Shown: positions 1 to 64,000 of the stretch, piece after piece
How positions within the stretch are numbered: position 1 is the first letter of the stretch
Layout of the letters: each line of letters begins with the position of its first letter
Sequence record: NC_027349.1
Strand: one strand, 5' to 3'
DNA length: 64,000 bases
DNA from: Escherichia phage HY01
Program-made: the position numbers and the translations under genes
The notes under the pieces: generated by a model
What the model was told of the DNA's origin: nothing
Seen by the model: only the letters and a program-made list of their open reading frames with translations
Database searches by the model: none

Positions 1-16
1 CCAGCCGATAATGTTT

Positions 17-505
17 TCATTTTAATTTCCTGCATTCAGTGATAAAGTTATTTAAATTTTGAGTATATTTCTTTTCATCAAAAATCTTTTGTTGTCTGCG
101 TAGCCGCCATGGCATTTCAATGAACGTGTACCATATCCCAGATAATATTGCTGCTGTAAAAATATTAACAAGTATGGTTAAAAGAATCCAATCTCCTATT
201 CTGTCCATTGGATTTTTTATAAAAAAGTAAAATACGAATGATGTCACAGGAAGACTAATAATATACCACAGAATCATAATCTTATCTGTGAACCAATCAG
301 CGTTCGTTAACTTAGCGCGACCATTATAAATACACACGAATTTATCATCTGTTGCAGTAGATGGCTTAACTGGTTGATATCCCATTCTAAACTCCCTAAT
401 CAACAAATTTTTCATATCTTCGGAACAGCCATTCCAGTCAACTCTATCAACTGAAATGCCATCATCCCCATCATCTAAATCATACCAGCGAGTTTTTAAA
501 ATCAT
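17..505 (-). CDS. hypothetical membrane protein, paralog 1 of 3 (162 aa; two predicted TM helices in the C-terminal half; C-terminal motif FITECRKLK)
   Basis: ORF with ATG at 503-505 and AGGAAA RBS; hydrophobic stretches ILWYIISLPVTSFVFYFFI and WILLTILVNIFTAAILSGIWYTF; tail motif shared with the next two genes. Confidence 0.55.
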   Translation of the reverse strand: MILKTRWYDLDDGDDGISVDRVDWNGCSEDMKNLLIREFRMGYQPVKPSTATDDKFVCIYNGRAKLTNADWFTDKIMILWYIISLPVTSFVFYFFIKNPMDRIGDWILLTILVNIFTAAILSGIWYTFIEMPWRLRRQQKIFDEKKYTQNLNNFITECRKLK

Positions 506-864
506 TTAATTTTCCTGCAATCGCTCACAAACTCTTTCATTGATTCATTTTCAATATAAGACATGTAGCTATTGTATTCTTTTAATTGTATTTTGTAATC
601 CTTTTTTCTTTGCCAATTTATTTTAAAATTATCATAATGAAAATATAGTATAGTGCCAAAGAATGAAAATAATGAAATCGCTATAGTAAAACGAAGTTCA
701 CTCCAAACCTCTGTTATAATTGCTGAACCATCGATGTTTAAAATAATACAGTCAATCATTAATCCAATAAGACTACCAGCAAGAGCTGCAAATACTGACA
801 CGGCAAGAATTAATAGTGCCTCGGGAAACGAATATTTGACTTTATTTAGTTTTGGCTTTTGCAT
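502..864 (-). CDS. hypothetical membrane protein, paralog 2 of 3 (120 aa; 2 TM; C-terminal FVSDCRKIK)
   Basis: ATG at 862-864 with AAGGAA RBS; 4-nt overlap with downstream gene; hydrophobic segments; shared C-terminal motif. Confidence 0.55.
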   Translation of the reverse strand: MQKPKLNKVKYSFPEALLILAVSVFAALAGSLIGLMIDCIILNIDGSAIITEVWSELRFTIAISLFSFFGTILYFHYDNFKINWQRKKDYKIQLKEYNSYMSYIENESMKEFVSDCRKIK

Positions 865-1226
865 CGTGATTCCTTAACAAATTTCATAATTTCGTTAAAT
901 TCATACATATCTAGTTTAAGCTGGTGTTCCTTTTTAATCTTTTTACACTGAGCTTTCCATTCACGTACGCGTTTACGATAATGTCTTCCTTGATACCAGT
1001 ATCCTACCCAATTTACAGGTACTAATAAAAATGGAACTATCATTGGAAGAATTAGTGTTGACACAAATATTACATCAAATTTATTAGCAGTCATAACGTC
1101 TATAACCATTCCAGCTATAAATGATACAACTACAACAGGACCCATTAATACATCGGTAGAAATTATCTGGCGCTTTAATTCATACTTCAAAGGTTTACTT
1201 GGAAGGTATAGTGATGGCTTTGACAT
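846..1226 (-). CDS. hypothetical membrane protein, paralog 3 of 3 (about 126 aa from ATG at 1226; track start 1247 is TTG; 2 TM; C-terminal FVKESRCK)
   Basis: ORF; hydrophobic segments GPVVVVSFIAGMVIDVM and FDVIFVSTLILPMIVPFLLVPV; shared tail motif; start ambiguous. Confidence 0.5.
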   Translation of the reverse strand: MSKPSLYLPSKPLKYELKRQIISTDVLMGPVVVVSFIAGMVIDVMTANKFDVIFVSTLILPMIVPFLLVPVNWVGYWYQGRHYRKRVREWKAQCKKIKKEHQLKLDMYEFNEIMKFVKESRCKSQN

Positions 1227-1809
1227 ATTCTCTACATTCCTTAACAAATTTTTCTAGTAATAAATCGCTTTCAAAATTAGGATTTTCTACGAATTTATCA
1301 AAAAGATCATCAACAACAGTCAAGATATTCTTTTTACTAAGAATACGCTTATTTTCATATTTTGTTTCAGAGTCAACTATAAGAGTAAAGAAATATTTCT
1401 TTCCCTGAAATTTTACCGTAGTATCAATATAAAATAAATTTGACTTTTGTAAATTACGTTTAAACCCTGCGTCACTTAAACTGTAAACGCCAAGATAATC
1501 ATAATCGTCGTTTAAATAACAAACTGTCCATTCAGGGGAAACGAAATCAGTAAATTCAACATCAAAATCACACGTCAATGAATGAATTGATTCAATACTT
1601 TTAATAAGTATTCCAGGGCGTATTAAAGACTTTTTACCTCTATAAAATCTTCCAGAAAGACTTTCATCAGTTTCATATGAAGACCCCCAATAGTAATTAC
1701 GTCCTTCTGCCATACGTTTAAGAGCATTTAGTAATTGGTCTGGAACATCAACCTGTCTTTGGAACTCTTCAAACATTGAATTGAAATCACTTTGCATTTT
1801 CATTTTCAT
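1195..1809 (-). CDS. hypothetical protein (204 aa), C-terminus ends KFVKECREYVKAI
   Basis: ORF with ATG at 1807-1809 and GGAG RBS; no recognisable domain. Confidence 0.55.
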   Translation of the reverse strand: MKMKMQSDFNSMFEEFQRQVDVPDQLLNALKRMAEGRNYYWGSSYETDESLSGRFYRGKKSLIRPGILIKSIESIHSLTCDFDVEFTDFVSPEWTVCYLNDDYDYLGVYSLSDAGFKRNLQKSNLFYIDTTVKFQGKKYFFTLIVDSETKYENKRILSKKNILTVVDDLFDKFVENPNFESDLLLEKFVKECREYVKAITIPSK

Positions 1810-1826
1810 TCCTATTTACTCCAAGT

Positions 1827-1848
1827 ATAAGGGGCCGAAGCCCCTTAT
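1827..1848 (-). terminator. GC hairpin GGGGC-CGAA-GCCCC, T4-style intergenic stem-loop
   Basis: perfect inverted repeat with tetraloop between the stop at 1851 and the start at 1809. Confidence 0.5.
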
Positions 1849-1850
1849 CA

Positions 1851-2444
1851 TTATTTCAGAGAATTAATGTATTCCTGAACATCGGCAGAGGTAGTTTCAA
1901 CCCCGGAAATATTACCGTTAAAGGTTTCAACTCGAGCAAGAGTATCTTCAATATCAACCTTAGTTAGCGCTGCGATTTCAACTACATCATCAGCAGTACT
2001 AATTCCAAGGGCATTTGCCGCACGAGTTTCACGGATATATTCCAATTTAACTGCAAGTTCTTGACGAGCATCATCTAACTCAACTACTTTCTTGGCGATT
2101 TCAATTCGCATTTCAGCATAACCATCAGCTTTAGTAGTCAACTGCTCAGCTGTTCGACGATATAGTAAACCGAGCTTAGCATGCATTGTTACATCTTGAC
2201 CTTCGGAAAGAAGTTTGCGAATTTCACGCTCTTTTGATTCGGCTTGTCGATTCTTTTCGATAACAAGTTCACGAATACGTTTTTCTTCATTAATAGATTT
2301 AACAGAAGCAGTTTTTAGGTCTTTAATTTTATCAAGAAGTTTTGCTGCTGCAGCAGTATACTGTTCTTCAACAGATAGATTTTTAGCCATAGCAGAACCA
2401 AGTTTAGTGCGAATAAACTCAACAATTTTCTTCAGTGTGTTCAT
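1851..2444 (-). CDS. hypothetical coiled-coil protein (197 aa)
   Basis: ORF with ATG and AAGGAAA RBS; charged K/E/R/A-rich heptad-like sequence; promoter immediately upstream. Confidence 0.6.
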
Positions 2445-2486
2445 AGTATTTCCTTAGGTTGATTAAAAATTAAAATCTATGGAAGA

Positions 2487-2516
2487 ATTATATCATGCTA
2501 TTTAAGAGATGTAAAC
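2487..2516 (-). promoter_or_regulatory. early-type sigma70 promoter (-35 GTTTAC, 18-nt spacer, -10 TATAAT)
   Basis: minus-strand GTTTAC (plus 2511-2516) and TATAAT (plus 2487-2492) upstream of the start at 2444. Confidence 0.55.
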
Positions 2517-3003
2517 TATTTTTAATTTTACAAATTCGTTCAGCTTCTTCAACAGCGGCGATAATGCTTTTAGCTATAGGAGTACTAATACTAGTAGCTT
2601 TTACACTTAACACGATTTCTTTATCTTTACCAGGCCAACCCCACGATTTTTCACCGTGAGTGCCTTTAATTACAGCAGACACCTCAAGTGAGCATCCATT
2701 ATCATATGTTTTTACATTGACAACCCAAGGTTCACTTTTCTCAATCGGTTTATCCCAGTAAATATTAAGAATACGTGGGACATCAAATTTGGCAGGACAA
2801 ATCTTAACCGTAAGACCTTCGCTTTCTAGCCAATTAATAAGAGGGCGTTCATACAGGCGACGATGTGGGCTTGGGATTCGACAAGCCTTATGTCCGTTGC
2901 TTGCGGCTTCACTAAGCTGTTCTAATACCTGCTTTTGCATTATTGATAAGATACCATCAAAAGATTTTTCGGAAGTTTCATTCAGTTCGGTATAAAGAGA
3001 CAT
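2488..3003 (-). CDS. hypothetical protein (171 aa)
   Basis: ORF with ATG at 3001-3003 and GAGGAAA RBS. Confidence 0.6.
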   Translation of the reverse strand: MSLYTELNETSEKSFDGILSIMQKQVLEQLSEAASNGHKACRIPSPHRRLYERPLINWLESEGLTVKICPAKFDVPRILNIYWDKPIEKSEPWVVNVKTYDNGCSLEVSAVIKGTHGEKSWGWPGKDKEIVLSVKATSISTPIAKSIIAAVEEAERICKIKNSLHLLNSMI

Positions 3004-3028
3004 AACAGTTTCCTCAAATTATAGGCTC

Positions 3029-3058
3029 ATAATATCTCAATCATGAGCCTATGTAAAC
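3029..3058 (-). promoter_or_regulatory. early-type promoter (-35 GTTTAC, -10 TATTAT) overlapping a 10-bp inverted repeat (3021-3050)
   Basis: GTTTAC at plus 3053-3058, TATTAT at plus 3029-3034; inverted repeat ATAGGCTCAT...ATGAGCCTAT. Confidence 0.5.
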
Positions 3059-3322
3059 TTATTTCATATTATTAAAATATTCTTCTGCGATTTCGTCGTT
3101 ATCATGGTAAACTTTAGAAGACAGTTTAACATAACCTTCAGCAGTGAACATGTTAATCACAACCTTTACAGTATACCACTGACCGTCTTCATTACCCATT
3201 ACTGCGTAAGTTTCAAACATCGGATGGTCAGGACCGATAACTTTAATATCATTCACTGTACGACCGAAATCTTCTGAAACGCATTTCATAAAGAAGTTGA
3301 ACAGTTCGCCGTAATTATCCAT
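3059..3322 (-). CDS. hypothetical protein (about 87 aa from ATG at 3322; track start 3334 is TTG)
   Basis: ORF; GGAGAATGAA-ATG ribosome-binding cassette. Confidence 0.55.
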   Translation of the reverse strand: MDNYGELFNFFMKCVSEDFGRTVNDIKVIGPDHPMFETYAVMGNEDGQWYTVKVVINMFTAEGYVKLSSKVYHDNDEIAEEYFNNMK

Positions 3323-3365
3323 TTCATTCTCCAAGTTGTTTTCTGTATCAGTAGTTGATAGTTGT

Positions 3366-3395
3366 ATAGTACCATGGAAAAACGGGGATGTAAAC
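3366..3395 (-). promoter_or_regulatory. early-type promoter cassette (-35 GTTTAC, 18-nt spacer, -10 TACTAT), member of a repeated family
   Basis: minus strand TTTTTCACAAAACTGTTTACA...GGTACTATA; same architecture as 7177-7206, 7544-7572 and 63764-63793. Confidence 0.55.
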
Positions 3396-3532
3396 AGTTT
3401 TGTGAAAAATTTTTTAAAAAGTTTTAGGGAATTCTAGGGTGGGAAGGGGCAATTAAAGGATAGGATAATATATTATAAAGGGTAGAAACTAAATGGTGCC
3501 TAGAGAGGTCCAGAAAGGTCTAGATACCAAAA

Positions 3533-3556
3533 AGCCCCAACCTTTTGGTCGGGGCT
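3533..3556 (-). terminator. hairpin AGCCCCAACC-TTTT-GGTCGGGGCT downstream of the CTS gene
   Basis: 9/10-bp stem; near-identical copy at 4091-4114. Confidence 0.55.
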
Positions 3557-3562
3557 AAAATG

Positions 3563-4036
3563 TTATTTGATTTGTTTAGCAGACCAAATGCGGTCTTTAA
3601 TAATTTTTTGGATGTCTTCAACATACTCAAGAGAGTGAGCATGTGGATTATCTTTGAAACTATAAGCGCGGGCTAACTTTTGGCCTTCGGTTTTGATTAC
3701 TAAAAGCTCTTTAAGGATAGCTTCATATTTAGCGATAATTCCTTTAACGATATTTTTTTCTTGTGCAGCTTTAGGATCTGCTTTAGGAGCAGGTTTACCT
3801 GAAGCCTTTGCAAAAGCAGCGCCAGTAGCAACTAAACTTTTCCAGGCCATACTAACTGCATTTCCCGTAAATCCTTCTGCTTTCATGTCGCGAGCAAACT
3901 GGAATCGTGATTCGTCAGAAGCATCTTTATAGGAATATTTACCCGCTGCAATGGCTGCTTTTGCGACAGCTTGAATTTCGGTGCTAGATGCTTCATTTAA
4001 CACCGCTTCATTTAAAAATTGAGCATATGATTTCAT
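3563..4036 (-). CDS. internal-protein-like capsid-packaged protein with N-terminal CTS MKSYAQFLNE|A (157 aa)
   Basis: N-terminus matches the 10-residue T4 IPII/IPIII capsid targeting sequence pattern (MKTYQEFIAE) with an L-x-E gp21-type cleavage motif; Lys/Ala-rich body; ATG and AGGAAA RBS. Confidence 0.6.
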   Translation of the reverse strand: MKSYAQFLNEAVLNEASSTEIQAVAKAAIAAGKYSYKDASDESRFQFARDMKAEGFTGNAVSMAWKSLVATGAAFAKASGKPAPKADPKAAQEKNIVKGIIAKYEAILKELLVIKTEGQKLARAYSFKDNPHAHSLEYVEDIQKIIKDRIWSAKQIK

Positions 4037-4090
4037 CTTATTTCCTGTTTTAATTCGTGGATTTAATATACTACTATATTTATACTAAAA

Positions 4091-4114
4091 AGCCCCAACC
4101 TTTCGGTCGGGGCT
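4091..4114 (-). terminator. hairpin AGCCCCAACC-TTTC-GGTCGGGGCT ending the stable-RNA operon
   Basis: stem-loop nearly identical to 3533-3556, followed by T-run on the minus strand. Confidence 0.55.
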
Positions 4115-4164
4115 AAGCCTTGCGGCAACCTTGTCGGGGTTCCACCTGCTAAGGCAAGTGTTTG

Positions 4165-4257
4165 TACGAAACGCCGGGATTCGAACCCGGTTATTAAGCA
4201 GTTGACGCTACTCAATATTTTTAAAAGGCCATATCTCGACCATATCCGAACGTTCCG
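4165..4257 (-). ncRNA. tRNA-like small stable RNA (possible T4 rnaC/rnaD-type species)
   Basis: minus strand has acceptor-like pairing CGGAACG/CGTTTCG and canonical T-arm CCGGG-TTCGAAT-CCCGG, but no standard anticodon arm. Confidence 0.4.
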
Positions 4258-4420
4258 TCAAAAACGCTACTCGGCTTACGGCAAAGATATTTCCTCGAAT
4301 CGATAATTCGGTGCGCCGTTTCTGTTGTGATAGTAAAGAATCAGAACACAGTAAAACTGTGGGAGAAACTATACTCCAGGGAACATCAGTCCGACGACTT
4401 ACCGGTAGCGACCCGGTTTC

Positions 4421-4771
4421 TTAGTATTCTTTTAAAGCATCAACCTGTTCACGACGTTTACGCCATAAATCAATTACTTCATACGCAGATTCAGCATTTC
4501 GAATTGGACGGCATTTATATAAAGACTTATGATTTTGATATTGTGTAGATAACGGAATTTTATCTAAAAGGTCTTTACGTTCAAAATATTCGTAACCATC
4601 TAAACCAAATGAACGATTTTTGAGAAATTGCCAATGACCATATTCGTTTTCGACATAAACATAATCTGCATGCTGATAAAGTAAATTAATTACACGTTCA
4701 GAAATAACAGTGTCATTATGATTAAAATAGAATGTTAAATCATGAACTACTAAATAAACATTACCTTTCAT
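4421..4771 (-). CDS. hypothetical protein (116 aa) inside the stable-RNA operon
   Basis: ORF with ATG at 4769-4771 and GTGAGGAAA RBS, starting 17 nt after tRNA-Arg. Confidence 0.5.
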   Translation of the reverse strand: MKGNVYLVVHDLTFYFNHNDTVISERVINLLYQHADYVYVENEYGHWQFLKNRSFGLDGYEYFERKDLLDKIPLSTQYQNHKSLYKCRPIRNAESAYEVIDLWRKRREQVDALKEY

Positions 4772-4787
4772 ATTTTCCTCACTTAAT

Positions 4788-4863
4788 TGGTCGAGGCAGT
4801 AGGGATCGAACCTACGACCTAGGACTTAGAAGGTCCTTGCTCTTCCTTCTGAGCTATGCCTCG
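4788..4863 (-). tRNA. tRNA-Arg (anticodon UCU)
   Basis: cloverleaf by hand folding; anticodon loop CUUCUAA; T-arm GUAGG-UUCGAUC-CCUAC; CCA encoded. Confidence 0.85.
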
Positions 4864-4867
4864 GATT

Positions 4868-4942
4868 TGGCGGACGTGATAGGATTCGAACCTATAACCA
4901 ATCGCTTAACAGGCGATCGCTCTGCCATTGAGCTACACATCC
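4868..4942 (-). tRNA. tRNA-Asn (anticodon GUU)
   Basis: hand folding: acceptor GGAUGUG/CACGUCC, anticodon stem AUCGC/GCGAU, loop CUGUUAA. Confidence 0.75.
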
Positions 4943-4946
4943 AAAT

Positions 4947-5034
4947 TGGTGGGGAGTGATGGAGTCGAACCACCCGAGTCGCAATGACAATGGATTTACA
5001 GTCCACACCGCTACCTCTACGGAATAACTCCCCA
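4947..5034 (-). tRNA. tRNA-Tyr (anticodon GUA), type II with long variable arm
   Basis: anticodon loop GACUGUAAAUC matches the bacterial tRNA-Tyr loop; long variable arm; acceptor GGGGAGU. Confidence 0.8.
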
Positions 5035-5042
5035 AATTAATT

Positions 5043-5117
5043 TGGTGGCCCTGGGTGGAATTGAACCACCATCTGGCGATTATGAGTCGCTTGCTTGAAC
5101 CTTCCAGCTACAGGGCC
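5043..5117 (-). tRNA. tRNA with CAU anticodon (Ile lysidine-type by analogy to T4 tRNA-Ile, or Met)
   Basis: acceptor GGCCCUG/CAGGGCC; anticodon loop CUCAUAA. Confidence 0.75.
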
Positions 5118-5118
5118 T

Positions 5119-5194
5119 TGGTGCTGATTGACGGAATCGAACCGCCGACCTTCTCATTACAAGTGAGTTGCTCTACCTACTGAGCTAAATCAGC
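5119..5194 (-). tRNA. tRNA-Thr (anticodon UGU)
   Basis: acceptor GCUGAUU/AAUCAGC; anticodon loop CUUGUAA. Confidence 0.8.
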
Positions 5195-5199
5195 AAAAC

Positions 5200-5289
5200 T
5201 GGCGGAGGCGATAGGATTCGAACCTATGAGTCGCCGGAGCGACTGCCGGTTTTCAAGACCGGTGCATTAAACCACTCTGCCACGCCTCC
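5200..5289 (-). tRNA. tRNA-Ser (anticodon UGA), type II
   Basis: acceptor GGAGGCG/CGCCUCC; anticodon stem CCGGU/ACCGG, loop CUUGAAA; long variable arm. Confidence 0.8.
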
Positions 5290-5295
5290 AAATAT

Positions 5296-5904
5296 TTATA
5301 TATTGTTAATTTGATTTAGAATTCTTTTTGCTTGAGTATGACTTACGCCAATATGCTTAGCATATTTAGATAATTCACCACGCTTAGAAAAATCATATAA
5401 TTTAGAAATTTCTATTCTTCTTTTTCTTTCATCCGCAGAAACTTTTGCTTCGTTTGCTTTTGCTATTTTACGTTTAGCTTCTTGAGAATGAGTTTTACCA
5501 GCAAAGCCATTCTTCATTAATCCATTTGAAGACCATCCTTTTAATTTTCCGTTAGAATGTGCCTTTTTAACACCCAATGAAATTAATTCGCGTTGCTGAT
5601 CTGTCATAGGATAATTATTTATATGGTCCCATCCACCTTCACCTCCAAGTTTTAAATTATACACATCTGGTCTATTTAAAAACTCTTCTGTGACAATATT
5701 TTTCTCGGCTTCAAGCATAGATTCTTTATCATCAAAATACTCTAATATTTCTTTAGAAAAATTTTCTATACCATATTTATCTTGGGCTCTTTTTAATAAT
5801 TTACCAGAACCCATATATCCATCATCTAAATTTTCGGTAGAATGCACACCAATATAAATTTTATTATTAATTTTATTTGTTATTTTATAAAGATAAAAAT
5901 GCAT
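5296..5904 (-). CDS. segB: GIY-YIG homing endonuclease (Seg-type, segB-like position inside the tRNA cluster); 202 aa from ATG at 5904, track start 5946
   Basis: N-terminal FYLYKITNKINNKIYIGVHS (GIY...YIG), downstream conserved R, E and N positions; basic C-terminal DNA-binding region; GGGA RBS before 5904. Confidence 0.7.
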   Translation of the reverse strand: MHFYLYKITNKINNKIYIGVHSTENLDDGYMGSGKLLKRAQDKYGIENFSKEILEYFDDKESMLEAEKNIVTEEFLNRPDVYNLKLGGEGGWDHINNYPMTDQQRELISLGVKKAHSNGKLKGWSSNGLMKNGFAGKTHSQEAKRKIAKANEAKVSADERKRRIEISKLYDFSKRGELSKYAKHIGVSHTQAKRILNQINNI

Positions 5905-5950
5905 ATCAGTCCCTAATAAAGAACTGAGCGTCTCACGACGAGTCATAAAT

Positions 5951-6024
<74 letters not shown>

Positions 6025-6029
6025 AAATT

Positions 6030-6116
6030 TGGTGCGAGAAGTGGGACTCGAACCCACAAGGAAATCATTCCGCAGCATTTTAAGTGCTGTGCCTTTACCA
6101 ATTTGACCATTCTCGC
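6030..6116 (-). tRNA. tRNA-Leu (anticodon UAA), type II
   Basis: acceptor GCGAGAA/UUCUCGC; anticodon stem CAGCA/UGCUG, loop CUUAAAA; long variable arm. Confidence 0.8.
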
Positions 6117-6117
6117 G

Positions 6118-6190
6118 CTGGGAATAAAGGACTTGAACCTTTGCATCCTGGAATCAAAATCCAGTGCCTTACCAACTTGGCTAATTCCCA
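6118..6190 (-). tRNA. tRNA-Gln (anticodon UUG), CCA not encoded, 1 nt from tRNA-Leu (dimeric precursor arrangement)
   Basis: acceptor UGGGAAU/AUUCCCA; anticodon stem CUGGA/UCCAG, loop UUUUGAU. Confidence 0.8.
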
Positions 6191-6287
6191 ATTATTAACA
6201 AAGGCTCTCAAACAAGAACCCTTGATGATAGAGGGTATTAATCAGTGCGGTATGAGTTAATAATAACAAATAATTCTTAAAGCATAT

Positions 6288-6575
6288 TTACCATTTATGA
6301 TAATACATATTTACGATGCAGTCAAGACCTAAAGGATTCTTGAAAATATCATATTCAAGAGGACCTTTTTCCGTTTCAATAAAGAAATCAAAGTTAACTG
6401 TGTTAAATTTACGGTCTTCCTTCACTAATTTAACTTGAGAAGATGAACGGTCAATGTAAACCTTTTCAACTTCAAAATATGTTAAAATGCCGTAATCATC
6501 AATCAAGGCTTTAGCTGCTTCTTGATCATATTTATATCCATTTTCAATGGATGATACTTTCGCATAAAGAATCAT
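6288..6575 (-). CDS. hypothetical protein (95 aa)
   Basis: ORF with ATG at 6573-6575; no recognisable domain. Confidence 0.5.
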   Translation of the reverse strand: MILYAKVSSIENGYKYDQEAAKALIDDYGILTYFEVEKVYIDRSSSQVKLVKEDRKFNTVNFDFFIETEKGPLEYDIFKNPLGLDCIVNMYYHKW

Positions 6576-6577
6576 TA

Positions 6578-6961
6578 TCAGCCTTCATCAACAATAGTAT
6601 GAGTATGGGCATTTACAATTTGCCACCAGTCAAAACGATTAGAACCATACATCGGTTTATTTTCATTTTCTTTAATAATATCACGAAGTTCATCTTCGGT
6701 AGCGGCTTTCGCGATTAAATCAGCATATCCACCACGAGGATAATAATTATCACCTGCAAAAAGTAAAAAGTTTGGTTTAATATTATTGAACTCTTCAAGA
6801 GTAATAACTGTTCCTGATGGGAGTTGAACAATCTCTACATATTTATATCCCAATTTTTGAGCAGCATCTACTGCTTCAAGCAAAGTATCATGAGCCCGTC
6901 CTATTTGACAATTCGGCTTTTTAGATGGATTAGCCTGATAATCCGCATACACTTTATACAT
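6578..6961 (-). CDS. hypothetical protein (127 aa from ATG at 6961; longer track ORF starts at 7000)
   Basis: ORF tightly packed with neighbours; start ambiguous. Confidence 0.5.
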   Translation of the reverse strand: MYKVYADYQANPSKKPNCQIGRAHDTLLEAVDAAQKLGYKYVEIVQLPSGTVITLEEFNNIKPNFLLFAGDNYYPRGGYADLIAKAATEDELRDIIKENENKPMYGSNRFDWWQIVNAHTHTIVDEG

Positions 6962-6962
6962 T

Positions 6963-7148
6963 CTATTCACCTTTAGAAATTTTATCCATAACGATAGCAA
7001 TTAAACCAATTAAAAATGCTACTACAAGTGAAAACACATTTTCTGCTGTAGTTAATAATCCGCATATAAATCCAGCAAACATTGAAAAACTAAAAGCGGA
7101 AGCAGAAATTGCAATAGCAACATTTCGAATTAATTCACAACGTTTCAT
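6963..7148 (-). CDS. small membrane protein (61 aa; 2 predicted TM helices)
   Basis: internal ATG at 7146-7148 preceded by GGAGAATAAA RBS and an early promoter cassette; hydrophobic AIAISASAFSFSMFAGFICGLL and VFSLVVAFLIGLIAIV. Confidence 0.55.
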   Translation of the reverse strand: MKRCELIRNVAIAISASAFSFSMFAGFICGLLTTAENVFSLVVAFLIGLIAIVMDKISKGE

Positions 7149-7174
7149 TTTATTCTCCTCGGTAGTTGATAGGG

Positions 7175-7223
7175 TAATAGTATCACTACTAAAACCCTGT
7201 GTAAACAACTTTGTGAAATATTT
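7175..7223 (-). repeat. direct repeat copy 1 of promoter cassette (TAATAGTATCACTAC-N10-GTAAACAACTTTGTGAAAT on the plus strand)
   Basis: blocks of 15/16 and 19/19 identity with the copy at 7540-7590, same spacing. Confidence 0.7.
7177..7206 (-). promoter_or_regulatory. early-type promoter cassette (-35 GTTTAC, -10 TACTAT)
   Basis: minus strand ATTTCACAAAGTTGTTTACA...GTAGTGATACTATTA; near-identical to the copy at 7544-7572. Confidence 0.55.
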
Positions 7224-7224
7224 A

Positions 7225-7512
7225 TTACAAAAGATTTTTAGCAATAATCTTGAGATGTGCCGCAGAAATGTGTTTAGCTTTAAACAACGCAGTTTCTTCA
7301 GCAGGAGAGATAATGATTGTAGCACCATCCTTTTTAGCAGACCACCCATCACCTAGGTAAACAGTACCTTTGATTTCTTCGCCATCAACCAAGCTAATCA
7401 TTGGTTTACCTTCTCGTCCTTTATTTGCTTTAATAACTTCAGAAGTAAGAGTAGCTTCGGTAATGGTAGAAACCGGGGTAGTTGTAGAAGTAAACTCTTT
7501 GAAAGTTTTCAT
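7225..7512 (-). CDS. ipI: internal protein I precursor (95 aa; CTS MKTFKEFTSTTTPVSTITE|A, predicted 76-aa mature protein)
   Basis: 95-aa precursor and 19-residue leader ending I-T-E fit T4 IPI/IPI* (76 aa) as recalled; position next to 57B; GGAAAATAAA RBS. Confidence 0.75.
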   Translation of the reverse strand: MKTFKEFTSTTTPVSTITEATLTSEVIKANKGREGKPMISLVDGEEIKGTVYLGDGWSAKKDGATIIISPAEETALFKAKHISAAHLKIIAKNLL

Positions 7513-7539
7513 TTTATTTTCCTAATTAATTTTGATGAG

Positions 7540-8281
<742 letters not shown>

Positions 8282-8282
<1 letters not shown>

Positions 8283-8995
8283 TATAGTACCTTTAGTGTA
8301 TTTTTAATTTTAGAAAAAAGTTCTTCAAGAGAACCATCGTTTGTAATTACTAAATCGCCATCACGAATTGGCAATCCAGCTTCTGTAATGTGTGTATCAT
8401 TGGATTTTTGACCAGGACGAACTACATGAATTACTGTAGCACCCATCGCCCTAGCCGCATCCATTTCATGATCTTGACGAGTATCAGGAACGATATAATA
8501 ATCATAACCTGAGTTAAATTTATCAAGATAATCTAAAGCAAATAATTTTACCCAATACATGCGGTCGAAGTTATTAACAATCAAATCCGTACCTAGGGCT
8601 TGCATCAGACGACGGACTGACCATTGATCTTCAATAGTATTTATAACGTCAGCAATCTTGTTAAATGCTACGAAATTAACTGCGTCATCAAAAACAAACA
8701 CACCTTTAATTGGGCTTTTACTATTAAGATAGCAAAATGCTTGTTCCATAATCGTAATTACTTCTAATTTAGTCAGATTTAAATTAGTTTCACGATCATA
8801 GTCAATTCCTTCAAACTCTTTACGAGTTAAACAAGGATAGTCAGTGTTTGCTGCAAATACGCCCCATGCATAAGCCAATGCATCCTTAATAGGACCAGCA
8901 AGTTGATATTTAACTGCAGAATAATTATTCATGATAAAATCTGCAGTAGTATCTTTTCCACTACGCTTTACACCACTTAAAAAGATTAGTTTCAT
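8282..8995 (-). CDS. 1: deoxynucleoside monophosphate kinase (gene 1; 237 aa)
   Basis: P-loop GVKRSGKDT; recalled near-identity to T4 gp1; synteny. Confidence 0.9.
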
Positions 8996-9020
8996 ATGTT
9001 TCTCCTCAAATTTAGTTAAG

Positions 9021-9044
9021 ATTATAACACATGAAACTGAAGCA
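9021..9044 (-). promoter_or_regulatory. middle-type promoter (MotA box TGCTTCA, about 11-nt spacer, -10 TATAAT) for gene 1
   Basis: minus strand TTAATGCTTCAGTTTCATGTGTTATAAT upstream of the start at 8995. Confidence 0.5.
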
Positions 9045-9575
9045 TTAAACTTCTGCTATAATTTTACCATCTTTTTCTACTTGAAAATACGTATAAGGAA
9101 TCGTTGCTGTACATACTAAAGCTGGGTCTGAATCTTCAGTGTAGCTAAATTCTACTTCAGACAGGTCAGAAACCCAAGGCTTATAAAAGTTTATTGACAT
9201 CACGATTTCAGTTTTACTATTATCTAAAATGTAAAGCGTAATGTATTCAGGACCTGTTTTTTGGGCAGTATTTTCGCCTGTAAGATAGTTACTAGTTCCT
9301 AGCATCCATTCATACATTCCTATCCACGACTTAAGCTCTTCATCAACTATAAATCTCACGATGAGTGGATCGTACTCAAATGTAACTCCTGGACGTTGTG
9401 CTCGGCCTAGTCCAAACGGCCCAGTCACGGTATCAGTAACAGGTATTCTAATTCCCGGAATAGGAACTGATTGAGCATTTAAAGTAAAAGCAGATGTAGT
9501 ATTACTATGTGGTATTGATACTACAAAGTTAGTTGTATTTGCTTGGTTAAAAATTTGTTGTAGTGCTTGCGACAT
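9045..9575 (-). CDS. 3: gp3 tail tube terminator / sheath stabiliser (176 aa from ATG at 9575; track ORF extends to 9656)
   Basis: MSQALQQIFNQ... start gives the T4 gp3 length of 176 aa. Confidence 0.85.
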   Translation of the reverse strand: MSQALQQIFNQANTTNFVVSIPHSNTTSAFTLNAQSVPIPGIRIPVTDTVTGPFGLGRAQRPGVTFEYDPLIVRFIVDEELKSWIGMYEWMLGTSNYLTGENTAQKTGPEYITLYILDNSKTEIVMSINFYKPWVSDLSEVEFSYTEDSDPALVCTATIPYTYFQVEKDGKIIAEV

Positions 9576-9681
9576 ATATTCCTCATAATGCTTTATAAAT
9601 GTTGGTGGTATAATGGGTCTAAGTCCCTTCCATTCAATTCCAATTAGAATAAACAATAGAAAAGAATGGAAGATAATAGAA

Positions 9682-10506
9682 TTAGATATTTGACCAGACT
9701 TTGTTTGCAGAGAAACGTTTTCCTTTTGAAACGAACTGCTGAAGTGGCATTAACACAACGTTCGCCCAGTCTTTCGGGGCGATTTCAACAAGGCTACCCA
9801 TAATATTACCGGGTATATATGCCTTAATCATTTGGTCTGCACCCCTAAATCCTTTCACTTGACTCCAATCAATTTTTAATTTCGTTTTATTAGTAATAGT
9901 AGGTGTATTTGAATATTGCTTTAAAAGCTCTTCTAAAAATTGCTGACGAGCTTTAGGTGGAATATAGTGCAAGTTCAATCCGTACATTAAATTATGTTTA
10001 CCTAAACCAAGGTAAATTATCAAAGGAAATTTATCCCAGTAAGGAAGAGTTTCCTTGTGTTTAGCATCATAAGCAAAAGCATATATTCGTCCCGGCTGCG
10101 GGCGAACAACTTTATGTCCTTTTACTTGCTTAATAGTTTCAGCAAACCACTTTCTGGTTTTATTATTAATTGCTGCGCCTTCATTACGAATTTTATCACG
10201 CAATGTTTGCCTGAATGAATTTATCATAAGCAGTTGTCTTTCTTGCTTATTGAGTTTATTCATTGGTTTTGATTCAAGCTTTTGAATCTTTTCAGCTGTT
10301 TTAATTCCTGAAGCATATTTTGACATTGCTGAAGTAAACGTAGAGTATTTGATTCCTCTTTCTTCGGCAAATTGCTTTCCTGTCATTCCTTTTGCTTTGG
10401 CCTTTCTGTATTCAAGACCTATCTGAATCCATTTCTTTTCGTTTAATGATTGCTTAACCTTTGGAACTTGGGGAGTGCTTTCATTAATTATTTGAAAAAT
10501 AGCCAT
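9682..10506 (-). CDS. 2: gp2 DNA end protector (274 aa)
   Basis: length and synteny match T4 gp2. Confidence 0.85.
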
Positions 10507-10958
10507 TATGCCCCCTTAAAGCCAAGAGCTCGTAATCCATCTTCTGTTAGAATTCTAAATTTTATTCCACGCTTTTCAGCTAAAGCTTGTGCTGCTTTCC
10601 ATTTGTCAGTATTAACGGAATATGTATAAATTTCATTCATAAATCTTTTCTTCGCTGCAGTTGTTAGATGTGCTGGTTTAACTGGTGGTTGTGTTTCTTT
10701 TTTAGGTTTTATTTCAATAAAAAATTCTTGACCAGAAGAATCTTTCATCCAAATATCCATGAAGTATCTACGTTTTTTCCCTTCTGCATTACAAAAATAA
10801 GGAATTACTGCTGTTTCACTACCCCATGCAATAATTTCTGGATTTTTATCTAACCATTCAAAAAAGAATTTTTCCCAATTTGATCTATACGTAATTTTTT
10901 TAGGGTCACCTCTATATTTTGATATATTTTTAGGAACCCATTTTCCAGAATATGCCAT
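10506..10958 (-). CDS. 4: gp4 head completion protein (150 aa)
   Basis: length and synteny match T4 gp4. Confidence 0.85.
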
Positions 10959-10969
10959 TGGATTCTCCT

Positions 10970-10977
10970 TATAAATA
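10970..10977 (+). promoter_or_regulatory. late promoter TATAAATA for gene 53
   Basis: exact TATAAATA 29 nt upstream of the gene 53 ATG. Confidence 0.6.
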
Positions 10978-10984
10978 GATAATA

Positions 10985-10992
10985 TATTTATA
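10985..10992 (-). promoter_or_regulatory. late promoter TATAAATA (minus strand) for genes 4-2, divergent from the gene 53 promoter
   Basis: plus TATTTATA is TATAAATA on the minus strand, upstream of the start at 10958. Confidence 0.55.
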
Positions 10993-11005
10993 AACAGGAG
11001 GGCCC

Positions 11006-11596
11006 ATGCTCTTTACATTTTTTGATCCGATTGAATATGCGGCCAAAACGGTGAATAAAAACGCGCCGACTATTCCTATGACAGATATTTTTAGAAACTA
11101 TAAAGACTATTTCAAACGTGCTCTTGCGGGATACCGCTTACGTACTTATTATATTAAAGGTTCACCACGCCCGGAAGAATTAGCAAATGCTATATATGGA
11201 AATCCGCAGTTGTATTGGGTTTTATTGATGTGTAATGATAATTATGATCCGTATTATGGATGGATTACTTCGCAAGAAGCTGCTTATCAAGCATCTATAC
11301 AAAAATATAAAAACGTAGGTGGAGACCAAATAGTATATCATGTGAATGAGAACGGTGAAAAATTTTATAATTTAATATCATATGATGATAATCCATATGT
11401 TTGGTATGACAAAGGTGATAAAGCTAGAAAATATCCTCAATATGAAGGAGCACTTGCTGCGGTCGATACGTATGAAGCTGCTGTTCTTGAAAATGAAAAA
11501 CTTCGTCAAATAAAAATAATAGCAAAATCAGACATCAATTCATTTATGAACGACCTTATACGTATAATGGAGAAATCTTATGGAAATGATAAGTAA
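11006..11596 (+). CDS. 53: gp53 baseplate wedge protein (196 aa)
   Basis: length and synteny match T4. Confidence 0.9.
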   Translation: MLFTFFDPIEYAAKTVNKNAPTIPMTDIFRNYKDYFKRALAGYRLRTYYIKGSPRPEELANAIYGNPQLYWVLLMCNDNYDPYYGWITSQEAAYQASIQKYKNVGGDQIVYHVNENGEKFYNLISYDDNPYVWYDKGDKARKYPQYEGALAAVDTYEAAVLENEKLRQIKIIAKSDINSFMNDLIRIMEKSYGNDK

Positions 11597-13307
11597 TAAC
11601 CTTAATTGGTTTGTTGGTGTTGTTGAAGATAGAATGGACCCATTAAAATTAGGTCGTGTTCGTGTTCGTGTGGTTGGTCTGCATCCACCTCAAAGAGCAC
11701 AAGGCGACGTAATGGGTATTCCAACTGATAAATTACCATGGATGTCAGTTATTCAACCTATAACTTCTGCAGCAATGTCTGGAATTGGAGGCTCCGTTAC
11801 TGGTCCGGTAGAAGGAACTAGAGTTTATGGTCATTTTTTGGACAAATGGAAAACTAACGGAATTGTCCTTGGCACGTATGGTGGAATAGTTCGCGAAAAG
11901 CCTAATAGACTTGAAGGATTTTCTGACCCGACTGGACAGTATCCTAGACGTCTAGGAAATGATACTAACGTATTAAACCAAGGTGGAGAAGTAGGATATG
12001 ATTCGTCTTCTAATATTATTCAAGATAGTAATCTAGACACTGCGATAAATCCTGATGATAGACCGCTATCAGAGATTCCAACTGATGATAATCCAAATAT
12101 GTCAATGGCTGAAATGCTTCGCCGTGATGAAGGATTAAGACTAAAAGTTTATTGGGATACTGAAGGATATCCGACAATTGGCATTGGTCATCTTATCATG
12201 AAGCAGCCAGTTCGTGATATGACTCAAATTAATAAAGTTTTATCAAAACAAGTTGGTCGTGAAATTACCGGAAATCCAGGTTCTATTACAATGGAAGAAG
12301 CGGTAACTTTATTTGAACGCGATTTGGCTGATATGCAACGTGACATTAAATCACATTCTAAAGTTGGCCCAGTTTGGCAAGCAGTTAATCGTTCTCGTCA
12401 AATGGCATTAGAAAATATGGCATTTCAGATGGGTGTTGGCGGTGTAGCTAAATTTAACACAATGTTAACTGCTATGTTAGCCGGAGATTGGGAAAAGGCA
12501 TATAAAGCTGGTCGTGATTCATTGTGGTATCAACAAACAAAAGGCCGTGCATCCCGTGTTACCATGATTATTCTTACCGGGAATTTGGAATCATATGGTA
12601 TTGAAGTCAAAACACCGGCTAGGTCTTTGTCAGCAATGGCTGCTACTGTAGCAAAGTCTTCTGATCCAGCTGATCCTCCTATTCCGAATGATTCGAGAAT
12701 TTTATTTAAAGAACCTGTTTCTTCATATAAAGGTGAATATCCGTATGTTCACACAATGGAAACTGAAAGCGGTCATATTCAGGAATTTGATGATACCCCT
12801 GGGCAAGAACGATACAGATTAGTTCATCCGACTGGAACATATGAGGAAGTATCGCCTTCAGGAAGAAGAACAAGAAAAACTGTTGATAATTTGTATGATA
12901 TAACAAATGCTGATGGTAATTTTTTGGTAGCTGGCGATAAAAAGACTAACGTCGGTGGATCAGAAATTTATTACAACATGGATAATCGTCTTCACCAAAT
13001 AGATGGAAGCAATACAATATTTGTACGTGGCGATGAAACTAAGACGGTTGAAGGTAATGGAACTATCCTAGTCAAAGGTAATGTTACTATTGTAGTTGAA
13101 GGTAATGCTGACATTACAGTTAAAGGAGATGCTACCACTTTAGTTGAAGGAAATCAGACTAATACAGTAAATGGAAATCTTTCTTGGAAAGTTGCTGGGA
13201 CAGTTGATTGGGACGTTGGTGGTGATTGGACAGAAAAAATGGCATCTATGAGTTCTATTTCATCTGGTCAATACACAATTGATGGATCGAGGATTGACAT
13301 TGGCTAA
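11580..13307 (+). CDS. 5: gp5 baseplate hub / cell-puncturing protein with lysozyme domain (575 aa)
   Basis: internal lysozyme motif DEGLRLKVYWDTEGYPTIGIGHL; C-terminal VxGxxxxx beta-helix repeats; length 575 as in T4. Confidence 0.95.
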   Translation: MEMISNNLNWFVGVVEDRMDPLKLGRVRVRVVGLHPPQRAQGDVMGIPTDKLPWMSVIQPITSAAMSGIGGSVTGPVEGTRVYGHFLDKWKTNGIVLGTYGGIVREKPNRLEGFSDPTGQYPRRLGNDTNVLNQGGEVGYDSSSNIIQDSNLDTAINPDDRPLSEIPTDDNPNMSMAEMLRRDEGLRLKVYWDTEGYPTIGIGHLIMKQPVRDMTQINKVLSKQVGREITGNPGSITMEEAVTLFERDLADMQRDIKSHSKVGPVWQAVNRSRQMALENMAFQMGVGGVAKFNTMLTAMLAGDWEKAYKAGRDSLWYQQTKGRASRVTMIILTGNLESYGIEVKTPARSLSAMAATVAKSSDPADPPIPNDSRILFKEPVSSYKGEYPYVHTMETESGHIQEFDDTPGQERYRLVHPTGTYEEVSPSGRRTRKTVDNLYDITNADGNFLVAGDKKTNVGGSEIYYNMDNRLHQIDGSNTIFVRGDETKTVEGNGTILVKGNVTIVVEGNADITVKGDATTLVEGNQTNTVNGNLSWKVAGTVDWDVGGDWTEKMASMSSISSGQYTIDGSRIDIG

Positions 13308-13317
13308 TATACTTCCA

Positions 13318-13836
13318 ATGAGCGCTGATTTAGGAGAATCCATGGAAGGTTCTTCTATCGACGTCACCTTTACCGCTCAATTAGAAACAGGTGAAACGTT
13401 AGTATCTATAAATATAACTAGTTACGAAGAAACTCCTGGGGTTTTAGTAGAAGAAAATCGTTTATATGGAACGTATGAATCTGTATTTGGATTTGGAAAT
13501 GATGCGTTGAAATATCGTTTAGATAATGAATTTAAAACTGCTGCTTCATGGGAAGAACTTCCAACTGATTCTAACACTCAGTTATATTTATGGAAAGCTC
13601 CTCAAAACCTCCAGAAGACATTCACTTACGAAGTAACATTAATATATGACTATCAAGAACAAGGTGAATCTGGAGGTTCTGGCAGTAATTCTAGGTCATC
13701 TTCTGATACTACTGAACCGACGAATCCTCCAGCTCCAATAAGAAAAACTCTTGTTAAAAATTATACAAAAACTATAGTTGGAAATTGGAGTCGTTGGGCT
13801 AATAAATTGAGAAGCTACGTGTATGAGAGGCCATAA
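13318..13836 (+). CDS. gp5.1-like protein (start uncertain: ATG candidates at 13282, 13318, 13342)
   Basis: ORF between 5 and 5.4. Confidence 0.55.
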
Positions 13837-14130
13837 ATGTCAGGATTAAGTTATGATAAGTGTGTTACTGCCGGCCATGAAGCATGGCCTCCAACAGTTG
13901 TGAATGCTACGCAAAGTAAAGTATTCACTGGAGGAATTGCTGTTCTCGTAGCAGGTGATCCAATTACAGAACATACAGAAATTAAAAAGCCATATGAAAC
14001 ACATGGCGGAGTGACACAACCTAGAACTTCTAAGGTATATGTCACTGGAAAGAAAGCTGTTCAAATGGCTGATCCAATATCATGCGGTGATACAGTGGCT
14101 CAGGCATCATCTAAAGTATTCATTAAATAG
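13837..14130 (+). CDS. 5.4: gp5.4 PAAR-repeat spike tip protein (97 aa)
   Basis: 97 aa as T4 gp5.4; position after gene 5. Confidence 0.85.
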
Positions 14131-14138
14131 GATTTAAA

Positions 14139-16121
14139 ATGGCAAATACCCCTGTAAATTATCAATTAACAAGAACAGCAAATGCTATTCCCGAGATATT
14201 CGTCGGGGGTACATTTGCTGAAATAAAACAAAACCTCATTGAATGGCTTAATGGCCAAAATGAATTTTTGGATTATGATTTTGAAGGCTCAAGATTAAAC
14301 GTTCTGTGCGACCTTTTGGCTTATAATACATTATACATTCAGCAGTTTGGTAATGCTGCCTTGTATGAAAGCTTTATGCGTACTGCTAATTTGCGTAGTT
14401 CAGTAGTTCAAGCTGCACAAGATAATGGATATTTACCTACTTCAAAATCAGCTGCTCAAACTGAAATTATGCTAACTTGTACAGATGCATTGAATAGAAA
14501 TTACATTACTATTCCTCGCGGTACTCGCTTTTTAGCATATGCAAAAGATACTTCCGTTAATCCTTACAACTTTGTATCTACCGAAGATGTTATTGCTATT
14601 CGCGATAAAAATAACCAATATTTTCCACGTTTAAAATTAGCCCAGGGGCGTATAGTAAGAACTGAAATCATTTATGATAAATTAACACCTATTATCATTT
14701 ATGACAAAAATATAGATAGAAACCAAGTTAAACTATACGTTGATGGAGCAGAATGGATTAACTGGACAAGAAAGTCAATGGTTCATGCTGGTTCTACATC
14801 AACAATTTACTACATGCGTGAAACTATTGATGGAAATACTGAGTTTTATTTTGGTGAAGGCGAGATTTCTGTTAATGCGGCAGAAGGAGCATTGACTGCT
14901 AATTATATTGGAGGTCTTAAACCTACCCAGAACTCTACGATTGTTATTGAGTACATCAGTACTAACGGTGCAGATGCGAATGGCGCAGTCGGATTTTCAT
15001 ATGCAGATACATTAACAAATATAACTGTCATCAACATTAATGAAAATCCAAACGATGACCCAGATTTTGTTGGGGCAGATGGCGGCGGCGATCCAGAAGA
15101 TATTGAACGTATTCGCGAATTGGGTACTATTAAACGTGAAACCCAGCAACGCTGCGTAACTGCGACTGACTATGATACATTCGTTTCAGAGAGATTTGGT
15201 TCTATTATTCAAGCAGTTCAGACGTTCACTGATTCTACTAAACCTGGTTATGCATTTATTGCTGCTAAACCTAAATCAGGTCTGTATTTAACTACCGTAC
15301 AGCGTGAAGATATTAAAAATTATCTCAAAGACTATAATTTAGCTCCTATTACACCGTCAATTATTTCTCCTAATTATCTTTTTATTAAGACTAATTTAAA
15401 AGTCACATATGCTTTAAATAAGCTGCAAGAATCCGAACAGTGGCTTGAAGGTCAAATAATTGATAAAATTGATCGCTATTATACCGAAGATGTAGAAATT
15501 TTTAACTCATCTTTCGCTAAATCTAAGATGTTGACATATGTAGATGATGCAGATCATTCTATCATTGGCTCATCAGCGACAATTCAAATTGTTCGTGAAG
15601 TACAAAACTTCTATAAAACGCCTGAAGCAGGTATTAAATACAATAATCAAATAAAAGATCGTTCTATGGAATCTAATACGTTTTCATTTAATTCTGGACG
15701 AAAGGTTGTAAATCCTGATACTGGTTTAGAAGAAGATGTATTATATGACGTTCGCATAGTATCAACAGACCGAGATTCTAAAGGAATTGGTAAAGTTATT
15801 ATTGGTCCATTTGCTTCTGGCGATGTTACAGAAAATGAAAACATTCAGCCATATACAGGCAACGATTTTAACAAATTAGCAAATTCTGATGGACGCGACA
15901 AATACTATGTTATCGGTGAAATAAATTATCCAGCTGATGTGATTTATTGGAATATCGCTAAAATTAATTTAACATCTGAAAAATTTGAAGTTCAGACCAT
16001 CGAATTATATTCTGACCCAACCGATGATGTTATCTTTACTCGCGACGGTTCACTGATTGTATTTGAAAATGACTTACGTCCACAATACTTAACTATCGAT
16101 TTGGAGCCTATATCACAATGA
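14139..16121 (+). CDS. 6: gp6 baseplate wedge (660 aa)
   Basis: length and synteny. Confidence 0.9.
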   Translation: MANTPVNYQLTRTANAIPEIFVGGTFAEIKQNLIEWLNGQNEFLDYDFEGSRLNVLCDLLAYNTLYIQQFGNAALYESFMRTANLRSSVVQAAQDNGYLPTSKSAAQTEIMLTCTDALNRNYITIPRGTRFLAYAKDTSVNPYNFVSTEDVIAIRDKNNQYFPRLKLAQGRIVRTEIIYDKLTPIIIYDKNIDRNQVKLYVDGAEWINWTRKSMVHAGSTSTIYYMRETIDGNTEFYFGEGEISVNAAEGALTANYIGGLKPTQNSTIVIEYISTNGADANGAVGFSYADTLTNITVININENPNDDPDFVGADGGGDPEDIERIRELGTIKRETQQRCVTATDYDTFVSERFGSIIQAVQTFTDSTKPGYAFIAAKPKSGLYLTTVQREDIKNYLKDYNLAPITPSIISPNYLFIKTNLKVTYALNKLQESEQWLEGQIIDKIDRYYTEDVEIFNSSFAKSKMLTYVDDADHSIIGSSATIQIVREVQNFYKTPEAGIKYNNQIKDRSMESNTFSFNSGRKVVNPDTGLEEDVLYDVRIVSTDRDSKGIGKVIIGPFASGDVTENENIQPYTGNDFNKLANSDGRDKYYVIGEINYPADVIYWNIAKINLTSEKFEVQTIELYSDPTDDVIFTRDGSLIVFENDLRPQYLTIDLEPISQ

Positions 16122-19100
16122 CAGTAAAAGCACCTTCAGTCACTAGTCTCAGAATTTCCAAGTTATCCGCAAATCAGGTGCAAGTACGCTGGGATGACGT
16201 TGGTGCTAATTTCTACTATTTTGTAGAAATCGCTGAGACAAAAACGAACTCGGGGGAAAATCTCCCGAGTAATCAATACAGATGGATTAACTTAGGATAT
16301 ACTGCAAATAACAGCTTCTTTTTTGATGATGCTGACCCATTGACATCATACATTATCAGAGTAGCTACAGCTGCGCAAGATTTTGAGCAGTCTGATTGGA
16401 TTTATACTGAAGAGTTTGAAACTTTTGCTACAAATGCTTATACATTTCAAAACATGATTGAAATGCAATTAGCCAATAAATTCATTCAGGAAAAATTTAC
16501 TCTTAATAATTCTGATTATGTCAATTTTAATAATGACACTATAATGGCTGCATTGATGAATGAATCTTTTCAATTCAGTCCATCATATGTTGATGTTTCA
16601 TCAATAAGCAATTTTATTATTGGTGAAAATGAGTATCATGAAATACAAGGTTCTATTCAGCAAGTATGTAAGGATATTAACCGAGTTTATTTGATGGAAT
16701 CAGAAGGGATTTTATACCTTTTTGAGCGTTATCAACCTGTAGTTAAAGTATCCAATGATAAAGGACAAACATGGAAAGCTGTAAAGCTCTTCAATGACCG
16801 CGTAGGATATCCTTTATCTAAGACAGTATATTACCAATCTGCGAACACAACATACGTTCTAGGATACGACAAGATTTTCTATGGCCGCAAATCGACTGAT
16901 GTTAGATGGTCAGCTGATGATGTCAGATTTAGTTCTCAGGATATAACATTCGCTAAACTTGGCGACCAATTACATTTAGGATTTGATGTAGAAATTTTTG
17001 CCACTTACGCGACTTTACCAGCGAATGTATATCGCATTGCAGAAGCTATTACTTGCACCGATGATTACATTTACGTTGTCGCCAGAGACAAAGTTAGATA
17101 CATAAAAACGAGCAATGCACCTATAGATTCTGATCCATTATCTCCAACATATTCGGAAAGGCTTTTTGAACCTGATATAATGACTATAACCGGAAATCCT
17201 AAAGCAGTATGCTATAAAATGGATTCTATCGGTGATAAAGTTTTTGCTCTTATTATTGGTGAAGTTGAAACATTAAATGCTAATCCTAGAACATCAAAAA
17301 TAATTGATTCTGCTGATAAAGGAATATATGTTTTAAATCACGACACAAAAACGTGGAAAAGAGTTTTTGGCAACACTGAAGAAGAAAGAAGACGTATTCA
17401 ACCAGGGTACGCGAATATGTCAACTGACGGTAAATTAGTTTCTCTATCATCGAGTAATTTTAAATTTTTAAGTGATAATGTTGTTAATGACCCTGAAACT
17501 GCAGCAAAATATCAGTTAATCGGTGCTGTTAAATATGAATTTCCTCGTGAATGGTTAGCTGATAAGCATTATCATATGATGGCATTTATAGCAGATGAAA
17601 AGTCTGACTGGGAAACTTTTGCTCCTCAGCCGATGAAATACTACGCAGAACCGTTCTTTAACTGGTCTAAAAAATCTAACACACGTTGTTGGATAAACAA
17701 CTCCGATAGGGTTGTAGTAGTTTATGCTGATTTAAAATACACTAAAGTTATAGAAAATATTCCGGAAACATCACCAGATAGATTAGTTCATGAATACTGG
17801 GATGATGGCGATTGTACTATAGTAATGCCAAATGTTAAATTCACTGGATTTAAAAAATATGCATCTGGGATGCTTTTCTATAAAGCCTCTGGCGAAATAA
17901 TTTCTTACTATGATTTTAACTATCGTGTTAGAGACACTGTCGAAATTATTTGGAAGCCAACTGAAGTATTTTTAAAAGCATTTTTACAAAACCAAGAGCA
18001 TGAAACTCCTTGGTCGCCTGAAGAAGAGCGTGGATTAGCTGACCCTGATTTAAGACCATTGATTGGCACAATGATGCCTGATTCTTATTTGTTGCAGGAT
18101 TCGAATTTTGAGGCATTTTGCGAAGCATATATTCAATATCTTTCTGATGGATATGGAACTCAGTATAACAATTTACGAAATTTAATTCGTAACAAATATC
18201 CACGAGAAGAGCATGCGTGGGAGTATTTGTGGTCAGAGATATATAAAAGAAACATTTATTTAAATGCTGACAAACGTGATGCTGTTGCAAGATTTTTCGA
18301 ATCACGTAGCTATGATTTTTATTCTACTAAAGGAATTGAAGCATCATACAAATTTCTTTTTAAAGTTCTTTATAATGAAGAGGTTGAAATTGAAATTGAA
18401 TCTGGGGCTGGTACTGAATATGATATAATCGTTCAATCTGATTCTTTGACTGAAGACTTAGTAGGACAAACGATTTATACAGCTACAGGAAGATGTAATG
18501 TTACTTATATAGAAAGAAGCTATTCTAATGGTAAATTGCAATGGACCGTAACTATTCATAATCTTTTGGGAAGATTGATTGCTGGTCAAGAAGTTAAAGC
18601 AGAAAGACTTCCTAGTTTTGAAGGCGAAATTATTCGTGGGGTTAAAGGAAAGGATTTGCTTCAAAATAATATAGACTATATTAATAGAAGTCGATCATAT
18701 TATGTAATGAAAATTAAATCCAATTTACCTTCTTCCCGCTGGAAATCTGACGTTATTCGTTTTGTTCATCCAGTAGGATTTGGATTTATAGCAATTACCC
18801 TTTTAACGATGTTTATTAATGTTGGTTTAACTCTTAAACATACAGAGACCATAATTAATAAATACAAAAACTATAAATGGGATTCTGGATTGCCTACTGA
18901 ATATGCTGATAGAGTAGCTAAATTGACTCCGACTGGTGAAATTGAGCATGATTCGGTAACAGGCGAAGCAATTTATGAGCCTGGCCCAATGGCTGGTGTA
19001 GAATATCCTCTTCCTGATGACTATAATACTGAAAATAACAATTCAATATTTCAAGGTCAATTGCCTTCTGAACGACGCAAATTAATGAGTCCTCTATTTG

Positions 19101-19216
19101 ACGCATCTGGAACAACGTTTGCGCAATTTAGAGATTTAGTTAATAAACGTCTAAAAGATAATATAGAAAATCCAAGAGACCCTGAAAATCCAACACAGGT
19201 TAAAATAGATGAATGA
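16118..19216 (+). CDS. 7: gp7 baseplate wedge (1032 aa)
   Basis: length and synteny; ATGA overlap with gene 6. Confidence 0.9.
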   Translation: MTVKAPSVTSLRISKLSANQVQVRWDDVGANFYYFVEIAETKTNSGENLPSNQYRWINLGYTANNSFFFDDADPLTSYIIRVATAAQDFEQSDWIYTEEFETFATNAYTFQNMIEMQLANKFIQEKFTLNNSDYVNFNNDTIMAALMNESFQFSPSYVDVSSISNFIIGENEYHEIQGSIQQVCKDINRVYLMESEGILYLFERYQPVVKVSNDKGQTWKAVKLFNDRVGYPLSKTVYYQSANTTYVLGYDKIFYGRKSTDVRWSADDVRFSSQDITFAKLGDQLHLGFDVEIFATYATLPANVYRIAEAITCTDDYIYVVARDKVRYIKTSNAPIDSDPLSPTYSERLFEPDIMTITGNPKAVCYKMDSIGDKVFALIIGEVETLNANPRTSKIIDSADKGIYVLNHDTKTWKRVFGNTEEERRRIQPGYANMSTDGKLVSLSSSNFKFLSDNVVNDPETAAKYQLIGAVKYEFPREWLADKHYHMMAFIADEKSDWETFAPQPMKYYAEPFFNWSKKSNTRCWINNSDRVVVVYADLKYTKVIENIPETSPDRLVHEYWDDGDCTIVMPNVKFTGFKKYASGMLFYKASGEIISYYDFNYRVRDTVEIIWKPTEVFLKAFLQNQEHETPWSPEEERGLADPDLRPLIGTMMPDSYLLQDSNFEAFCEAYIQYLSDGYGTQYNNLRNLIRNKYPREEHAWEYLWSEIYKRNIYLNADKRDAVARFFESRSYDFYSTKGIEASYKFLFKVLYNEEVEIEIESGAGTEYDIIVQSDSLTEDLVGQTIYTATGRCNVTYIERSYSNGKLQWTVTIHNLLGRLIAGQEVKAERLPSFEGEIIRGVKGKDLLQNNIDYINRSRSYYVMKIKSNLPSSRWKSDVIRFVHPVGFGFIAITLLTMFINVGLTLKHTETIINKYKNYKWDSGLPTEYADRVAKLTPTGEIEHDSVTGEAIYEPGPMAGVEYPLPDDYNTENNNSIFQGQLPSERRKLMSPLFDASGTTFAQFRDLVNKRLKDNIENPRDPENPTQVKIDE

Positions 19217-20213
19217 TTCAAGTGTTATCTATCGTGCGATAGTTACTTCAAAATTTAGAACAGAAAAAATGTTGAATTTTTATAATTCAATTGGAAGTGG
19301 TCCGGATAAAAACACTATCTTTATCACATTTGGAAGATCAGAACCGTGGTCATCAAATGAAAATGAGGTGGGCTTTGCTCCACCTTATCCAACTGATTCT
19401 GTATTGGGTGTAACTGACATGTGGACTCATATGATGGGAACCGTAAAGGTTCTTCCATCTATGCTTGATGCGGTTATTCCTCGTAGAGATTGGGGAGATA
19501 CTAGATATCCGGATCCATACACATTTAGAATTAACGATATTGTGGTGTGTAACTCAGCTCCTTACAATGCTACTGAATCAGGCGCAGGCTGGTTAGTATA
19601 TCGTTGTTTAGATGTTCCTGATACCGGAACGTGTTCAATAGCATCTTTAACTAATAAGGATGAATGTCTTAAGTTAGGTGGAAAATGGACTCCTTCTGTT
19701 AGGTCAATGACTCCTCCTGAAGGTCGAGGAGACGCTGAAGGAACAATCGAACCCGGCGACGGTTATGTTTGGGAATATCTTTTTGAGATTCCGCCTGATG
19801 TATCTATAAATAGATGCACGAATGAATATATCGTAGTTCCTTGGCCTGAGGAATTAAAAGAAGACCCTGCTAGATGGGGGTATGAAGATAATCTCACTTG
19901 GCAACAAGATGATTTTGGATTAATTTACCGTGTTAAGGCAAATACTATCCGTTTTAAAGCATATTTAGATTCAGTTTACTTTCCTGATGCTGCATTACCG
20001 GGAAATAAAGGATTTAGACAAATATCAATAATCACCAATCCTCTTGAAGCTAAAGTTCATCCAAATGACCCAAACGTTAAAGCTGAAAAGGATTATTATG
20101 ATCCGGAAGATTTAATGAGGCATTCGGGCGAAATGATTTATATGGAAAATAGGCCACCTATTATCATGGCAATGGATCAAACAGAAGAAATCAATATTCT
20201 GTTTACATTTTAA
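19209..20213 (+). CDS. 8: gp8 baseplate wedge (334 aa)
   Basis: length and synteny. Confidence 0.9.
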   Translation: MNDSSVIYRAIVTSKFRTEKMLNFYNSIGSGPDKNTIFITFGRSEPWSSNENEVGFAPPYPTDSVLGVTDMWTHMMGTVKVLPSMLDAVIPRRDWGDTRYPDPYTFRINDIVVCNSAPYNATESGAGWLVYRCLDVPDTGTCSIASLTNKDECLKLGGKWTPSVRSMTPPEGRGDAEGTIEPGDGYVWEYLFEIPPDVSINRCTNEYIVVPWPEELKEDPARWGYEDNLTWQQDDFGLIYRVKANTIRFKAYLDSVYFPDAALPGNKGFRQISIITNPLEAKVHPNDPNVKAEKDYYDPEDLMRHSGEMIYMENRPPIIMAMDQTEEINILFTF

Positions 20214-20218
20214 ATTAA

Positions 20219-20236
20219 GGGAGCCCATGGGCTCCC
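20219..20236 (+). terminator. hairpin GGGAGCCC-AT-GGGCTCCC followed by T-run, after gene 8
   Basis: perfect 8-bp GC stem plus TTTTT. Confidence 0.6.
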
Positions 20237-20244
20237 TTTTTCTT

Positions 20245-20252
20245 TATAAATA
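20245..20252 (+). promoter_or_regulatory. late promoter TATAAATA for gene 9
   Basis: exact match upstream of the ATG at 20277. Confidence 0.6.
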
Positions 20253-20276
20253 CTATAAACTCATAAGGAAACCGCT

Positions 20277-21143
20277 ATGTTCATTCAAGAACCAAAGAAA
20301 TTGATTGATACCGGCGAAATTGGTAACGCTTCTACTGGTGATATCTTATTCGACGGTGGTAATAAAATTAATAGTGATTTTAACGCAATTTATAATGCGT
20401 TTGGCGATCAGCGTAAAATGGCAGTAGCAAATGGCACTGGAGCAGATGGCCAAATTATTCATGCTACTGGATATTATCAAAAACACTCTATTGCAGAGTA
20501 CGCAACTCCAGTAAAAGTTGGCACTAGGCATGATATTGATACCTCTACTGTAGGTGTTAAAGTTATCATTGAAAGAGGCGAACTTGGTGACTGCGTTGAA
20601 TTTATTAACTCAAATGGATCTATATCAGTTACTAATCCTTTAACGATTCAAGCGATTGATTCAATAAAAGGTGTTTCAGGTAATTTAGTAGTAACTAGTC
20701 CATATAGTAAAGTAACTTTACGCTGTATTTCATCTGATAATTCTACGTCTGTTTGGAATTATTCTATTGAAAGTATGTTTGGACAAAAGGAATCACCAGC
20801 TGAAGGTACATGGAATATTTCTACATCCGGGTCAGTTGATATTCCACTATTTCATCGTACTGAATACAATATGGCTAAATTGCTAGTTACATGCCAATCG
20901 GTAGATGGAAGAAAAATTAAAACAGCAGAAATAAATATTCTTGTAGATACTGTTAATTCAGAGGTAATTTCTTCTGAATATGCTGTCATGCGGGTTGGAA
21001 ATGAAACCGAAGAAGACGAAATCGCTAATATTGCATTTAGTATTAAAACAAATTATGTAACAGCGACTGTAAGTTCTTCTATTGTTGGCATGAGAGCGGC
21101 AGTTAAAGTTATCGCTACGCAGAAAATCGGGGTGGCTCAATAA
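20277..21143 (+). CDS. 9: gp9 baseplate protein, long-tail-fibre socket (288 aa)
   Basis: length and synteny. Confidence 0.9.
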   Translation: MFIQEPKKLIDTGEIGNASTGDILFDGGNKINSDFNAIYNAFGDQRKMAVANGTGADGQIIHATGYYQKHSIAEYATPVKVGTRHDIDTSTVGVKVIIERGELGDCVEFINSNGSISVTNPLTIQAIDSIKGVSGNLVVTSPYSKVTLRCISSDNSTSVWNYSIESMFGQKESPAEGTWNISTSGSVDIPLFHRTEYNMAKLLVTCQSVDGRKIKTAEINILVDTVNSEVISSEYAVMRVGNETEEDEIANIAFSIKTNYVTATVSSSIVGMRAAVKVIATQKIGVAQ

Positions 21144-22948
21144 TGAAACAAAATATTAATATCGGTAATGTTGTAGATGATGGTACCGGTGACTACCTGC
21201 GTAAAGGTGGTATAAAAATAAATGAAAACTTTGATGAGCTTTATTATGAACTCGGTGATGGTGATGTTCCATATTCAGCCGGTGCCTGGAAAACTTATAA
21301 CGCTTCATCTGGGCAAACATTAACAGCAGAATGGGGAAAATCATACGCTATTAATACTTCGTCTGGGAGAGTAACACTACAACTTCCTAAAGGAACTGTT
21401 AATGATTATAATAAAGTAATTAGAGCCAGGGATGTATTTGCAACATGGAACATTAATCCAGTTACACTAGTAGCTGCTTCTGGCGATACAATTAAAGGGT
21501 CGTCATCATCGGTTGAAATTAATATTCAATTTAGTGATTTGGAGCTAGTTTATTGTGCTCCAGGACGTTGGGAATATGTCAAAAATAAGCAAATTGACAA
21601 AATTACCAGTTCAGACATTAGTAATGTAGCTCGTAAAGAATTTTTAGTTGAAGTTCAAGGACAAACTGACTTTTTAGATATTTTCCATGGAACTAGTTAT
21701 AATGTCAATAACATCAGAGTAAAACATCGTGGTAACGAATTGTATTACGGCGATGTATTTAGCGAAAACAGTGACTTTGGTTCTCCAGGGGAAAATGAAG
21801 GAGAATTAATTCCTCTCGATGGATTTAATATTAGGCTAAGACAGCCTTGTAATATTGGTGATACTGTTCAAATTGAAACATTTATGGATGGTGTATCACA
21901 ATGGAGAAGTTCATATACAAGACGCCAAATAAAAGTACTAGATTCAAAACTAACATCAAAGACTTCTTTAGAAGGAAGCATTTATGTTACTGATTTATCG
22001 GCGATGAAATCAATTCCATTTTCTGCATTTGGATTAATTCCTGGTGAACCCATTAATCCTAACTCTCTTGAGGTTCGTTTTAATGGAATTTTACAGCAGC
22101 AGGCTGGAACAGCTGGATATCCTCTGTTTTTGTGTGAAGGCGCTAGTTCAGATACACAAGAAGGATGTATATCTCTTGGTGGCGAATGGAAAGAATCAAA
22201 CACAGATTATTCTATAGAATATGAAGATGGAAAACCTACCAGTCTTTTATTTGATAGAAAATTTGAATCAGGTGACATTATCGTTATAACATGGTTCAAT
22301 AACGATTTAGGAACTCTTTTAGAAAAAGATGACATTATTGAATTGACTGATGACCGCTATGTTAGCAAAGGATCATCTACTGAAGTTACTGGTGATGTGG
22401 CCTTAACAGATTTCGATAAAATCGGTTGGCCAAATGTTGAAAAAGTTGATTCTTATACTAGAACGTATAATTCAATATCATCTATTTTCGATAGCATTTA
22501 TCCTGTAGGTTCAATTTATGAAAATGCTATAAATCCAAATAATCCGGTGACTTATATGGGATTTGGTTCATGGAAATTATTTGGTAAAGGACAAGTTTTA
22601 GTAGGATGGAATGATGATGTTACGGATCCAAACTTTGCTTTAAACAATAATGATTTAGATTCTAGTGGAAATCCTTCACATACTGCCGGTGGAACGGTTG
22701 GAACAACATCAGTAACGCTTGAAAACGCAAATCTTCCTGCAACTAAAACCGACGAAAGAGTTTTAATTGAAGACGAAAATGGATCGGTTATTATTGGAGG
22801 TTGCCAATATGACCCAGATGAAACTGGTCCTATATATACAAAATACCGTGAAGATTACGCAACAACAAACTCTTCACATACTCCTCCTGCTAATATTAGT
22901 AATATTCAACCGTCTATTACTGTATACCGTTGGATAAGGATTGCATAA
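21143..22948 (+). CDS. 10: gp10 baseplate wedge / short-tail-fibre attachment (601 aa)
   Basis: length and synteny. Confidence 0.9.
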
Positions 22949-23607
22949 TGAGTTTACTTAATAATAAAGCGGGAGTTATTTCCCGCTTAGCAGATTTTCT
23001 TGGTTTTAGAACTAAGAAAAATGATATTTCGGTTATGAATAATCAGCCAGTAGGCGCTGTAACAATTTCACAAATAGCAAAGGGTTTTTATGACCCAAAT
23101 GTAGAATCTGCTATCAATGATGTTAGAAATATGGCAGAGCAACAAGTTGGAGCTGTATTAGTTAATATAAGCGGCGTATCTCCTACTGGCGTGCAGCAAA
23201 CAGACTATTGGTCATTTGACGGAACTGTTACTGATACTTCAGCTAAACCGGGTGACCCAGTTATTGTTAACATGTTTGGCATTCCTGTTAAAGCTACTAA
23301 CGGAATGACTTCAATCGAATTTACCAGTGCCGTTAGAACAGCTCTACAGGAAATGGTTGCAAAATTTATTGCAATTGATTCATTTGAAGACCATCCTACC
23401 ATAGGAAATAAAATACAAGTTAAGTATTTAGATAACCAAGAACATATCTTAGAACAATACTCTGATAAAGGAATTACTTTCAAACAGGAAATAATTTCTC
23501 CTTCTAAACCTGGATACGGAACTTGGCAATTATTAGGTGCGCAAACTGTCACGCTAGATAGTCACACACAACCTACAGTATTTTATTATTTTGAGAGAAT
23601 AGCATGA
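22948..23607 (+). CDS. 11: gp11 baseplate wedge / short-tail-fibre connector (219 aa from ATG at 22948)
   Basis: [21 protein letters not shown]-terminus recalled from T4 gp11; track ORF starts upstream at 22930. Confidence 0.9.
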
Positions 23608-25154
23608 GTAACAATACATATCAGCACGTATCAAATGAATCAAAATATGTTAAATTCGATCCTACTGGATCGAATTTTCCTGACACTGTCACGACAGTGC
23701 AGTCTGCATTATCAAAAATAAGTAATATCGGCGTAAATGGTATTCCTGATGCAACTATGGAAGTTAAAGGAATAGCAATGATTGCGTCAGAGCAAGAGGT
23801 TTTAGATGGAACTAATAATTCTAAAATCGTTACACCAGCTACATTAGCAACAAGATTATTGTATCCAAATGCTACTGAAACTAAGTATGGTTTAACGCGC
23901 TATTCAACAAATGAAGAAACATTAGAAGGCTCAGATAATAATTCATCAATAACGCCGCAAAAACTGAAATACCATACTGACGATGTGTTCCAAAATAGAT
24001 ATTCGTCTGAGTCATCAAACGGGGTTATTAAAATATCATCTACACCTGCAGCTTTAGCTGGAGTTGATGATACTACGGCAATGACTCCATTAAAAACGCA
24101 AAAACTTGCAATAAAATTAATTTCACAAATAGCTCCTTCCGAAGATACTGCATCAGAATCTGTGAGAGGTGTAGTTCAATTATCTACTGTTGCGCAAACT
24201 CGTCAAGGAACTCTCCGCGAAGGATATGCAATTTCTCCGTATACCTTTATGAATTCTGTTGCAACACAAGAATATAAGGGTGTTATACGTTTAGGAACAC
24301 AATCGGAAATTAACAGTAATTTGGGAGATGTTGCAGTAACGGGTGAAACACTAAATGGTCGAGGAGCTACTGGTTCTATGCGTGGAGTAGTTAAATTAAC
24401 GACGCAAGCCGGTATTGCCCCTGAAGGTGATAGCTCTGGTGCATTAGCATGGAACGCAGATGTAATTAATACTCGTGGTGGACAAACTATTAATGGTTCT
24501 TTAAATTTAGACCATCTTACAGCAAACGGAATTTGGTCGCGCGGCGGAATGTGGAAAAATGGCGATCAACCTGTTGCCACTGAAAGATATGCGTCCGAAA
24601 GGGTTCCAGTCGGAACTATTATGATGTTTGCGGGAGATTCGGCACCTCCGGGTTGGATTATGTGCCACGGTGGAACAGTGTCAGGAGATCAATATCCTGA
24701 TTATAGAAACACAGTTGGAACAAGATTTGGTGGTGATTGGAATAACCCTGGCATTCCTGATATGCGAGGTCTTTTCGTCAGAGGAGCTGGCACGGGAGGT
24801 CATATTTTAAATCAACGAGGACAAGATGGCTATGGGAAGGATAGACTTGGTGTAGGATGTGACGGAATGCATGTTGGTGGTGTTCAGGCACAACAAATGT
24901 CATACCATAAACATGCTGGTGGTTGGGGAGAATACCAAAGACATGAAGCTCCATTTGGCGCGTCCGTTTATCAAGGATATCTTGGAACTAGAAAATATGC
25001 CGACTGGGATAATGCTTCATACTTCACTAATGATGGATTTGAATTGGGTGGACCGAGAGATGCCCTTGGTACACTTAATCGTGAAGGATTAATTGGTTAT
25101 GAAACTAGACCATGGAATATATCATTAAACTATATTATTAAAATTCATTACTAA
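23604..25154 (+). CDS. 12: gp12 short tail fibre (516 aa)
   Basis: synteny; C-terminus ...[17 protein letters not shown] as recalled for T4 gp12. Confidence 0.9.
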
Positions 25155-25163
25155 GGATTACAA

Positions 25164-26621
25164 ATGATTGAATTAAAAGAGTTACCTTTTGTTGATAGCG
25201 TTCCTGGCGAAGGTCAGGAACGTATTTCATGGATTAAAAATGGTGAAGAAATATTAGGAGCTAGTACTAAGTATGGAAACGATGGGTCAATGAATAGACC
25301 AACTGTTTCCGTGTTTAAAAATGTCGAGGTTCTCGACGAAAATGTAGGAATTCTTAAAACTGCCATTGAAACGTCTCAGGAAGATATTAAAACCATTCAA
25401 GGCATTTTAGATGTATCAGGAGATATAGAAGCGCTATCACAGATCAGCATTAATAAAAATGATATATCAAATTTAAAGACACTCACGAATGAACACACTG
25501 ATATATTAAATGGTACAAATACCACGGTTGACAATATTCTTTCTGATATTGGTCCATTTAATTCGCAAGCAAATTCAGTTTATAGAACGATTAGAAATGA
25601 TTTGTTATGGATTAAAAGGGAATTAGGACAATATGCTGGACAAGACATTAATGGTCTTCCTGTTGTAGGAAATAGCAGCACGGGGATGAAGCACCGTATC
25701 ATTAATAATACAGATGCTATAACTTCCCAAGGAATACGTCTAAGCGATTTGGAAGAAAAATTTATTGAATCTGATGTAGGTTCACTGACAATTGAAGTCG
25801 GAAATCTTAGACAAGAACTTGGACAAAGACCATCTTCATTCAGTGAAAGCATATATTCACGTGTTCATAATTTAGATCAATCGCAGATTAATCTTAGTTC
25901 CGAAATTAAATCTATCAAAACTTCTATTGGATATCCAGGAAATACTTCAATAATCACAGATGTTAACACTAATACACGAGAAATTTCAGCTTTAAATGAT
26001 GAACTAAATAAAAGCGGAGGTATTAAACAACGATTGACTGTCATTGAAACATCAATTGGCTCAGATGATATTCCTTCTAGTATTAAAGGTCAAATTAAAG
26101 ATAATACCACATCAATTGAGTTTTTAAATGGAATTGTTGGTGAAAACACTTCATCTGGACTACGAGCAAACGTTTCATGGCTAAACCAAATCGTTGGAAC
26201 TGATTCTAGTGGAGGTCAGCCTTCTCCTCCTGGGTCTCTTTTAAATAGAGTTTCAACAGTTGAAACTTCAGTTAATAGACTGAACAATGATGTTCAAAAC
26301 TTACAAGTTGAAATTGGTAATAACACTACTGGAATTAAAGGCCAAGTTGTTGCATTAAATAAACTAGTAAGCGGCACAAATCCAAATGGTTCAACAGTAG
26401 AAGAACGCGGATTAACTAATTCAATAAAAGCTAATGAAACTAACATTTCTTCTATTAATCAAGAAATGCGTAGTATTAAAAGTAATGTATCTTCATTACA
26501 GGGGGATGTTCAGACTTTACAGGAAGCAGGTTATATTCCTGAAGCTCCAAAAGATGGTCAAGCTTACGTTCGTAAAGACGGCGAATGGGTATTACTTTCT
26601 ACCTTTTTATCACCAGCATAA
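25164..26621 (+). CDS. wac: fibritin (wac; 485 aa) with C-terminal foldon
   Basis: C-terminal [27 protein letters not shown] foldon; coiled-coil repeats. Confidence 0.95.
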
Positions 26622-26624
26622 CAT

Positions 26625-26640
26625 GGGGCCGCAAGGCCCC
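26625..26640 (+). terminator. hairpin GGGGCC-GCAA-GGCCCC after wac
   Basis: perfect 6-bp GC stem with tetraloop; weak U-tract, may act as an RNA-stability element. Confidence 0.4.
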
Positions 26641-26653
26641 AAAGGATTTTTAA

Positions 26654-28355
<1,702 letters not shown>

Positions 28356-28396
28356 TAAATATTATAAACTAATTAAAGCCCAGATTAGGAGAAATC

Positions 28397-31537
<3,141 letters not shown>

Positions 31538-31565
31538 TATTAAAGCATATTAAAGAGGATTAAAA

Positions 31566-33545
31566 ATGACTTTATTATCTCCGGGCATTGAGCTCAAAGA
31601 AACTACGGTTCAAAGCACCGTGGTTAATAACTCTACTGGTACAGCAGCTTTGGCCGGTAAATTCCAGTGGGGTCCTGCTTTTCAGATTAAACAGGTTACA
31701 AATGAAGTAGATTTAGTTAATACTTTTGGTCAACCTACAGCTGAAACTGCTGATTATTTTATGTCTGCAATGAATTTCTTACAATATGGAAATGATTTGC
31801 GAGTTGTGCGCGCTGTCGATAGAGATACCGCTAAAAACTCATCTCCGATTGCTGGTAATATTGAATACACTATTTCTACCCCAGGTAGTAACTACGCGGT
31901 TGGAGATAAAATCACGGTTAAGTATGTTTCAGAAGATGTTGAAACAGAATGTAAAGTTACCGAAGTAGATGCTGATGGAAAAATTAAGAAAATTAATATT
32001 CCTACCGCAAAAATTATCGCTAAAGCGAAAGAAGTAGGCGAATATCCAGCATTAGGTTCTAACTGGACCGCGGAAATTTCTTCGTCTTCCTCTGGTTTAG
32101 CTGCAGTAATAACTCTTGGAAAAATTATTACTGATTCTGGTATTTTATTAGCTGAAATTGAAAATGCTGAAGCTGCTATGACAGCTGTTGACTTTCAAGC
32201 AAATCTCGAAAAATATGGAATTCCAGGAGTAGTAGCTCTTTATCCAGGCGAGTTGGGCGATAAAATCGAAATTGAAATCGTATCTAAAGCTGACTACGCA
32301 AAAGGTGCTTCTGCATTACTTCCAATTTATCCAGGTGGCGGAACACGCGCATCTACTGCCAAAGCAGTGTTTGGATATGGACCACAAACTGATTCACAAT
32401 ACGCTATTATAGTTCGTCGCAACGATGCTATTGTTCAAAGCGTTGTTCTTTCAACGAAGCGAGGTGAAAAAGATATTTACGATAGTAACATCTATATTGA
32501 CGACTTTTTCGCAAAAGGTGGTTCAGAATATATTTTCGCAACTGCACAAAACTGGCCAGAAGGCTTCTCTGGAATTTTAACTCTGTCTGGTGGATTATCA
32601 TCAAATGCTGAAGTAACAGCAGGAGATTTGATGGAAGCTTGGGACTTCTTTGCTGACCGTGAATCTGTTGATGTTCAGTTGTTTATTGCGGGTTCTTGTG
32701 CCGGTGAATCTTTAGAAACAGCATCTACTGTCCAAAAACACGTCGTTTCAATTGGGGATGCTCGCCAAGATTGCTTAGTACTGTGCTCACCGCCGCGCGA
32801 AACTGTAGTTGGAATTCCTGTAACTCGTGCTGTTGATAACTTAGTCAATTGGAGAACCGCAGCAGGTTCATACACTGATAATAACTTTAATATCAGTTCA
32901 ACCTACGCAGCAATTGATGGTAACTACAAGTATCAGTATGACAAATATAATGATGTAAATCGTTGGGTTCCATTAGCAGCTGATATTGCTGGTTTATGCG
33001 CGAGAACCGATAACGTTTCTCAGACTTGGATGTCTCCAGCTGGTTATAATCGCGGCCAGATTTTGAACGTTATTAAACTTGCTATTGAAACTCGCCAGGC
33101 GCAGCGCGACCGTTTATATCAAGAAGCTATCAACCCAGTAACTGGTACAGGTGGTGATGGTTACGTACTGTATGGTGATAAAACAGCTACTTCTGTTCCT
33201 TCTCCATTTGATCGTATTAACGTTCGTCGTCTGTTTAATATGTTGAAAACGAATATCGGACGTAGTTCAAAATATCGTTTATTTGAATTAAACAACGCGT
33301 TTACTCGTTCATCGTTCCGCACAGAAACATCCCAGTACTTACAGGGAATTAAAGCTCTCGGTGGAATTTATGAATATCGTGTAGTTTGCGATACAACAAA
33401 TAACACTCCGTCAGTAATTGATAGAAATGAGTTTGTTGCAACATTCTACATCCAACCGGCGCGCAGTATAAATTATATTACTTTGAATTTCGTCGCAACT
33501 GCTACTGGTGCAGATTTCGATGAGTTAACTGGTCTTGCAGGTTAA
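31566..33545 (+). CDS. 18: gp18 tail sheath protein (659 aa)
   Basis: length and synteny. Confidence 0.95.
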   Translation: MTLLSPGIELKETTVQSTVVNNSTGTAALAGKFQWGPAFQIKQVTNEVDLVNTFGQPTAETADYFMSAMNFLQYGNDLRVVRAVDRDTAKNSSPIAGNIEYTISTPGSNYAVGDKITVKYVSEDVETECKVTEVDADGKIKKINIPTAKIIAKAKEVGEYPALGSNWTAEISSSSSGLAAVITLGKIITDSGILLAEIENAEAAMTAVDFQANLEKYGIPGVVALYPGELGDKIEIEIVSKADYAKGASALLPIYPGGGTRASTAKAVFGYGPQTDSQYAIIVRRNDAIVQSVVLSTKRGEKDIYDSNIYIDDFFAKGGSEYIFATAQNWPEGFSGILTLSGGLSSNAEVTAGDLMEAWDFFADRESVDVQLFIAGSCAGESLETASTVQKHVVSIGDARQDCLVLCSPPRETVVGIPVTRAVDNLVNWRTAAGSYTDNNFNISSTYAAIDGNYKYQYDKYNDVNRWVPLAADIAGLCARTDNVSQTWMSPAGYNRGQILNVIKLAIETRQAQRDRLYQEAINPVTGTGGDGYVLYGDKTATSVPSPFDRINVRRLFNMLKTNIGRSSKYRLFELNNAFTRSSFRTETSQYLQGIKALGGIYEYRVVCDTTNNTPSVIDRNEFVATFYIQPARSINYITLNFVATATGADFDELTGLAG

Positions 33546-33561
33546 TACGGTGCATTCTAAA

Positions 33562-33579
33562 GGCCTGTTTCGGCAGGCC
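33562..33579 (+). terminator. hairpin GGCCTG-TTTCGG-CAGGCC after gene 18
   Basis: inverted repeat immediately before the late promoter. Confidence 0.45.
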
Positions 33580-33639
33580 ATATAAATACACTATATCCTT
33601 AATTCTTTAATTCTATATGCCCTAGGTTAAACATAGGGA

Positions 33640-33647
33640 TATAAATA
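33640..33647 (+). promoter_or_regulatory. late promoter TATAAATA for gene 19 (second copy at 33581-33588)
   Basis: two exact TATAAATA octamers upstream of the ATG at 33662. Confidence 0.6.
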
Positions 33648-33661
33648 CTACAGAGGCTAAT

Positions 33662-34153
33662 ATGTTTGTAGATGATGTAACACGAGCGTTTGAATCCGGT
33701 GATTTTGCTCGACCTAACTTATTCCAAGTAGAAATTTCTTATCTTGGACAAAATTTTACGTTTCAATGTAAAGCCACTGCTTTACCAGCTGGTATTGTAG
33801 AAAAAATTCCAGTCGGATTCATGAACCGTAAAATTAACGTAGCAGGCGATCGTACATTCGATGACTGGACTGTTACAGTAATGAACGATGAGGCACATGA
33901 TGCTCGCCAGAAGTTTGTTGATTGGCAAAGCATTGCTGCTGGGCAAGGAAACGAAATTACTGGTGGAAAACCAGCAGAGTATAAAAAGAGCGCTATTGTA
34001 CGCCAATATGCTCGTGACGCTAAAACTGTAACAAAAGAAGTCGAAATTAAAGGCCTGTGGCCTACTAACGTGGGTGAACTTCAATTAGATTGGGATTCAA
34101 ACAATGAAATCCAAACCTTTGAAGTAACTCTTGCTCTCGATTATTGGGAATAA
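33662..34153 (+). CDS. 19: gp19 tail tube protein (163 aa)
   Basis: length and synteny. Confidence 0.95.
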   Translation: MFVDDVTRAFESGDFARPNLFQVEISYLGQNFTFQCKATALPAGIVEKIPVGFMNRKINVAGDRTFDDWTVTVMNDEAHDARQKFVDWQSIAAGQGNEITGGKPAEYKKSAIVRQYARDAKTVTKEVEIKGLWPTNVGELQLDWDSNNEIQTFEVTLALDYWE

Positions 34154-34159
34154 AATGAA

Positions 34160-34175
34160 TGGGGAGAAATCCCCA
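34160..34175 (+). terminator. hairpin TGGGGA-GAAA-TCCCCA after gene 19
   Basis: 6-bp stem with GAAA loop. Confidence 0.45.
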
Positions 34176-34185
34176 TCCTGCTTAA

Positions 34186-35810
<1,625 letters not shown>

Positions 35811-35811
<1 letters not shown>

Positions 35812-36059
35812 TGGAAGGTTTAATTGAAGCTATTAAATCAAACGACCTCGTAGCCGCTCGTAAATTATTTGCTGAAGCCATGGCTGCAAGAACGATTGAT
35901 TTAATTAAAGAAGAAAAAATCGCTATCGCTCGTAATTTCTTAATTGAAGGTGAAGAACCTGAAGACGAGGATGAAGATGATGACGAAGATGGTGATGATA
36001 AAGACGACAAAAAAGACAAAGACTCTGACGAAGATGACGAAGACGAGGATGATGAATAA
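35811..36059 (+). CDS. 67: gp67 prohead core protein (82 aa, acidic D/E-rich C-terminus)
   Basis: size, composition and position. Confidence 0.85.
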
Positions 36060-36484
36060 TGCTTCTGATCCCTGAAACTCATGAATTAGTTCTCGAGAAT
36101 GTCGAAGCACTTATTCCTGAAGCACAGGGTCGCTTTGACGAATTGTCTTCTGCTTTAAATAAAGACGATATAAATACAATTGTCGAGAATATGCTTGATG
36201 ATGAAACTGATTTAGCAGTTGCATTAGCTTCTATTAATGAAAATATGCCGTTAAATGAATTCATCGTTAAACATGTTTCTGCCCGTGGTGAAATTACTCG
36301 CACTAAAGATCGCAAAACCCGCGAACGAAATGCATTTCAAACCACCGGGCTGTCTAAAGCAAAACGTAGACAAATTGCTCGCAAAGCTACCAAAACGAAG
36401 ATTGCCAATCCAGCAGGTCAATCTCGTGCTCAGCGTAAGCGTAAAAAAGCTCTTAAACGCCGTAAAGCATTAGGATTAAGCTAA
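36059..36484 (+). CDS. 68: gp68 prohead core protein (141 aa)
   Basis: size and position. Confidence 0.85.
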
Positions 36485-37122
36485 TGAATGAACCCCAATT
36501 ACTAATTGAAACTTGGGGTCAACCTGGCGAAATTATTGATGGTGTGCCAATGCTTGAATCCCACGATGGAAAAGACTTAGGTTTAAAACCGGGTTTATAC
36601 ATCGAAGGAATATTCATGCAAGCAGAAGTCGTCAATAGAAATAAACGTCTTTATCCAAAACGCATATTAGAAAAAGCGGTAAAAGACTATATTAATGAGC
36701 AAGTTTTAACTAAACAAGCTCTCGGAGAATTAAATCATCCTCCACGCGCTAATGTTGACCCGATGCAAGCCGCTATCATTATAGAAGATATGTGGTGGAA
36801 AGGAAATGACGTATACGGACGAGCTCGTGTTATTGAAGGTGACCATGGTCCTGGAGATAAATTAGCAGCTAATATTCGTGCCGGATGGATTCCAGGAGTT
36901 TCTTCTCGTGGATTAGGTTCATTGACTGACACAAATAAAGGTTATCGTATCGTAAACGAAGGATTCAAATTAACTGTAGGTGTTGATGCAGTATGGGGTC
37001 CAAGTGCTCCAGATGCATGGGTAACTCCTAAGGAAATTACCGAATCACAGACGGCGGAAGCCGATACAAGTGCCGATGACGCCTATATGGCTCTCGCAGA
37101 GGCCATGAAAAAAGCGTTATAA
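36484..37122 (+). CDS. 21: gp21 prohead core protease (212 aa)
   Basis: length and synteny. Confidence 0.9.
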   Translation: MNEPQLLIETWGQPGEIIDGVPMLESHDGKDLGLKPGLYIEGIFMQAEVVNRNKRLYPKRILEKAVKDYINEQVLTKQALGELNHPPRANVDPMQAAIIIEDMWWKGNDVYGRARVIEGDHGPGDKLAANIRAGWIPGVSSRGLGSLTDTNKGYRIVNEGFKLTVGVDAVWGPSAPDAWVTPKEITESQTAEADTSADDAYMALAEAMKKAL

Positions 37123-37125
37123 ATA
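37118..37125 (+). promoter_or_regulatory. late promoter TATAAATA for gene 22
   Basis: exact match upstream of the ATG at 37153. Confidence 0.6.
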
Positions 37126-37152
37126 TTATTATCTAAACAACAGGACTACAAA

Positions 37153-37962
37153 ATGCTTAAAGAACAACTGATTGCCGAAGCGCAGAAAATTGATGCTTCC
37201 GTTGCTCTTGATAGTATTTTCGAATCAGTTAATATTTCTCCGGAAGCAAAAGAAACTTTCGGCACTGTATTCGAAGCTACCGTCAAGCAGCACGCCGTTA
37301 AATTAGCTGAATCTCATATCGCTAAAATTGCTGAAAAAGCAGAAGAAGAAGTAGAAAAAAATAAAGAAGAAGCCGAAGAAAAAGCTGAGAAGAAAATCGC
37401 TGAGCAAGCTTCTAAATTCATCGACCATCTTGCGAAAGAATGGCTCGCTGAAAATAAATTAGCAGTTGATAAAGGCATCAAAGCCGAACTGTTTGAATCC
37501 ATGCTTGGTGGATTAAAAGAGCTCTTTGTTGAACACAACGTTGTTGTTCCAGAAGAATCAGTTGATGTTGTAGCTGAAATGGAAGAAGAGCTGCAAGAAC
37601 ATAAAGAAGAATCAGCTCGTCTGTTCGAAGAACTCAATAAGCGTGACGCATATATCAATTATGTGCAGCGTGAAGTGGCATTGAGCGAAAGTACTAAAGA
37701 TCTGACTGAGTCTCAAAAAGAAAAAGTCTCTGCTCTGGTCGAAGGTATGGATTATTCAGATGAATTCTCAAGTAAATTGAGTGCCATCGTAGAAATGGTG
37801 AAGAAGTCTAATAAAGATGAAAGCACTATTACTGAGGGTATAAATACTCCTGATACTGAAGCAGCCGGACTGAATTTCGTCACTGAAGCTGTAGAAGATA
37901 AAGCTGCACCTGGTGCAGAAGATATTGTAAGTGTATATGCGAAAGTCGCATCTCGTTTCTAA
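37153..37962 (+). CDS. 22: gp22 prohead scaffold core protein (269 aa)
   Basis: length, acidic coiled-coil composition, synteny. Confidence 0.9.
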   Translation: MLKEQLIAEAQKIDASVALDSIFESVNISPEAKETFGTVFEATVKQHAVKLAESHIAKIAEKAEEEVEKNKEEAEEKAEKKIAEQASKFIDHLAKEWLAENKLAVDKGIKAELFESMLGGLKELFVEHNVVVPEESVDVVAEMEEELQEHKEESARLFEELNKRDAYINYVQREVALSESTKDLTESQKEKVSALVEGMDYSDEFSSKLSAIVEMVKKSNKDESTITEGINTPDTEAAGLNFVTEAVEDKAAPGAEDIVSVYAKVASRF

Positions 37963-37980
37963 TTTTAAAGGTTAACACAA

Positions 37981-39546
37981 ATGACTATCAAAACTAAAGC
38001 TGAACTTTTGAACAAATGGAAGCCATTACTGGAAGGTGAAGGTTTACCGGAAATTGCTAATAGCAAACAAGCGATTATCGCTAAAATCTTTGAAAACCAG
38101 GAAAAAGATTTCCAGACAGCTCCGGAATATAAAGACGAAAAAATTGCTCAGGCATTTGGTTCTTTCTTAACAGAAGCTGAAATCGGTGGTGACCACGGTT
38201 ACAATGCTACTAACATCGCTGCAGGTCAGACTTCTGGCGCAGTAACTCAGATTGGCCCGGCTGTTATGGGTATGGTACGTCGTGCTATTCCTAACCTGAT
38301 TGCTTTCGATATTTGCGGTGTTCAACCGATGAGCAGCCCAACCGGTCAGGTATTCGCACTCCGCGCGGTATATGGTAAAGATCCGATCGCTTCCGATGCT
38401 AAAGAAGCATTCCACCCAATGTATGGTCCAGACGCAATGTTCTCTGGTCAGGGTGCTGCTAAGAAATTCCCAGCTCTGGCTGCTAGCACACAAACCGTTG
38501 TAGGTGATATCTATACTCACTTCTTCCAGGAAACTGGTACTGTGTATCTGCAAGCTTCCGCTGTAGTAACAATCGATGCTAGTGCTACCGATGCAGCTAA
38601 ATTAGATGCTGAAATTAAGAAACAAATGGAAGCTGGTGTACTGGTAGAAATCGCTGAAGGTATGGCTACTTCTATCGCTGAACTTCAGGAAGGCTTCAAT
38701 GGTTCTACCGACAACCCGTGGAACGAAATGGGCTTCCGTATCGATAAACAAGTTATTGAAGCTAAATCTCGTCAGCTGAAAGCTGCTTACTCTATTGAAT
38801 TAGCACAAGACCTCCGCGCTGTTCACGGTATGGATGCTGATGCTGAACTGTCTGGTATTCTGGCTACCGAAATCATGCTGGAAATCAACCGCGAAGTTGT
38901 TGATTGGATTAACTACTCAGCTCAGGTTGGTAAATCTGGTATGACCCTGACTCCGGGTTCTAAAGCTGGTGTATTTGACTTCCAGGATCCGATTGATATT
39001 CGTGGTGCTCGCTGGGCAGGTGAATCCTTTAAAGCTCTGTTGTTCCAGATTGACAAAGAAGCAGTTGAAATTGCTCGTCAGACCGGTCGCGGCGAAGGTA
39101 ACTTCATTATCGCTTCCCGTAACGTAGTTAACGTTCTGGCTTCAGTTGATACTGGCATTTCTTATGCTGCACAGGGTCTGGCTACCGGCTTTAACACTGA
39201 TACTACCAAGTCAGTATTTGCTGGTGTTCTGGGTGGTAAATACCGTGTATATATCGACCAGTATGCTAAACAGGATTATTTCACTGTAGGTTATAAAGGT
39301 CCGAACGAAATGGATGCTGGTATTTACTACGCTCCATATGTAGCTCTGACTCCGCTGCGTGGTTCCGATCCGAAGAACTTCCAACCAGTAATGGGATTCA
39401 AAACTCGTTACGGTATCGGTATCAACCCATTTGCAGAATCCGCTGCTCAGGCTCCGGCTTCTCGCATCCAGAGCGGTATGCCTTCTATTCTGAATAGCCT
39501 TGGTAAAAACGCTTACTTCCGCCGTGTATATGTTAAAGGTATCTAA
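37981..39546 (+). CDS. 23: gp23 major capsid protein (521 aa)
   Basis: sequence recalled as near-identical to T4 gp23 (MTIKTKAELLNKWKPLLEGEGLPEIANSKQAIIAKIFENQ...). Confidence 0.97.
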   Translation: MTIKTKAELLNKWKPLLEGEGLPEIANSKQAIIAKIFENQEKDFQTAPEYKDEKIAQAFGSFLTEAEIGGDHGYNATNIAAGQTSGAVTQIGPAVMGMVRRAIPNLIAFDICGVQPMSSPTGQVFALRAVYGKDPIASDAKEAFHPMYGPDAMFSGQGAAKKFPALAASTQTVVGDIYTHFFQETGTVYLQASAVVTIDASATDAAKLDAEIKKQMEAGVLVEIAEGMATSIAELQEGFNGSTDNPWNEMGFRIDKQVIEAKSRQLKAAYSIELAQDLRAVHGMDADAELSGILATEIMLEINREVVDWINYSAQVGKSGMTLTPGSKAGVFDFQDPIDIRGARWAGESFKALLFQIDKEAVEIARQTGRGEGNFIIASRNVVNVLASVDTGISYAAQGLATGFNTDTTKSVFAGVLGGKYRVYIDQYAKQDYFTVGYKGPNEMDAGIYYAPYVALTPLRGSDPKNFQPVMGFKTRYGIGINPFAESAAQAPASRIQSGMPSILNSLGKNAYFRRVYVKGI

Positions 39547-39560
39547 TCTTTGACGATTTA

Positions 39561-39578
39561 AGGGACCTTCGGGTCCCT
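39561..39578 (+). terminator. hairpin AGGGACC-TTCG-GGTCCCT after gene 23
   Basis: perfect 7-bp stem, UUCG tetraloop, T-rich tail. Confidence 0.6.
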
Positions 39579-39594
39579 TTAGTTGTTTTTATGG

Positions 39595-39602
39595 TATAAA
39601 TA
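39595..39602 (+). promoter_or_regulatory. late promoter TATAAATA for gene 24
   Basis: exact match upstream of the ATG at 39630. Confidence 0.6.
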
Positions 39603-39629
39603 AATCATATAAACCAAAAGGAAAGCGCA

Positions 39630-40913
39630 ATGGCTAAAATCAACGAACTTCTGCGCGAATCAACCACAACGAATAGCAACTCAATCGGTCGCCCAAATCT
39701 CGTTGCTTTGACTCGCGCTACCACTAAATTAATATATTCTGACATTGTAGCAACACAAAGAACTAATCAACCTGTTGCTGCTTTTTATGGTATCAAATAC
39801 CTTAACCCAGATAACGAATTTACGTTTAAAACTGGTGCTACTTACGCTGGCGAAGCTGGATATGTAGACCGAGAACAAATCACAGAATTAACAGAAGAGT
39901 CTAAATTAACTCTCAATAAAGGCGATTTATTCAAATATAATAATATCGTTTATAAAGTATTAGAAGATACACCATTTGCTACCATTGAAGAAAGCGATTT
40001 AGAATTAGCTCTTCAGATTGCAATTGTTCTTTTAAAGGTTCGTCTATTTTCTGACGCAGCGTCAACGAGCAAATTTGAAAGCTCTGATAGCGAAATTGCT
40101 GATGCTAGATTCCAGATTAATAAATGGCAAACCGCAGTTAAATCTCGTAAACTTAAAACTGGCATTACGGTTGAATTAGCACAAGATTTAGAAGCAAATG
40201 GATTCGATGCTCCTAATTTCTTGGAAGATTTGCTTGCAACTGAAATGGCAGATGAAATCAATAAAGATATTCTGCAGTCTTTGATTACAGTATCAAAACG
40301 TTATAAAGTTACAGGAATTACTGATACTGGATTCATTGATTTGAGTTATGCATCTGCACCTGAAGCTGGTCGTTCATTATACCGAATGGTGTGTGAAATG
40401 GTTTCGCATATCCAAAAAGAATCAACTTATACAGCAACGTTCTGTGTTGCTTCAGCTCGTGCTGCTGCGATTCTTGCTGCATCAGGTTGGTTAAAACATA
40501 AACCAGAAGATGACAAATATCTTTCACAAAATGCCTACGGGTTCTTAGCTAATGGTTTACCGCTTTATTGCGATACTAACAGCCCATTAGATTATGTAAT
40601 CGTTGGTGTAGTAGAAAATATCGGTGAAAAAGAAATTGTTGGATCAATTTTCTATGCTCCGTATACAGAAGGTCTTGACTTAGATGACCCTGAACATGTA
40701 GGTGCATTTAAAGTTGTAGTTGATCCAGAAAGTTTGCAGCCATCTATCGGTTTATTGGTTAGATATGCTTTATCTGCAAATCCTTACACTGTAGCAAAAG
40801 ATGAAAAAGAAGCAAGAATAATTGATGGTGGAGACATGGATAAAATGGCGGGTCGTTCAGATTTGTCTGTTTTATTAGGTGTTAAACTGCCAAAAATTAT
40901 CGTTGATGAATAA
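39630..40913 (+). CDS. 24: gp24 head vertex protein (427 aa)
   Basis: length and synteny. Confidence 0.95.
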   Translation: MAKINELLRESTTTNSNSIGRPNLVALTRATTKLIYSDIVATQRTNQPVAAFYGIKYLNPDNEFTFKTGATYAGEAGYVDREQITELTEESKLTLNKGDLFKYNNIVYKVLEDTPFATIEESDLELALQIAIVLLKVRLFSDAASTSKFESSDSEIADARFQINKWQTAVKSRKLKTGITVELAQDLEANGFDAPNFLEDLLATEMADEINKDILQSLITVSKRYKVTGITDTGFIDLSYASAPEAGRSLYRMVCEMVSHIQKESTYTATFCVASARAAAILAASGWLKHKPEDDKYLSQNAYGFLANGLPLYCDTNSPLDYVIVGVVENIGEKEIVGSIFYAPYTEGLDLDDPEHVGAFKVVVDPESLQPSIGLLVRYALSANPYTVAKDEKEARIIDGGDMDKMAGRSDLSVLLGVKLPKIIVDE

Positions 40914-40918
40914 AACAA

Positions 40919-40936
40919 AGGGACCGAAAGGTCCCT
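40919..40936. terminator. bidirectional hairpin AGGGACC-GAAA-GGTCCCT between convergent genes 24 and rnlB
   Basis: perfect stem with T-runs on both strands. Confidence 0.6.
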
Positions 40937-40942
40937 TTTTAT

Positions 40943-41947
40943 TTAACTTACCAATTCAATCCAAGCCGGACGAAGTACATCTTGTACCATTTTAACTAAT
41001 TCCTTCTTAATCAAAGAAGGATTATCCGCTTGAGTTAGAGTAATACCTTCACGAGAAGTTTCTTCCAAAATATCTTGAACAGTTAGTCCCATCACCTTTC
41101 CAAAATCTTTTGGACCAATTTCGCCAATTTTAGAAATAACGTTATTTACTCGGTTCAGTGTAACGTAGCAAGCTAAAATTCCCAGCAATTTATTATCAGC
41201 TTCTGACAACTCAACTTTAGCTTTAATAGGTTTATCAGACTTTTTCTTTTCACTAAATTTAGAGTTCTTGCATTTGATGGCTACGCGATTGCCATTAGGC
41301 ATCCAAGAAGGATAACAAGGTTTTAATACATATCCTTCAGCGGTAAATACTTCGCCTTTTGCTTCGGCATTCCAAACGCATTTATTTGCATCAACTAATC
41401 CAGCATGGTCTACTGTAAAATTATAATCTTGGACAACAGAATCTAAATCGTTTGGCAATTTAATAAGCTCTTCAAATTTACCGCGACCTAAAAGTGGAGC
41501 CATTTTAAATTTAAATGTATTACAGAATGATTCCATCATATAATCATCGACATAAGTCACATCACCGCTTTCGGTAGTAACAATAATGTCAAATACATAA
41601 AAATCTTTATCGCCATAATCGACATTCTTCTGAATGCCAGGTCCAGCAAATTCACCGAAGACTTGATAAGATACAACTGCTGAAGTTTCCATAATATCTT
41701 GTACTGCTTTAATGGAATCAGCGTAATTCTTTAGAATAATTTCATACCCAAAGAAATCTTCAGCAGGAAGAATAGGACCAGTACGTTTAGCACAAGTTGC
41801 TTTATCGCGTTCAATAATCAGTGAGAAATTTGTGCCATGAATCTTTTCACGAGCTACCCATTCGCCACCAGTCAATCCTAAACTGTAGAGTTTTTCAATG
41901 AATTTAGAATTGTAATGATTTTCAAGACTGCTATACTTTTTAAACAT
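40943..41947 (-). CDS. rnlB: RNA ligase 2 (334 aa)
   Basis: nucleotidyltransferase motif I KIHGTN; sequence recalled as T4 Rnl2. Confidence 0.95.
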
Positions 41948-41956
41948 AATTAATCC

Positions 41957-42235
41957 TCAAAATGTAATTTCTAACCAATCACCATCACGCTGATCACTAT
42001 TGACTTTAAAGCTAAATCCTTCTTTTCTCAGCCAATCACCAATTTCTTCAGTAATCAATTTATCGCGAGCAGTACAATAATAACTAAAATATGTTTTACC
42101 TTGTTCAGCTGCTTTATTAGCAAGTTCCGAAAAATCTTTAATAAAACACTCTAGTTTAAACTGTTTACTTTTAAGTGCTTTTTCGCGTAATTGATTAGCG
42201 AAAGATTCATTTTCATAAAGATCATACTGTTCCAT
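41957..42235 (-). CDS. hypothetical protein 24.2-like (92 aa)
   Basis: ORF in the T4 24.2 position. Confidence 0.65.
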   Translation of the reverse strand: MEQYDLYENESFANQLREKALKSKQFKLECFIKDFSELANKAAEQGKTYFSYYCTARDKLITEEIGDWLRKEGFSFKVNSDQRDGDWLEITF

Positions 42236-42437
42236 TTTTCACCTTTTTATTAATATGTCTTTTTCTATAGACAACTTTTTCTCGAGTCTCAAATTTATTC
42301 TTAGCAGTCATAGCTCGAGCCCATAATACAGCCACTTCTTTCGCCTGCAAGTTCAATTCACGAGCAATTTCAATGAATGACTTTCCAGACTCATGAAGAG
42401 TAAACACCACAACCTCAGTTCTCATAATCAATCTCAT
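42222..42437 (-). CDS. hypothetical protein 24.3-like (71 aa), possible HTH
   Basis: ORF in the T4 24.3 position; SFIEIARELNLQAKEV helix-turn-helix-like segment. Confidence 0.6.
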   Translation of the reverse strand: MRLIMRTEVVVFTLHESGKSFIEIARELNLQAKEVAVLWARAMTAKNKFETREKVVYRKRHINKKVKNGTV

Positions 42438-42505
42438 GTTATCGAGTTGATGCCATTATATACAACGTTTTCTGATTGTGTTTTGCGTGCTTTCAAAATG
42501 AAGAA

Positions 42506-42521
42506 AGGGGCCGAAGCCCCT
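42506..42521 (-). terminator. hairpin AGGGGC-CGAA-GCCCCT after hoc
   Basis: perfect stem, T-rich run downstream on the minus strand. Confidence 0.55.
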
Positions 42522-42525
42522 GATA

Positions 42526-43656
42526 TTATGGATAGGTATAGATGATACCAGTTTCTAAAGCAGTTTTATGAATGATGTATCCATTACGCGATTCTTGAAC
42601 ATCAACTTCTGGATAGTCTTTCATCATCTTCTGAAGAGTGTAACGATGCAAGTAGTACTTACTATCTGGGTCGTCAGTTTTCCAGTCTTTACCTTCTTCA
42701 GTCATTTTTTGGATTTCATCCATAACCCACCAACCGCACCAGATATAAGCTGAAGTACGATGTGGAAGAGGATGAACATAAGGTAATTCACCTTCTGGTT
42801 CCGGAGCAACTTTATCAGTTACCTGAACTTGACCTTCTGCTGTGATAGTTTTGCTATCATAATCAGTAGCGGTAACAGTTGCAGTAACTTCAATAGTTTG
42901 ACTTCCAACAGATGAGGTATCGACAGTATATACGTTAGTTGACCCTTCTACAGGAGAAGAATCTTTCTTCCACGAGTAAGTAATTTGTGCTGCCTCAGGT
43001 GCGCCAGTAACATTAGCAGTAAATGTAGCCGAAGCATCTTGCTGAACATTAATAGAAGGAGGAGTCAATGTAACCTGTGGATTCATTGTCTTCTTATTAA
43101 CAGTCAGTGATACTTCATTAGAAGTAACGCTCAGTGCATCATAATCTGCCGCGGTTACTTGAGCTACACACTTAATTTTTTTAACTCCGCTTGTAGTAGG
43201 AGTGTAATTGAATGTAGCACTAGTTGCTTCGCTCACAGGAGAACCATCTACATGCCACTGATACGTAGCAGATGCGCCTGATGGTTGAGAAGCTAAGGCA
43301 GCAGTAAATTGAACTGGGGTTCCAATTACTCCAGCAGCAGGACTAGCAGGAGTTACAGCTAAGGTAGTTGTCTGTGTCTTGTTTTGAACTGTGATAGTTG
43401 TAGTAGCTTCTGCTGTTTCAGCATCAGTATCTGGAACTGTGTTTGTTGCAACTACTTTAATAGTCTTTTGACCAGCAGGTCCTTTTAGTACATAACTAAA
43501 AGTTGCTTCAGTTCCATCTTGCGGAACATCGTCTACAGTCCAAGCATAGGTAATAGTTCCACCTCCAGTTTCACCACTGGGTGTAGCAGTAAACTGCTGA
43601 GTCTGATCTATAACTCCAGTAGGGGTTTTAGGAGTTATATCAACTGTAAAAGCCAT
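42526..43656 (-). CDS. hoc: Hoc outer capsid decoration protein (376 aa; three tandem Ig-like modules)
   Basis: three internal repeats (TYAWTVDDVP..., TYQWHVDGSP..., TYSWKKDSSP...); length as T4 Hoc. Confidence 0.95.
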   Translation of the reverse strand: MAFTVDITPKTPTGVIDQTQQFTATPSGETGGGTITYAWTVDDVPQDGTEATFSYVLKGPAGQKTIKVVATNTVPDTDAETAEATTTITVQNKTQTTTLAVTPASPAAGVIGTPVQFTAALASQPSGASATYQWHVDGSPVSEATSATFNYTPTTSGVKKIKCVAQVTAADYDALSVTSNEVSLTVNKKTMNPQVTLTPPSINVQQDASATFTANVTGAPEAAQITYSWKKDSSPVEGSTNVYTVDTSSVGSQTIEVTATVTATDYDSKTITAEGQVQVTDKVAPEPEGELPYVHPLPHRTSAYIWCGWWVMDEIQKMTEEGKDWKTDDPDSKYYLHRYTLQKMMKDYPEVDVQESRNGYIIHKTALETGIIYTYP

Positions 43657-43665
43657 AAGTTATCC

Positions 43666-44346
43666 TTATTTTAATGTTACGAAAGAAGAGTTGCGTGTTT
43701 CACGAATTAGAACTGATCCGTCACGGTTAATGTAGTAAATTAAGCTAAATAAAGTTTGGTGTGCCGACGCGTGTTCAAAACTAGTTGGGTGAGATTTCCA
43801 ATCCGGAGTTTCAGCAATCCACTGGTAAATCCACCAAGGAACAGTGCAGAATCCTGGATTTTTTCCAATCAGCTGAAGATTCGGACTAAAGTTTTCCGGA
43901 AGAGTAAATACAGACGGCTTTTCAGATTCAATAATCTCAGCTACGGCCTGCTCGAATTTTTCTTCAACAAAAGGAGTATCTTCAATCAAAACATCGGTAT
44001 TTTCAGGAATTTTATCCTTTTCTACTACTTCAATTTTAATGTCAGATTTAACCGGAGAATCAATCAGAAGTGCTGCTTCTGGATTGACTTCTTCATCGTC
44101 ATATTTTAATCCTTCTGCAGCATCAGCAGCATTAATTAAGTCTTTAATAGATAACCCATCAGTCTCTGGCATAGGTTCACTAGCGAGCTTCTGGAGGGCT
44201 TCTTCAATATCAACAACGATATTATCAAAAGATTTATTCTTTTTGACCTTTATACCAAACTGTTCAGCATATTCAGCTAATTTAGCTTTAGCTTCTTTAT
44301 TATCATCAAGAGCCTTCAGCTCTGCAATATAATCTTTATCTATCAT
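43666..44346 (-). CDS. inh: Inh inhibitor of prohead protease (226 aa)
   Basis: length and position after hoc. Confidence 0.8.
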   Translation of the reverse strand: MIDKDYIAELKALDDNKEAKAKLAEYAEQFGIKVKKNKSFDNIVVDIEEALQKLASEPMPETDGLSIKDLINAADAAEGLKYDDEEVNPEAALLIDSPVKSDIKIEVVEKDKIPENTDVLIEDTPFVEEKFEQAVAEIIESEKPSVFTLPENFSPNLQLIGKNPGFCTVPWWIYQWIAETPDWKSHPTSFEHASAHQTLFSLIYYINRDGSVLIRETRNSSFVTLK

Positions 44347-44359
44347 AATATTTCCTCAG

Positions 44360-44367
44360 TATAAATA
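44360..44367 (+). promoter_or_regulatory. late promoter TATAAATA for uvsW
   Basis: exact match upstream of the ATG at 44397. Confidence 0.55.
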
Positions 44368-44396
44368 TAGATATATTTATTACATGGTATTTAGAC

Positions 44397-45908
44397 ATGA
44401 CTGACATTAAAGTACATTTTTATGATTTTAGTCACGTGAGAATTGATTGTGAAGAAAGTACATTTCATGAACTCCGTGATTTCTTTAGCTTTGAAGCTGA
44501 TGGGTATCGTTTTAATCCGAAGTACAAATATGGTCATTGGGATGGGCGAATCCGTCTTTTAGATTATAATCGACTTCTTCCATTCGGCTTAGTCGGGCAA
44601 ATTAAAAAGTTCTGTGATAACTTTGGCTATAAAGCCTGGATTGACCCGCAGATTAACGAAAAAGAAGAATTATCAAGAAAAGATTTTGATGAATGGCTTT
44701 CTAAATTAGAAATCTATTCAGGAAATAAAAGAATTGAACCGCACTGGTATCAAAAAGATGCAGTGTTCGAAGGATTAGTTAATCGTCGTAGAATTCTTAA
44801 TCTTCCAACATCCGCAGGTAAATCTTTAATTCAAGCTTTGCTTGCACGTTATTATTTGGAAAATTATGAAGGTAAAATTCTTATCATTGTTCCAACAACT
44901 GCTCTGACAACTCAGATGGCTGATGACTTTGTTGACTATCGTTTATTCAGTCATGCAATGATAAAGAAAATCGGTGGTGGAGCATCAAAAGATGATAAAT
45001 ATAAAAATGATGCACCAGTAATTGTTGGTACATGGCAAACTGTAGTAAAACAACCAAAAGAATGGTTCTCGCAGTTTGGAATGATGATGAACGATGAATG
45101 CCATCTTGCCACAGGAAAAAGTATTTCATCTATCATATCAGGTTTAAATAACTGCATGTTCAAATTTGGTCTATCGGGTTCATTACGTGATGGCAAAGCT
45201 AATATCATGCAGTATGTTGGAATGTTTGGTGAAATATTTAAGCCAGTAACGACTTCTAAATTAATGGAAGATGGACAAGTAACTGAGTTAAAAATTAATA
45301 GTATTTTTCTTCGCTATCCTGATGAGTTCACTACTAAATTAAAGGGAAAAACTTACCAAGAAGAAATAAAAATTATTACTGGGCTCAGTAAAAGAAATAA
45401 ATGGATCGCTAAATTAGCTATTAAGCTTGCGCAAAAAGATGAAAACGCTTTTGTCATGTTTAAACATGTATCACATGGTAAAGCTATTTTCGATTTAATT
45501 AAAAATGAATACGATAAAGTTTATTACGTATCAGGGGAAGTTGATACCGAAACCCGCAATGTAATGAAAACCTTAGCTGAAAATGGTAAAGGAATAATTA
45601 TAGTAGCTAGTTATGGTGTATTTTCTACTGGTATTTCAGTTAAAAATCTGCATCATGTTGTTTTAGCGCACGGTGTTAAATCTAAAATTATTGTATTGCA
45701 AACAATAGGTCGCGTATTACGTAAGCATGGTTCTAAAACAATCGCAACAGTCTGGGACCTCATAGATGATTGCGGTGTTAAGCCAAAATCTGCTAATACG
45801 AAAAAGAAATACGTTCATTTGAACTATCTTTTAAAACACGGCATTGATCGTATTCAGCGCTACGCAGATGAAAAATTTAATTACGTAATGAAAACAGTTA
45901 ATTTATAA
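44397..45908 (+). CDS. uvsW: UvsW DNA/RNA helicase (503 aa)
   Basis: Walker A PTSAGKS and DExH box NDECH; sequence recalled as T4 UvsW. Confidence 0.95.
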   Translation: MTDIKVHFYDFSHVRIDCEESTFHELRDFFSFEADGYRFNPKYKYGHWDGRIRLLDYNRLLPFGLVGQIKKFCDNFGYKAWIDPQINEKEELSRKDFDEWLSKLEIYSGNKRIEPHWYQKDAVFEGLVNRRRILNLPTSAGKSLIQALLARYYLENYEGKILIIVPTTALTTQMADDFVDYRLFSHAMIKKIGGGASKDDKYKNDAPVIVGTWQTVVKQPKEWFSQFGMMMNDECHLATGKSISSIISGLNNCMFKFGLSGSLRDGKANIMQYVGMFGEIFKPVTTSKLMEDGQVTELKINSIFLRYPDEFTTKLKGKTYQEEIKIITGLSKRNKWIAKLAIKLAQKDENAFVMFKHVSHGKAIFDLIKNEYDKVYYVSGEVDTETRNVMKTLAENGKGIIIVASYGVFSTGISVKNLHHVVLAHGVKSKIIVLQTIGRVLRKHGSKTIATVWDLIDDCGVKPKSANTKKKYVHLNYLLKHGIDRIQRYADEKFNYVMKTVNL

Positions 45909-45921
45909 GGGCTTCGGCCCT
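45908..45921 (+). terminator. hairpin AGGGC-TTCG-GCCCT after uvsW
   Basis: stem with UUCG loop followed by TTT. Confidence 0.45.
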
Positions 45922-45933
45922 TTGGAGAAAAAG

Positions 45934-46164
45934 ATGTTACTAGAATTTAAACAATTTCTTTATGAAGCTTCTATTGATGAATTTATGGGTAAAATTGCAT
46001 CATGCCAAACATTAGAAGGTCTAGAAGAACTTGAAGCTTATTATAAGAAAAGAGTTAAAGAAACTGAATTAAAAGATACTGATGACATCTCTGTGAGAGA
46101 TGCTTTGGCAGGAAAAAGAGCTGAATTAGAAGATTCAGACGATGAAGTAGAAGAAAGCTTTTAA
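45934..46164 (+). CDS. UvsW.1-like small acidic protein (76 aa from ATG at 45934)
   Basis: GGAG RBS; track start 45922 is TTG. Confidence 0.65.
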   Translation: MLLEFKQFLYEASIDEFMGKIASCQTLEGLEELEAYYKKRVKETELKDTDDISVRDALAGKRAELEDSDDEVEESF

Positions 46165-46219
46165 ATTAAAAAAGGCCCAACCAAAAAGGAAGGGCCAAAA
46201 CTATAGACTAAAGGTCACA

Positions 46220-46387
46220 CTATAGCAAAAGTTGTGTTTCATTTAATTGTTCTTCCGAACTTTCTGAAACTGGTAGTTCTTTAATGTAATTATAACAAGG
46301 CCCAGGATGTACAGGACCTTTGTCTGTTTCAACAACCAATGCAGAATCGATTGGAGTTTTACAGACAACACAAATCTTATCTGACAT
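46220..46387 (-). CDS. small Cys-containing protein (55 aa; uvsY.-2 position), not in the supplied ORF track
   Basis: ATG preceded by strong GAGGAG RBS; translation MSDKICVVCKTPIDSALVVETDKGPVHPGPCYNYIKELPVSESSEEQLNETQLLL; CxxC plus a third Cys. Confidence 0.6.
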   Translation of the reverse strand: MSDKICVVCKTPIDSALVVETDKGPVHPGPCYNYIKELPVSESSEEQLNETQLLL

Positions 46388-46415
46388 GATTGTCTCCTCT
46401 AAATTATATATCTAT

Positions 46416-46640
46416 TTATATAACTCTCATATGCATATCAATGCCCATATCTTTAGAATAAAAATATTCATCAAGATATCCGGCAAATTTTCCTTTAATA
46501 TAAAGGACATCTTCACCGCATGGATGGTCGGCCAGGATACGAATATCCTGACGCTTGAGATTATACTTTTTCATTAAGAATTGAATTTCCGTTTCGAATT
46601 CTTCTTCATAATTAAAAGCATCATCAATGCTATATTTCAT
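46416..46640 (-). CDS. hypothetical protein (74 aa; uvsY.-1 position)
   Basis: ORF overlapping the uvsY stop. Confidence 0.6.
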   Translation of the reverse strand: MKYSIDDAFNYEEEFETEIQFLMKKYNLKRQDIRILADHPCGEDVLYIKGKFAGYLDEYFYSKDMGIDMHMRVI

Positions 46641-47053
46641 TATTTTCCAGCCTCAAATGCTCGCATGTCTTGAATATGCTTAATAGCAAATCCACGTGAT
46701 TTTATAGCATCAAGAGCTCCGCTACAGAAATCCAATAAAATTCCCCAATATTGTAATGAAGTATCAACTTTTAAAACATCCTTATCAGCTGATAGAACTG
46801 TCTTCATTTCTGATTTCTCATAACGATCCATACTAAATTCATCACCATCTCCTCGTCCCGAGTAGTAGTCTAATTTAGCTTTAAGAGCAACTTTTTTCTG
46901 TGCGTCAATTCTAAGCATTTCCTTTTTAATACTTGAATGCTTATTAAGCCATTTACTATATAACATCACATTATTAGCTGCTTCATACTGTAATTTAGTC
47001 GAATCTATAAACACATCTTTCTTCAATTCTTCTTGAAGATCTTCTAATTTCAT
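46640..47053 (-). CDS. uvsY: UvsY recombination mediator (137 aa)
   Basis: length and synteny; classic middle promoter upstream. Confidence 0.9.
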   Translation of the reverse strand: MKLEDLQEELKKDVFIDSTKLQYEAANNVMLYSKWLNKHSSIKKEMLRIDAQKKVALKAKLDYYSGRGDGDEFSMDRYEKSEMKTVLSADKDVLKVDTSLQYWGILLDFCSGALDAIKSRGFAIKHIQDMRAFEAGK

Positions 47054-47093
47054 ATTGTTCTCTATTCAATTGTTATTGGATGGACTTAGATTC

Positions 47094-47119
47094 ATTATAC
47101 CACGTTTATACGTGAAGCA
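47094..47119 (-). promoter_or_regulatory. middle promoter for uvsY (MotA box TGCTTCA, 13-nt spacer, -10 TATAAT)
   Basis: minus strand AATGCTTCACGTATAAACGTGGTATAATG directly upstream of uvsY. Confidence 0.65.
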
Positions 47120-47518
47120 TTATACTCTATTACTGGAAGCCAGCTGTAGTTTTATCTGCTCAATATCATCAGGGTTATCGATGACCGAAAAGCGTATTTC
47201 TACTATCAGAGTATAATCATCATAAACTGGTATTACATTAACTGCTAATTTATCAATACGTGGCTCGTAGTTTCTTACTGCGCTTTCAATGTTACGCTCA
47301 ACAGTATCAGCAGTAAGAGGAGTCATATTCTCAAAAAGCTGATCAGATAAATCGCATCCAAATTCTGGGTCAAATGGCCTTGACCCTTTTCTGGTTGTAA
47401 TAATTCCTAAAAGACTATTTTTAATTGACCTTAATCCAAGAGACCTGGAAACGTCTTTGTCCCAATCCATTTTCATTTCTGGGTCAATGTCAGAATAAAG
47501 CTTATTAATATTTGCCAT
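47120..47518 (-). CDS. 25: gp25 baseplate wedge protein (132 aa)
   Basis: length and synteny. Confidence 0.9.
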   Translation of the reverse strand: MANINKLYSDIDPEMKMDWDKDVSRSLGLRSIKNSLLGIITTRKGSRPFDPEFGCDLSDQLFENMTPLTADTVERNIESAVRNYEPRIDKLAVNVIPVYDDYTLIVEIRFSVIDNPDDIEQIKLQLASSNRV

Positions 47519-48144
47519 TACAATAGCTCAAAGAATTCTTTGAGTCCTCTTATTACATGAGCGTGAGTTTTTCCACACTCTGGACACTTAATTGGAACAG
47601 CCAAATAAACAGTAGGCTTTAAAAGCATATCTTTTATAGCTACAATATCTGACTCTGTGATGATAGAATATAAATCTTCCAGTTCTTTTTCATTTAAGTC
47701 TTCAACTGGAATGCTTTCACCGTTAGCATGAATCGTTTCTATACATGATACTATCATGTGGGCTATATTTTTATCATCAAAAATTTTAGGGTAATGGAAC
47801 TTAATTTTAATGTCACCCAGTGTATACCAGAGGTCTTCTGGTGCATCTATTTGTGTATGTAATAGATTTATATGAGTTGGTATTTCAGTTCCACAGGTGC
47901 ACTTCCAGGAGTTTTCGTGATTAACTTCTCCAAGAGAATGTGCCCATAAATGAATCAGCAGTAGTTCTGATTCTTGGCGGTTTAAATCTTTTGCATTTGT
48001 GCAGTCTTTAATTAGCTTTTTAACGATCTCTTCTACTGAACCGTTCTTTTTAGCAGTAATAAGTTCTAGATATTCTTTAAGAGTAAATGCGCGACAGTTG
48101 ATTATTTTAGAACCAACTCTCACATCAAATTTGTATTCATACAT
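47518..48144 (-). CDS. 26: gp26 baseplate hub protein (208 aa)
   Basis: length and synteny. Confidence 0.9.
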
Positions 48145-48165
48145 ATTTAGCTCCTTTATTTATCA

Positions 48166-48177
48166 TATTTATAAATA
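48166..48177. promoter_or_regulatory. overlapping divergent late promoters (TATTTATAAATA) for gene 26 (minus) and gene 51 (plus)
   Basis: TATAAATA readable on both strands between divergent genes. Confidence 0.6.
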
Positions 48178-48194
48178 GAATAAAAGGAGCATCT

Positions 48195-48944
48195 ATGGCA
48201 AACATTATTCGTTGTAAATTACCAGATGGTGTTCATCGTTTTAAACCATTTACGGTAGAAGATTATCGAGATTTTTTGTTAGTTCGAAACGATATAGAAC
48301 ATCGGTCACCACAAGAACAAAAAGAAATAATTGCTGATTTAATTGCCGATTATTTTGGAGACTATCCGAAGACTTGGCAACCATTTATATTTTTACAGGT
48401 ATTTGTAGGGTCAATAGGCAAAACTAAAGTACCGGTCACATTTGTATGCCCAAAATGTAAAAAAGAAAAGACAGTTCCATTTGAAATATATCAAAAAGAA
48501 TTAAAGGAACCTATTTTTGACGTAGCTAATGTTAGAATTAAATTAAATTTTCCTTCTGAGTTTTATGAAAATAAAGCAAAGATGATTACTGAAAATATTC
48601 ATTCTGTTCAAGTAGATGAAATATGGTATGATTGGAAGGAAATTAGTGAATCAAGTCAAATAGAACTTGTTGACGCCATTGAGATAGAAACATTAGAAAA
48701 AATTCTCGATGCAATGAATCCTATTAATTTAACACTGCATATGTCGTGTTGTAATAAGTATGTAAAAAAATACACTGATATAGTAGATGTGTTTAAGCTA
48801 TTAGTTAATCCAGATGAGATATTTACTTTTTATCAAATTAATCACACACTTGTAAAAAGTAATTATAGCTTAAATTCAATAATGAAAATGATTCCTGCTG
48901 AGCGCGGATTCGTATTAAAACTGATTGAGAAGGATAAACAATAA
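48195..48944 (+). CDS. 51: gp51 baseplate hub assembly catalyst (249 aa)
   Basis: length and synteny. Confidence 0.9.
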
Positions 48945-50119
48945 TGAGTATGTTGCAACGCCCCGGATATCCAAATCTCAGCGTTAAATTATTTGAGAGT
49001 TATGACGCTTGGAGTAATAATAGATTTGTTGAATTAGCTGCTACTATTACCACATTAACTATGCGGGATTCTCTTTATGGTCGAAATGAAGGAATGCTAC
49101 AGTTTTATGATTCTAAAAATATCCATACAAAAATGGATGGGAACGAAATAATTCAGATTTCTGTAGCTAATGCAAACTATATTAATAATGTTAAAACAAG
49201 AATTTATGGATGTAAGCATTTTTCTGTATCTGTAGATTCAAAGGGCGATAACATCATTGCTATTGAATTGGGAACTATTCATTCCATAGAAAATCTTAAA
49301 TTTGGCAGACCGTTTTTCTCTGATGTAGGTGAATCTATAAAGGAAATGCTTGGCGTCATTTACCAGGATCGCACATTATTAACTCCAGCGATAAATGCTA
49401 TAAATGCTTATGTTCCTGATATTCCGTGGACTAGTACATTTGAAAACTATTTGTCATATGTCAGAGAAGTTGCTCTAGCTGTAGGAAGTGACAAATTTGT
49501 GTTTGTGTGGCAAGACATCATGGGAGTTAACATGATGGACTATGATATGATGATAAATCAAGAACCATATCCAATGATTGTTGGTGAGCCATCTTTAATA
49601 GGTCAATTCATCCAAGAATTAAAATATCCATTAGCATATGATTTCGTTTGGTTGACTAAATCGAATCCTCACAAACGTGACCCAATGAAAAATGCTACTA
49701 TCTATGCTCATTCATTTTTAGATTCTTCATTGCCAATGATTACTACAGGAAAGGGCGAAAACTCTATTGTAGTGTCAAGGTCAGGTGCTTATTCTGAAAT
49801 GACTTATAGGAATGGCTATGAAGAAGCTATTCGTCTTCAAACTATGGCGCAATATGACGGCTATGCTAAATGTTCTACTGTCGGTAATTTTAACTTAACC
49901 CCTGGCGTTAAAATTATTTTTAATGATAGTAAAAACCAATTTAAAACAGAATTTTACGTTGATGAAGTCATCCATGAATTATCAAATAATAATTCAGTAA
50001 CTCATCTATATATGTTCACTAATGCAACGAAACTGGAAACAATAGACCCAGTTAAGGTTAAAAATGAATTTAAATCTGATACTACCACTGAAGAAAGTAG
50101 TTCTTCCAATAAGCAATAA
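48944..50119 (+). CDS. 27: gp27 baseplate hub protein (391 aa)
   Basis: length and synteny. Confidence 0.9.
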
Positions 50120-50597
50120 AGAAGTTTCTATTCCTAAAATGGGTCTTAAACATTATAACATTTTAAAAGATGTTAAAGGACCCGATGAAAATTTAAAACT
50201 TTTGATCGATTCTATTTGTCCAAATTTATCACCGGCAGAAGTTGATTTCGTTTCTATTCATTTATTGGAATTTAATGGAAAGATTAAATCTCGTAAAGAA
50301 ATAGATGGTTATACTTATGACATTAATGATGTTTATGTATGCCAAAGATTGGAATTTCAATACCAAGGAAATACATTTTATTTTAGACCTCCTGGAAAAT
50401 TTGAACAATTTTTAACTGTGAGCGATATGTTATCCAAATGCTTGCTTAAGGTCAATGATGAAGTTAAAGAAATTAATTTTCTTGAGATGCCAGCATTCGT
50501 TTTAAAATGGGCAAATGATATTTCTACAACTTTAGCAATTCCTGGCCCTAATGGTCCAATAACTGGAATTGGTAATATTATTGGATTATTTGAATGA
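50064..50597 (+). CDS. 28: gp28 baseplate hub distal subunit (177 aa)
   Basis: length and synteny; overlaps the gene 27 3-prime end. Confidence 0.85.
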
Positions 50598-52366
50598 AAA
50601 AGCCACAAGAAATGCAAACGATGCGTAGAAAAGTTATTTCAGATAATAAACCAACACAGGAAGCGGCTAAATCCGCTTCTAATACTTTATCTGGACTTAA
50701 CGATATATCTACGAAATTGGATGATGCTCAAGCTGCTTCTGAATTAATTGCTCAAACTGTCGAAGAAAAATCGAATGAAATAATTGGAGCAATTGACAAT
50801 GTAGAAAGCGCAGTGAGTGATACTACTGCTGGTTCTGAGTTAATTGCTGAAACTGTTGAAATTGGCAATAATATTAATAAAGAAATCGGCGAATCGCTCG
50901 GGAGCAAATTAGATAAATTAACGAGTTTACTAGAGCAAAAAATTCAGACAGCTGGAATTCAACAGACTGGAACTAGTTTAGCCACGGTTGAAAGCGCTAT
51001 TCCTGTTAAAGTTGTTGAGGACGATACAGCTGAATCTGTGGGTCCTTTATTACCGGCTCCTGAAGCAGTTAATAATGATCCTGATGCTGATTTTTTCCCT
51101 ACCCCTCAGCCAGTTGAACCCAAACAAGAATCGCCAGAAGAAAAACAGAAAAAAGAAGCATTTAATTTAAAATTATCTCAAGCTTTAGATAAATTAACAA
51201 AGACTGTTGATTTTGGATTTAAAAAATCCATTTCAATTACTGATAAAATATCAAGTATGTTATTTAAGTATACTGTCAGTGCTGCTATTGAAGCCGCTAA
51301 AATGACTGCAATGATATTGGCTGTTGTTGTTGGAATAGATCTGCTGATGGTTCACTTTAAATATTGGTCAGATAAATTTTCGCAGGCTTGGGATTTGTTT
51401 AGTACAGACTTTACTAAATTCTCTAGCGAAACCGGAACATGGGGTCCTTTATTACAGAGCATCTTTAGTTCTATTGATGAAATTAAAAAATTCTGGGAAG
51501 AGGGAGATTGGGGCGGTTTGACGGTAGCTATTGTAGAAGGGCTTGGAAAGGTTCTTTATAATTTAGGAGAACTTATTCAGCTTGGAATGGCTAAATTATC
51601 TGCTGCAATTCTTCGAGTCATTCCTGGTATGAAGGATACTGCTGATGAAGTAGAAGGAAGAGCGCTGGAAAATTTCCAAAATTCTACTGGAGCATCTCTC
51701 AATAAAGAAGACCAGGAAAAAGTTGCAAATTATCAAGATAAAAGAATGAACGGAGACCTTGGTCCGATAGCAAAAGGATTAGATAAAATTGCTAATTGGA
51801 AAACCCGTGCATCTAACTGGATTCGTGGCGTTGATAATAAAGAAGCACTAACTACCGACGAAGAACGTGCAGCAGAAGAAGAAAAATTAAAGCAACTTTC
51901 GCCAGAAGAAAGAAAAAATGCTTTAATGAAGGCTAATGAAGCCCGCGCCGCGATGATTCGTTTTGAAAAATATGCTGATTCAGCTGATATGAGTAAAGAC
52001 TCAACGGTTAAATCAGTTGAAGCTGCCTATGAAGACCTTAAAAAACGGATGGATGACCCGGATTTAAATAATTCACCGGCAGTTAAAAAAGAACTTGCTG
52101 CTAGATTTTCTAAAATTGATGCTACTTATCAAGAGCTCAAGAAAAATCAGCCTAATGCCAAACCTGAAACTTCTGCTAAATCGCCAGAAGCAAAACAAGT
52201 CCAGGTAATAGAAAAGAACAAAGCACAGCAAGCTCCTGTTCAACAAGCATCTCCTTCGATCAATAATACTAATAATGTTATTAAGAAAAATACTGTCGTT
52301 CATAATATGACACCCGTAACGAGCACGACTGCTCCTGGTGTATTTGATGCGACTGGAGTTAATTAA
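50594..52366 (+). CDS. 29: gp29 baseplate hub / tail length determinator (590 aa)
   Basis: length and synteny. Confidence 0.9.
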   Translation: MKKPQEMQTMRRKVISDNKPTQEAAKSASNTLSGLNDISTKLDDAQAASELIAQTVEEKSNEIIGAIDNVESAVSDTTAGSELIAETVEIGNNINKEIGESLGSKLDKLTSLLEQKIQTAGIQQTGTSLATVESAIPVKVVEDDTAESVGPLLPAPEAVNNDPDADFFPTPQPVEPKQESPEEKQKKEAFNLKLSQALDKLTKTVDFGFKKSISITDKISSMLFKYTVSAAIEAAKMTAMILAVVVGIDLLMVHFKYWSDKFSQAWDLFSTDFTKFSSETGTWGPLLQSIFSSIDEIKKFWEEGDWGGLTVAIVEGLGKVLYNLGELIQLGMAKLSAAILRVIPGMKDTADEVEGRALENFQNSTGASLNKEDQEKVANYQDKRMNGDLGPIAKGLDKIANWKTRASNWIRGVDNKEALTTDEERAAEEEKLKQLSPEERKNALMKANEARAAMIRFEKYADSADMSKDSTVKSVEAAYEDLKKRMDDPDLNNSPAVKKELAARFSKIDATYQELKKNQPNAKPETSAKSPEAKQVQVIEKNKAQQAPVQQASPSINNTNNVIKKNTVVHNMTPVTSTTAPGVFDATGVN

Positions 52367-52374
52367 GGAATAAT

Positions 52375-53469
52375 ATGGCAATTGTTAAAGAAATAACTGC
52401 TGATTTAATTAAAAAGTCCGGTGAGAAAATTTCAGCCGGACAGAGTACTAAATCAGAAGTAGCAACTAAAACATACACTGCCCAGTTTCCAACTGGGCGT
52501 GCTAGTGGTAATGACACTACAGGGGACTTCCAGGTAACAGATCTATATAAGAATGGATTATTATTTACTGCATACAATATGTCATCTAGGGATTCTGGAA
52601 GTCTTAGATCGATGAGATCTAACTACTCTTCTTCATCTTCGAGTATTTTAAGTACAGCTAGAAACACTATTAGTAGTACAGTATCAAAACTATCAAATGG
52701 ATTAATATCAAACAATAATTCAGGAACAATAAGTAAAGCTCCTGTCGCAAACATTCTTTTACCGAGATCTAAATCTGACGTTGATACATCATCACATAGA
52801 TTTAATGATGTTCAAGAAAGTCTTATCAGCAGAGGCGGAGGTACTGCTACTGGTGTGTTAAGTAATATTGCTTCAACTGCAGTATTTGGGGCACTGGAAA
52901 GTATAACACAAGGTATAATGGCTGATAATAATGAACAGATTTATACGACAGCCAGAAGTATGTATGGTGGTGCTGAGAATAGAACTAAAGTGTTTACATG
53001 GGATTTGACTCCACGTTCAACAGAAGATTTGATGGCTATTATCAATATCTATCAATATTTTAACTATTTTTCTTATGGTGAAACTGGTAAATCTCAATAT
53101 GCTGCTGAAATAAAGGGGTATTTAGATGATTGGTATCGTTCTACGTTAATTGAACCTTTATCTCCGGAAGACGCAGCTAAAAATAAAACACTATTTGAGA
53201 AAATGACATCGAGTTTAACTAACGTTCTAGTAGTTTCAAACCCGACAATTTGGATGGTGAAAAACTTTGGTGCAACATCTAAGTTTGATGGAAAAACGGA
53301 AATATTTGGCCCATGTCAAATACAGAGCATCAGATTTGATAAAACGCCTAATGGTAACTTTAACGGATTAGCTATTGCTCCAAACCTCCCTAGTACATTT
53401 ACTCTTGAGATTACTATGAGAGAAATTATCACGTTAAACCGTGCTTCTTTATATGCGGGGACTTTTTAA
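52375..53469 (+). CDS. 48: gp48 baseplate-tail tube junction protein (364 aa)
   Basis: length and synteny. Confidence 0.9.
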   Translation: MAIVKEITADLIKKSGEKISAGQSTKSEVATKTYTAQFPTGRASGNDTTGDFQVTDLYKNGLLFTAYNMSSRDSGSLRSMRSNYSSSSSSILSTARNTISSTVSKLSNGLISNNNSGTISKAPVANILLPRSKSDVDTSSHRFNDVQESLISRGGGTATGVLSNIASTAVFGALESITQGIMADNNEQIYTTARSMYGGAENRTKVFTWDLTPRSTEDLMAIINIYQYFNYFSYGETGKSQYAAEIKGYLDDWYRSTLIEPLSPEDAAKNKTLFEKMTSSLTNVLVVSNPTIWMVKNFGATSKFDGKTEIFGPCQIQSIRFDKTPNGNFNGLAIAPNLPSTFTLEITMREIITLNRASLYAGTF

Positions 53470-54434
53470 TGTATTCTTTAGAGGAATTTAATAATCAAGC
53501 AATAAACGCAGATTTCCAGCGTAATAATATGTTTAGCTGCGTTTTTGCGACAACTCCATCAACTAAAAGCTCTTCGTTGATAAGTTCAATTAGCAACTTT
53601 TCTTATAATAACTTGGGCCTAAATTCAGATTGGTTAGGATTGACTCAAGGCGATATTAATCAGGGAATTACCACGCTAATTACCGCTGGCACACAAAAAC
53701 TGATAAGAAAATCAGGGGTTAGTAAATATCTTATTGGTGCCATGAGTCAACGTACAGTTCAAAGTTTATTGGGCTCATTTACAGTTGGTACATATTTAAT
53801 TGACTTCTTTAATATGGCATATAATTCATCTGGATTGATGATATACTCTGTAAAAATGCCAGAGAATAGATTATCCTATGAAACTGACTGGAACTATAAT
53901 TCTCCTAATATTCGTATAACTGGGAGAGAATTAGACCCTTTGGTTATTTCATTTAGAATGGATTCAGAAGCTTGTAACTATCGTGCGATGCAAGACTGGG
54001 TTAACGCTGTTCAAGACCCAGTAACTGGACTGCGTGCTTTGCCACAAGATGTCGAGGCAGATATTCAGGTTAATCTTCATGCTCGTAATGGATTACCTCA
54101 TACTGCAGTGATGTTCACCGGATGCATTCCAGTGTCAGTGAGCGCTCCTGAGTTATCATATGATGGAGATAACCAAATAACTACATTTGATGTTACTTTT
54201 GCGTATAGAGTCATGCAGGCTGGGTCGGTTGATAGACAAGCTGCGCTTGAGTGGCTTGAATCTGCTGCTATAAATGGCATTCAAAGCGTTCTCGGAAATA
54301 GTGGAGGTGTTACTGGATTATCTAATTCGCTTTCACGACTTAGTAGATTAGGGGGAACTGCTGGAAGCATTTCAAACATTAATACTATGACAGGAATTGT
54401 CAATTCGCAAAGTAAAATATTAGGAGCAATATAA
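53469..54434 (+). CDS. 54: gp54 baseplate-tail tube initiator (321 aa)
   Basis: length and synteny. Confidence 0.9.
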   Translation: MYSLEEFNNQAINADFQRNNMFSCVFATTPSTKSSSLISSISNFSYNNLGLNSDWLGLTQGDINQGITTLITAGTQKLIRKSGVSKYLIGAMSQRTVQSLLGSFTVGTYLIDFFNMAYNSSGLMIYSVKMPENRLSYETDWNYNSPNIRITGRELDPLVISFRMDSEACNYRAMQDWVNAVQDPVTGLRALPQDVEADIQVNLHARNGLPHTAVMFTGCIPVSVSAPELSYDGDNQITTFDVTFAYRVMQAGSVDRQAALEWLESAAINGIQSVLGNSGGVTGLSNSLSRLSRLGGTAGSISNINTMTGIVNSQSKILGAI

Positions 54435-54437
54435 CAA

Positions 54438-54457
54438 TGGGGACCGAAAGGTCCCCA
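54438..54457. terminator. bidirectional hairpin TGGGGACC-GAAA-GGTCCCCA between gene 54 and the convergent alt-region transcript
   Basis: perfect 8-bp stem with T-runs. Confidence 0.6.
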
Positions 54458-54462
54458 TATTT

Positions 54463-54753
54463 TTATTTACGGAATGAAATAAAAGCAGCAACTGAAGCAA
54501 CTAAACTGTCTTCAATATAAACTTCAATTTTTACCGGAGCTTCTGACTCAAATTTACCTGTTACTACACCTTGGAAAATGCTTTCAGTCTGTTCTGGCTT
54601 TGAAAAATTTTCAGAAGGAAAAATTCCGAACTTTTTATCTGTTCCAAAAATTTTGATAAATTCATCATAAACTGCTTCATTAAAAGCGTTATCAGCAGGA
54701 ATAACGCCTTCAACTACAAGTTCTTGACCTAAAAAGCGTAAAGAAGATTTCAT
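54463..54753 (-). CDS. hypothetical protein (96 aa) downstream of alt
   Basis: ORF with GAGGAA RBS and its own early-type promoter. Confidence 0.6.
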   Translation of the reverse strand: MKSSLRFLGQELVVEGVIPADNAFNEAVYDEFIKIFGTDKKFGIFPSENFSKPEQTESIFQGVVTGKFESEAPVKIEVYIEDSLVASVAAFISFRK

Positions 54754-54784
54754 TTTGTGTTCCTCATGTTATGTCAGTAAGATT

Positions 54785-54814
54785 ATTATAACACAACACG
54801 AGGGACTTGTAAAC
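54785..54814 (-). promoter_or_regulatory. early-type promoter (-35 GTTTAC overlapping the alt stop, 18-nt spacer, -10 TATAAT)
   Basis: minus strand GTTTACAAGTCCCTCGTGTTGTGTTATAAT. Confidence 0.5.
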
Positions 54815-56871
54815 TACATCTTGAACTTTTTAGACATTCCGTTGATGTTAACCAAAGAAGCCAAGATTTGAGAAACTTCGTTTTCCTCTTCTTTTGATTC
54901 TTCTACAAGGAATTGATTAAACCCAGCCATTGGACGAACTTCACCAGTTTCCATTAGATGATCGCCATCATATACCGATTCTTCTAATTGTTCAGAAGGA
55001 GGAACGATTGTGCCTTCAATTAGATACTTGTTATAAGCAGTTTCTTTCATCATGTACGTGCTTACTTTATTAATCTTCAACAAAATTCCACGCGGTAGAA
55101 TAACTTCAGCTTCTGATGGAAATCCCGATAAATGACCTGGAACGATAACTTTGATTCGCTCAGCCCCTTTAATTACCATACCTACGCTAGTTTCAGCATC
55201 TTCATTCGCATAAGCAGAATGACTGCCCATATGCATTAAATCTTCAGCATCAACAGAACCTTCTCCTTCACCAGAAAATACTGCGCCGGAATCATCTAGA
55301 GCCATATAGTTTTTACCATGCTCACCGAAGATATTTGGTTTAAGCGATGTTGATACGAAGTTCTTGAAATAGAACATTTTATTTTCAATATTATGGCGTA
55401 AAGTTTTAAAAGTAACTTCTTGTCCACGATAAAGCGTAGTTCCTGGAGGAAGAACTGAACCTTTGGCAAAGGCAGAATCCAGCGTCTCGATGTGTTTAAT
55501 AGCTCGTTCCATATATTCTTCACGGGTAGAATCTGGTTTACCCAAGAGGAACGAGTTCATTTCAACATATGAATCTGCACAATAATCTTCAATTACATCA
55601 GACTCAGCCTGAGTCAGTCCTTTTGGAGTTACTTCGGTGCTTGCGTATTCATATGCCTGAGCAGCAGATTCATTAATCAATTTATAAATGCCATTCATGA
55701 CAAATTGAATAATAGCTACCTTTTCGTCTGGCGTGGCTTTAGAACCTTTAACTAAATCATTGATAATTTTCTTAATAACATCAAAGCTATTAGAAATATT
55801 AATGTCAGCGAGATCGCTCAAAATTTTATCGGTTTTATAATCAAAGAATTCTTTATTCTTTAAATATTCTTGAGAACCTTGATGTGTTATATCGCTCTGC
55901 AGTCTGATAGACGGATCACGTAAACGTGCATGGGCCAATGCAATATGATTTCGGAAGCTTTCTAGTTCATAATCGTTAGATTTAAAACGAGAAGCACTTC
56001 TCATACCACCGATAGCTCCTTTACCGAAGTTTGAACCAATCTGAATAACGCCAGAGTTCATTGGTCCTTCTGCTTTATATACCGGAACTTTAGATTCAAA
56101 CTCTTGATATTTCTTAGCGGCAAAGCTATCACCCTGAAGCGAAGCATCGACAGTAGAATATTGAGCTTGCGCTGCTAATCGACGACTAATTTTAGTTTTC
56201 TGAATAACAGCTTGATCCGTGCGCTTATCATTTTCTAAAGCAATAGAAGCGGCAACAGCAACAGCTTTAGGAACAGCATTACCTGTTTTAACATCTACAT
56301 AAACATCACCAACCTTTGATTCAACTTTTGTGAATAACTCAGTTGAAATAGGAGGTACACCTGGAATGTCTTCTAAATTAGCATTTTTACGGTAAACCAT
56401 AATATATGCGTACTTTTTATCGTAATCCCAGATTTCCTTTAAAAGAACATATCGACCTGCTCCTTTAGTACGTACTAAACGGTCGGCAATAACTTGCATT
56501 TGACGAGCTGCACCATTTGTTTTACTCTTTAGTACGCGGAATAAGCATGCGTCAATTTTGTATTGTTTCATTGTCTGAAGAGCAGTATCAAAAACCGCAT
56601 TAATGACACCAATTGGATTTCCACCCAAGTTTTTAAGTTTAACTAATGATAGTTTCTCATTAACACCTATCATTACGATATGCATCATTTTATCGCCTGG
56701 CTTAACGTTTTTATTTGTATCACCGCCAGAGGTGTATGTACAAAATCTAAATCCAGGAAGCACGCTTTCTTCACCGGCTTGAATAGCAAAAATTTGAGGT
56801 ATTTTATGCTTAGGATTTAAGTTAACAACCGGCGCCGAAGCGCCGTCAAATAATTCTGTAATAAGTTCCAT
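54814..56871 (-). CDS. alt: Alt-like ADP-ribosyltransferase, paralog A (685 aa; N-terminus MELITELFD)
   Basis: R-S-E ART motifs (TLYRGQ, FVSTSL, SEAEVILPRG); N-terminal about 230 aa homologous to paralog B; position between 54 and 30 as T4 alt. Confidence 0.85.
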   Translation of the reverse strand: MELITELFDGASAPVVNLNPKHKIPQIFAIQAGEESVLPGFRFCTYTSGGDTNKNVKPGDKMMHIVMIGVNEKLSLVKLKNLGGNPIGVINAVFDTALQTMKQYKIDACLFRVLKSKTNGAARQMQVIADRLVRTKGAGRYVLLKEIWDYDKKYAYIMVYRKNANLEDIPGVPPISTELFTKVESKVGDVYVDVKTGNAVPKAVAVAASIALENDKRTDQAVIQKTKISRRLAAQAQYSTVDASLQGDSFAAKKYQEFESKVPVYKAEGPMNSGVIQIGSNFGKGAIGGMRSASRFKSNDYELESFRNHIALAHARLRDPSIRLQSDITHQGSQEYLKNKEFFDYKTDKILSDLADINISNSFDVIKKIINDLVKGSKATPDEKVAIIQFVMNGIYKLINESAAQAYEYASTEVTPKGLTQAESDVIEDYCADSYVEMNSFLLGKPDSTREEYMERAIKHIETLDSAFAKGSVLPPGTTLYRGQEVTFKTLRHNIENKMFYFKNFVSTSLKPNIFGEHGKNYMALDDSGAVFSGEGEGSVDAEDLMHMGSHSAYANEDAETSVGMVIKGAERIKVIVPGHLSGFPSEAEVILPRGILLKINKVSTYMMKETAYNKYLIEGTIVPPSEQLEESVYDGDHLMETGEVRPMAGFNQFLVEESKEEENEVSQILASLVNINGMSKKFKM

Positions 56872-56874
56872 GAT

Positions 56875-58968
56875 TTATCCTTGAACGAACTTGTAAGGCA
56901 TGTTTGTAATATCTATGCAAGACGCAATAATTCCGAGAGATGATTCTGCTTTCTGTTTAACATTTGATGAAACAAATGATGCAAAGTCAACTCTGTCTTC
57001 TATTTCAATATCACCTGTCATTGCAACTACTTCGCCGGTTTCCATTAAACGGTCACCGTCATAAATTACTGATTCGGTGAGTTCTTCCGTAGTCATAACT
57101 TCAGCTTGAATGAGTTTTGTATTATTAGATGTTGTTCCGTCATTATTAGAAGCATCAGTTATTTTATTAACTTTGACCATCAATCCGCGTGGTAGAATAA
57201 CTTCAGCTTCTGTTGCTATTCCGAGACTTCCTGGATATACAACATTAACTTTATGAGCTCCATCAATTGCCCATCCTATTTGAACTTTAACGTATTCAGG
57301 ATTTTCTTTATACGCTCTTATTTCGTTTGGATTAATAGTTATTCCTTCTTCATTTTTATCAACTGTCAATTCATTACGAGCTTCTGGTTCTAAAAGACCA
57401 ATACCAGCATGTGTAATTCCAAAACGTCCAAAAATGATAGGAGTTAAAGAAGTAGATACAAAATTTCTGAAATAGAATACTTTATTTTTAACTAGTGCTT
57501 CGTATATAGGAGCAGTCATACTTTGAGCACGATAAACTGTAATGCCTTCTGGTATACGGTCGCCATTTTCAAAAGCTGAATCTAAGTTATTTATAGCAGA
57601 TTCAATTTCTTTTTCACTCATTACATCATATCGTTCTGGATTGTAGCGTCCTAAAAGAAGATTATTGATGTCAGTATATCCTGAACCGCAATACTCTCTA
57701 ATGCCACGCTTTTGTGATGGAGTATATTTAGAACCATCACGGGCAATAGTAATATCAATCATTGGACCTGCACCAATTCCAGAAAAACTATAAATCATTC
57801 TTTTGAGGAATTTAGTTTTTGCTGCGTTCCAGGAATTTTTAGTTATTTCTTCCCAGACTTCATCTGGCTGTCCTTTACGGGTTTTATTATGTTTATCAAG
57901 CCAATTATCTTTATATTCTTCAAAGAGTTGATTAACAGCTGCTGCGTATTTCTCTAAACATTTTATTGAAGTAGTTGGTTCATTTTTAATCGCATTAAGA
58001 ATTACATCTTTAATTTTTTCAGAAACTTCATTAACCTCACTTTTTGAAAAGAATTTATAATCATAGTGAAGTTCATCTGCAGTTCCTTCGGCAATAATTT
58101 TTGCTGTCTTAGTTTTAGAAGCTAATGAATTAATTCCAAGTTTCATTTCTTCTGCTTCAGGAATTAAAGGAGCTGTAGCATGTTTATTAAAATTGGCTGC
58201 GGTAGATTCATACTTCTGGAATAATTCGCTTTCAAATCTAGAAGATTCTAATGACTGGCTTTGTGCAATTGCTCTACGGGAAATTTTAACTTTAACGATT
58301 ACAGCTTGGTCAGAACGTTTATCATTTTCTTGTGCAATAGATGCTGCAATTGCCTCATTTTTAGTTACTTGAGCTCCGGTATCTTTATTGATATAAACAT
58401 CACCGACCTTCGATTCAACTTTAGTAAAGAGCTCGGTACTAATTTCCGGAACTCCTGGAATGTCTTCTAGTGATACATTTTTGCGATGTATAAGAATATA
58501 TGCATACTTTTTATCATAATCCCAGAGTTCCTTAAGAAGGACGTATCTGCCACCTGAACGACTACGGATAAGTCTATCAGCAATAACTTGAATTTGTCGA
58601 GCTTGACCAGCAGTTTTAGACTTAAGAATACGAAGCATGCAGGCATCAATTTTATACTGACGCATCGTCTGCATTGCAACAGTAAAAACTGAATTGATGT
58701 AATTAATTGGACTTGGACCGAGACCTTTTAATTTAGCAATTGAACCTTTAGCAGTTAGTGTAAAAGGAACAATGTGCATCATTTTATCGCCCATCTTTAA
58801 ATCGCGATTAGTATCACCTCCAGATGTATAGGTACATAAACGAAAGCCTGGTTGTTCAATTGCGTCATCAACATGAACTGAAAAAATTTGTGGTATTTTC
58901 TTCTTTGGATTTAAGTTTGTAATCGGAAGAGTAGTATCTTCGTCAAATAATTCTGTAATAAGTTCCAT
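56875..58968 (-). CDS. alt: Alt-like ADP-ribosyltransferase, paralog B (697 aa from second ATG; N-terminus MELITELFD)
   Basis: R-S-E ART motifs (TVYRAQ, FVSTSL, TEAEVILPRG); 3-nt gap to paralog A; late promoter upstream. Confidence 0.85.
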   Translation of the reverse strand: MELITELFDEDTTLPITNLNPKKKIPQIFSVHVDDAIEQPGFRLCTYTSGGDTNRDLKMGDKMMHIVPFTLTAKGSIAKLKGLGPSPINYINSVFTVAMQTMRQYKIDACMLRILKSKTAGQARQIQVIADRLIRSRSGGRYVLLKELWDYDKKYAYILIHRKNVSLEDIPGVPEISTELFTKVESKVGDVYINKDTGAQVTKNEAIAASIAQENDKRSDQAVIVKVKISRRAIAQSQSLESSRFESELFQKYESTAANFNKHATAPLIPEAEEMKLGINSLASKTKTAKIIAEGTADELHYDYKFFSKSEVNEVSEKIKDVILNAIKNEPTTSIKCLEKYAAAVNQLFEEYKDNWLDKHNKTRKGQPDEVWEEITKNSWNAAKTKFLKRMIYSFSGIGAGPMIDITIARDGSKYTPSQKRGIREYCGSGYTDINNLLLGRYNPERYDVMSEKEIESAINNLDSAFENGDRIPEGITVYRAQSMTAPIYEALVKNKVFYFRNFVSTSLTPIIFGRFGITHAGIGLLEPEARNELTVDKNEEGITINPNEIRAYKENPEYVKVQIGWAIDGAHKVNVVYPGSLGIATEAEVILPRGLMVKVNKITDASNNDGTTSNNTKLIQAEVMTTEELTESVIYDGDRLMETGEVVAMTGDIEIEDRVDFASFVSSNVKQKAESSLGIIASCIDITNMPYKFVQG

Positions 58969-58992
58969 CATATCCTCTCTAGTGTTTATTCT

Positions 58993-59000
58993 ATTTATAA
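58993..59000 (-). promoter_or_regulatory. late promoter TATAAATA (minus strand) for the alt paralog pair
   Basis: plus TATTTATA, 25 nt upstream of the alt-B ATG. Confidence 0.55.
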
Positions 59001-59004
59001 AATT

Positions 59005-59022
59005 AAAGGCCCGAAGGCCTTT
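59005..59022 (-). terminator. hairpin AAAGGCC-CGAA-GGCCTTT
   Basis: perfect inverted repeat at the end of the 62-aa gene. Confidence 0.45.
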
Positions 59023-59209
59023 AATAATCTAGTGGTAAGAGAGTACGGTATATTTCAAACTTTGGCCCTTTTTCATAGGCATCAAATGTTTCTGTAAATT
59101 TATTATAAGCATACGCATCTACAAATTCGAGAATGACTTGCGATACCGAAGTAGAAACATCTCCACCTTCTTTTTGAGCTATAACAATTGTTTCTAAGTA
59201 AGCTTTCAT
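59021..59209 (-). CDS. hypothetical protein (62 aa), translationally coupled to ligase
   Basis: ATGA overlap with the gene 30 stop. Confidence 0.55.
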   Translation of the reverse strand: MKAYLETIVIAQKEGGDVSTSVSQVILEFVDAYAYNKFTETFDAYEKGPKFEIYRTLLPLDY

Positions 59210-60666
59210 AGACCAGTTACCTCATGAAAATCACCAAATACATCCTCGAATGTATTAGCTTTAGTTTTATCTTCACGTAAACGAATCACAATCGGAAGAA
59301 ATAATTTAACGTAATCAGTGCGGCCATCAGATTTTAACCAACCATTGCATTCGCACTCTAGAATTTTTCCAATATAATAATTTTGGTTTTCCATAATGCG
59401 AGTACGGTCAAGTTCATGCGATTTTACACCGGCTTTATCTTTTAAACCTGAACCAGCATTTACTTTAATTTTTCCACACTCTGATTCAAGAATAAATCCA
59501 CCTGCTTTAGTAGGGTCTTTACGGTGAGGATAAATTCCTACAATTTTTAAATCAACATCAATTACTTCTTTAAATTTATAAAGATTTTTTGAACGAGCAT
59601 TTTCCCACAATCCATCGGTATTTTTGAGAATAATACCTTCAAGACCTTGGTCAATATACTTTTTATAAATTACCTTAGCTTCATCTAGGTTATTTACTAC
59701 TTGGTTTTCAATTAAAATTACTTTATCATATCCTGATGTCATTTGTTCTAGTTTAGAAAACCGTACATCATATTTTAAACGAAACGCCGGAAGACCGTAT
59801 ATTTCTACTAACGGGACATAATCCCAGACCTGAAACTTCATACATTGAGCTTCTTTTTCTGAAATAGTTCCCTTTAAAGATTTATTGGCAATTCCATTAG
59901 AAGTAGTACGAGATTCCGCTACTTCGGCAAACTCTTTAGCTTTACTGATTTCAGGAGCATCAAAAAGAAAATCTAGGCCTTCTGGTTCCTTTTTAACTTG
60001 CTCATGGTATACCAATTCGCCATCAATTAACACACCTTCTGGATGAATCTGGCGGGCTTCTGCGGTCATTTTGATTAATTCTTCTTTAAGAAGATCTAAT
60101 CCTAGATATTCATTACCAGCTCGTGATAAAAGACGAACATCATCTAATTCATCACCTCTAACTTCAGCAAAACACCGGGCTCCATCTGCTTTTAACTGTG
60201 CAAAGGCTGGAAATTTGATATTCTTACTAATGCCTTTTTCATCATAAGAACTTGCCAGCATTTGAGGTTGTTCAGGAATTAAACCTGGCCAAACTTTATT
60301 TGCAATAGATACCGAAGCACCGCATTCGAGGTCTCGCATCATAACTCGACGCAAAACTTCAACATCATCCTTTTTACCATCAGTGATATATCCAGTTAAT
60401 TCCTCAATTGCAGCATTTCCAGTCAATTTCCGAGTAGCTAACGTGAATTCAATGAAGTCAAGCATATCGGTAATAGTCAGCATTCCAAAACTCTGAGTAG
60501 CAATACCAGGTTTAGGCCATTTCTTGATATAATACTGTAACCCACGAGAATAAGTCAGACGATATACTCGTTTAAGCAATTCGTTATCTTTATTCCTTTC
60601 AAGAATTGCTTGCTTCTGCTTAGTTGATCCAATAGATGCTATTTCATTCAGAATTTTAAGAATCAT
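59206..60666 (-). CDS. 30: ATP-dependent DNA ligase (gp30; 486 aa)
   Basis: adenylation motif KADGAR; sequence recalled as T4 DNA ligase. Confidence 0.95.
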   Translation of the reverse strand: MILKILNEIASIGSTKQKQAILERNKDNELLKRVYRLTYSRGLQYYIKKWPKPGIATQSFGMLTITDMLDFIEFTLATRKLTGNAAIEELTGYITDGKKDDVEVLRRVMMRDLECGASVSIANKVWPGLIPEQPQMLASSYDEKGISKNIKFPAFAQLKADGARCFAEVRGDELDDVRLLSRAGNEYLGLDLLKEELIKMTAEARQIHPEGVLIDGELVYHEQVKKEPEGLDFLFDAPEISKAKEFAEVAESRTTSNGIANKSLKGTISEKEAQCMKFQVWDYVPLVEIYGLPAFRLKYDVRFSKLEQMTSGYDKVILIENQVVNNLDEAKVIYKKYIDQGLEGIILKNTDGLWENARSKNLYKFKEVIDVDLKIVGIYPHRKDPTKAGGFILESECGKIKVNAGSGLKDKAGVKSHELDRTRIMENQNYYIGKILECECNGWLKSDGRTDYVKLFLPIVIRLREDKTKANTFEDVFGDFHEVTGL

Positions 60667-60932
60667 TGTTCATCCTTCAGAGTTTGATTTACATTTCTAT
60701 TATAAATCAATTCATCATTAAGCTCAGGCAAAGACCTGTGATATGTAGTTCTAACTTTATTTCCTTGCATCCAATGCTTGATATAAATGAAACCTTGCTC
60801 TACACATTTTTTAAAAATTCGTTCGTCTTTTTGAGCTCGGAATTCTGGATTGCATCTAAAAAATTGATTTACGTGACCGTAATCACGTGTAGTATTACCT
60901 TCATTTTCATAAATAGTGTGAACGACAAACAT
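60663..60932 (-). CDS. hypothetical protein (89 aa; 30.1 position)
   Basis: ORF, coupled overlaps. Confidence 0.6.
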   Translation of the reverse strand: MFVVHTIYENEGNTTRDYGHVNQFFRCNPEFRAQKDERIFKKCVEQGFIYIKHWMQGNKVRTTYHRSLPELNDELIYNRNVNQTLKDEQ

Positions 60933-61795
60933 TAGAATGCTCCTTGGAAAATATTATCACCACTAGTAAATCTATTAAAATACCCTGCATCACCAGGCTT
61001 AGTATAACTCCACGTATGGAATGGATTCATATGATACGGGTGTGTATAATATGGATTATATGGATGTGTATAATATGGATTATACGGATTAAATCCAGGA
61101 GTTCTCCAGGTAGTGTTCCAAGGAAAAGAATCGGTTTTAACCATCTTCTCAATTACATCTTTTATAGCTTTTTCACTATCAAAACTTTCTTTATTTTCCT
61201 TCGGTGAAAAAAGCTTATTTTCTACATCATTCCATGTATAAACTCGCTGAGCGGTTTTTGGAATATTATCACGCTCTCCTCGAGCCATCCAATAAACAGG
61301 AACATTTAATATTTCACTCGCGTGGTCGCAGTGGTGAGCGAGATCGTCAATATAACAAATTACGTTATATTTCTCTTTTGCCTTTTTGAACAACTCTTCT
61401 TTTGAAGAATCATGACCACACATCATTACTTCTGAGAAGGCACCAGGAAAAAGAGCATTCAAATTAAATTGACGATTTAATAGAGCATCAATAGAATCAC
61501 CCAATGCTGTAACAGCTACAAAATTATAATCTTCTTTTAATTTGTTAATTACACACAGGGCATCTTTATATGGAGACAAGTAACGAATAAAATCTGATCG
61601 ATTGTATTTTTCAATTAACTTGACACCAAGTTCTTCATCACAATTAAAGAGTTTACCTGGAGAAATAAATTTCTCATCTTGGATCATTTTTAAAATATGT
61701 TCTAACGGAAGATTATATTTCTGAGCAAAATAAGGAAGACCTGATTGCCAGCTTAAACATACTCCATCAATATCAGTTAAAATAGTAGGCTTCAT
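60932..61795 (-). CDS. HAD-superfamily-like hydrolase with Tyr/Pro-rich repetitive C-terminal tail (287 aa; 30.2 position)
   Basis: N-terminal DIDGV (HAD motif I DxDG) and later DD motif; C-terminus NPYNPYYTHPYNPYYTHPYHMNPFHTW. Confidence 0.6.
   Translation of the reverse strand: MKPTILTDIDGVCLSWQSGLPYFAQKYNLPLEHILKMIQDEKFISPGKLFNCDEELGVKLIEKYNRSDFIRYLSPYKDALCVINKLKEDYNFVAVTALGDSIDALLNRQFNLNALFPGAFSEVMMCGHDSSKEELFKKAKEKYNVICYIDDLAHHCDHASEILNVPVYWMARGERDNIPKTAQRVYTWNDVENKLFSPKENKESFDSEKAIKDVIEKMVKTDSFPWNTTWRTPGFNPYNPYYTHPYNPYYTHPYHMNPFHTWSYTKPGDAGYFNRFTSGDNIFQGAF
61037..61084 (-). repeat. tandem 24-bp duplication inside the HAD-like gene (plus strand GTGTGTATAATATGGATTATA x2)
   Basis: two adjacent near-identical 24-nt units encoding repeated NPYYTHPY. 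Confidence 0.8.
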
Positions 61796-62256
61796 AGAGA
61801 GTCTCTTAATAGGTTTAACACATCAATAAATTCAGCTTCAGTTAGTATTGTATCATCTTTTGTTAGACCACTAGCCATGCTGTGCTTCAAAACTTTTCCT
61901 TTCGAGGCTTGTAATGCATCGCGAAAGCCCCTGTTTTGGAACGCTGCTTCAAAATATGCATTTGTGTATAGCTCTTTCCACGCCGGGGAGTATCTTGAAA
62001 ACGGAACTCCAAGCCAGAACAATGTGCCACGGTCCTGAGCTCTTGCATAAGCTCGTCCAGCTTTTTGTGCGTCCAACCCGGACATCCCAAATATACGTCT
62101 TTGCTGTTCAACATTTTTCACCTTACATCCTTGGAGGAATCCTTCGAGACCTCCAAATTGGATACCATCCATAACGAAAGGCCATTGGGCAAAATTGCTT
62201 AATGCACATGATGGCCATCTAAAATTGCTTCTAATCTCTAACTCAGACATTTTCAA
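61792..62256 (-). CDS. NADAR (YbiA/DUF1768)-like protein (154 aa; 30.3 position)
   Basis: LSNFAQWP...DG...EGFLQGCK resembles the YbiA signature FSNFAAWP...DG...EHYFQAQK; C-terminal LNLLRDSL resembles YbiA LMELREQL (from memory, no search). Confidence 0.5.
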   Translation of the reverse strand: MKMSELEIRSNFRWPSCALSNFAQWPFVMDGIQFGGLEGFLQGCKVKNVEQQRRIFGMSGLDAQKAGRAYARAQDRGTLFWLGVPFSRYSPAWKELYTNAYFEAAFQNRGFRDALQASKGKVLKHSMASGLTKDDTILTEAEFIDVLNLLRDSL

Positions 62257-62449
62257 TACTTATAATTTCAACATCAGCCCAATGACCATAGCAAGGAAGA
62301 CGAAATTCAACTGGCCAGTTAGGGTCCTTTTCTAATATAATAGACTTAACTTGTGGTTCTTCATGTTCATCGGTATACGGACCTTTATACGTTACTTTAT
62401 ATGTGACCTTAATGTACTGAATTCCAAAAATCTTATTAATTATATTCAT
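62243..62449 (-). CDS. hypothetical protein (68 aa)
   Basis: ORF, overlapping neighbours. Confidence 0.5.
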   Translation of the reverse strand: MNIINKIFGIQYIKVTYKVTYKGPYTDEHEEPQVKSIILEKDPNWPVEFRLPCYGHWADVEIISIENV

Positions 62450-62643
62450 ACTAATTCCTTTAATCCATAGATAGGAGATAATTCATCACCCATACGAAGG
62501 TCTTCATTTCCATCTACCCAGGAAACAATATAAGCTTCTTTTATTTGAACGTCTCTCCATTTAAATGCAGGCAAAACCTTAGAAATTAATCCAGGTATAC
62601 CGACTCCCTTTAATTCAACAGTTTGACCTAAAAAGAATTTCAT
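62446..62643 (-). CDS. hypothetical protein (65 aa)
   Basis: ORF, overlapping neighbours. Confidence 0.5.
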   Translation of the reverse strand: MKFFLGQTVELKGVGIPGLISKVLPAFKWRDVQIKEAYIVSWVDGNEDLRMGDELSPIYGLKELV

Positions 62644-62930
62644 TAGAACCTCATCTGAAAACCATGCGATTTAACATTACCACCACCAATGTCAGAAATA
62701 TTAATTTCACGCGCAATTGAAGGGTCAATGTCAATTTCACGGTTGAGTTTAGTGATAGCTAGAGTATCACGCCCATTTACAGTACGGAACTCTAAAGGGC
62801 AGACTACATTGACGTAGTTTTTAATCGATTCACTGGTAGGCTGCAAATGAACAGGAAGGTCTTTAGGCGCCTTTGAGAAAACCACTTCACAGAAATTTTT
62901 GCGGGTATCAAAATAAGTAGTCATAAACAT
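62643..62930 (-). CDS. hypothetical protein (about 95 aa from ATG at 62930; track start 62981 is TTG)
   Basis: GAGGAAA RBS before the internal ATG; hairpin at 62947-62962 just upstream. Confidence 0.5.
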   Translation of the reverse strand: MFMTTYFDTRKNFCEVVFSKAPKDLPVHLQPTSESIKNYVNVVCPLEFRTVNGRDTLAITKLNREIDIDPSIAREINISDIGGGNVKSHGFQMRF

Positions 62931-62946
62931 AGTATTTTCCTCAGTA

Positions 62947-62962
62947 AGGGGCCGAAGCCCCT
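62947..62962 (-). terminator. hairpin AGGGGC-CGAA-GCCCCT
   Basis: same sequence family as 1827-1848 and 42506-42521. Confidence 0.45.
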
Positions 62963-62970
62963 GTTTTATT

Positions 62971-63336
62971 TTAAATATCAAATTCGTTAAGAACTACATC
63001 AAAGATTGCTTCAAGATGCTCAGGTTTAGCTCTGTTACTCAAAATATGACGAATCCAAGTTTTAACCAGAAGCTTACGATTGACGCCATTCCAGCAAGGA
63101 TGAGTACCTAAATCACGTTGACGGAAATCATCATCCAGAGCGATTTTGAAGTTGGAGCCTTCCATTGTGATTGAAACCGTGATGCCATTTTCAAATCGCA
63201 TATAAACGTAGTTAGGAGTCATATACTGTTCAATTTCGCATACTGATCCATTTTGATGTTTCCAAAGGCAAATAGTATCAATAGAACCTGCAATACCATT
63301 AGAAACATATTTACGTTCAAAGTTGATGTAGTTCAT
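62971..63336 (-). CDS. hypothetical protein (121 aa from ATG at 63336)
   Basis: GGAGAATAAA RBS cassette. Confidence 0.55.
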   Translation of the reverse strand: MNYINFERKYVSNGIAGSIDTICLWKHQNGSVCEIEQYMTPNYVYMRFENGITVSITMEGSNFKIALDDDFRQRDLGTHPCWNGVNRKLLVKTWIRHILSNRAKPEHLEAIFDVVLNEFDI

Positions 63337-63403
63337 TTTATTCTCCAAGATGTTTAATTGCGGTACAGGTATATAATATCATATCCTGTACCAAAGTAAA
63401 CAA

Positions 63404-63736
63404 TTATTTTACTACTTTCCAATGCTTCATGTCAAGTTTGCCAACTTTTTTCATCTTCTCAATTAAGCGTTCAGCACGTTGGCGAGCTGTAACATAATAC
63501 CATTCACCTAATTCATTTTGTTCAATTTTTCCAACGATTACTGTATTCAATTCATAAATCCAACCAGTAAAGAAATTATGAACTTGAATTGTAAAGGTGA
63601 AATCTGTTCCCATACCTTCTGTTGTTTCTACTTCAATAATATCACCTTCAACTGCCATTAAGAACCACATAGTTTCATCATATTTACCATTGAAGCATTT
63701 AGTTTTAACTGTAGCGTTCAGATTAATCGTTTTCAT
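63404..63736 (-). CDS. hypothetical protein (110 aa)
   Basis: ATG with AAGGAGAATAAA RBS and early promoter cassette upstream. Confidence 0.6.
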   Translation of the reverse strand: MKTINLNATVKTKCFNGKYDETMWFLMAVEGDIIEVETTEGMGTDFTFTIQVHNFFTGWIYELNTVIVGKIEQNELGEWYYVTARQRAERLIEKMKKVGKLDMKHWKVVK

Positions 63737-63763
63737 TTTATTCTCCTTTGTTTGTGTAAGATA

Positions 63764-63793
63764 ATACTATCACAAAGGAACTATACTGTAAAC
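63764..63793 (-). promoter_or_regulatory. early-type promoter cassette (-35 GTTTAC, 18-nt spacer, -10 TAGTAT)
   Basis: minus strand GCACAAAGTTGTTTACA...GTGATAGTATTA, directly downstream of the hairpin at 63824-63841. Confidence 0.55.
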
Positions 63794-63823
63794 AACTTTG
63801 TGCAATCTTTGGAAAATAAAAAA

Positions 63824-63841
63824 GGACTCCCGAAGGAGTCC
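63824..63841 (-). terminator. hairpin GGACTCC-TTCG-GGAGTCC followed by T6 on the minus strand
   Basis: perfect 7-bp stem plus U-tract. Confidence 0.65.
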
Positions 63842-63847
63842 TCAACT

Positions 63848-64000
63848 TATGCTTTCTGCTTACCAAAACGAGAAGCATCATCTCGAAGAACCGCACGTGC
63901 TCGGCGCATGATCTTCTCAACAGTTTGATTGATACGAGAGTTCGACCCACGCTTGTAACCAGCGCGTTTAGAATCACCAACTTTCTTTTCAACTGCTTTC
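63848..64000 (-). CDS. 3-prime end of a gene continuing beyond the window (C-terminus ...RINQTVEKIMRRARAVLRDDASRFGKQKA)
   Basis: open frame to the window edge with stop at 63848-63850; basic C-terminal peptide; identity not established. Confidence 0.45.

Follow-up and report, generated by a model that had tools for sequence, protein, structure and literature searches.

The stretch of DNA analysed here (the window; 64,000 nucleotides of Escherichia phage HY01, NC_027349.1) very probably carries the anti-DarT factor AdfN (gene 30.3) and a predicted NT5C-like HAD protein (gene 30.2) within a T4 gene string, in which Alt ADP-ribosyltransferase genes lie nearby because of conserved T4 synteny and not as one half of a writer/eraser pair. 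The window DNA is a 100% match to Escherichia phage PEC04, a T4-like Tequatrovirus, and its gene string 30.4-30.3-30.2-30.1-30-alt.1-alt has the order found in T4 and RB69 (see the table). A 4.5-kb stretch of the locus has matches in 738 phage records, and in 490 of these the match covers at least 80% of the stretch. Because of these records, together with family matches at E values of 1e-68 (Pfam) and 2e-89 (PHROG), genes 30.3 and 30.2 can be regarded on sequence grounds as real, conserved genes and not chance ORFs.

The original prediction described a 154-aa ORF at 61792-62256 next to a ligase gene and two ADP-ribosyltransferase genes. The neighbours are as described, with the transferase genes about 2.8 kb off, and the ORF is present on the minus strand, but the TTG at 62256 from which it was read lengthens it by two codons; both the T4 annotation and the sequence point to the ATG at 62250 as the more likely start. 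This ATG overlaps the stop of the upstream gene 30.4 (ATGTCTGA), and an ATGA at 61792-61795 similarly overlaps the 30.3 stop with the 30.2 start. Promoter and terminator scans of the region gave counts no different from those in shuffled sequence. ORF 30.3' is probably not a selected coding frame: between PEC04 and T4, 22 of 25 substitutions are non-synonymous in its frame, whereas the adfN frame has 24 synonymous ones out of 33. The window also reveals that adfN is missing from the annotation of the PEC04 GenBank record.

Features of the adfN region in the window (strand as in the record; a dot marks a feature without strand)
Feature	Coordinates	Strand	Description
Second full-length Alt paralogue	54814..56871	-	685 aa; PF03496 E 3e-20 (3.2e-20); also phrog_23015, phrog_15247
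alt orthologue, packaged ADP-ribosyltransferase	56875..58971	-	698 aa; 70% identical to T4 Alt; PF03496 E 1.6e-37
Gene alt.1	59021..59209	-	PF24647 E 1.9e-29; position as T4 alt.1
Gene 30, ATP-dependent DNA ligase	59206..60666	-	PF01068 E 1e-32; phrog_114 E 5e-170
Gene 30.1 (DUF3045)	60663..60932	-	PF11243 E 5e-63
Gene 30.2	60932..61795	-	287 aa; predicted NT5C-like HAD phosphatase core at about residues 1-200, then helix, tail 228-287
24-bp tandem repeat, 2.3 copies	61034..61089	.	TRF score 98, 90% matches
Gene 30.3 (adfN)	61792..62250	-	152 aa; putative NADAR-superfamily DNA ADP-ribosylglycohydrolase (function from T4 orthologue)
ORF 30.3'	61887..62114	-	75 aa; +1 frame nested within adfN; annotated in T4
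Gene 30.4	62243..62449	-	68 aa; phrog_2042 E 5e-34; stop overlaps adfN start
Sigma-70-like promoter match	63406..63435	-	TTGACA-18-TAAAAT, 11/12; upstream of the 30.7-to-30 string; consensus match only

The window's gp30.3 aligns end to end with T4 gp30.3, which has equal length, with 145 of 152 residues identical (95%); the seven substitutions leave the conserved positions untouched. It matches PF08010 with an E value of 1.2e-68 and 229.6 bits (cutoff 36). The strings LSNFAQWP...DG...EGFLQGCK on which the original prediction had based a NADAR assignment are present at residues 17-43. Glu36, Gln40, and Lys43 are invariant in the close gp30.3 family, and among 119 distant family members Glu36 is still invariant and Lys43 at least 90% conserved. 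His123 is invariant or nearly so, and the replacement of the last-strand Glu/Asp by His is a marker of the phage NADAR clade. In the structure model, the C-terminal helix (residues 138-151) is intact. Foldseek ranked YbiA first (E = 2.4e-5), with the two other NADAR structures as the sole further matches, and a search of the PDB with the gp30.3 family profile also returned YbiA at the top (E = 0.04), aligned over the SNFA-WP...DG...E..Q..K signature.

A failure to match the NADAR profile PF08719 had been proposed as evidence against family membership. No match was obtained with gp30.3 at E ≤ 1, yet the test is misleading as a refutation because Pfam holds the phage clade apart as PF08010. Searches of NCBIfam and PADLOC and a single-sequence phmmer search of the PDB were likewise negative for gp30.3, so by sequence alone the link to NADAR runs over weak bridges: 17 of the 119 family representatives match PF08719 at E ≤ 1e-3 (best 1.2e-6), and those of the matches inspected singly score 17.7-21.2 bits, where the gathering score is 35.1. 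The reading of these null searches as evidence that gp30.3 is not a NADAR protein was dismissed, since its fold, the intermediate sequences, and the literature agree on NADAR. Together with the catalytic residues, they place gp30.3 in the phage NADAR clade (gp30.3/PF08010/AdfN-T4 type), as judged from predicted structure and sequence.

T4 gp30.3 is AdfN (anti-DarT factor NADAR), a DNA guanine ADP-ribosylglycohydrolase (Johannesman et al., Nat Commun 2025, PMC11825919), and is required by T4 against DarTG1 (Nat Commun 2025; Toxins 2024; HIDEN-SEQ 2025). AdfN-T4 strips ADP-ribose from DarT1-modified DNA in vitro, is impaired by E36A, K43A, and an RB69-like truncation, and when deleted leaves T4 sensitive to DarTG1 (PMC11825919). 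The RB69 allele, encoded by a 414-nt gene, is 15 residues shorter and inactive. In an independent in vitro study guanosine-ADPr was hydrolysed and thymidine-ADPr was not, and the NADARs of T4 and other phages remove the former, but not the latter, from DNA. From the 95% identity, the intact catalytic residues, and the full length we infer guanine-ADPr glycohydrolase activity and DarTG1 resistance for the window's gp30.3. The suggestion in the original prediction that a phage NADAR could counter host DarTG is thus correct, yet already known: the T4 orthologue, 95% identical, has been established to act against DNA ADP-ribosylation of the DarT type, and the window adds one more allele.

Transposon insertion data for T4 are available from HIDEN-SEQ (2025), in a sheet taken to compare control with DarTG1 on the basis of sheet order and the depletion of 30.3. 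In that sheet, 30.3 insertions are lost under DarTG1 (log2FC -7.25, q = 0), whereas 30.2 insertions are not depleted (log2FC -0.12, q = 1, 71 sites) and alt insertions are unchanged (log2FC -0.01). As far as this sheet goes, gp30.2 and alt are dispensable in T4 under DarTG1. Insertions in 30.2 also carry no fitness cost on K-12, and the gene is non-essential. Gene 30.4 insertions are mildly depleted in the same comparison (log2FC -1.79, q = 0.014); 30.4 is present in all 14 close loci with a NADAR gene and in 0 of 41 loci that have none.

The original prediction had called the protein encoded downstream of 30.3 HAD-like from a DIDGV motif, which lies at residues 8-12 of the 287-aa gp30.2, and this assignment is backed by motifs, structure matches, and the family profile. 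The protein is 90% identical to T4 gp30.2 (278 aa) and matches phrog_420 with an E value of 2.4e-89. Across 43 family sequences Asp8, Asp10, Gly11, Lys132, Asp150, and Asp151 are invariant and Thr96 is at least 90% conserved. The AF2 model has pLDDT above 90 for residues 1-200; the C-terminus forms a helix followed by a disordered aromatic/Pro-rich tail (228-287), where the 24-bp repeat encodes an extra PYNPYYTH unit at a 10-residue gap of T4 gp30.2 in the pairwise alignment. Foldseek returned 102 PDB matches at E ≤ 1e-3, and the best 50 of these 102 are all HAD-fold; among the matches listed, 5'(3')-deoxyribonucleotidases come top, led by 2jao (E = 1e-8), with other HADs including dehalogenases and epoxide hydrolases that score nearly as high as 2jao. 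The family profile likewise found mouse cdN (2jao) as its top PDB match (E = 0.012), aligned from motif I to motif II. No Pfam family (PF06941 and HAD models included) matched gp30.2 at E ≤ 1 and no NCBIfam family was found, PHROG gave weak matches to PNK and GmhB-like families, and a literature search by gene name returned no relevant paper. We are confident in predicting, from the modelled fold, that gp30.2 is an HAD-superfamily phosphatase in which all four catalytic motifs are kept.

NADAR and NT5C domains also occur within single bacterial proteins, frequently so in Bacteroidales. Of 79 bacterial loci, 25 encode a gp30.3-type NADAR joined as the N-terminal part to a PF06941 NT5C domain, which reproduces the order of phage genes 30.3 and 30.2, and 3 such fusions are found among 147 global cluster representatives. 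Motif I is degenerate in about 10 of the 25. Two Prevotella loci carry a further fusion to Tpt1/KptA (L100, by Pfam; L144, by length and domain layout), and contexts with ADP-ribosyl-GH, RtcB, and PTP-type phosphatases also occur. The gp30.2 family HMM matched neither the NADAR-fusion proteins nor the bacterial loci, whereas hhalign aligned the gp30.2 family with the fused HAD domain at 84% probability (E = 7.5e-6), so gp30.2 is tied to the fused domains by profile-profile comparison only. Among phages, 36 of 77 gp30.2 loci, those of distant T4-like phages included, have a NADAR gene upstream in the same orientation; the remaining 41 retain ligase and 30.2 but have no NADAR gene within 4 kb.

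The fusions suggest that 30.3 and 30.2 work together as a pair and offer a concrete hypothesis for gp30.2, namely that both proteins act on a shared ADP-ribose-derived substrate or pathway (a phosphorylated ADPr derivative, an ADPr-capped nucleic-acid end, or ADP-ribosylated (d)GMP from damaged DNA), with DarT1 reversal as only one output. The ATGA overlap, the upstream NADAR genes in phages, the bacterial fusions with their Tpt1/KptA extensions and neighbours, and the hhalign match are all consistent with it, as is a published analogue in which ARG glycohydrolases are coupled to HAD 5'-nucleotidases; if it is true, AdfN would do more than reverse DarT1 action, and T4 gene 30.2 would gain a function. 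We nevertheless consider it unlikely. In the HIDEN-SEQ sheet 30.2 insertions are cost-free under DarTG1, as they are on K-12, gp30.2 is more widespread than NADAR, and T4 synteny alone can explain the adjacency; most of the fusions are from a single bacterial order and may go back to one event, about 10 of the 25 have a degenerate motif I, and their HAD domains escape direct detection by the gp30.2 HMM. Close to an even chance is given to gp30.2 being an independent nucleotide-pool 5'(3')-(deoxy)nucleotidase of the ligase-proximal early block, without a link to ADP-ribose. The best structure and profile matches, to cytosolic and mitochondrial deoxyribonucleotidases, point that way, and so do the non-essentiality of the gene and its retention beside ligase where T4-like phages lack a neighbouring NADAR gene, although recurrent bacterial NADAR-NT5C fusions are hard to square with unrelated activities.

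Two further readings would give AdfN a partner in the locus. In uninfected cells AdfN-T4 fails to neutralise DarT1, its rescue of non-T-even phages is only partial, and it is fully active only during T-even infection; the partial rescue and the lack of effect in uninfected cells indicate that a T-even factor is part of its mechanism. Adjacent, translationally coupled, and present in RB69, gp30.2 could be that potentiating factor, and the NADAR-NT5C fusions would fit this as well, but 30.2 mutants persist under DarTG1 where 30.3 mutants are lost, by which the HIDEN-SEQ sheet largely refutes the idea and makes it extremely improbable. The original prediction had raised the Alt pair as possible writers whose modifications the NADAR could edit. 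That AdfN reverses or edits ADP-ribosylation by the phage transferases (two Alt paralogues, ModA/ModB), and is adjacent for that reason, would agree with the proximity of two predicted active transferases, with the description of T4-like NADARs as early genes encoded along with ARTs (Iyer et al. 2022), and with the Prevotella fusions to Tpt1/KptA, itself of the ART superfamily. The fused Tpt1, however, is from a different ART clade, one with nucleic-acid phosphates as its targets; inherited T4 synteny accounts for the gene order, and the 41 loci without a nearby NADAR retain ligase and 30.2 all the same. The phage NADARs tested target DNA guanosine-ADPr, whereas the described targets of Alt are host proteins, among them the RNA polymerase alpha subunit. 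This substrate specificity and the absence of a DarTG1 phenotype for alt insertions in the sheet led us to reject Alt as the functional partner of AdfN, and we regard the eraser reading as very unlikely.

In the arrangement that we favour, an AdfN gene and a predicted NT5C-like HAD gene within a T4 string, the adfN product would act early in infection as a stand-alone NADAR-fold N-glycosidase that hydrolyses the ADP-ribose-guanine N2 bond set on phage DNA by host DarT1, and removal of ADP-ribose would restore replication in DarTG1 hosts. Gene 30.2, downstream of 30.3 and presumably translationally coupled to it, would supply an HAD phosphatase that depends on Mg and belongs to the 5'(3')-deoxyribonucleotidase (NT5C) type, dispensable for DarTG1 resistance in T4.

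Among known NADAR proteins, DarG1, the antitoxin of DarTG1 (Schuller et al., Mol Cell 2023; PDB 8bat), has an N-terminal extension that gp30.3 lacks and an Asp in the last strand where gp30.3 has His; in addition, gp30.3 is not encoded beside a DarT, and the T4 protein does not neutralise DarT1 in uninfected cells. E. coli YbiA (PDB 2b3w), a housekeeping NADAR and riboflavin-intermediate N-glycosidase, is about 19-20% identical to gp30.3, has Glu in place of the His, and serves another physiological role. Like the deoxyribonucleotidases cdN and mdN (NT5C, PF06941; PDB 2jao, 2i7d, 1q92), gp30.2 has in its model an HAD Rossmannoid core capped by helices, and its motif I (DxDGV..(F/W)(E/Q)SGL) and its Thr, Lys, and DD motifs recur in them, but identity is only 14-17%; gp30.2 differs in its larger cap insertion and in a C-terminal addition of about 85 residues, the last 60 or so disordered. 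The Bacteroidales NADAR-NT5C fusions (e.g., L147 4926-5933; P0134) contain both domain types in the 30.3-30.2 order, and their NADAR half, a PF08010 match, shares 35-41% identity with gp30.3. They are, however, single polypeptides encoded on chromosomes of gut and rumen bacteria, some also with Tpt1/KptA, and their HAD half is a canonical PF06941 domain distantly related to gp30.2. Of the two Alt paralogues, in both of which YRAQ/YRGQ, FVSTS, and EAEVILPRG are visible (the Arg, Ser-Thr-Ser, and Glu-x-Glu catalytic motifs of PF03496), the 698-aa protein shares its position with T4 Alt. The 685-aa protein shares 42% identity with T4 Alt and 41% with the neighbouring 698-aa protein; T4 has only the fragments alt.-1 and alt.-2 where PEC04 has this second intact paralogue, and an old duplication at the alt region is remarked in the T4 annotation. 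The closest counterpart of the window's gp30.3 is T4 AdfN, with which it shares its neighbours (30.4 upstream, 30.2 downstream); it also keeps Glu36, Lys43, His123, and the C-terminal helix.

Across the 4.5 kb around genes 30.3 and 30.2, identity is 100% to Escherichia phage PEC04 (Tequatrovirus) and 96–97% to many further T4-like phages; 738 phage records match this stretch, 490 with a coverage of 80% of the query or more. Within the stretch examined, the minus-strand gene order is exactly that of T4: alt paralogue, alt, alt.1, 30 (ligase), 30.1, 30.2, 30.3 (with the nested 30.3'), 30.4 to 30.8. Both ORFs lie where the original prediction placed them and contain the motifs it quoted, and the flanking neighbours it named, the ATP-dependent ligase of gene 30 and two Alt-type ADP-ribosyltransferases, are borne out by matches to PF01068 and PF03496, respectively. 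A 154-aa reading of 30.3 starts from a TTG at 62256; the ATG at 62250, two codons downstream, yields the 152-aa protein of the T4 annotation and overlaps the 30.4 stop codon (ATGTCTGA). In KR233165.1, the GenBank record of PEC04, 30.3/adfN is not annotated as a CDS; PEC04_0201 and PEC04_0200 are separated by an unannotated gap, in which the intact gene lies.

Coordinates of the genes, repeat and fusion loci discussed
Feature	Sequence	Position	Strand	Length
Second Alt paralogue	window	54814-56871	-	685 aa
30.2, HAD-type phosphatase	window	60932-61795	-	287 aa
Tandem duplication (PYNPYYTH) in the 30.2 tail	window	61034-61089		24 bp (repeat unit)
30.3 (adfN), T4-type NADAR protein	window	61792-62250	-	152 aa
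30.3 (adfN)	locus L002	8797-9243		
30.3', nested ORF	window	61887-62114	-	75 aa
30.4	window	62243-62449	-	68 aa
Triple fusion (Prevotella)	locus L100	5434-6966		about 510 aa
NADAR-HAD fusion	locus L144	2808-4328		as L100
Surroundings of fusion P0134	locus L080 (Logan ERR9710099 contig)	1-7851		

Gp30.3 matches PF08010 ('Bacteriophage protein GP30.3') in Pfam with E 1.2e-68 and had no matches in NCBIfam, PADLOC or single-sequence PDB searches. The original prediction had called it a NADAR protein and had named the lack of a significant profile hit as refutation; taken literally, that is the outcome, as the Pfam scan gave no PF08719 (NADAR) match at E≤1. The family call itself is nevertheless correct. 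The best PDB match of the gp30.3 family profile is YbiA (E 0.04), in an alignment spanning exactly the string SNFA-WP...DG...E..Q..K of the original prediction. Searching 1.84 billion cluster representatives with a profile gave 1464 relatives at E≤1e-3; all 119 representatives scanned contain PF08010, and 17 of these, which also match PF08719 at E≤1e-3, are by sequence intermediates bridging the two families. Residues E36 and K43 are conserved in the gp30.3 family, together with a last-strand His that marks the phage clade, recognised earlier by bioinformatics as 'phage NADARs with His'. T4-like NADARs have been described as early genes encoded along with ARTs (Iyer et al., 2022). Despite its name, PF08010 is not confined to phages: many of the 1464 representatives are from gut or rumen Bacteroidales and Clostridia. 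Among these proteins (e.g., P0123, P0125, P0127, P0140 and P0218), some have tandem duplicated NADAR domains and others carry a fused GDSL lipase, LRR, ASCH or FtsW-like domain.

The PEC04 and T4 gp30.3 proteins are identical at 145 of 152 residues. Resistance of T-even phages to DarTG1, a bacterial defence whose DarT1 toxin puts ADP-ribose on phage DNA, was mapped to 30.3, renamed adfN; purified AdfN took ADP-ribose off DarT1-modified DNA, and deletion of T4 adfN led to DarTG1 sensitivity (Johannesman et al., Nat Commun 2025, PMC11825919). In an independent study, the T4 NADAR hydrolysed guanosine-ADPr, not thymidine-ADPr, and gave uninfected cells no rescue from DarT1 toxicity. A preprint on HIDEN-SEQ, a T4 transposon screen, reports 30.3 as non-essential on K-12 and completely lost under DarTG1. 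In the portion of its table used here, which was taken as the DarTG1 sheet by sheet order and 30.3 depletion rather than by header, 30.3 has a log2FC of -7.25 (q = 0). The proposal that gp30.3 would counter DarT-type defence is right, to judge from its identity to the T4 orthologue, for which the function is already published.

AdfN-T4 is reported to need a further T-even factor for full activity, and the adjacent 30.2 was therefore examined as a candidate. In T4, insertions in 30.2 are neutral both under DarTG1 (log2FC -0.12, q 1, same table portion) and on K-12 (72/72 sites hit); counter-defence against DarTG1 does not require gp30.2. Gene 30.4, also present in RB69, occurs in 14 of 14 close NADAR-bearing loci and in 0 of 41 NADAR-less loci, unlike 30.5, which is found both with and without NADAR. 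In that DarTG1 sheet, T4 insertions in 30.4 show a mild but significant depletion (log2FC -1.79, q 0.014): either they are polar on adfN, whose start overlaps 30.4, or 30.4 is a candidate for the AdfN cofactor. The nested 30.3' is open and has only 76% identity to its T4 copy; 22 of 25 substitutions are non-synonymous in its own frame and most are synonymous in that of adfN, a pattern that does not suggest purifying selection on 30.3'.

Gp30.2, 90% identical to its T4 counterpart, has no match in Pfam or NCBIfam; its family extends over T4-like phages of Escherichia, Klebsiella, Erwinia, Citrobacter, Serratia, Acinetobacter, Shewanella, Pseudomonas and others. Among 43 family members there is no variation at D8, D10, G11, K132, D150 or D151 and almost none at T96; these residues make up the four HAD motifs. 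The AlphaFold2 model has pLDDT >90 for residues 1-200 and a disordered C-terminal tail from about residue 228. Foldseek gave 102 matches in the PDB (E≤1e-3); the best 50 of the 102 are HAD-fold proteins, the highest-ranking being the 5'(3')-deoxyribonucleotidases of mouse and human and a staphylococcal deoxyribonucleotidase-like protein. The family profile gave one meaningful PDB match, mouse cdN (2jao, E 0.012), with DVDGVLVKWQSGL opposite NMDGVLADFESGL; 2jao is a D12N variant, the native motif being DMDGVL. Motifs, fold and profile match uphold the HAD-like call, and the closest HAD subfamily appears to be NT5C-like. The tail (residues ~228-287) is rich in Pro, Tyr, Asn and His, varies greatly in length and sequence between phages, and is lacking in many homologues; its tandem duplication in PEC04 is not found in T4.

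A reasonable hypothesis drawn from protein fusions, though in our estimate an unlikely one, is that gp30.2 and AdfN belong to a shared ADP-ribose-related pathway. The 30.2 start overlaps the 30.3 stop (ATGA), and NADAR lies upstream of gp30.2 on the same strand in 36 viral loci, but co-location in T4-like phages is confounded by synteny. A gp30.3-type NADAR is fused to NT5C in 3 of 147 global representatives, and in species-representative genomes 25 of 79 bacterial loci encode a single protein with N-terminal NADAR and C-terminal PF06941 NT5C. The gp30.2 family resembles the fused HAD domains in profile-profile comparison (probability 84%, E 7.5e-6), and ARG glycohydrolases coupled to HAD 5'-nucleotidases provide a published analogue. 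The bacterial fusions, however, are mostly from one order, Bacteroidales (Prevotella, Bacteroides, Paraprevotella), may derive from a single event, and have a degenerate motif I in about 10 of 25. The L100 protein combines, by Pfam, N-terminal Tpt1/KptA (PF01885), gp30.3-type NADAR and NT5C HAD; L144 shares its length and NADAR-HAD layout, the triple fusion being Pfam-confirmed for L100 only. Fusion P0134 sits in a dense ADP-ribose/RNA-repair neighbourhood. Its neighbours are an ADP-ribosylglycohydrolase (PF03747), a PF08719 NADAR, a partial second gp30.3-like ORF, RtcB RNA ligase, and PTP-NADK-type and low-molecular-weight phosphatases. The DxD nucleophile motif is lost (DMGGVL, ELDNVL, TLEGLL) in fusion ORFs of L108, L112, L117, L120, L128, L140, L142 and L159; some members of the family may have a catalytically inactive HAD half. 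No mention of a NADAR-NT5C pairing was found in the literature searched, which did not include the 2012 NADAR paper; the fusion is a modest new lead.

The further idea that AdfN erases marks written by the neighbouring Alt transferases finds no support. The substrate of tested phage NADARs is guanine-ADPr in DNA, whereas the targets described for Alt are host proteins, e.g., the RNA polymerase alpha subunit, and insertions in T4 alt are neutral under DarTG1 (log2FC -0.01, same table portion). The adjacency is inherited T4 gene order; among 77 viral loci with gp30.2 homologues, ligase is kept in 71 and NADAR lies within 4 kb in only 36. The second Alt paralogue of PEC04 is intact, with 41–42% identity to Alt and catalytic motifs present. 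In T4 its position is taken by no more than the fragments alt.-1 and alt.-2; in RB69 there is just one alt.

Follow-up and report, generated by a model that had tools for sequence, protein, structure and literature searches.

An in-frame 24-nt tandem repeat in the predicted disordered tail of a T4 gp30.2 orthologue and its copy number among Tequatrovirus relatives

Near the 3' end of a minus-strand gene of Escherichia phage HY01, two almost identical 24-nt units stand side by side and encode the same eight residues twice. Does this duplication mark a place where the protein changes length among related phages, and does the repeated peptide have a role of its own? We examined these questions in a 64-kb stretch of the phage genome (64,000 nucleotides of sequence record NC_027349.1, here called the window) and in the relatives of the gene that carries the repeat.

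The repeat and the gene that carries it

Tandem Repeats Finder reports an array at positions 61034-61089 with a period of 24 nt, 2.3 copies and 90% matches, and its score of 98 is the highest among the 44 rows returned for the window. A nested period of 9 nt was reported at 61049-61091. In a separate period-24 scan of the array, 23 of 24 positions match; the observed score was 20, as compared with a maximum of 13 in simulations, and none of 200 simulated windows drawn from a second-order Markov null reached 20. This is the same array that an earlier note on this DNA had placed, in a slightly shifted register, at 61037-61084. Translated from the minus strand, it gives NPY, NPYYTHPY and NPYYTHPY in succession, residues 236-254 of 287:

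61082-61090, minus strand: partial leading unit NPY (AAT CCG TAT), residues 236-238, which belongs to the nested 9-nt periodicity
61058-61081, minus strand: repeat copy 1, AAT CCA TAT TAT ACA CAT CCA TAT, encoding NPYYTHPY, residues 239-246
61034-61057, minus strand: repeat copy 2, AAT CCA TAT TAT ACA CAC CCG TAT, encoding NPYYTHPY, residues 247-254

The two copies differ at 2 nt (CAT CCA versus CAC CCG). Both differences fall on third codon positions and are synonymous on the minus strand, so that the peptide repeat is perfect. With nearly identical units joined head to tail and a unit length that is a multiple of three, the array is an in-frame coding tandem repeat. The peptide quoted in the earlier note agrees with the translation of the open reading frame (60932-61795, minus strand, 287 aa), in which the protein around the array reads ...FNPYNPYYTHPYNPYYTHPYHMNPFHTW... 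The note had also described the repeat as a C-terminal tail: it does lie in the tail, but not at the extreme C-terminus, as 33 residues come after it. An antisense frame in the same phase (60944-61207, plus strand) was rejected as the coding frame, since the differences between the copies are non-synonymous there and synonymous in the minus frame; it is further disfavoured by the pN/pS of 0.03 in the minus-frame core.

The gene and its surroundings are arranged as follows:

60932-61795, minus strand: gene for the 287-aa T4 gp30.2 orthologue, a HAD fold with a C-terminal tail (open reading frame, PHROG 420, synteny)
60663-60932, minus strand: gene 30.1 (DUF3045), downstream (Pfam PF11243, E 5e-63)
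61792-62256, minus strand: gene 30.3 (Phage_30_3), upstream (Pfam PF08010, E 1e-68)
59206-60666, minus strand: 486-aa open reading frame, downstream, in the position of the DNA ligase gene 30 in the annotation of relatives

Beyond the 486-aa frame lies a 698-aa frame, which we take from the T4 map to be Alt. The stop codon of the repeat-bearing gene and the start codon of 30.1 overlap (TAATG), an arrangement that suggests that 30.1 is probably translationally coupled to it.

The gene is 100% identical to that of Escherichia phage PEC04 (KR233165.1) and shares 94-98% identity with hundreds of Tequatrovirus (T4-like) records; matches were found in 616 records, 497 of which span at least 80% of the gene. 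The protein matches PHROG 420, a family of unknown function, over residues 1-276 (E 2.4e-89). No match to the whole protein was found in Pfam and NCBIfam, the sole match in a PDB sequence search was spurious (E 1.5), and a literature search found no publication about gp30.2. The T4 record names the syntenic genes 30, 30.1, 30.2 and 30.3 and describes gp30.2 as a 'conserved hypothetical protein'. The synteny with T4 30.1/30.2/30.3 therefore identifies the window protein as the T4 gp30.2 orthologue, and the full-length profile match together with its place between 30.1 and 30.3 makes it a member of the T4 gp30.2 family (PHROG 420).

T4 gp30.2 itself (AAD42442.1, PHROG 420) likewise lies downstream of DNA ligase gene 30 and is flanked by 30.1 (DUF3045) and 30.3 (PF08010). 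Its first 229 residues are 97.8% identical to those of the window protein and its tail has the same layout (WRTPGFNPYNPY..., KPG..., GDNIFQGAF). In contrast to the window protein, it is 278 aa long, does not carry the 24-nt duplication, and has NPYNPYHPYQTHPFQTW as its variable segment.

A HAD core followed by an accessory tail

Along the protein we distinguish a core, a linker with a helix, and a tail with a distinct end segment:

61211-61795, minus strand: HAD catalytic core with a helical cap, residues 1-195 (AlphaFold2, Foldseek, conserved residues)
61136-61210, minus strand: linker and amphipathic helix, residues 196-220, with the helix at 202-220 (AlphaFold2 secondary structure, pLDDT 63-85)
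60935-61135, minus strand: predicted disordered tail rich in Tyr, Pro, Asn, Thr, Phe and His, residues 221-287 (pLDDT 38-58, composition, pN/pS)
60935-61000, minus strand: C-terminal segment KPGDAGYFNRFTSGDNIFQGAF, residues 266-287, a degenerate G(T)GIEYLxxQPT followed by GDNIFQGAF, with the site of an SG to SGSG change (tail alignment)

As sequence searches of the families and of the PDB gave nothing usable, the fold was determined with AlphaFold2 and Foldseek. In the AlphaFold2 model, built with 92 homologues, residues 1-195 have pLDDT values of 92-98 and form a Rossmannoid core with a cap insertion, the fold of the HAD superfamily. Foldseek returned 103 PDB matches at E <= 0.001, and the best 50 of the 103 are nearly all HAD-superfamily proteins. 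The matches include B. subtilis YfnB (3i76, E 8e-8) and the mammalian cytosolic and mitochondrial 5'(3')-deoxyribonucleotidases 2jao, 2i7d, 4yih and 1q92 (rmsd 4.5-4.9 Å, target-normalised TM 0.62-0.66).

The residues expected of a HAD active site are also in place. D8, D10, K132, D150 and D151 are invariant in the alignment of 92 homologues, and T96 and G11 are each conserved in at least 90% of them. HAD motif I, DxDx(T/V) at the end of strand 1, is ILTDIDGV, with D8/D10 as its DxD, the nucleophile Asp and the second Asp two positions on; motifs II, III and IV correspond to T96, K132 and D150/D151 (YIDDL), the assignment of these columns following the order of the strands in the model. Invariant or nearly invariant catalytic residues on the matching fold (pLDDT above 90 over residues 1-195, Foldseek E of about 1e-7) give good support to the 'HAD-like' label that the earlier note had attached to this protein. 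From its conserved residues, the gp30.2 orthologue looks catalytically competent. To the known, uncharacterised T4 gp30.2 family (PHROG 420) the protein adds a new allele, and its HAD fold is bona fide.

The likeness extends to the C1-cap HAD phosphatases as a group (cdN/mdN 2jao, 2i7d, 4yih, 1q92; YfnB 3i76), which share with gp30.2 the fold (Foldseek E 8e-8 to 1e-6, rmsd 4.5-6, target-normalised TM 0.6-0.7) and the conserved DxD, Thr, Lys and DD. They differ from it in that sequence identity is only 13-20% and none has a Tyr/Pro-rich C-terminal tail. The profile of the 5'(3')-deoxyribonucleotidase family (NT5C, Pfam PF06941) was not matched, nor was any Pfam family at E <= 0.1, and a profile of the 92 homologues searched against the PDB matched 2jao weakly (E 0.06). 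The resemblance to deoxyribonucleotidases is real at the structural level; membership of that family is not supported by the profiles. Some GenBank records nevertheless name this protein deoxyribonucleotidase.

The tail is of a different nature. Residues 221-287 have pLDDT values of 38-58 and show no secondary structure in the AlphaFold2 model, although these low values may partly stem from shallow, poorly alignable columns and not necessarily from true disorder. A second AlphaFold2 model, of the distant homologue P0036, gave a tail pLDDT of 41-56 and a longer helix (194-224). P, W, Y, F and H make up 48% of the last 60 residues, the most extreme composition among the tails of the family, in line with the aromatic and proline-rich low-complexity tail that the earlier note had described. 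Pooled pairwise pN/pS is 0.03 in the core, 0.28 in residues 196-229 and 0.33 in residues 230-287; by this measure the tail remains a coding sequence under some constraint, yet approximately 10-fold relaxed relative to the core. Predicted structure, composition and relaxed constraint together mark it as an intrinsically disordered low-complexity tail, an assignment that rests on a shallow tail alignment.

Tails of this kind are not found in the whole family. When the homologues, down to about 35% identity, were clustered at 90% identity, 38 of the 92 clusters were found to have no tail: these proteins end soon after the core and retain all catalytic residues, which makes the tail an accessory extension outside the catalytic fold. 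In one homologue, P0015, a core of this tail-less kind is fused to 30.1 (DUF3045). In the other 54 clusters the tails are 50-140 residues long, for the most part with a high content of Pro, Trp, Tyr and Phe.

Many of the family tails end in a conserved G(T)GIEYLxxQPT motif, which is retained at about 50% core identity. T4 keeps the canonical form as GGIEYLYNRPT, whereas the window protein has the degenerate DAGYFNRFT, followed by GDNIFQGAF, which is conserved in Tequatrovirus. In the model of P0036, where the motif is canonical (GIEYLNRQPT), the only structure at the motif is a four-residue helix, which is not docked on the core, and a role of the C-terminal motif as an intramolecular cap or in autoinhibition was therefore dropped. 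A short linear motif that depends on a partner from outside would be expected to stay undocked in such a model. To see if such a tail is attached to other proteins, a profile of it (17 sequences, 53 positions) was searched against 1.84 billion representatives. All that it recovered was a fragment of the same protein, 70 aa long; this is a weak negative, as the search was underpowered and full-length family members were not recovered at E <= 0.001.

Copy number and tail turnover among relatives

To follow the repeat among relatives, the gene was compared in 14 other Tequatrovirus genomes, which were picked for differing matched lengths and then translated. Within the allele type to which the window belongs, the following states were seen:

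D5505, 279 aa: one unit (the CAC CCG variant), identical to copy 2 of the window
PEC04, Shfl2 and many others, 287-289 aa: two units
BYEP01, 295 aa: three units (the CAT CCA variant, equal to copy 1 of the window, twice; then CAC CCG)
RPN226, 290 aa: two units and an extra 9-nt AAT CCA TAT (NPY)

This series (one, two, three, and two plus NPY) has unit-exact boundaries and occurs in genes that are otherwise approximately 97% identical, so that close relatives show a VNTR-like polymorphism of copy number. Its frequency was estimated by a megablast census with the three-copy version as the query, in which 57 of the best 60 records belonged to the PEC04 allele type. Two copies are present in 54 of these 57 records, in every case with the same two synonymous differences, and the exceptions are D5505 (one copy), BYEP01 (three) and RPN226 (two plus NPY). 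The 54 two-copy records represent various hosts and several countries; among them are a few RefSeq/GenBank duplicates of one phage. An exact-pattern scan of the JGI metagenomes for the start of the array found one contig, with two copies and the same synonymous differences; a single contig cannot serve as an environmental census, and the same scan of IMG/VR gave no match.

The earlier note had proposed the repeat as a site of possible length variation, to be abandoned if copy number proved strictly invariant among relatives. Length does vary: three of the 57 records depart from two copies. As far as these genomes tell, the variation is real but rare, and since 54 of 57 records have exactly two copies, the site is not a hypermutable one. 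The two-copy state would seem to be old relative to the allele lineage and fairly stable, and not one position of a switch.

The repeat lies within a wider segment of change. T4, T2, RB7, IME340, ESh30, teqhad, ADUt, ES21 and a48 all vary in the same segment, between the conserved WRTPGFNPY and KPG; compared with the window they show substitutions as well as indels that range from -33 to +9 nt. Every indel observed is a multiple of 3, protein lengths range from 274 to 295 aa, and the conserved C-terminus is kept in all alleles. A second micro-duplication, the 6-nt AGT GGT (SG to SGSG), was found nearer to the C-terminus in Shfl2, T2, ADUt and ES21. Across the Tequatrovirus alleles, amino-acid identity to the window is 96-99.6% in residues 1-229 and 58-95% in the last 58 residues. 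IME340 and BCPSen003 carry T4-type tails on cores with 99% amino-acid identity, and the DNA identity of the core is 95-97.5% irrespective of the type of tail. The allele type of the tail is thus uncoupled from the similarity of the core, which points to recombination around the segment and would fit frequent events of this kind.

How does this array compare with known kinds of repeats? It resembles the coding minisatellites (VNTRs) that slipped-strand mispairing or unequal crossing-over creates in disordered regions of proteins, in having a unit that is a multiple of 3 nt, 1-3 copies among close relatives, and a low-complexity, weakly constrained site; it differs from them in that the copies are very few and their number is apparently stable, with two copies in 54 of 57 records. 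With bacterial contingency loci it shares a variable-copy repeat within a coding region, but its units are of 24, 9 and 6 nt, the frame is never shifted and the gene is never off. A phase-variable contingency locus was rejected, since all changes in length are multiples of 3 and the conserved C-terminus is always kept. The same window contains another 24-nt, 8-residue periodicity in a T4-type protein, the C-terminal beta-helix repeats of gp5 (13051-13154). In gp5 the repeats (VxGxxxxx) have diverged and serve as structural elements of a folded triple-stranded beta-helix. They do not represent a recent, near-identical duplication within a disordered tail, and are unrelated in kind to the array described here.

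Origin and possible roles of the repeat

We propose, as the likely explanation, that the NPYYTHPY unit was duplicated in frame by slippage or unequal exchange, and that the duplication is tolerated in the disordered gp30.2 tail of PEC04-type Tequatrovirus. The segment is built from nested short direct repeats: the 9-nt AAT CCA TAT (NPY), the 24-nt unit and, downstream, the 6-nt AGT GGT. Replication slippage, or unequal homologous exchange between such direct repeats, would occasionally gain or lose a unit, a mechanism to which the pattern of alleles points. Slippage of the Streisinger type is a classical mechanism, and T4-type phages are known from established T4 genetics to recombine intensely. 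The resulting variants would persist if the segment serves as a flexible spacer, or as a sticky linker, and its precise length is of little importance. Such a linker would join the catalytic core and the helix at 202-220 to the short C-terminal motif (GTGIEYLxxQPT; here DAGYFNRFT...GDNIFQGAF), which most plausibly would dock the enzyme onto a partner protein. The earlier note had suggested that the tail may mediate protein binding or aggregation; what the data show of the tail is predicted disorder, a constraint that is relaxed yet still present, and short motifs conserved in part. Under this explanation the repeat is an ordinary length polymorphism, an in-frame coding minisatellite in a disordered region, and no new kind of element.

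An alternative, which we consider unlikely, is that the octapeptide is itself a binding motif (x-P-[YW]-Y-x-H-P-x) whose copy number tunes valency or avidity towards a partner in the host or the phage, so that the range of one to three copies would be adaptive, for example host-specific. In the tail alignment, NPYYTHPY is matched to KPWYEHPG, an element conserved in Klebsiella-type and other T4-like homologues, and the unit is perhaps a functional motif rather than a mere spacer. The perfect peptide repeat, in which both differences between the copies are synonymous, and the two copies kept by 54 records across many hosts and countries are consistent with such a role. Two synonymous differences are, however, too few to demonstrate selection, and the pN/pS of 0.33 gives no sign of positive selection. 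Moreover, T4, T2, RB and other alleles have no intact unit or have it freely altered (HLYHPYQTHPF, YTHSHQMHPF) on cores that are 96-99% identical, and many members of the family have no tail at all.

The same idea can be extended to the whole tail, as a variable-valency array of x-P-[YW]-Y-x-H-P-x motifs, with GIEYLxxQPT after them, that recruits the HAD phosphatase to a specific partner in the host or the phage. The rapid turnover of this array by indels and recombination among T4-like phages, including the series of one, two and three copies, would then be an adaptation to differing hosts or to a counter-measure of the host, and not neutral drift. We give this extended proposal even less credence than the binding motif itself.

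It is quite improbable that the His/Tyr octarepeat is a metal-binding or self-associating module in which copy number alters metal loading, condensation or aggregation. The thought is suggested by analogy with the PHGGGWGQ repeats of the prion protein, which are likewise of 24 nt and 8 residues, and with N/Y-rich prion-like repeats: the unit has 8 residues with one His each, next to a flanking His, and may be comparable in this respect, while the region is rich in Tyr, Asn, Pro and His and predicted to be disordered. No similarity to known metal-binding repeats was found, the tail has no sequence matches in Pfam, NCBIfam or the PDB, and the positions of the His residues are not conserved in distant tails.

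Slightly less probable still, and rejected after consideration, is a role at the level of DNA or RNA, in which the Tyr-Asn junctions (TAT AAT) would serve as the -10-like TATAAT of an internal promoter for 30.1 and 30. A candidate, TGGAGA-18-TATAAT, does lie on the minus strand at 61108-61079, with 10 of 12 matches and its end in the array. The region as a whole holds 12 promoter-like matches, as compared with 7.8 +/- 2.8 in shuffled sequences, which is not significant, and TATAAT is expected from Tyr-Asn codons in an AT-rich genome. The alleles of ESh30 and RB7 remove or alter the junctions, and the differences between the copies track the third positions of codons.

An assembly or sequencing artefact in a single genome is effectively refuted as the source of the duplication: nothing was found in favour of it, and 54 phage records and one metagenome contig carry the identical two copies with these same synonymous differences.

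The preferred reading, a tolerated in-frame duplication in a disordered tail, gives the finding little weight when taken alone: it is a textbook slippage or unequal-exchange polymorphism in a disordered segment of a gene from a non-essential region. What it brings into view is the gp30.2 tail as the single hypervariable, recombining part of a protein that is otherwise 96-99% conserved, and this tail is usable as a fine-scale strain marker in Tequatrovirus. The intact set of HAD catalytic residues makes a phosphatase assay worthwhile, and the xPWYEHPG and GTGIEYLxxQPT motifs of the distant tails offer a concrete handle for the partner of this widely conserved HAD enzyme of T4-like phages.

Conserved and variable elements of the gp30.2 tail

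The Tyr/Pro-rich C-terminal tail of the gp30.2 orthologue, a 287-aa HAD-fold protein, contains further features on the same strand as its gene:

60935-61000 (-), segment with a degenerate form of the C-terminal motif G(T)GIEYLxxQPT, from tail comparison with homologues P0027-P0053
60956-60967 region (-), site of an AGT GGT micro-duplication, duplicated in the T4-like phages Shfl2 (L013), T2 (L020), ADUt (L018) and ES21 (L017)
61079-61108 (-), sigma-70-like consensus match TGGAGA-18-TATAAT, whose -10 hexamer is made up by the Tyr-Asn codons that open the repeat array

The motif G(T)GIEYLxxQPT is conserved at the C-terminus and common to gp30.2 homologues from distantly related T4-like phages (the tails of P0027-P0053), and in alleles of the PEC04/T2 type, PEC04 being the type of the window gene, it is degenerate and reads DAGYFNR[FLI]T. 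A second conserved element of these tails, xPWYEHPG, is located upstream of it. Both elements resemble short linear motifs for a partner.

The AGT GGT site represents a second micro-duplication in this tail, by which several relatives carry AGT GGT AGT GGT (SGSG in place of SG); the window allele has the single copy. As for the promoter-like match, the number of TATAAT hexamers rises by one with every repeat unit added to the array; the significance of the TGGAGA-18-TATAAT match at 61079-61108 (-) against shuffles was not reached.

Other coding repeats in the window

Repeats within or near other genes of the window were also recorded:

13051-13154 (+), 24-nt, 8-residue periodicity encoding VEGNGTILVKGNVTIVVEGNADITVKGDATTLVEGN, within ORF 11580-13307; Tandem Repeats Finder scores 69-72
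35945-36056 (+), Asp/Glu-coding trinucleotide-type repeat (GAT/GAA/GAC), upstream of a gp21 protease-like ORF
37333-37394 (+), repeat of the same Asp/Glu-coding type (GAT/GAA/GAC), within a 269-aa scaffold-like ORF (37153-37962)

The 575-aa ORF at 11580-13307 (+) is presumably the homologue of the gp5 baseplate hub/lysozyme, by its position and its sequence, and we take its 24-nt repeats to be the known beta-helix octapeptide repeats of gp5. These GAT/GAA/GAC repeats give rise to low-complexity acidic segments in proteins of the prohead core or scaffold.

Product names and a fusion with gp30.1

GenBank records disagree on the product of gp30.2 orthologues, naming it 'haloacid dehalogenase-like hydrolase', "5'-3' deoxyribonucleotidase", "5' nucleotidase deoxy pyrimidine cytosolic type" or 'putative phosphatase'. 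In some records the features under the match also include 'RNA repair pathway DNA polymerase beta' and 'prohead core protein', in a table that ties no name to one gene, and the teqhad record names the neighbouring gene 30.1 'putative baseplate tail tube cap'. Among the names for gp30.2, the HAD assignment is the sole one supported by the present analysis.

In the window, gp30.2 and gp30.1 adjoin with a TAATG overlap. The metagenome-derived homologue P0015 (302 aa) combines, in one ORF, a gp30.2 HAD core devoid of the tail and a DUF3045 (gp30.1) domain (PF11243 match at residues 230-295, E 8e-15). Alternatively, this ORF, whose source contig measures 1.4 kb, could reflect a frameshift or a gene-calling artefact. 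Read as a true fusion, P0015 hints that gp30.2 and gp30.1 are functionally linked.
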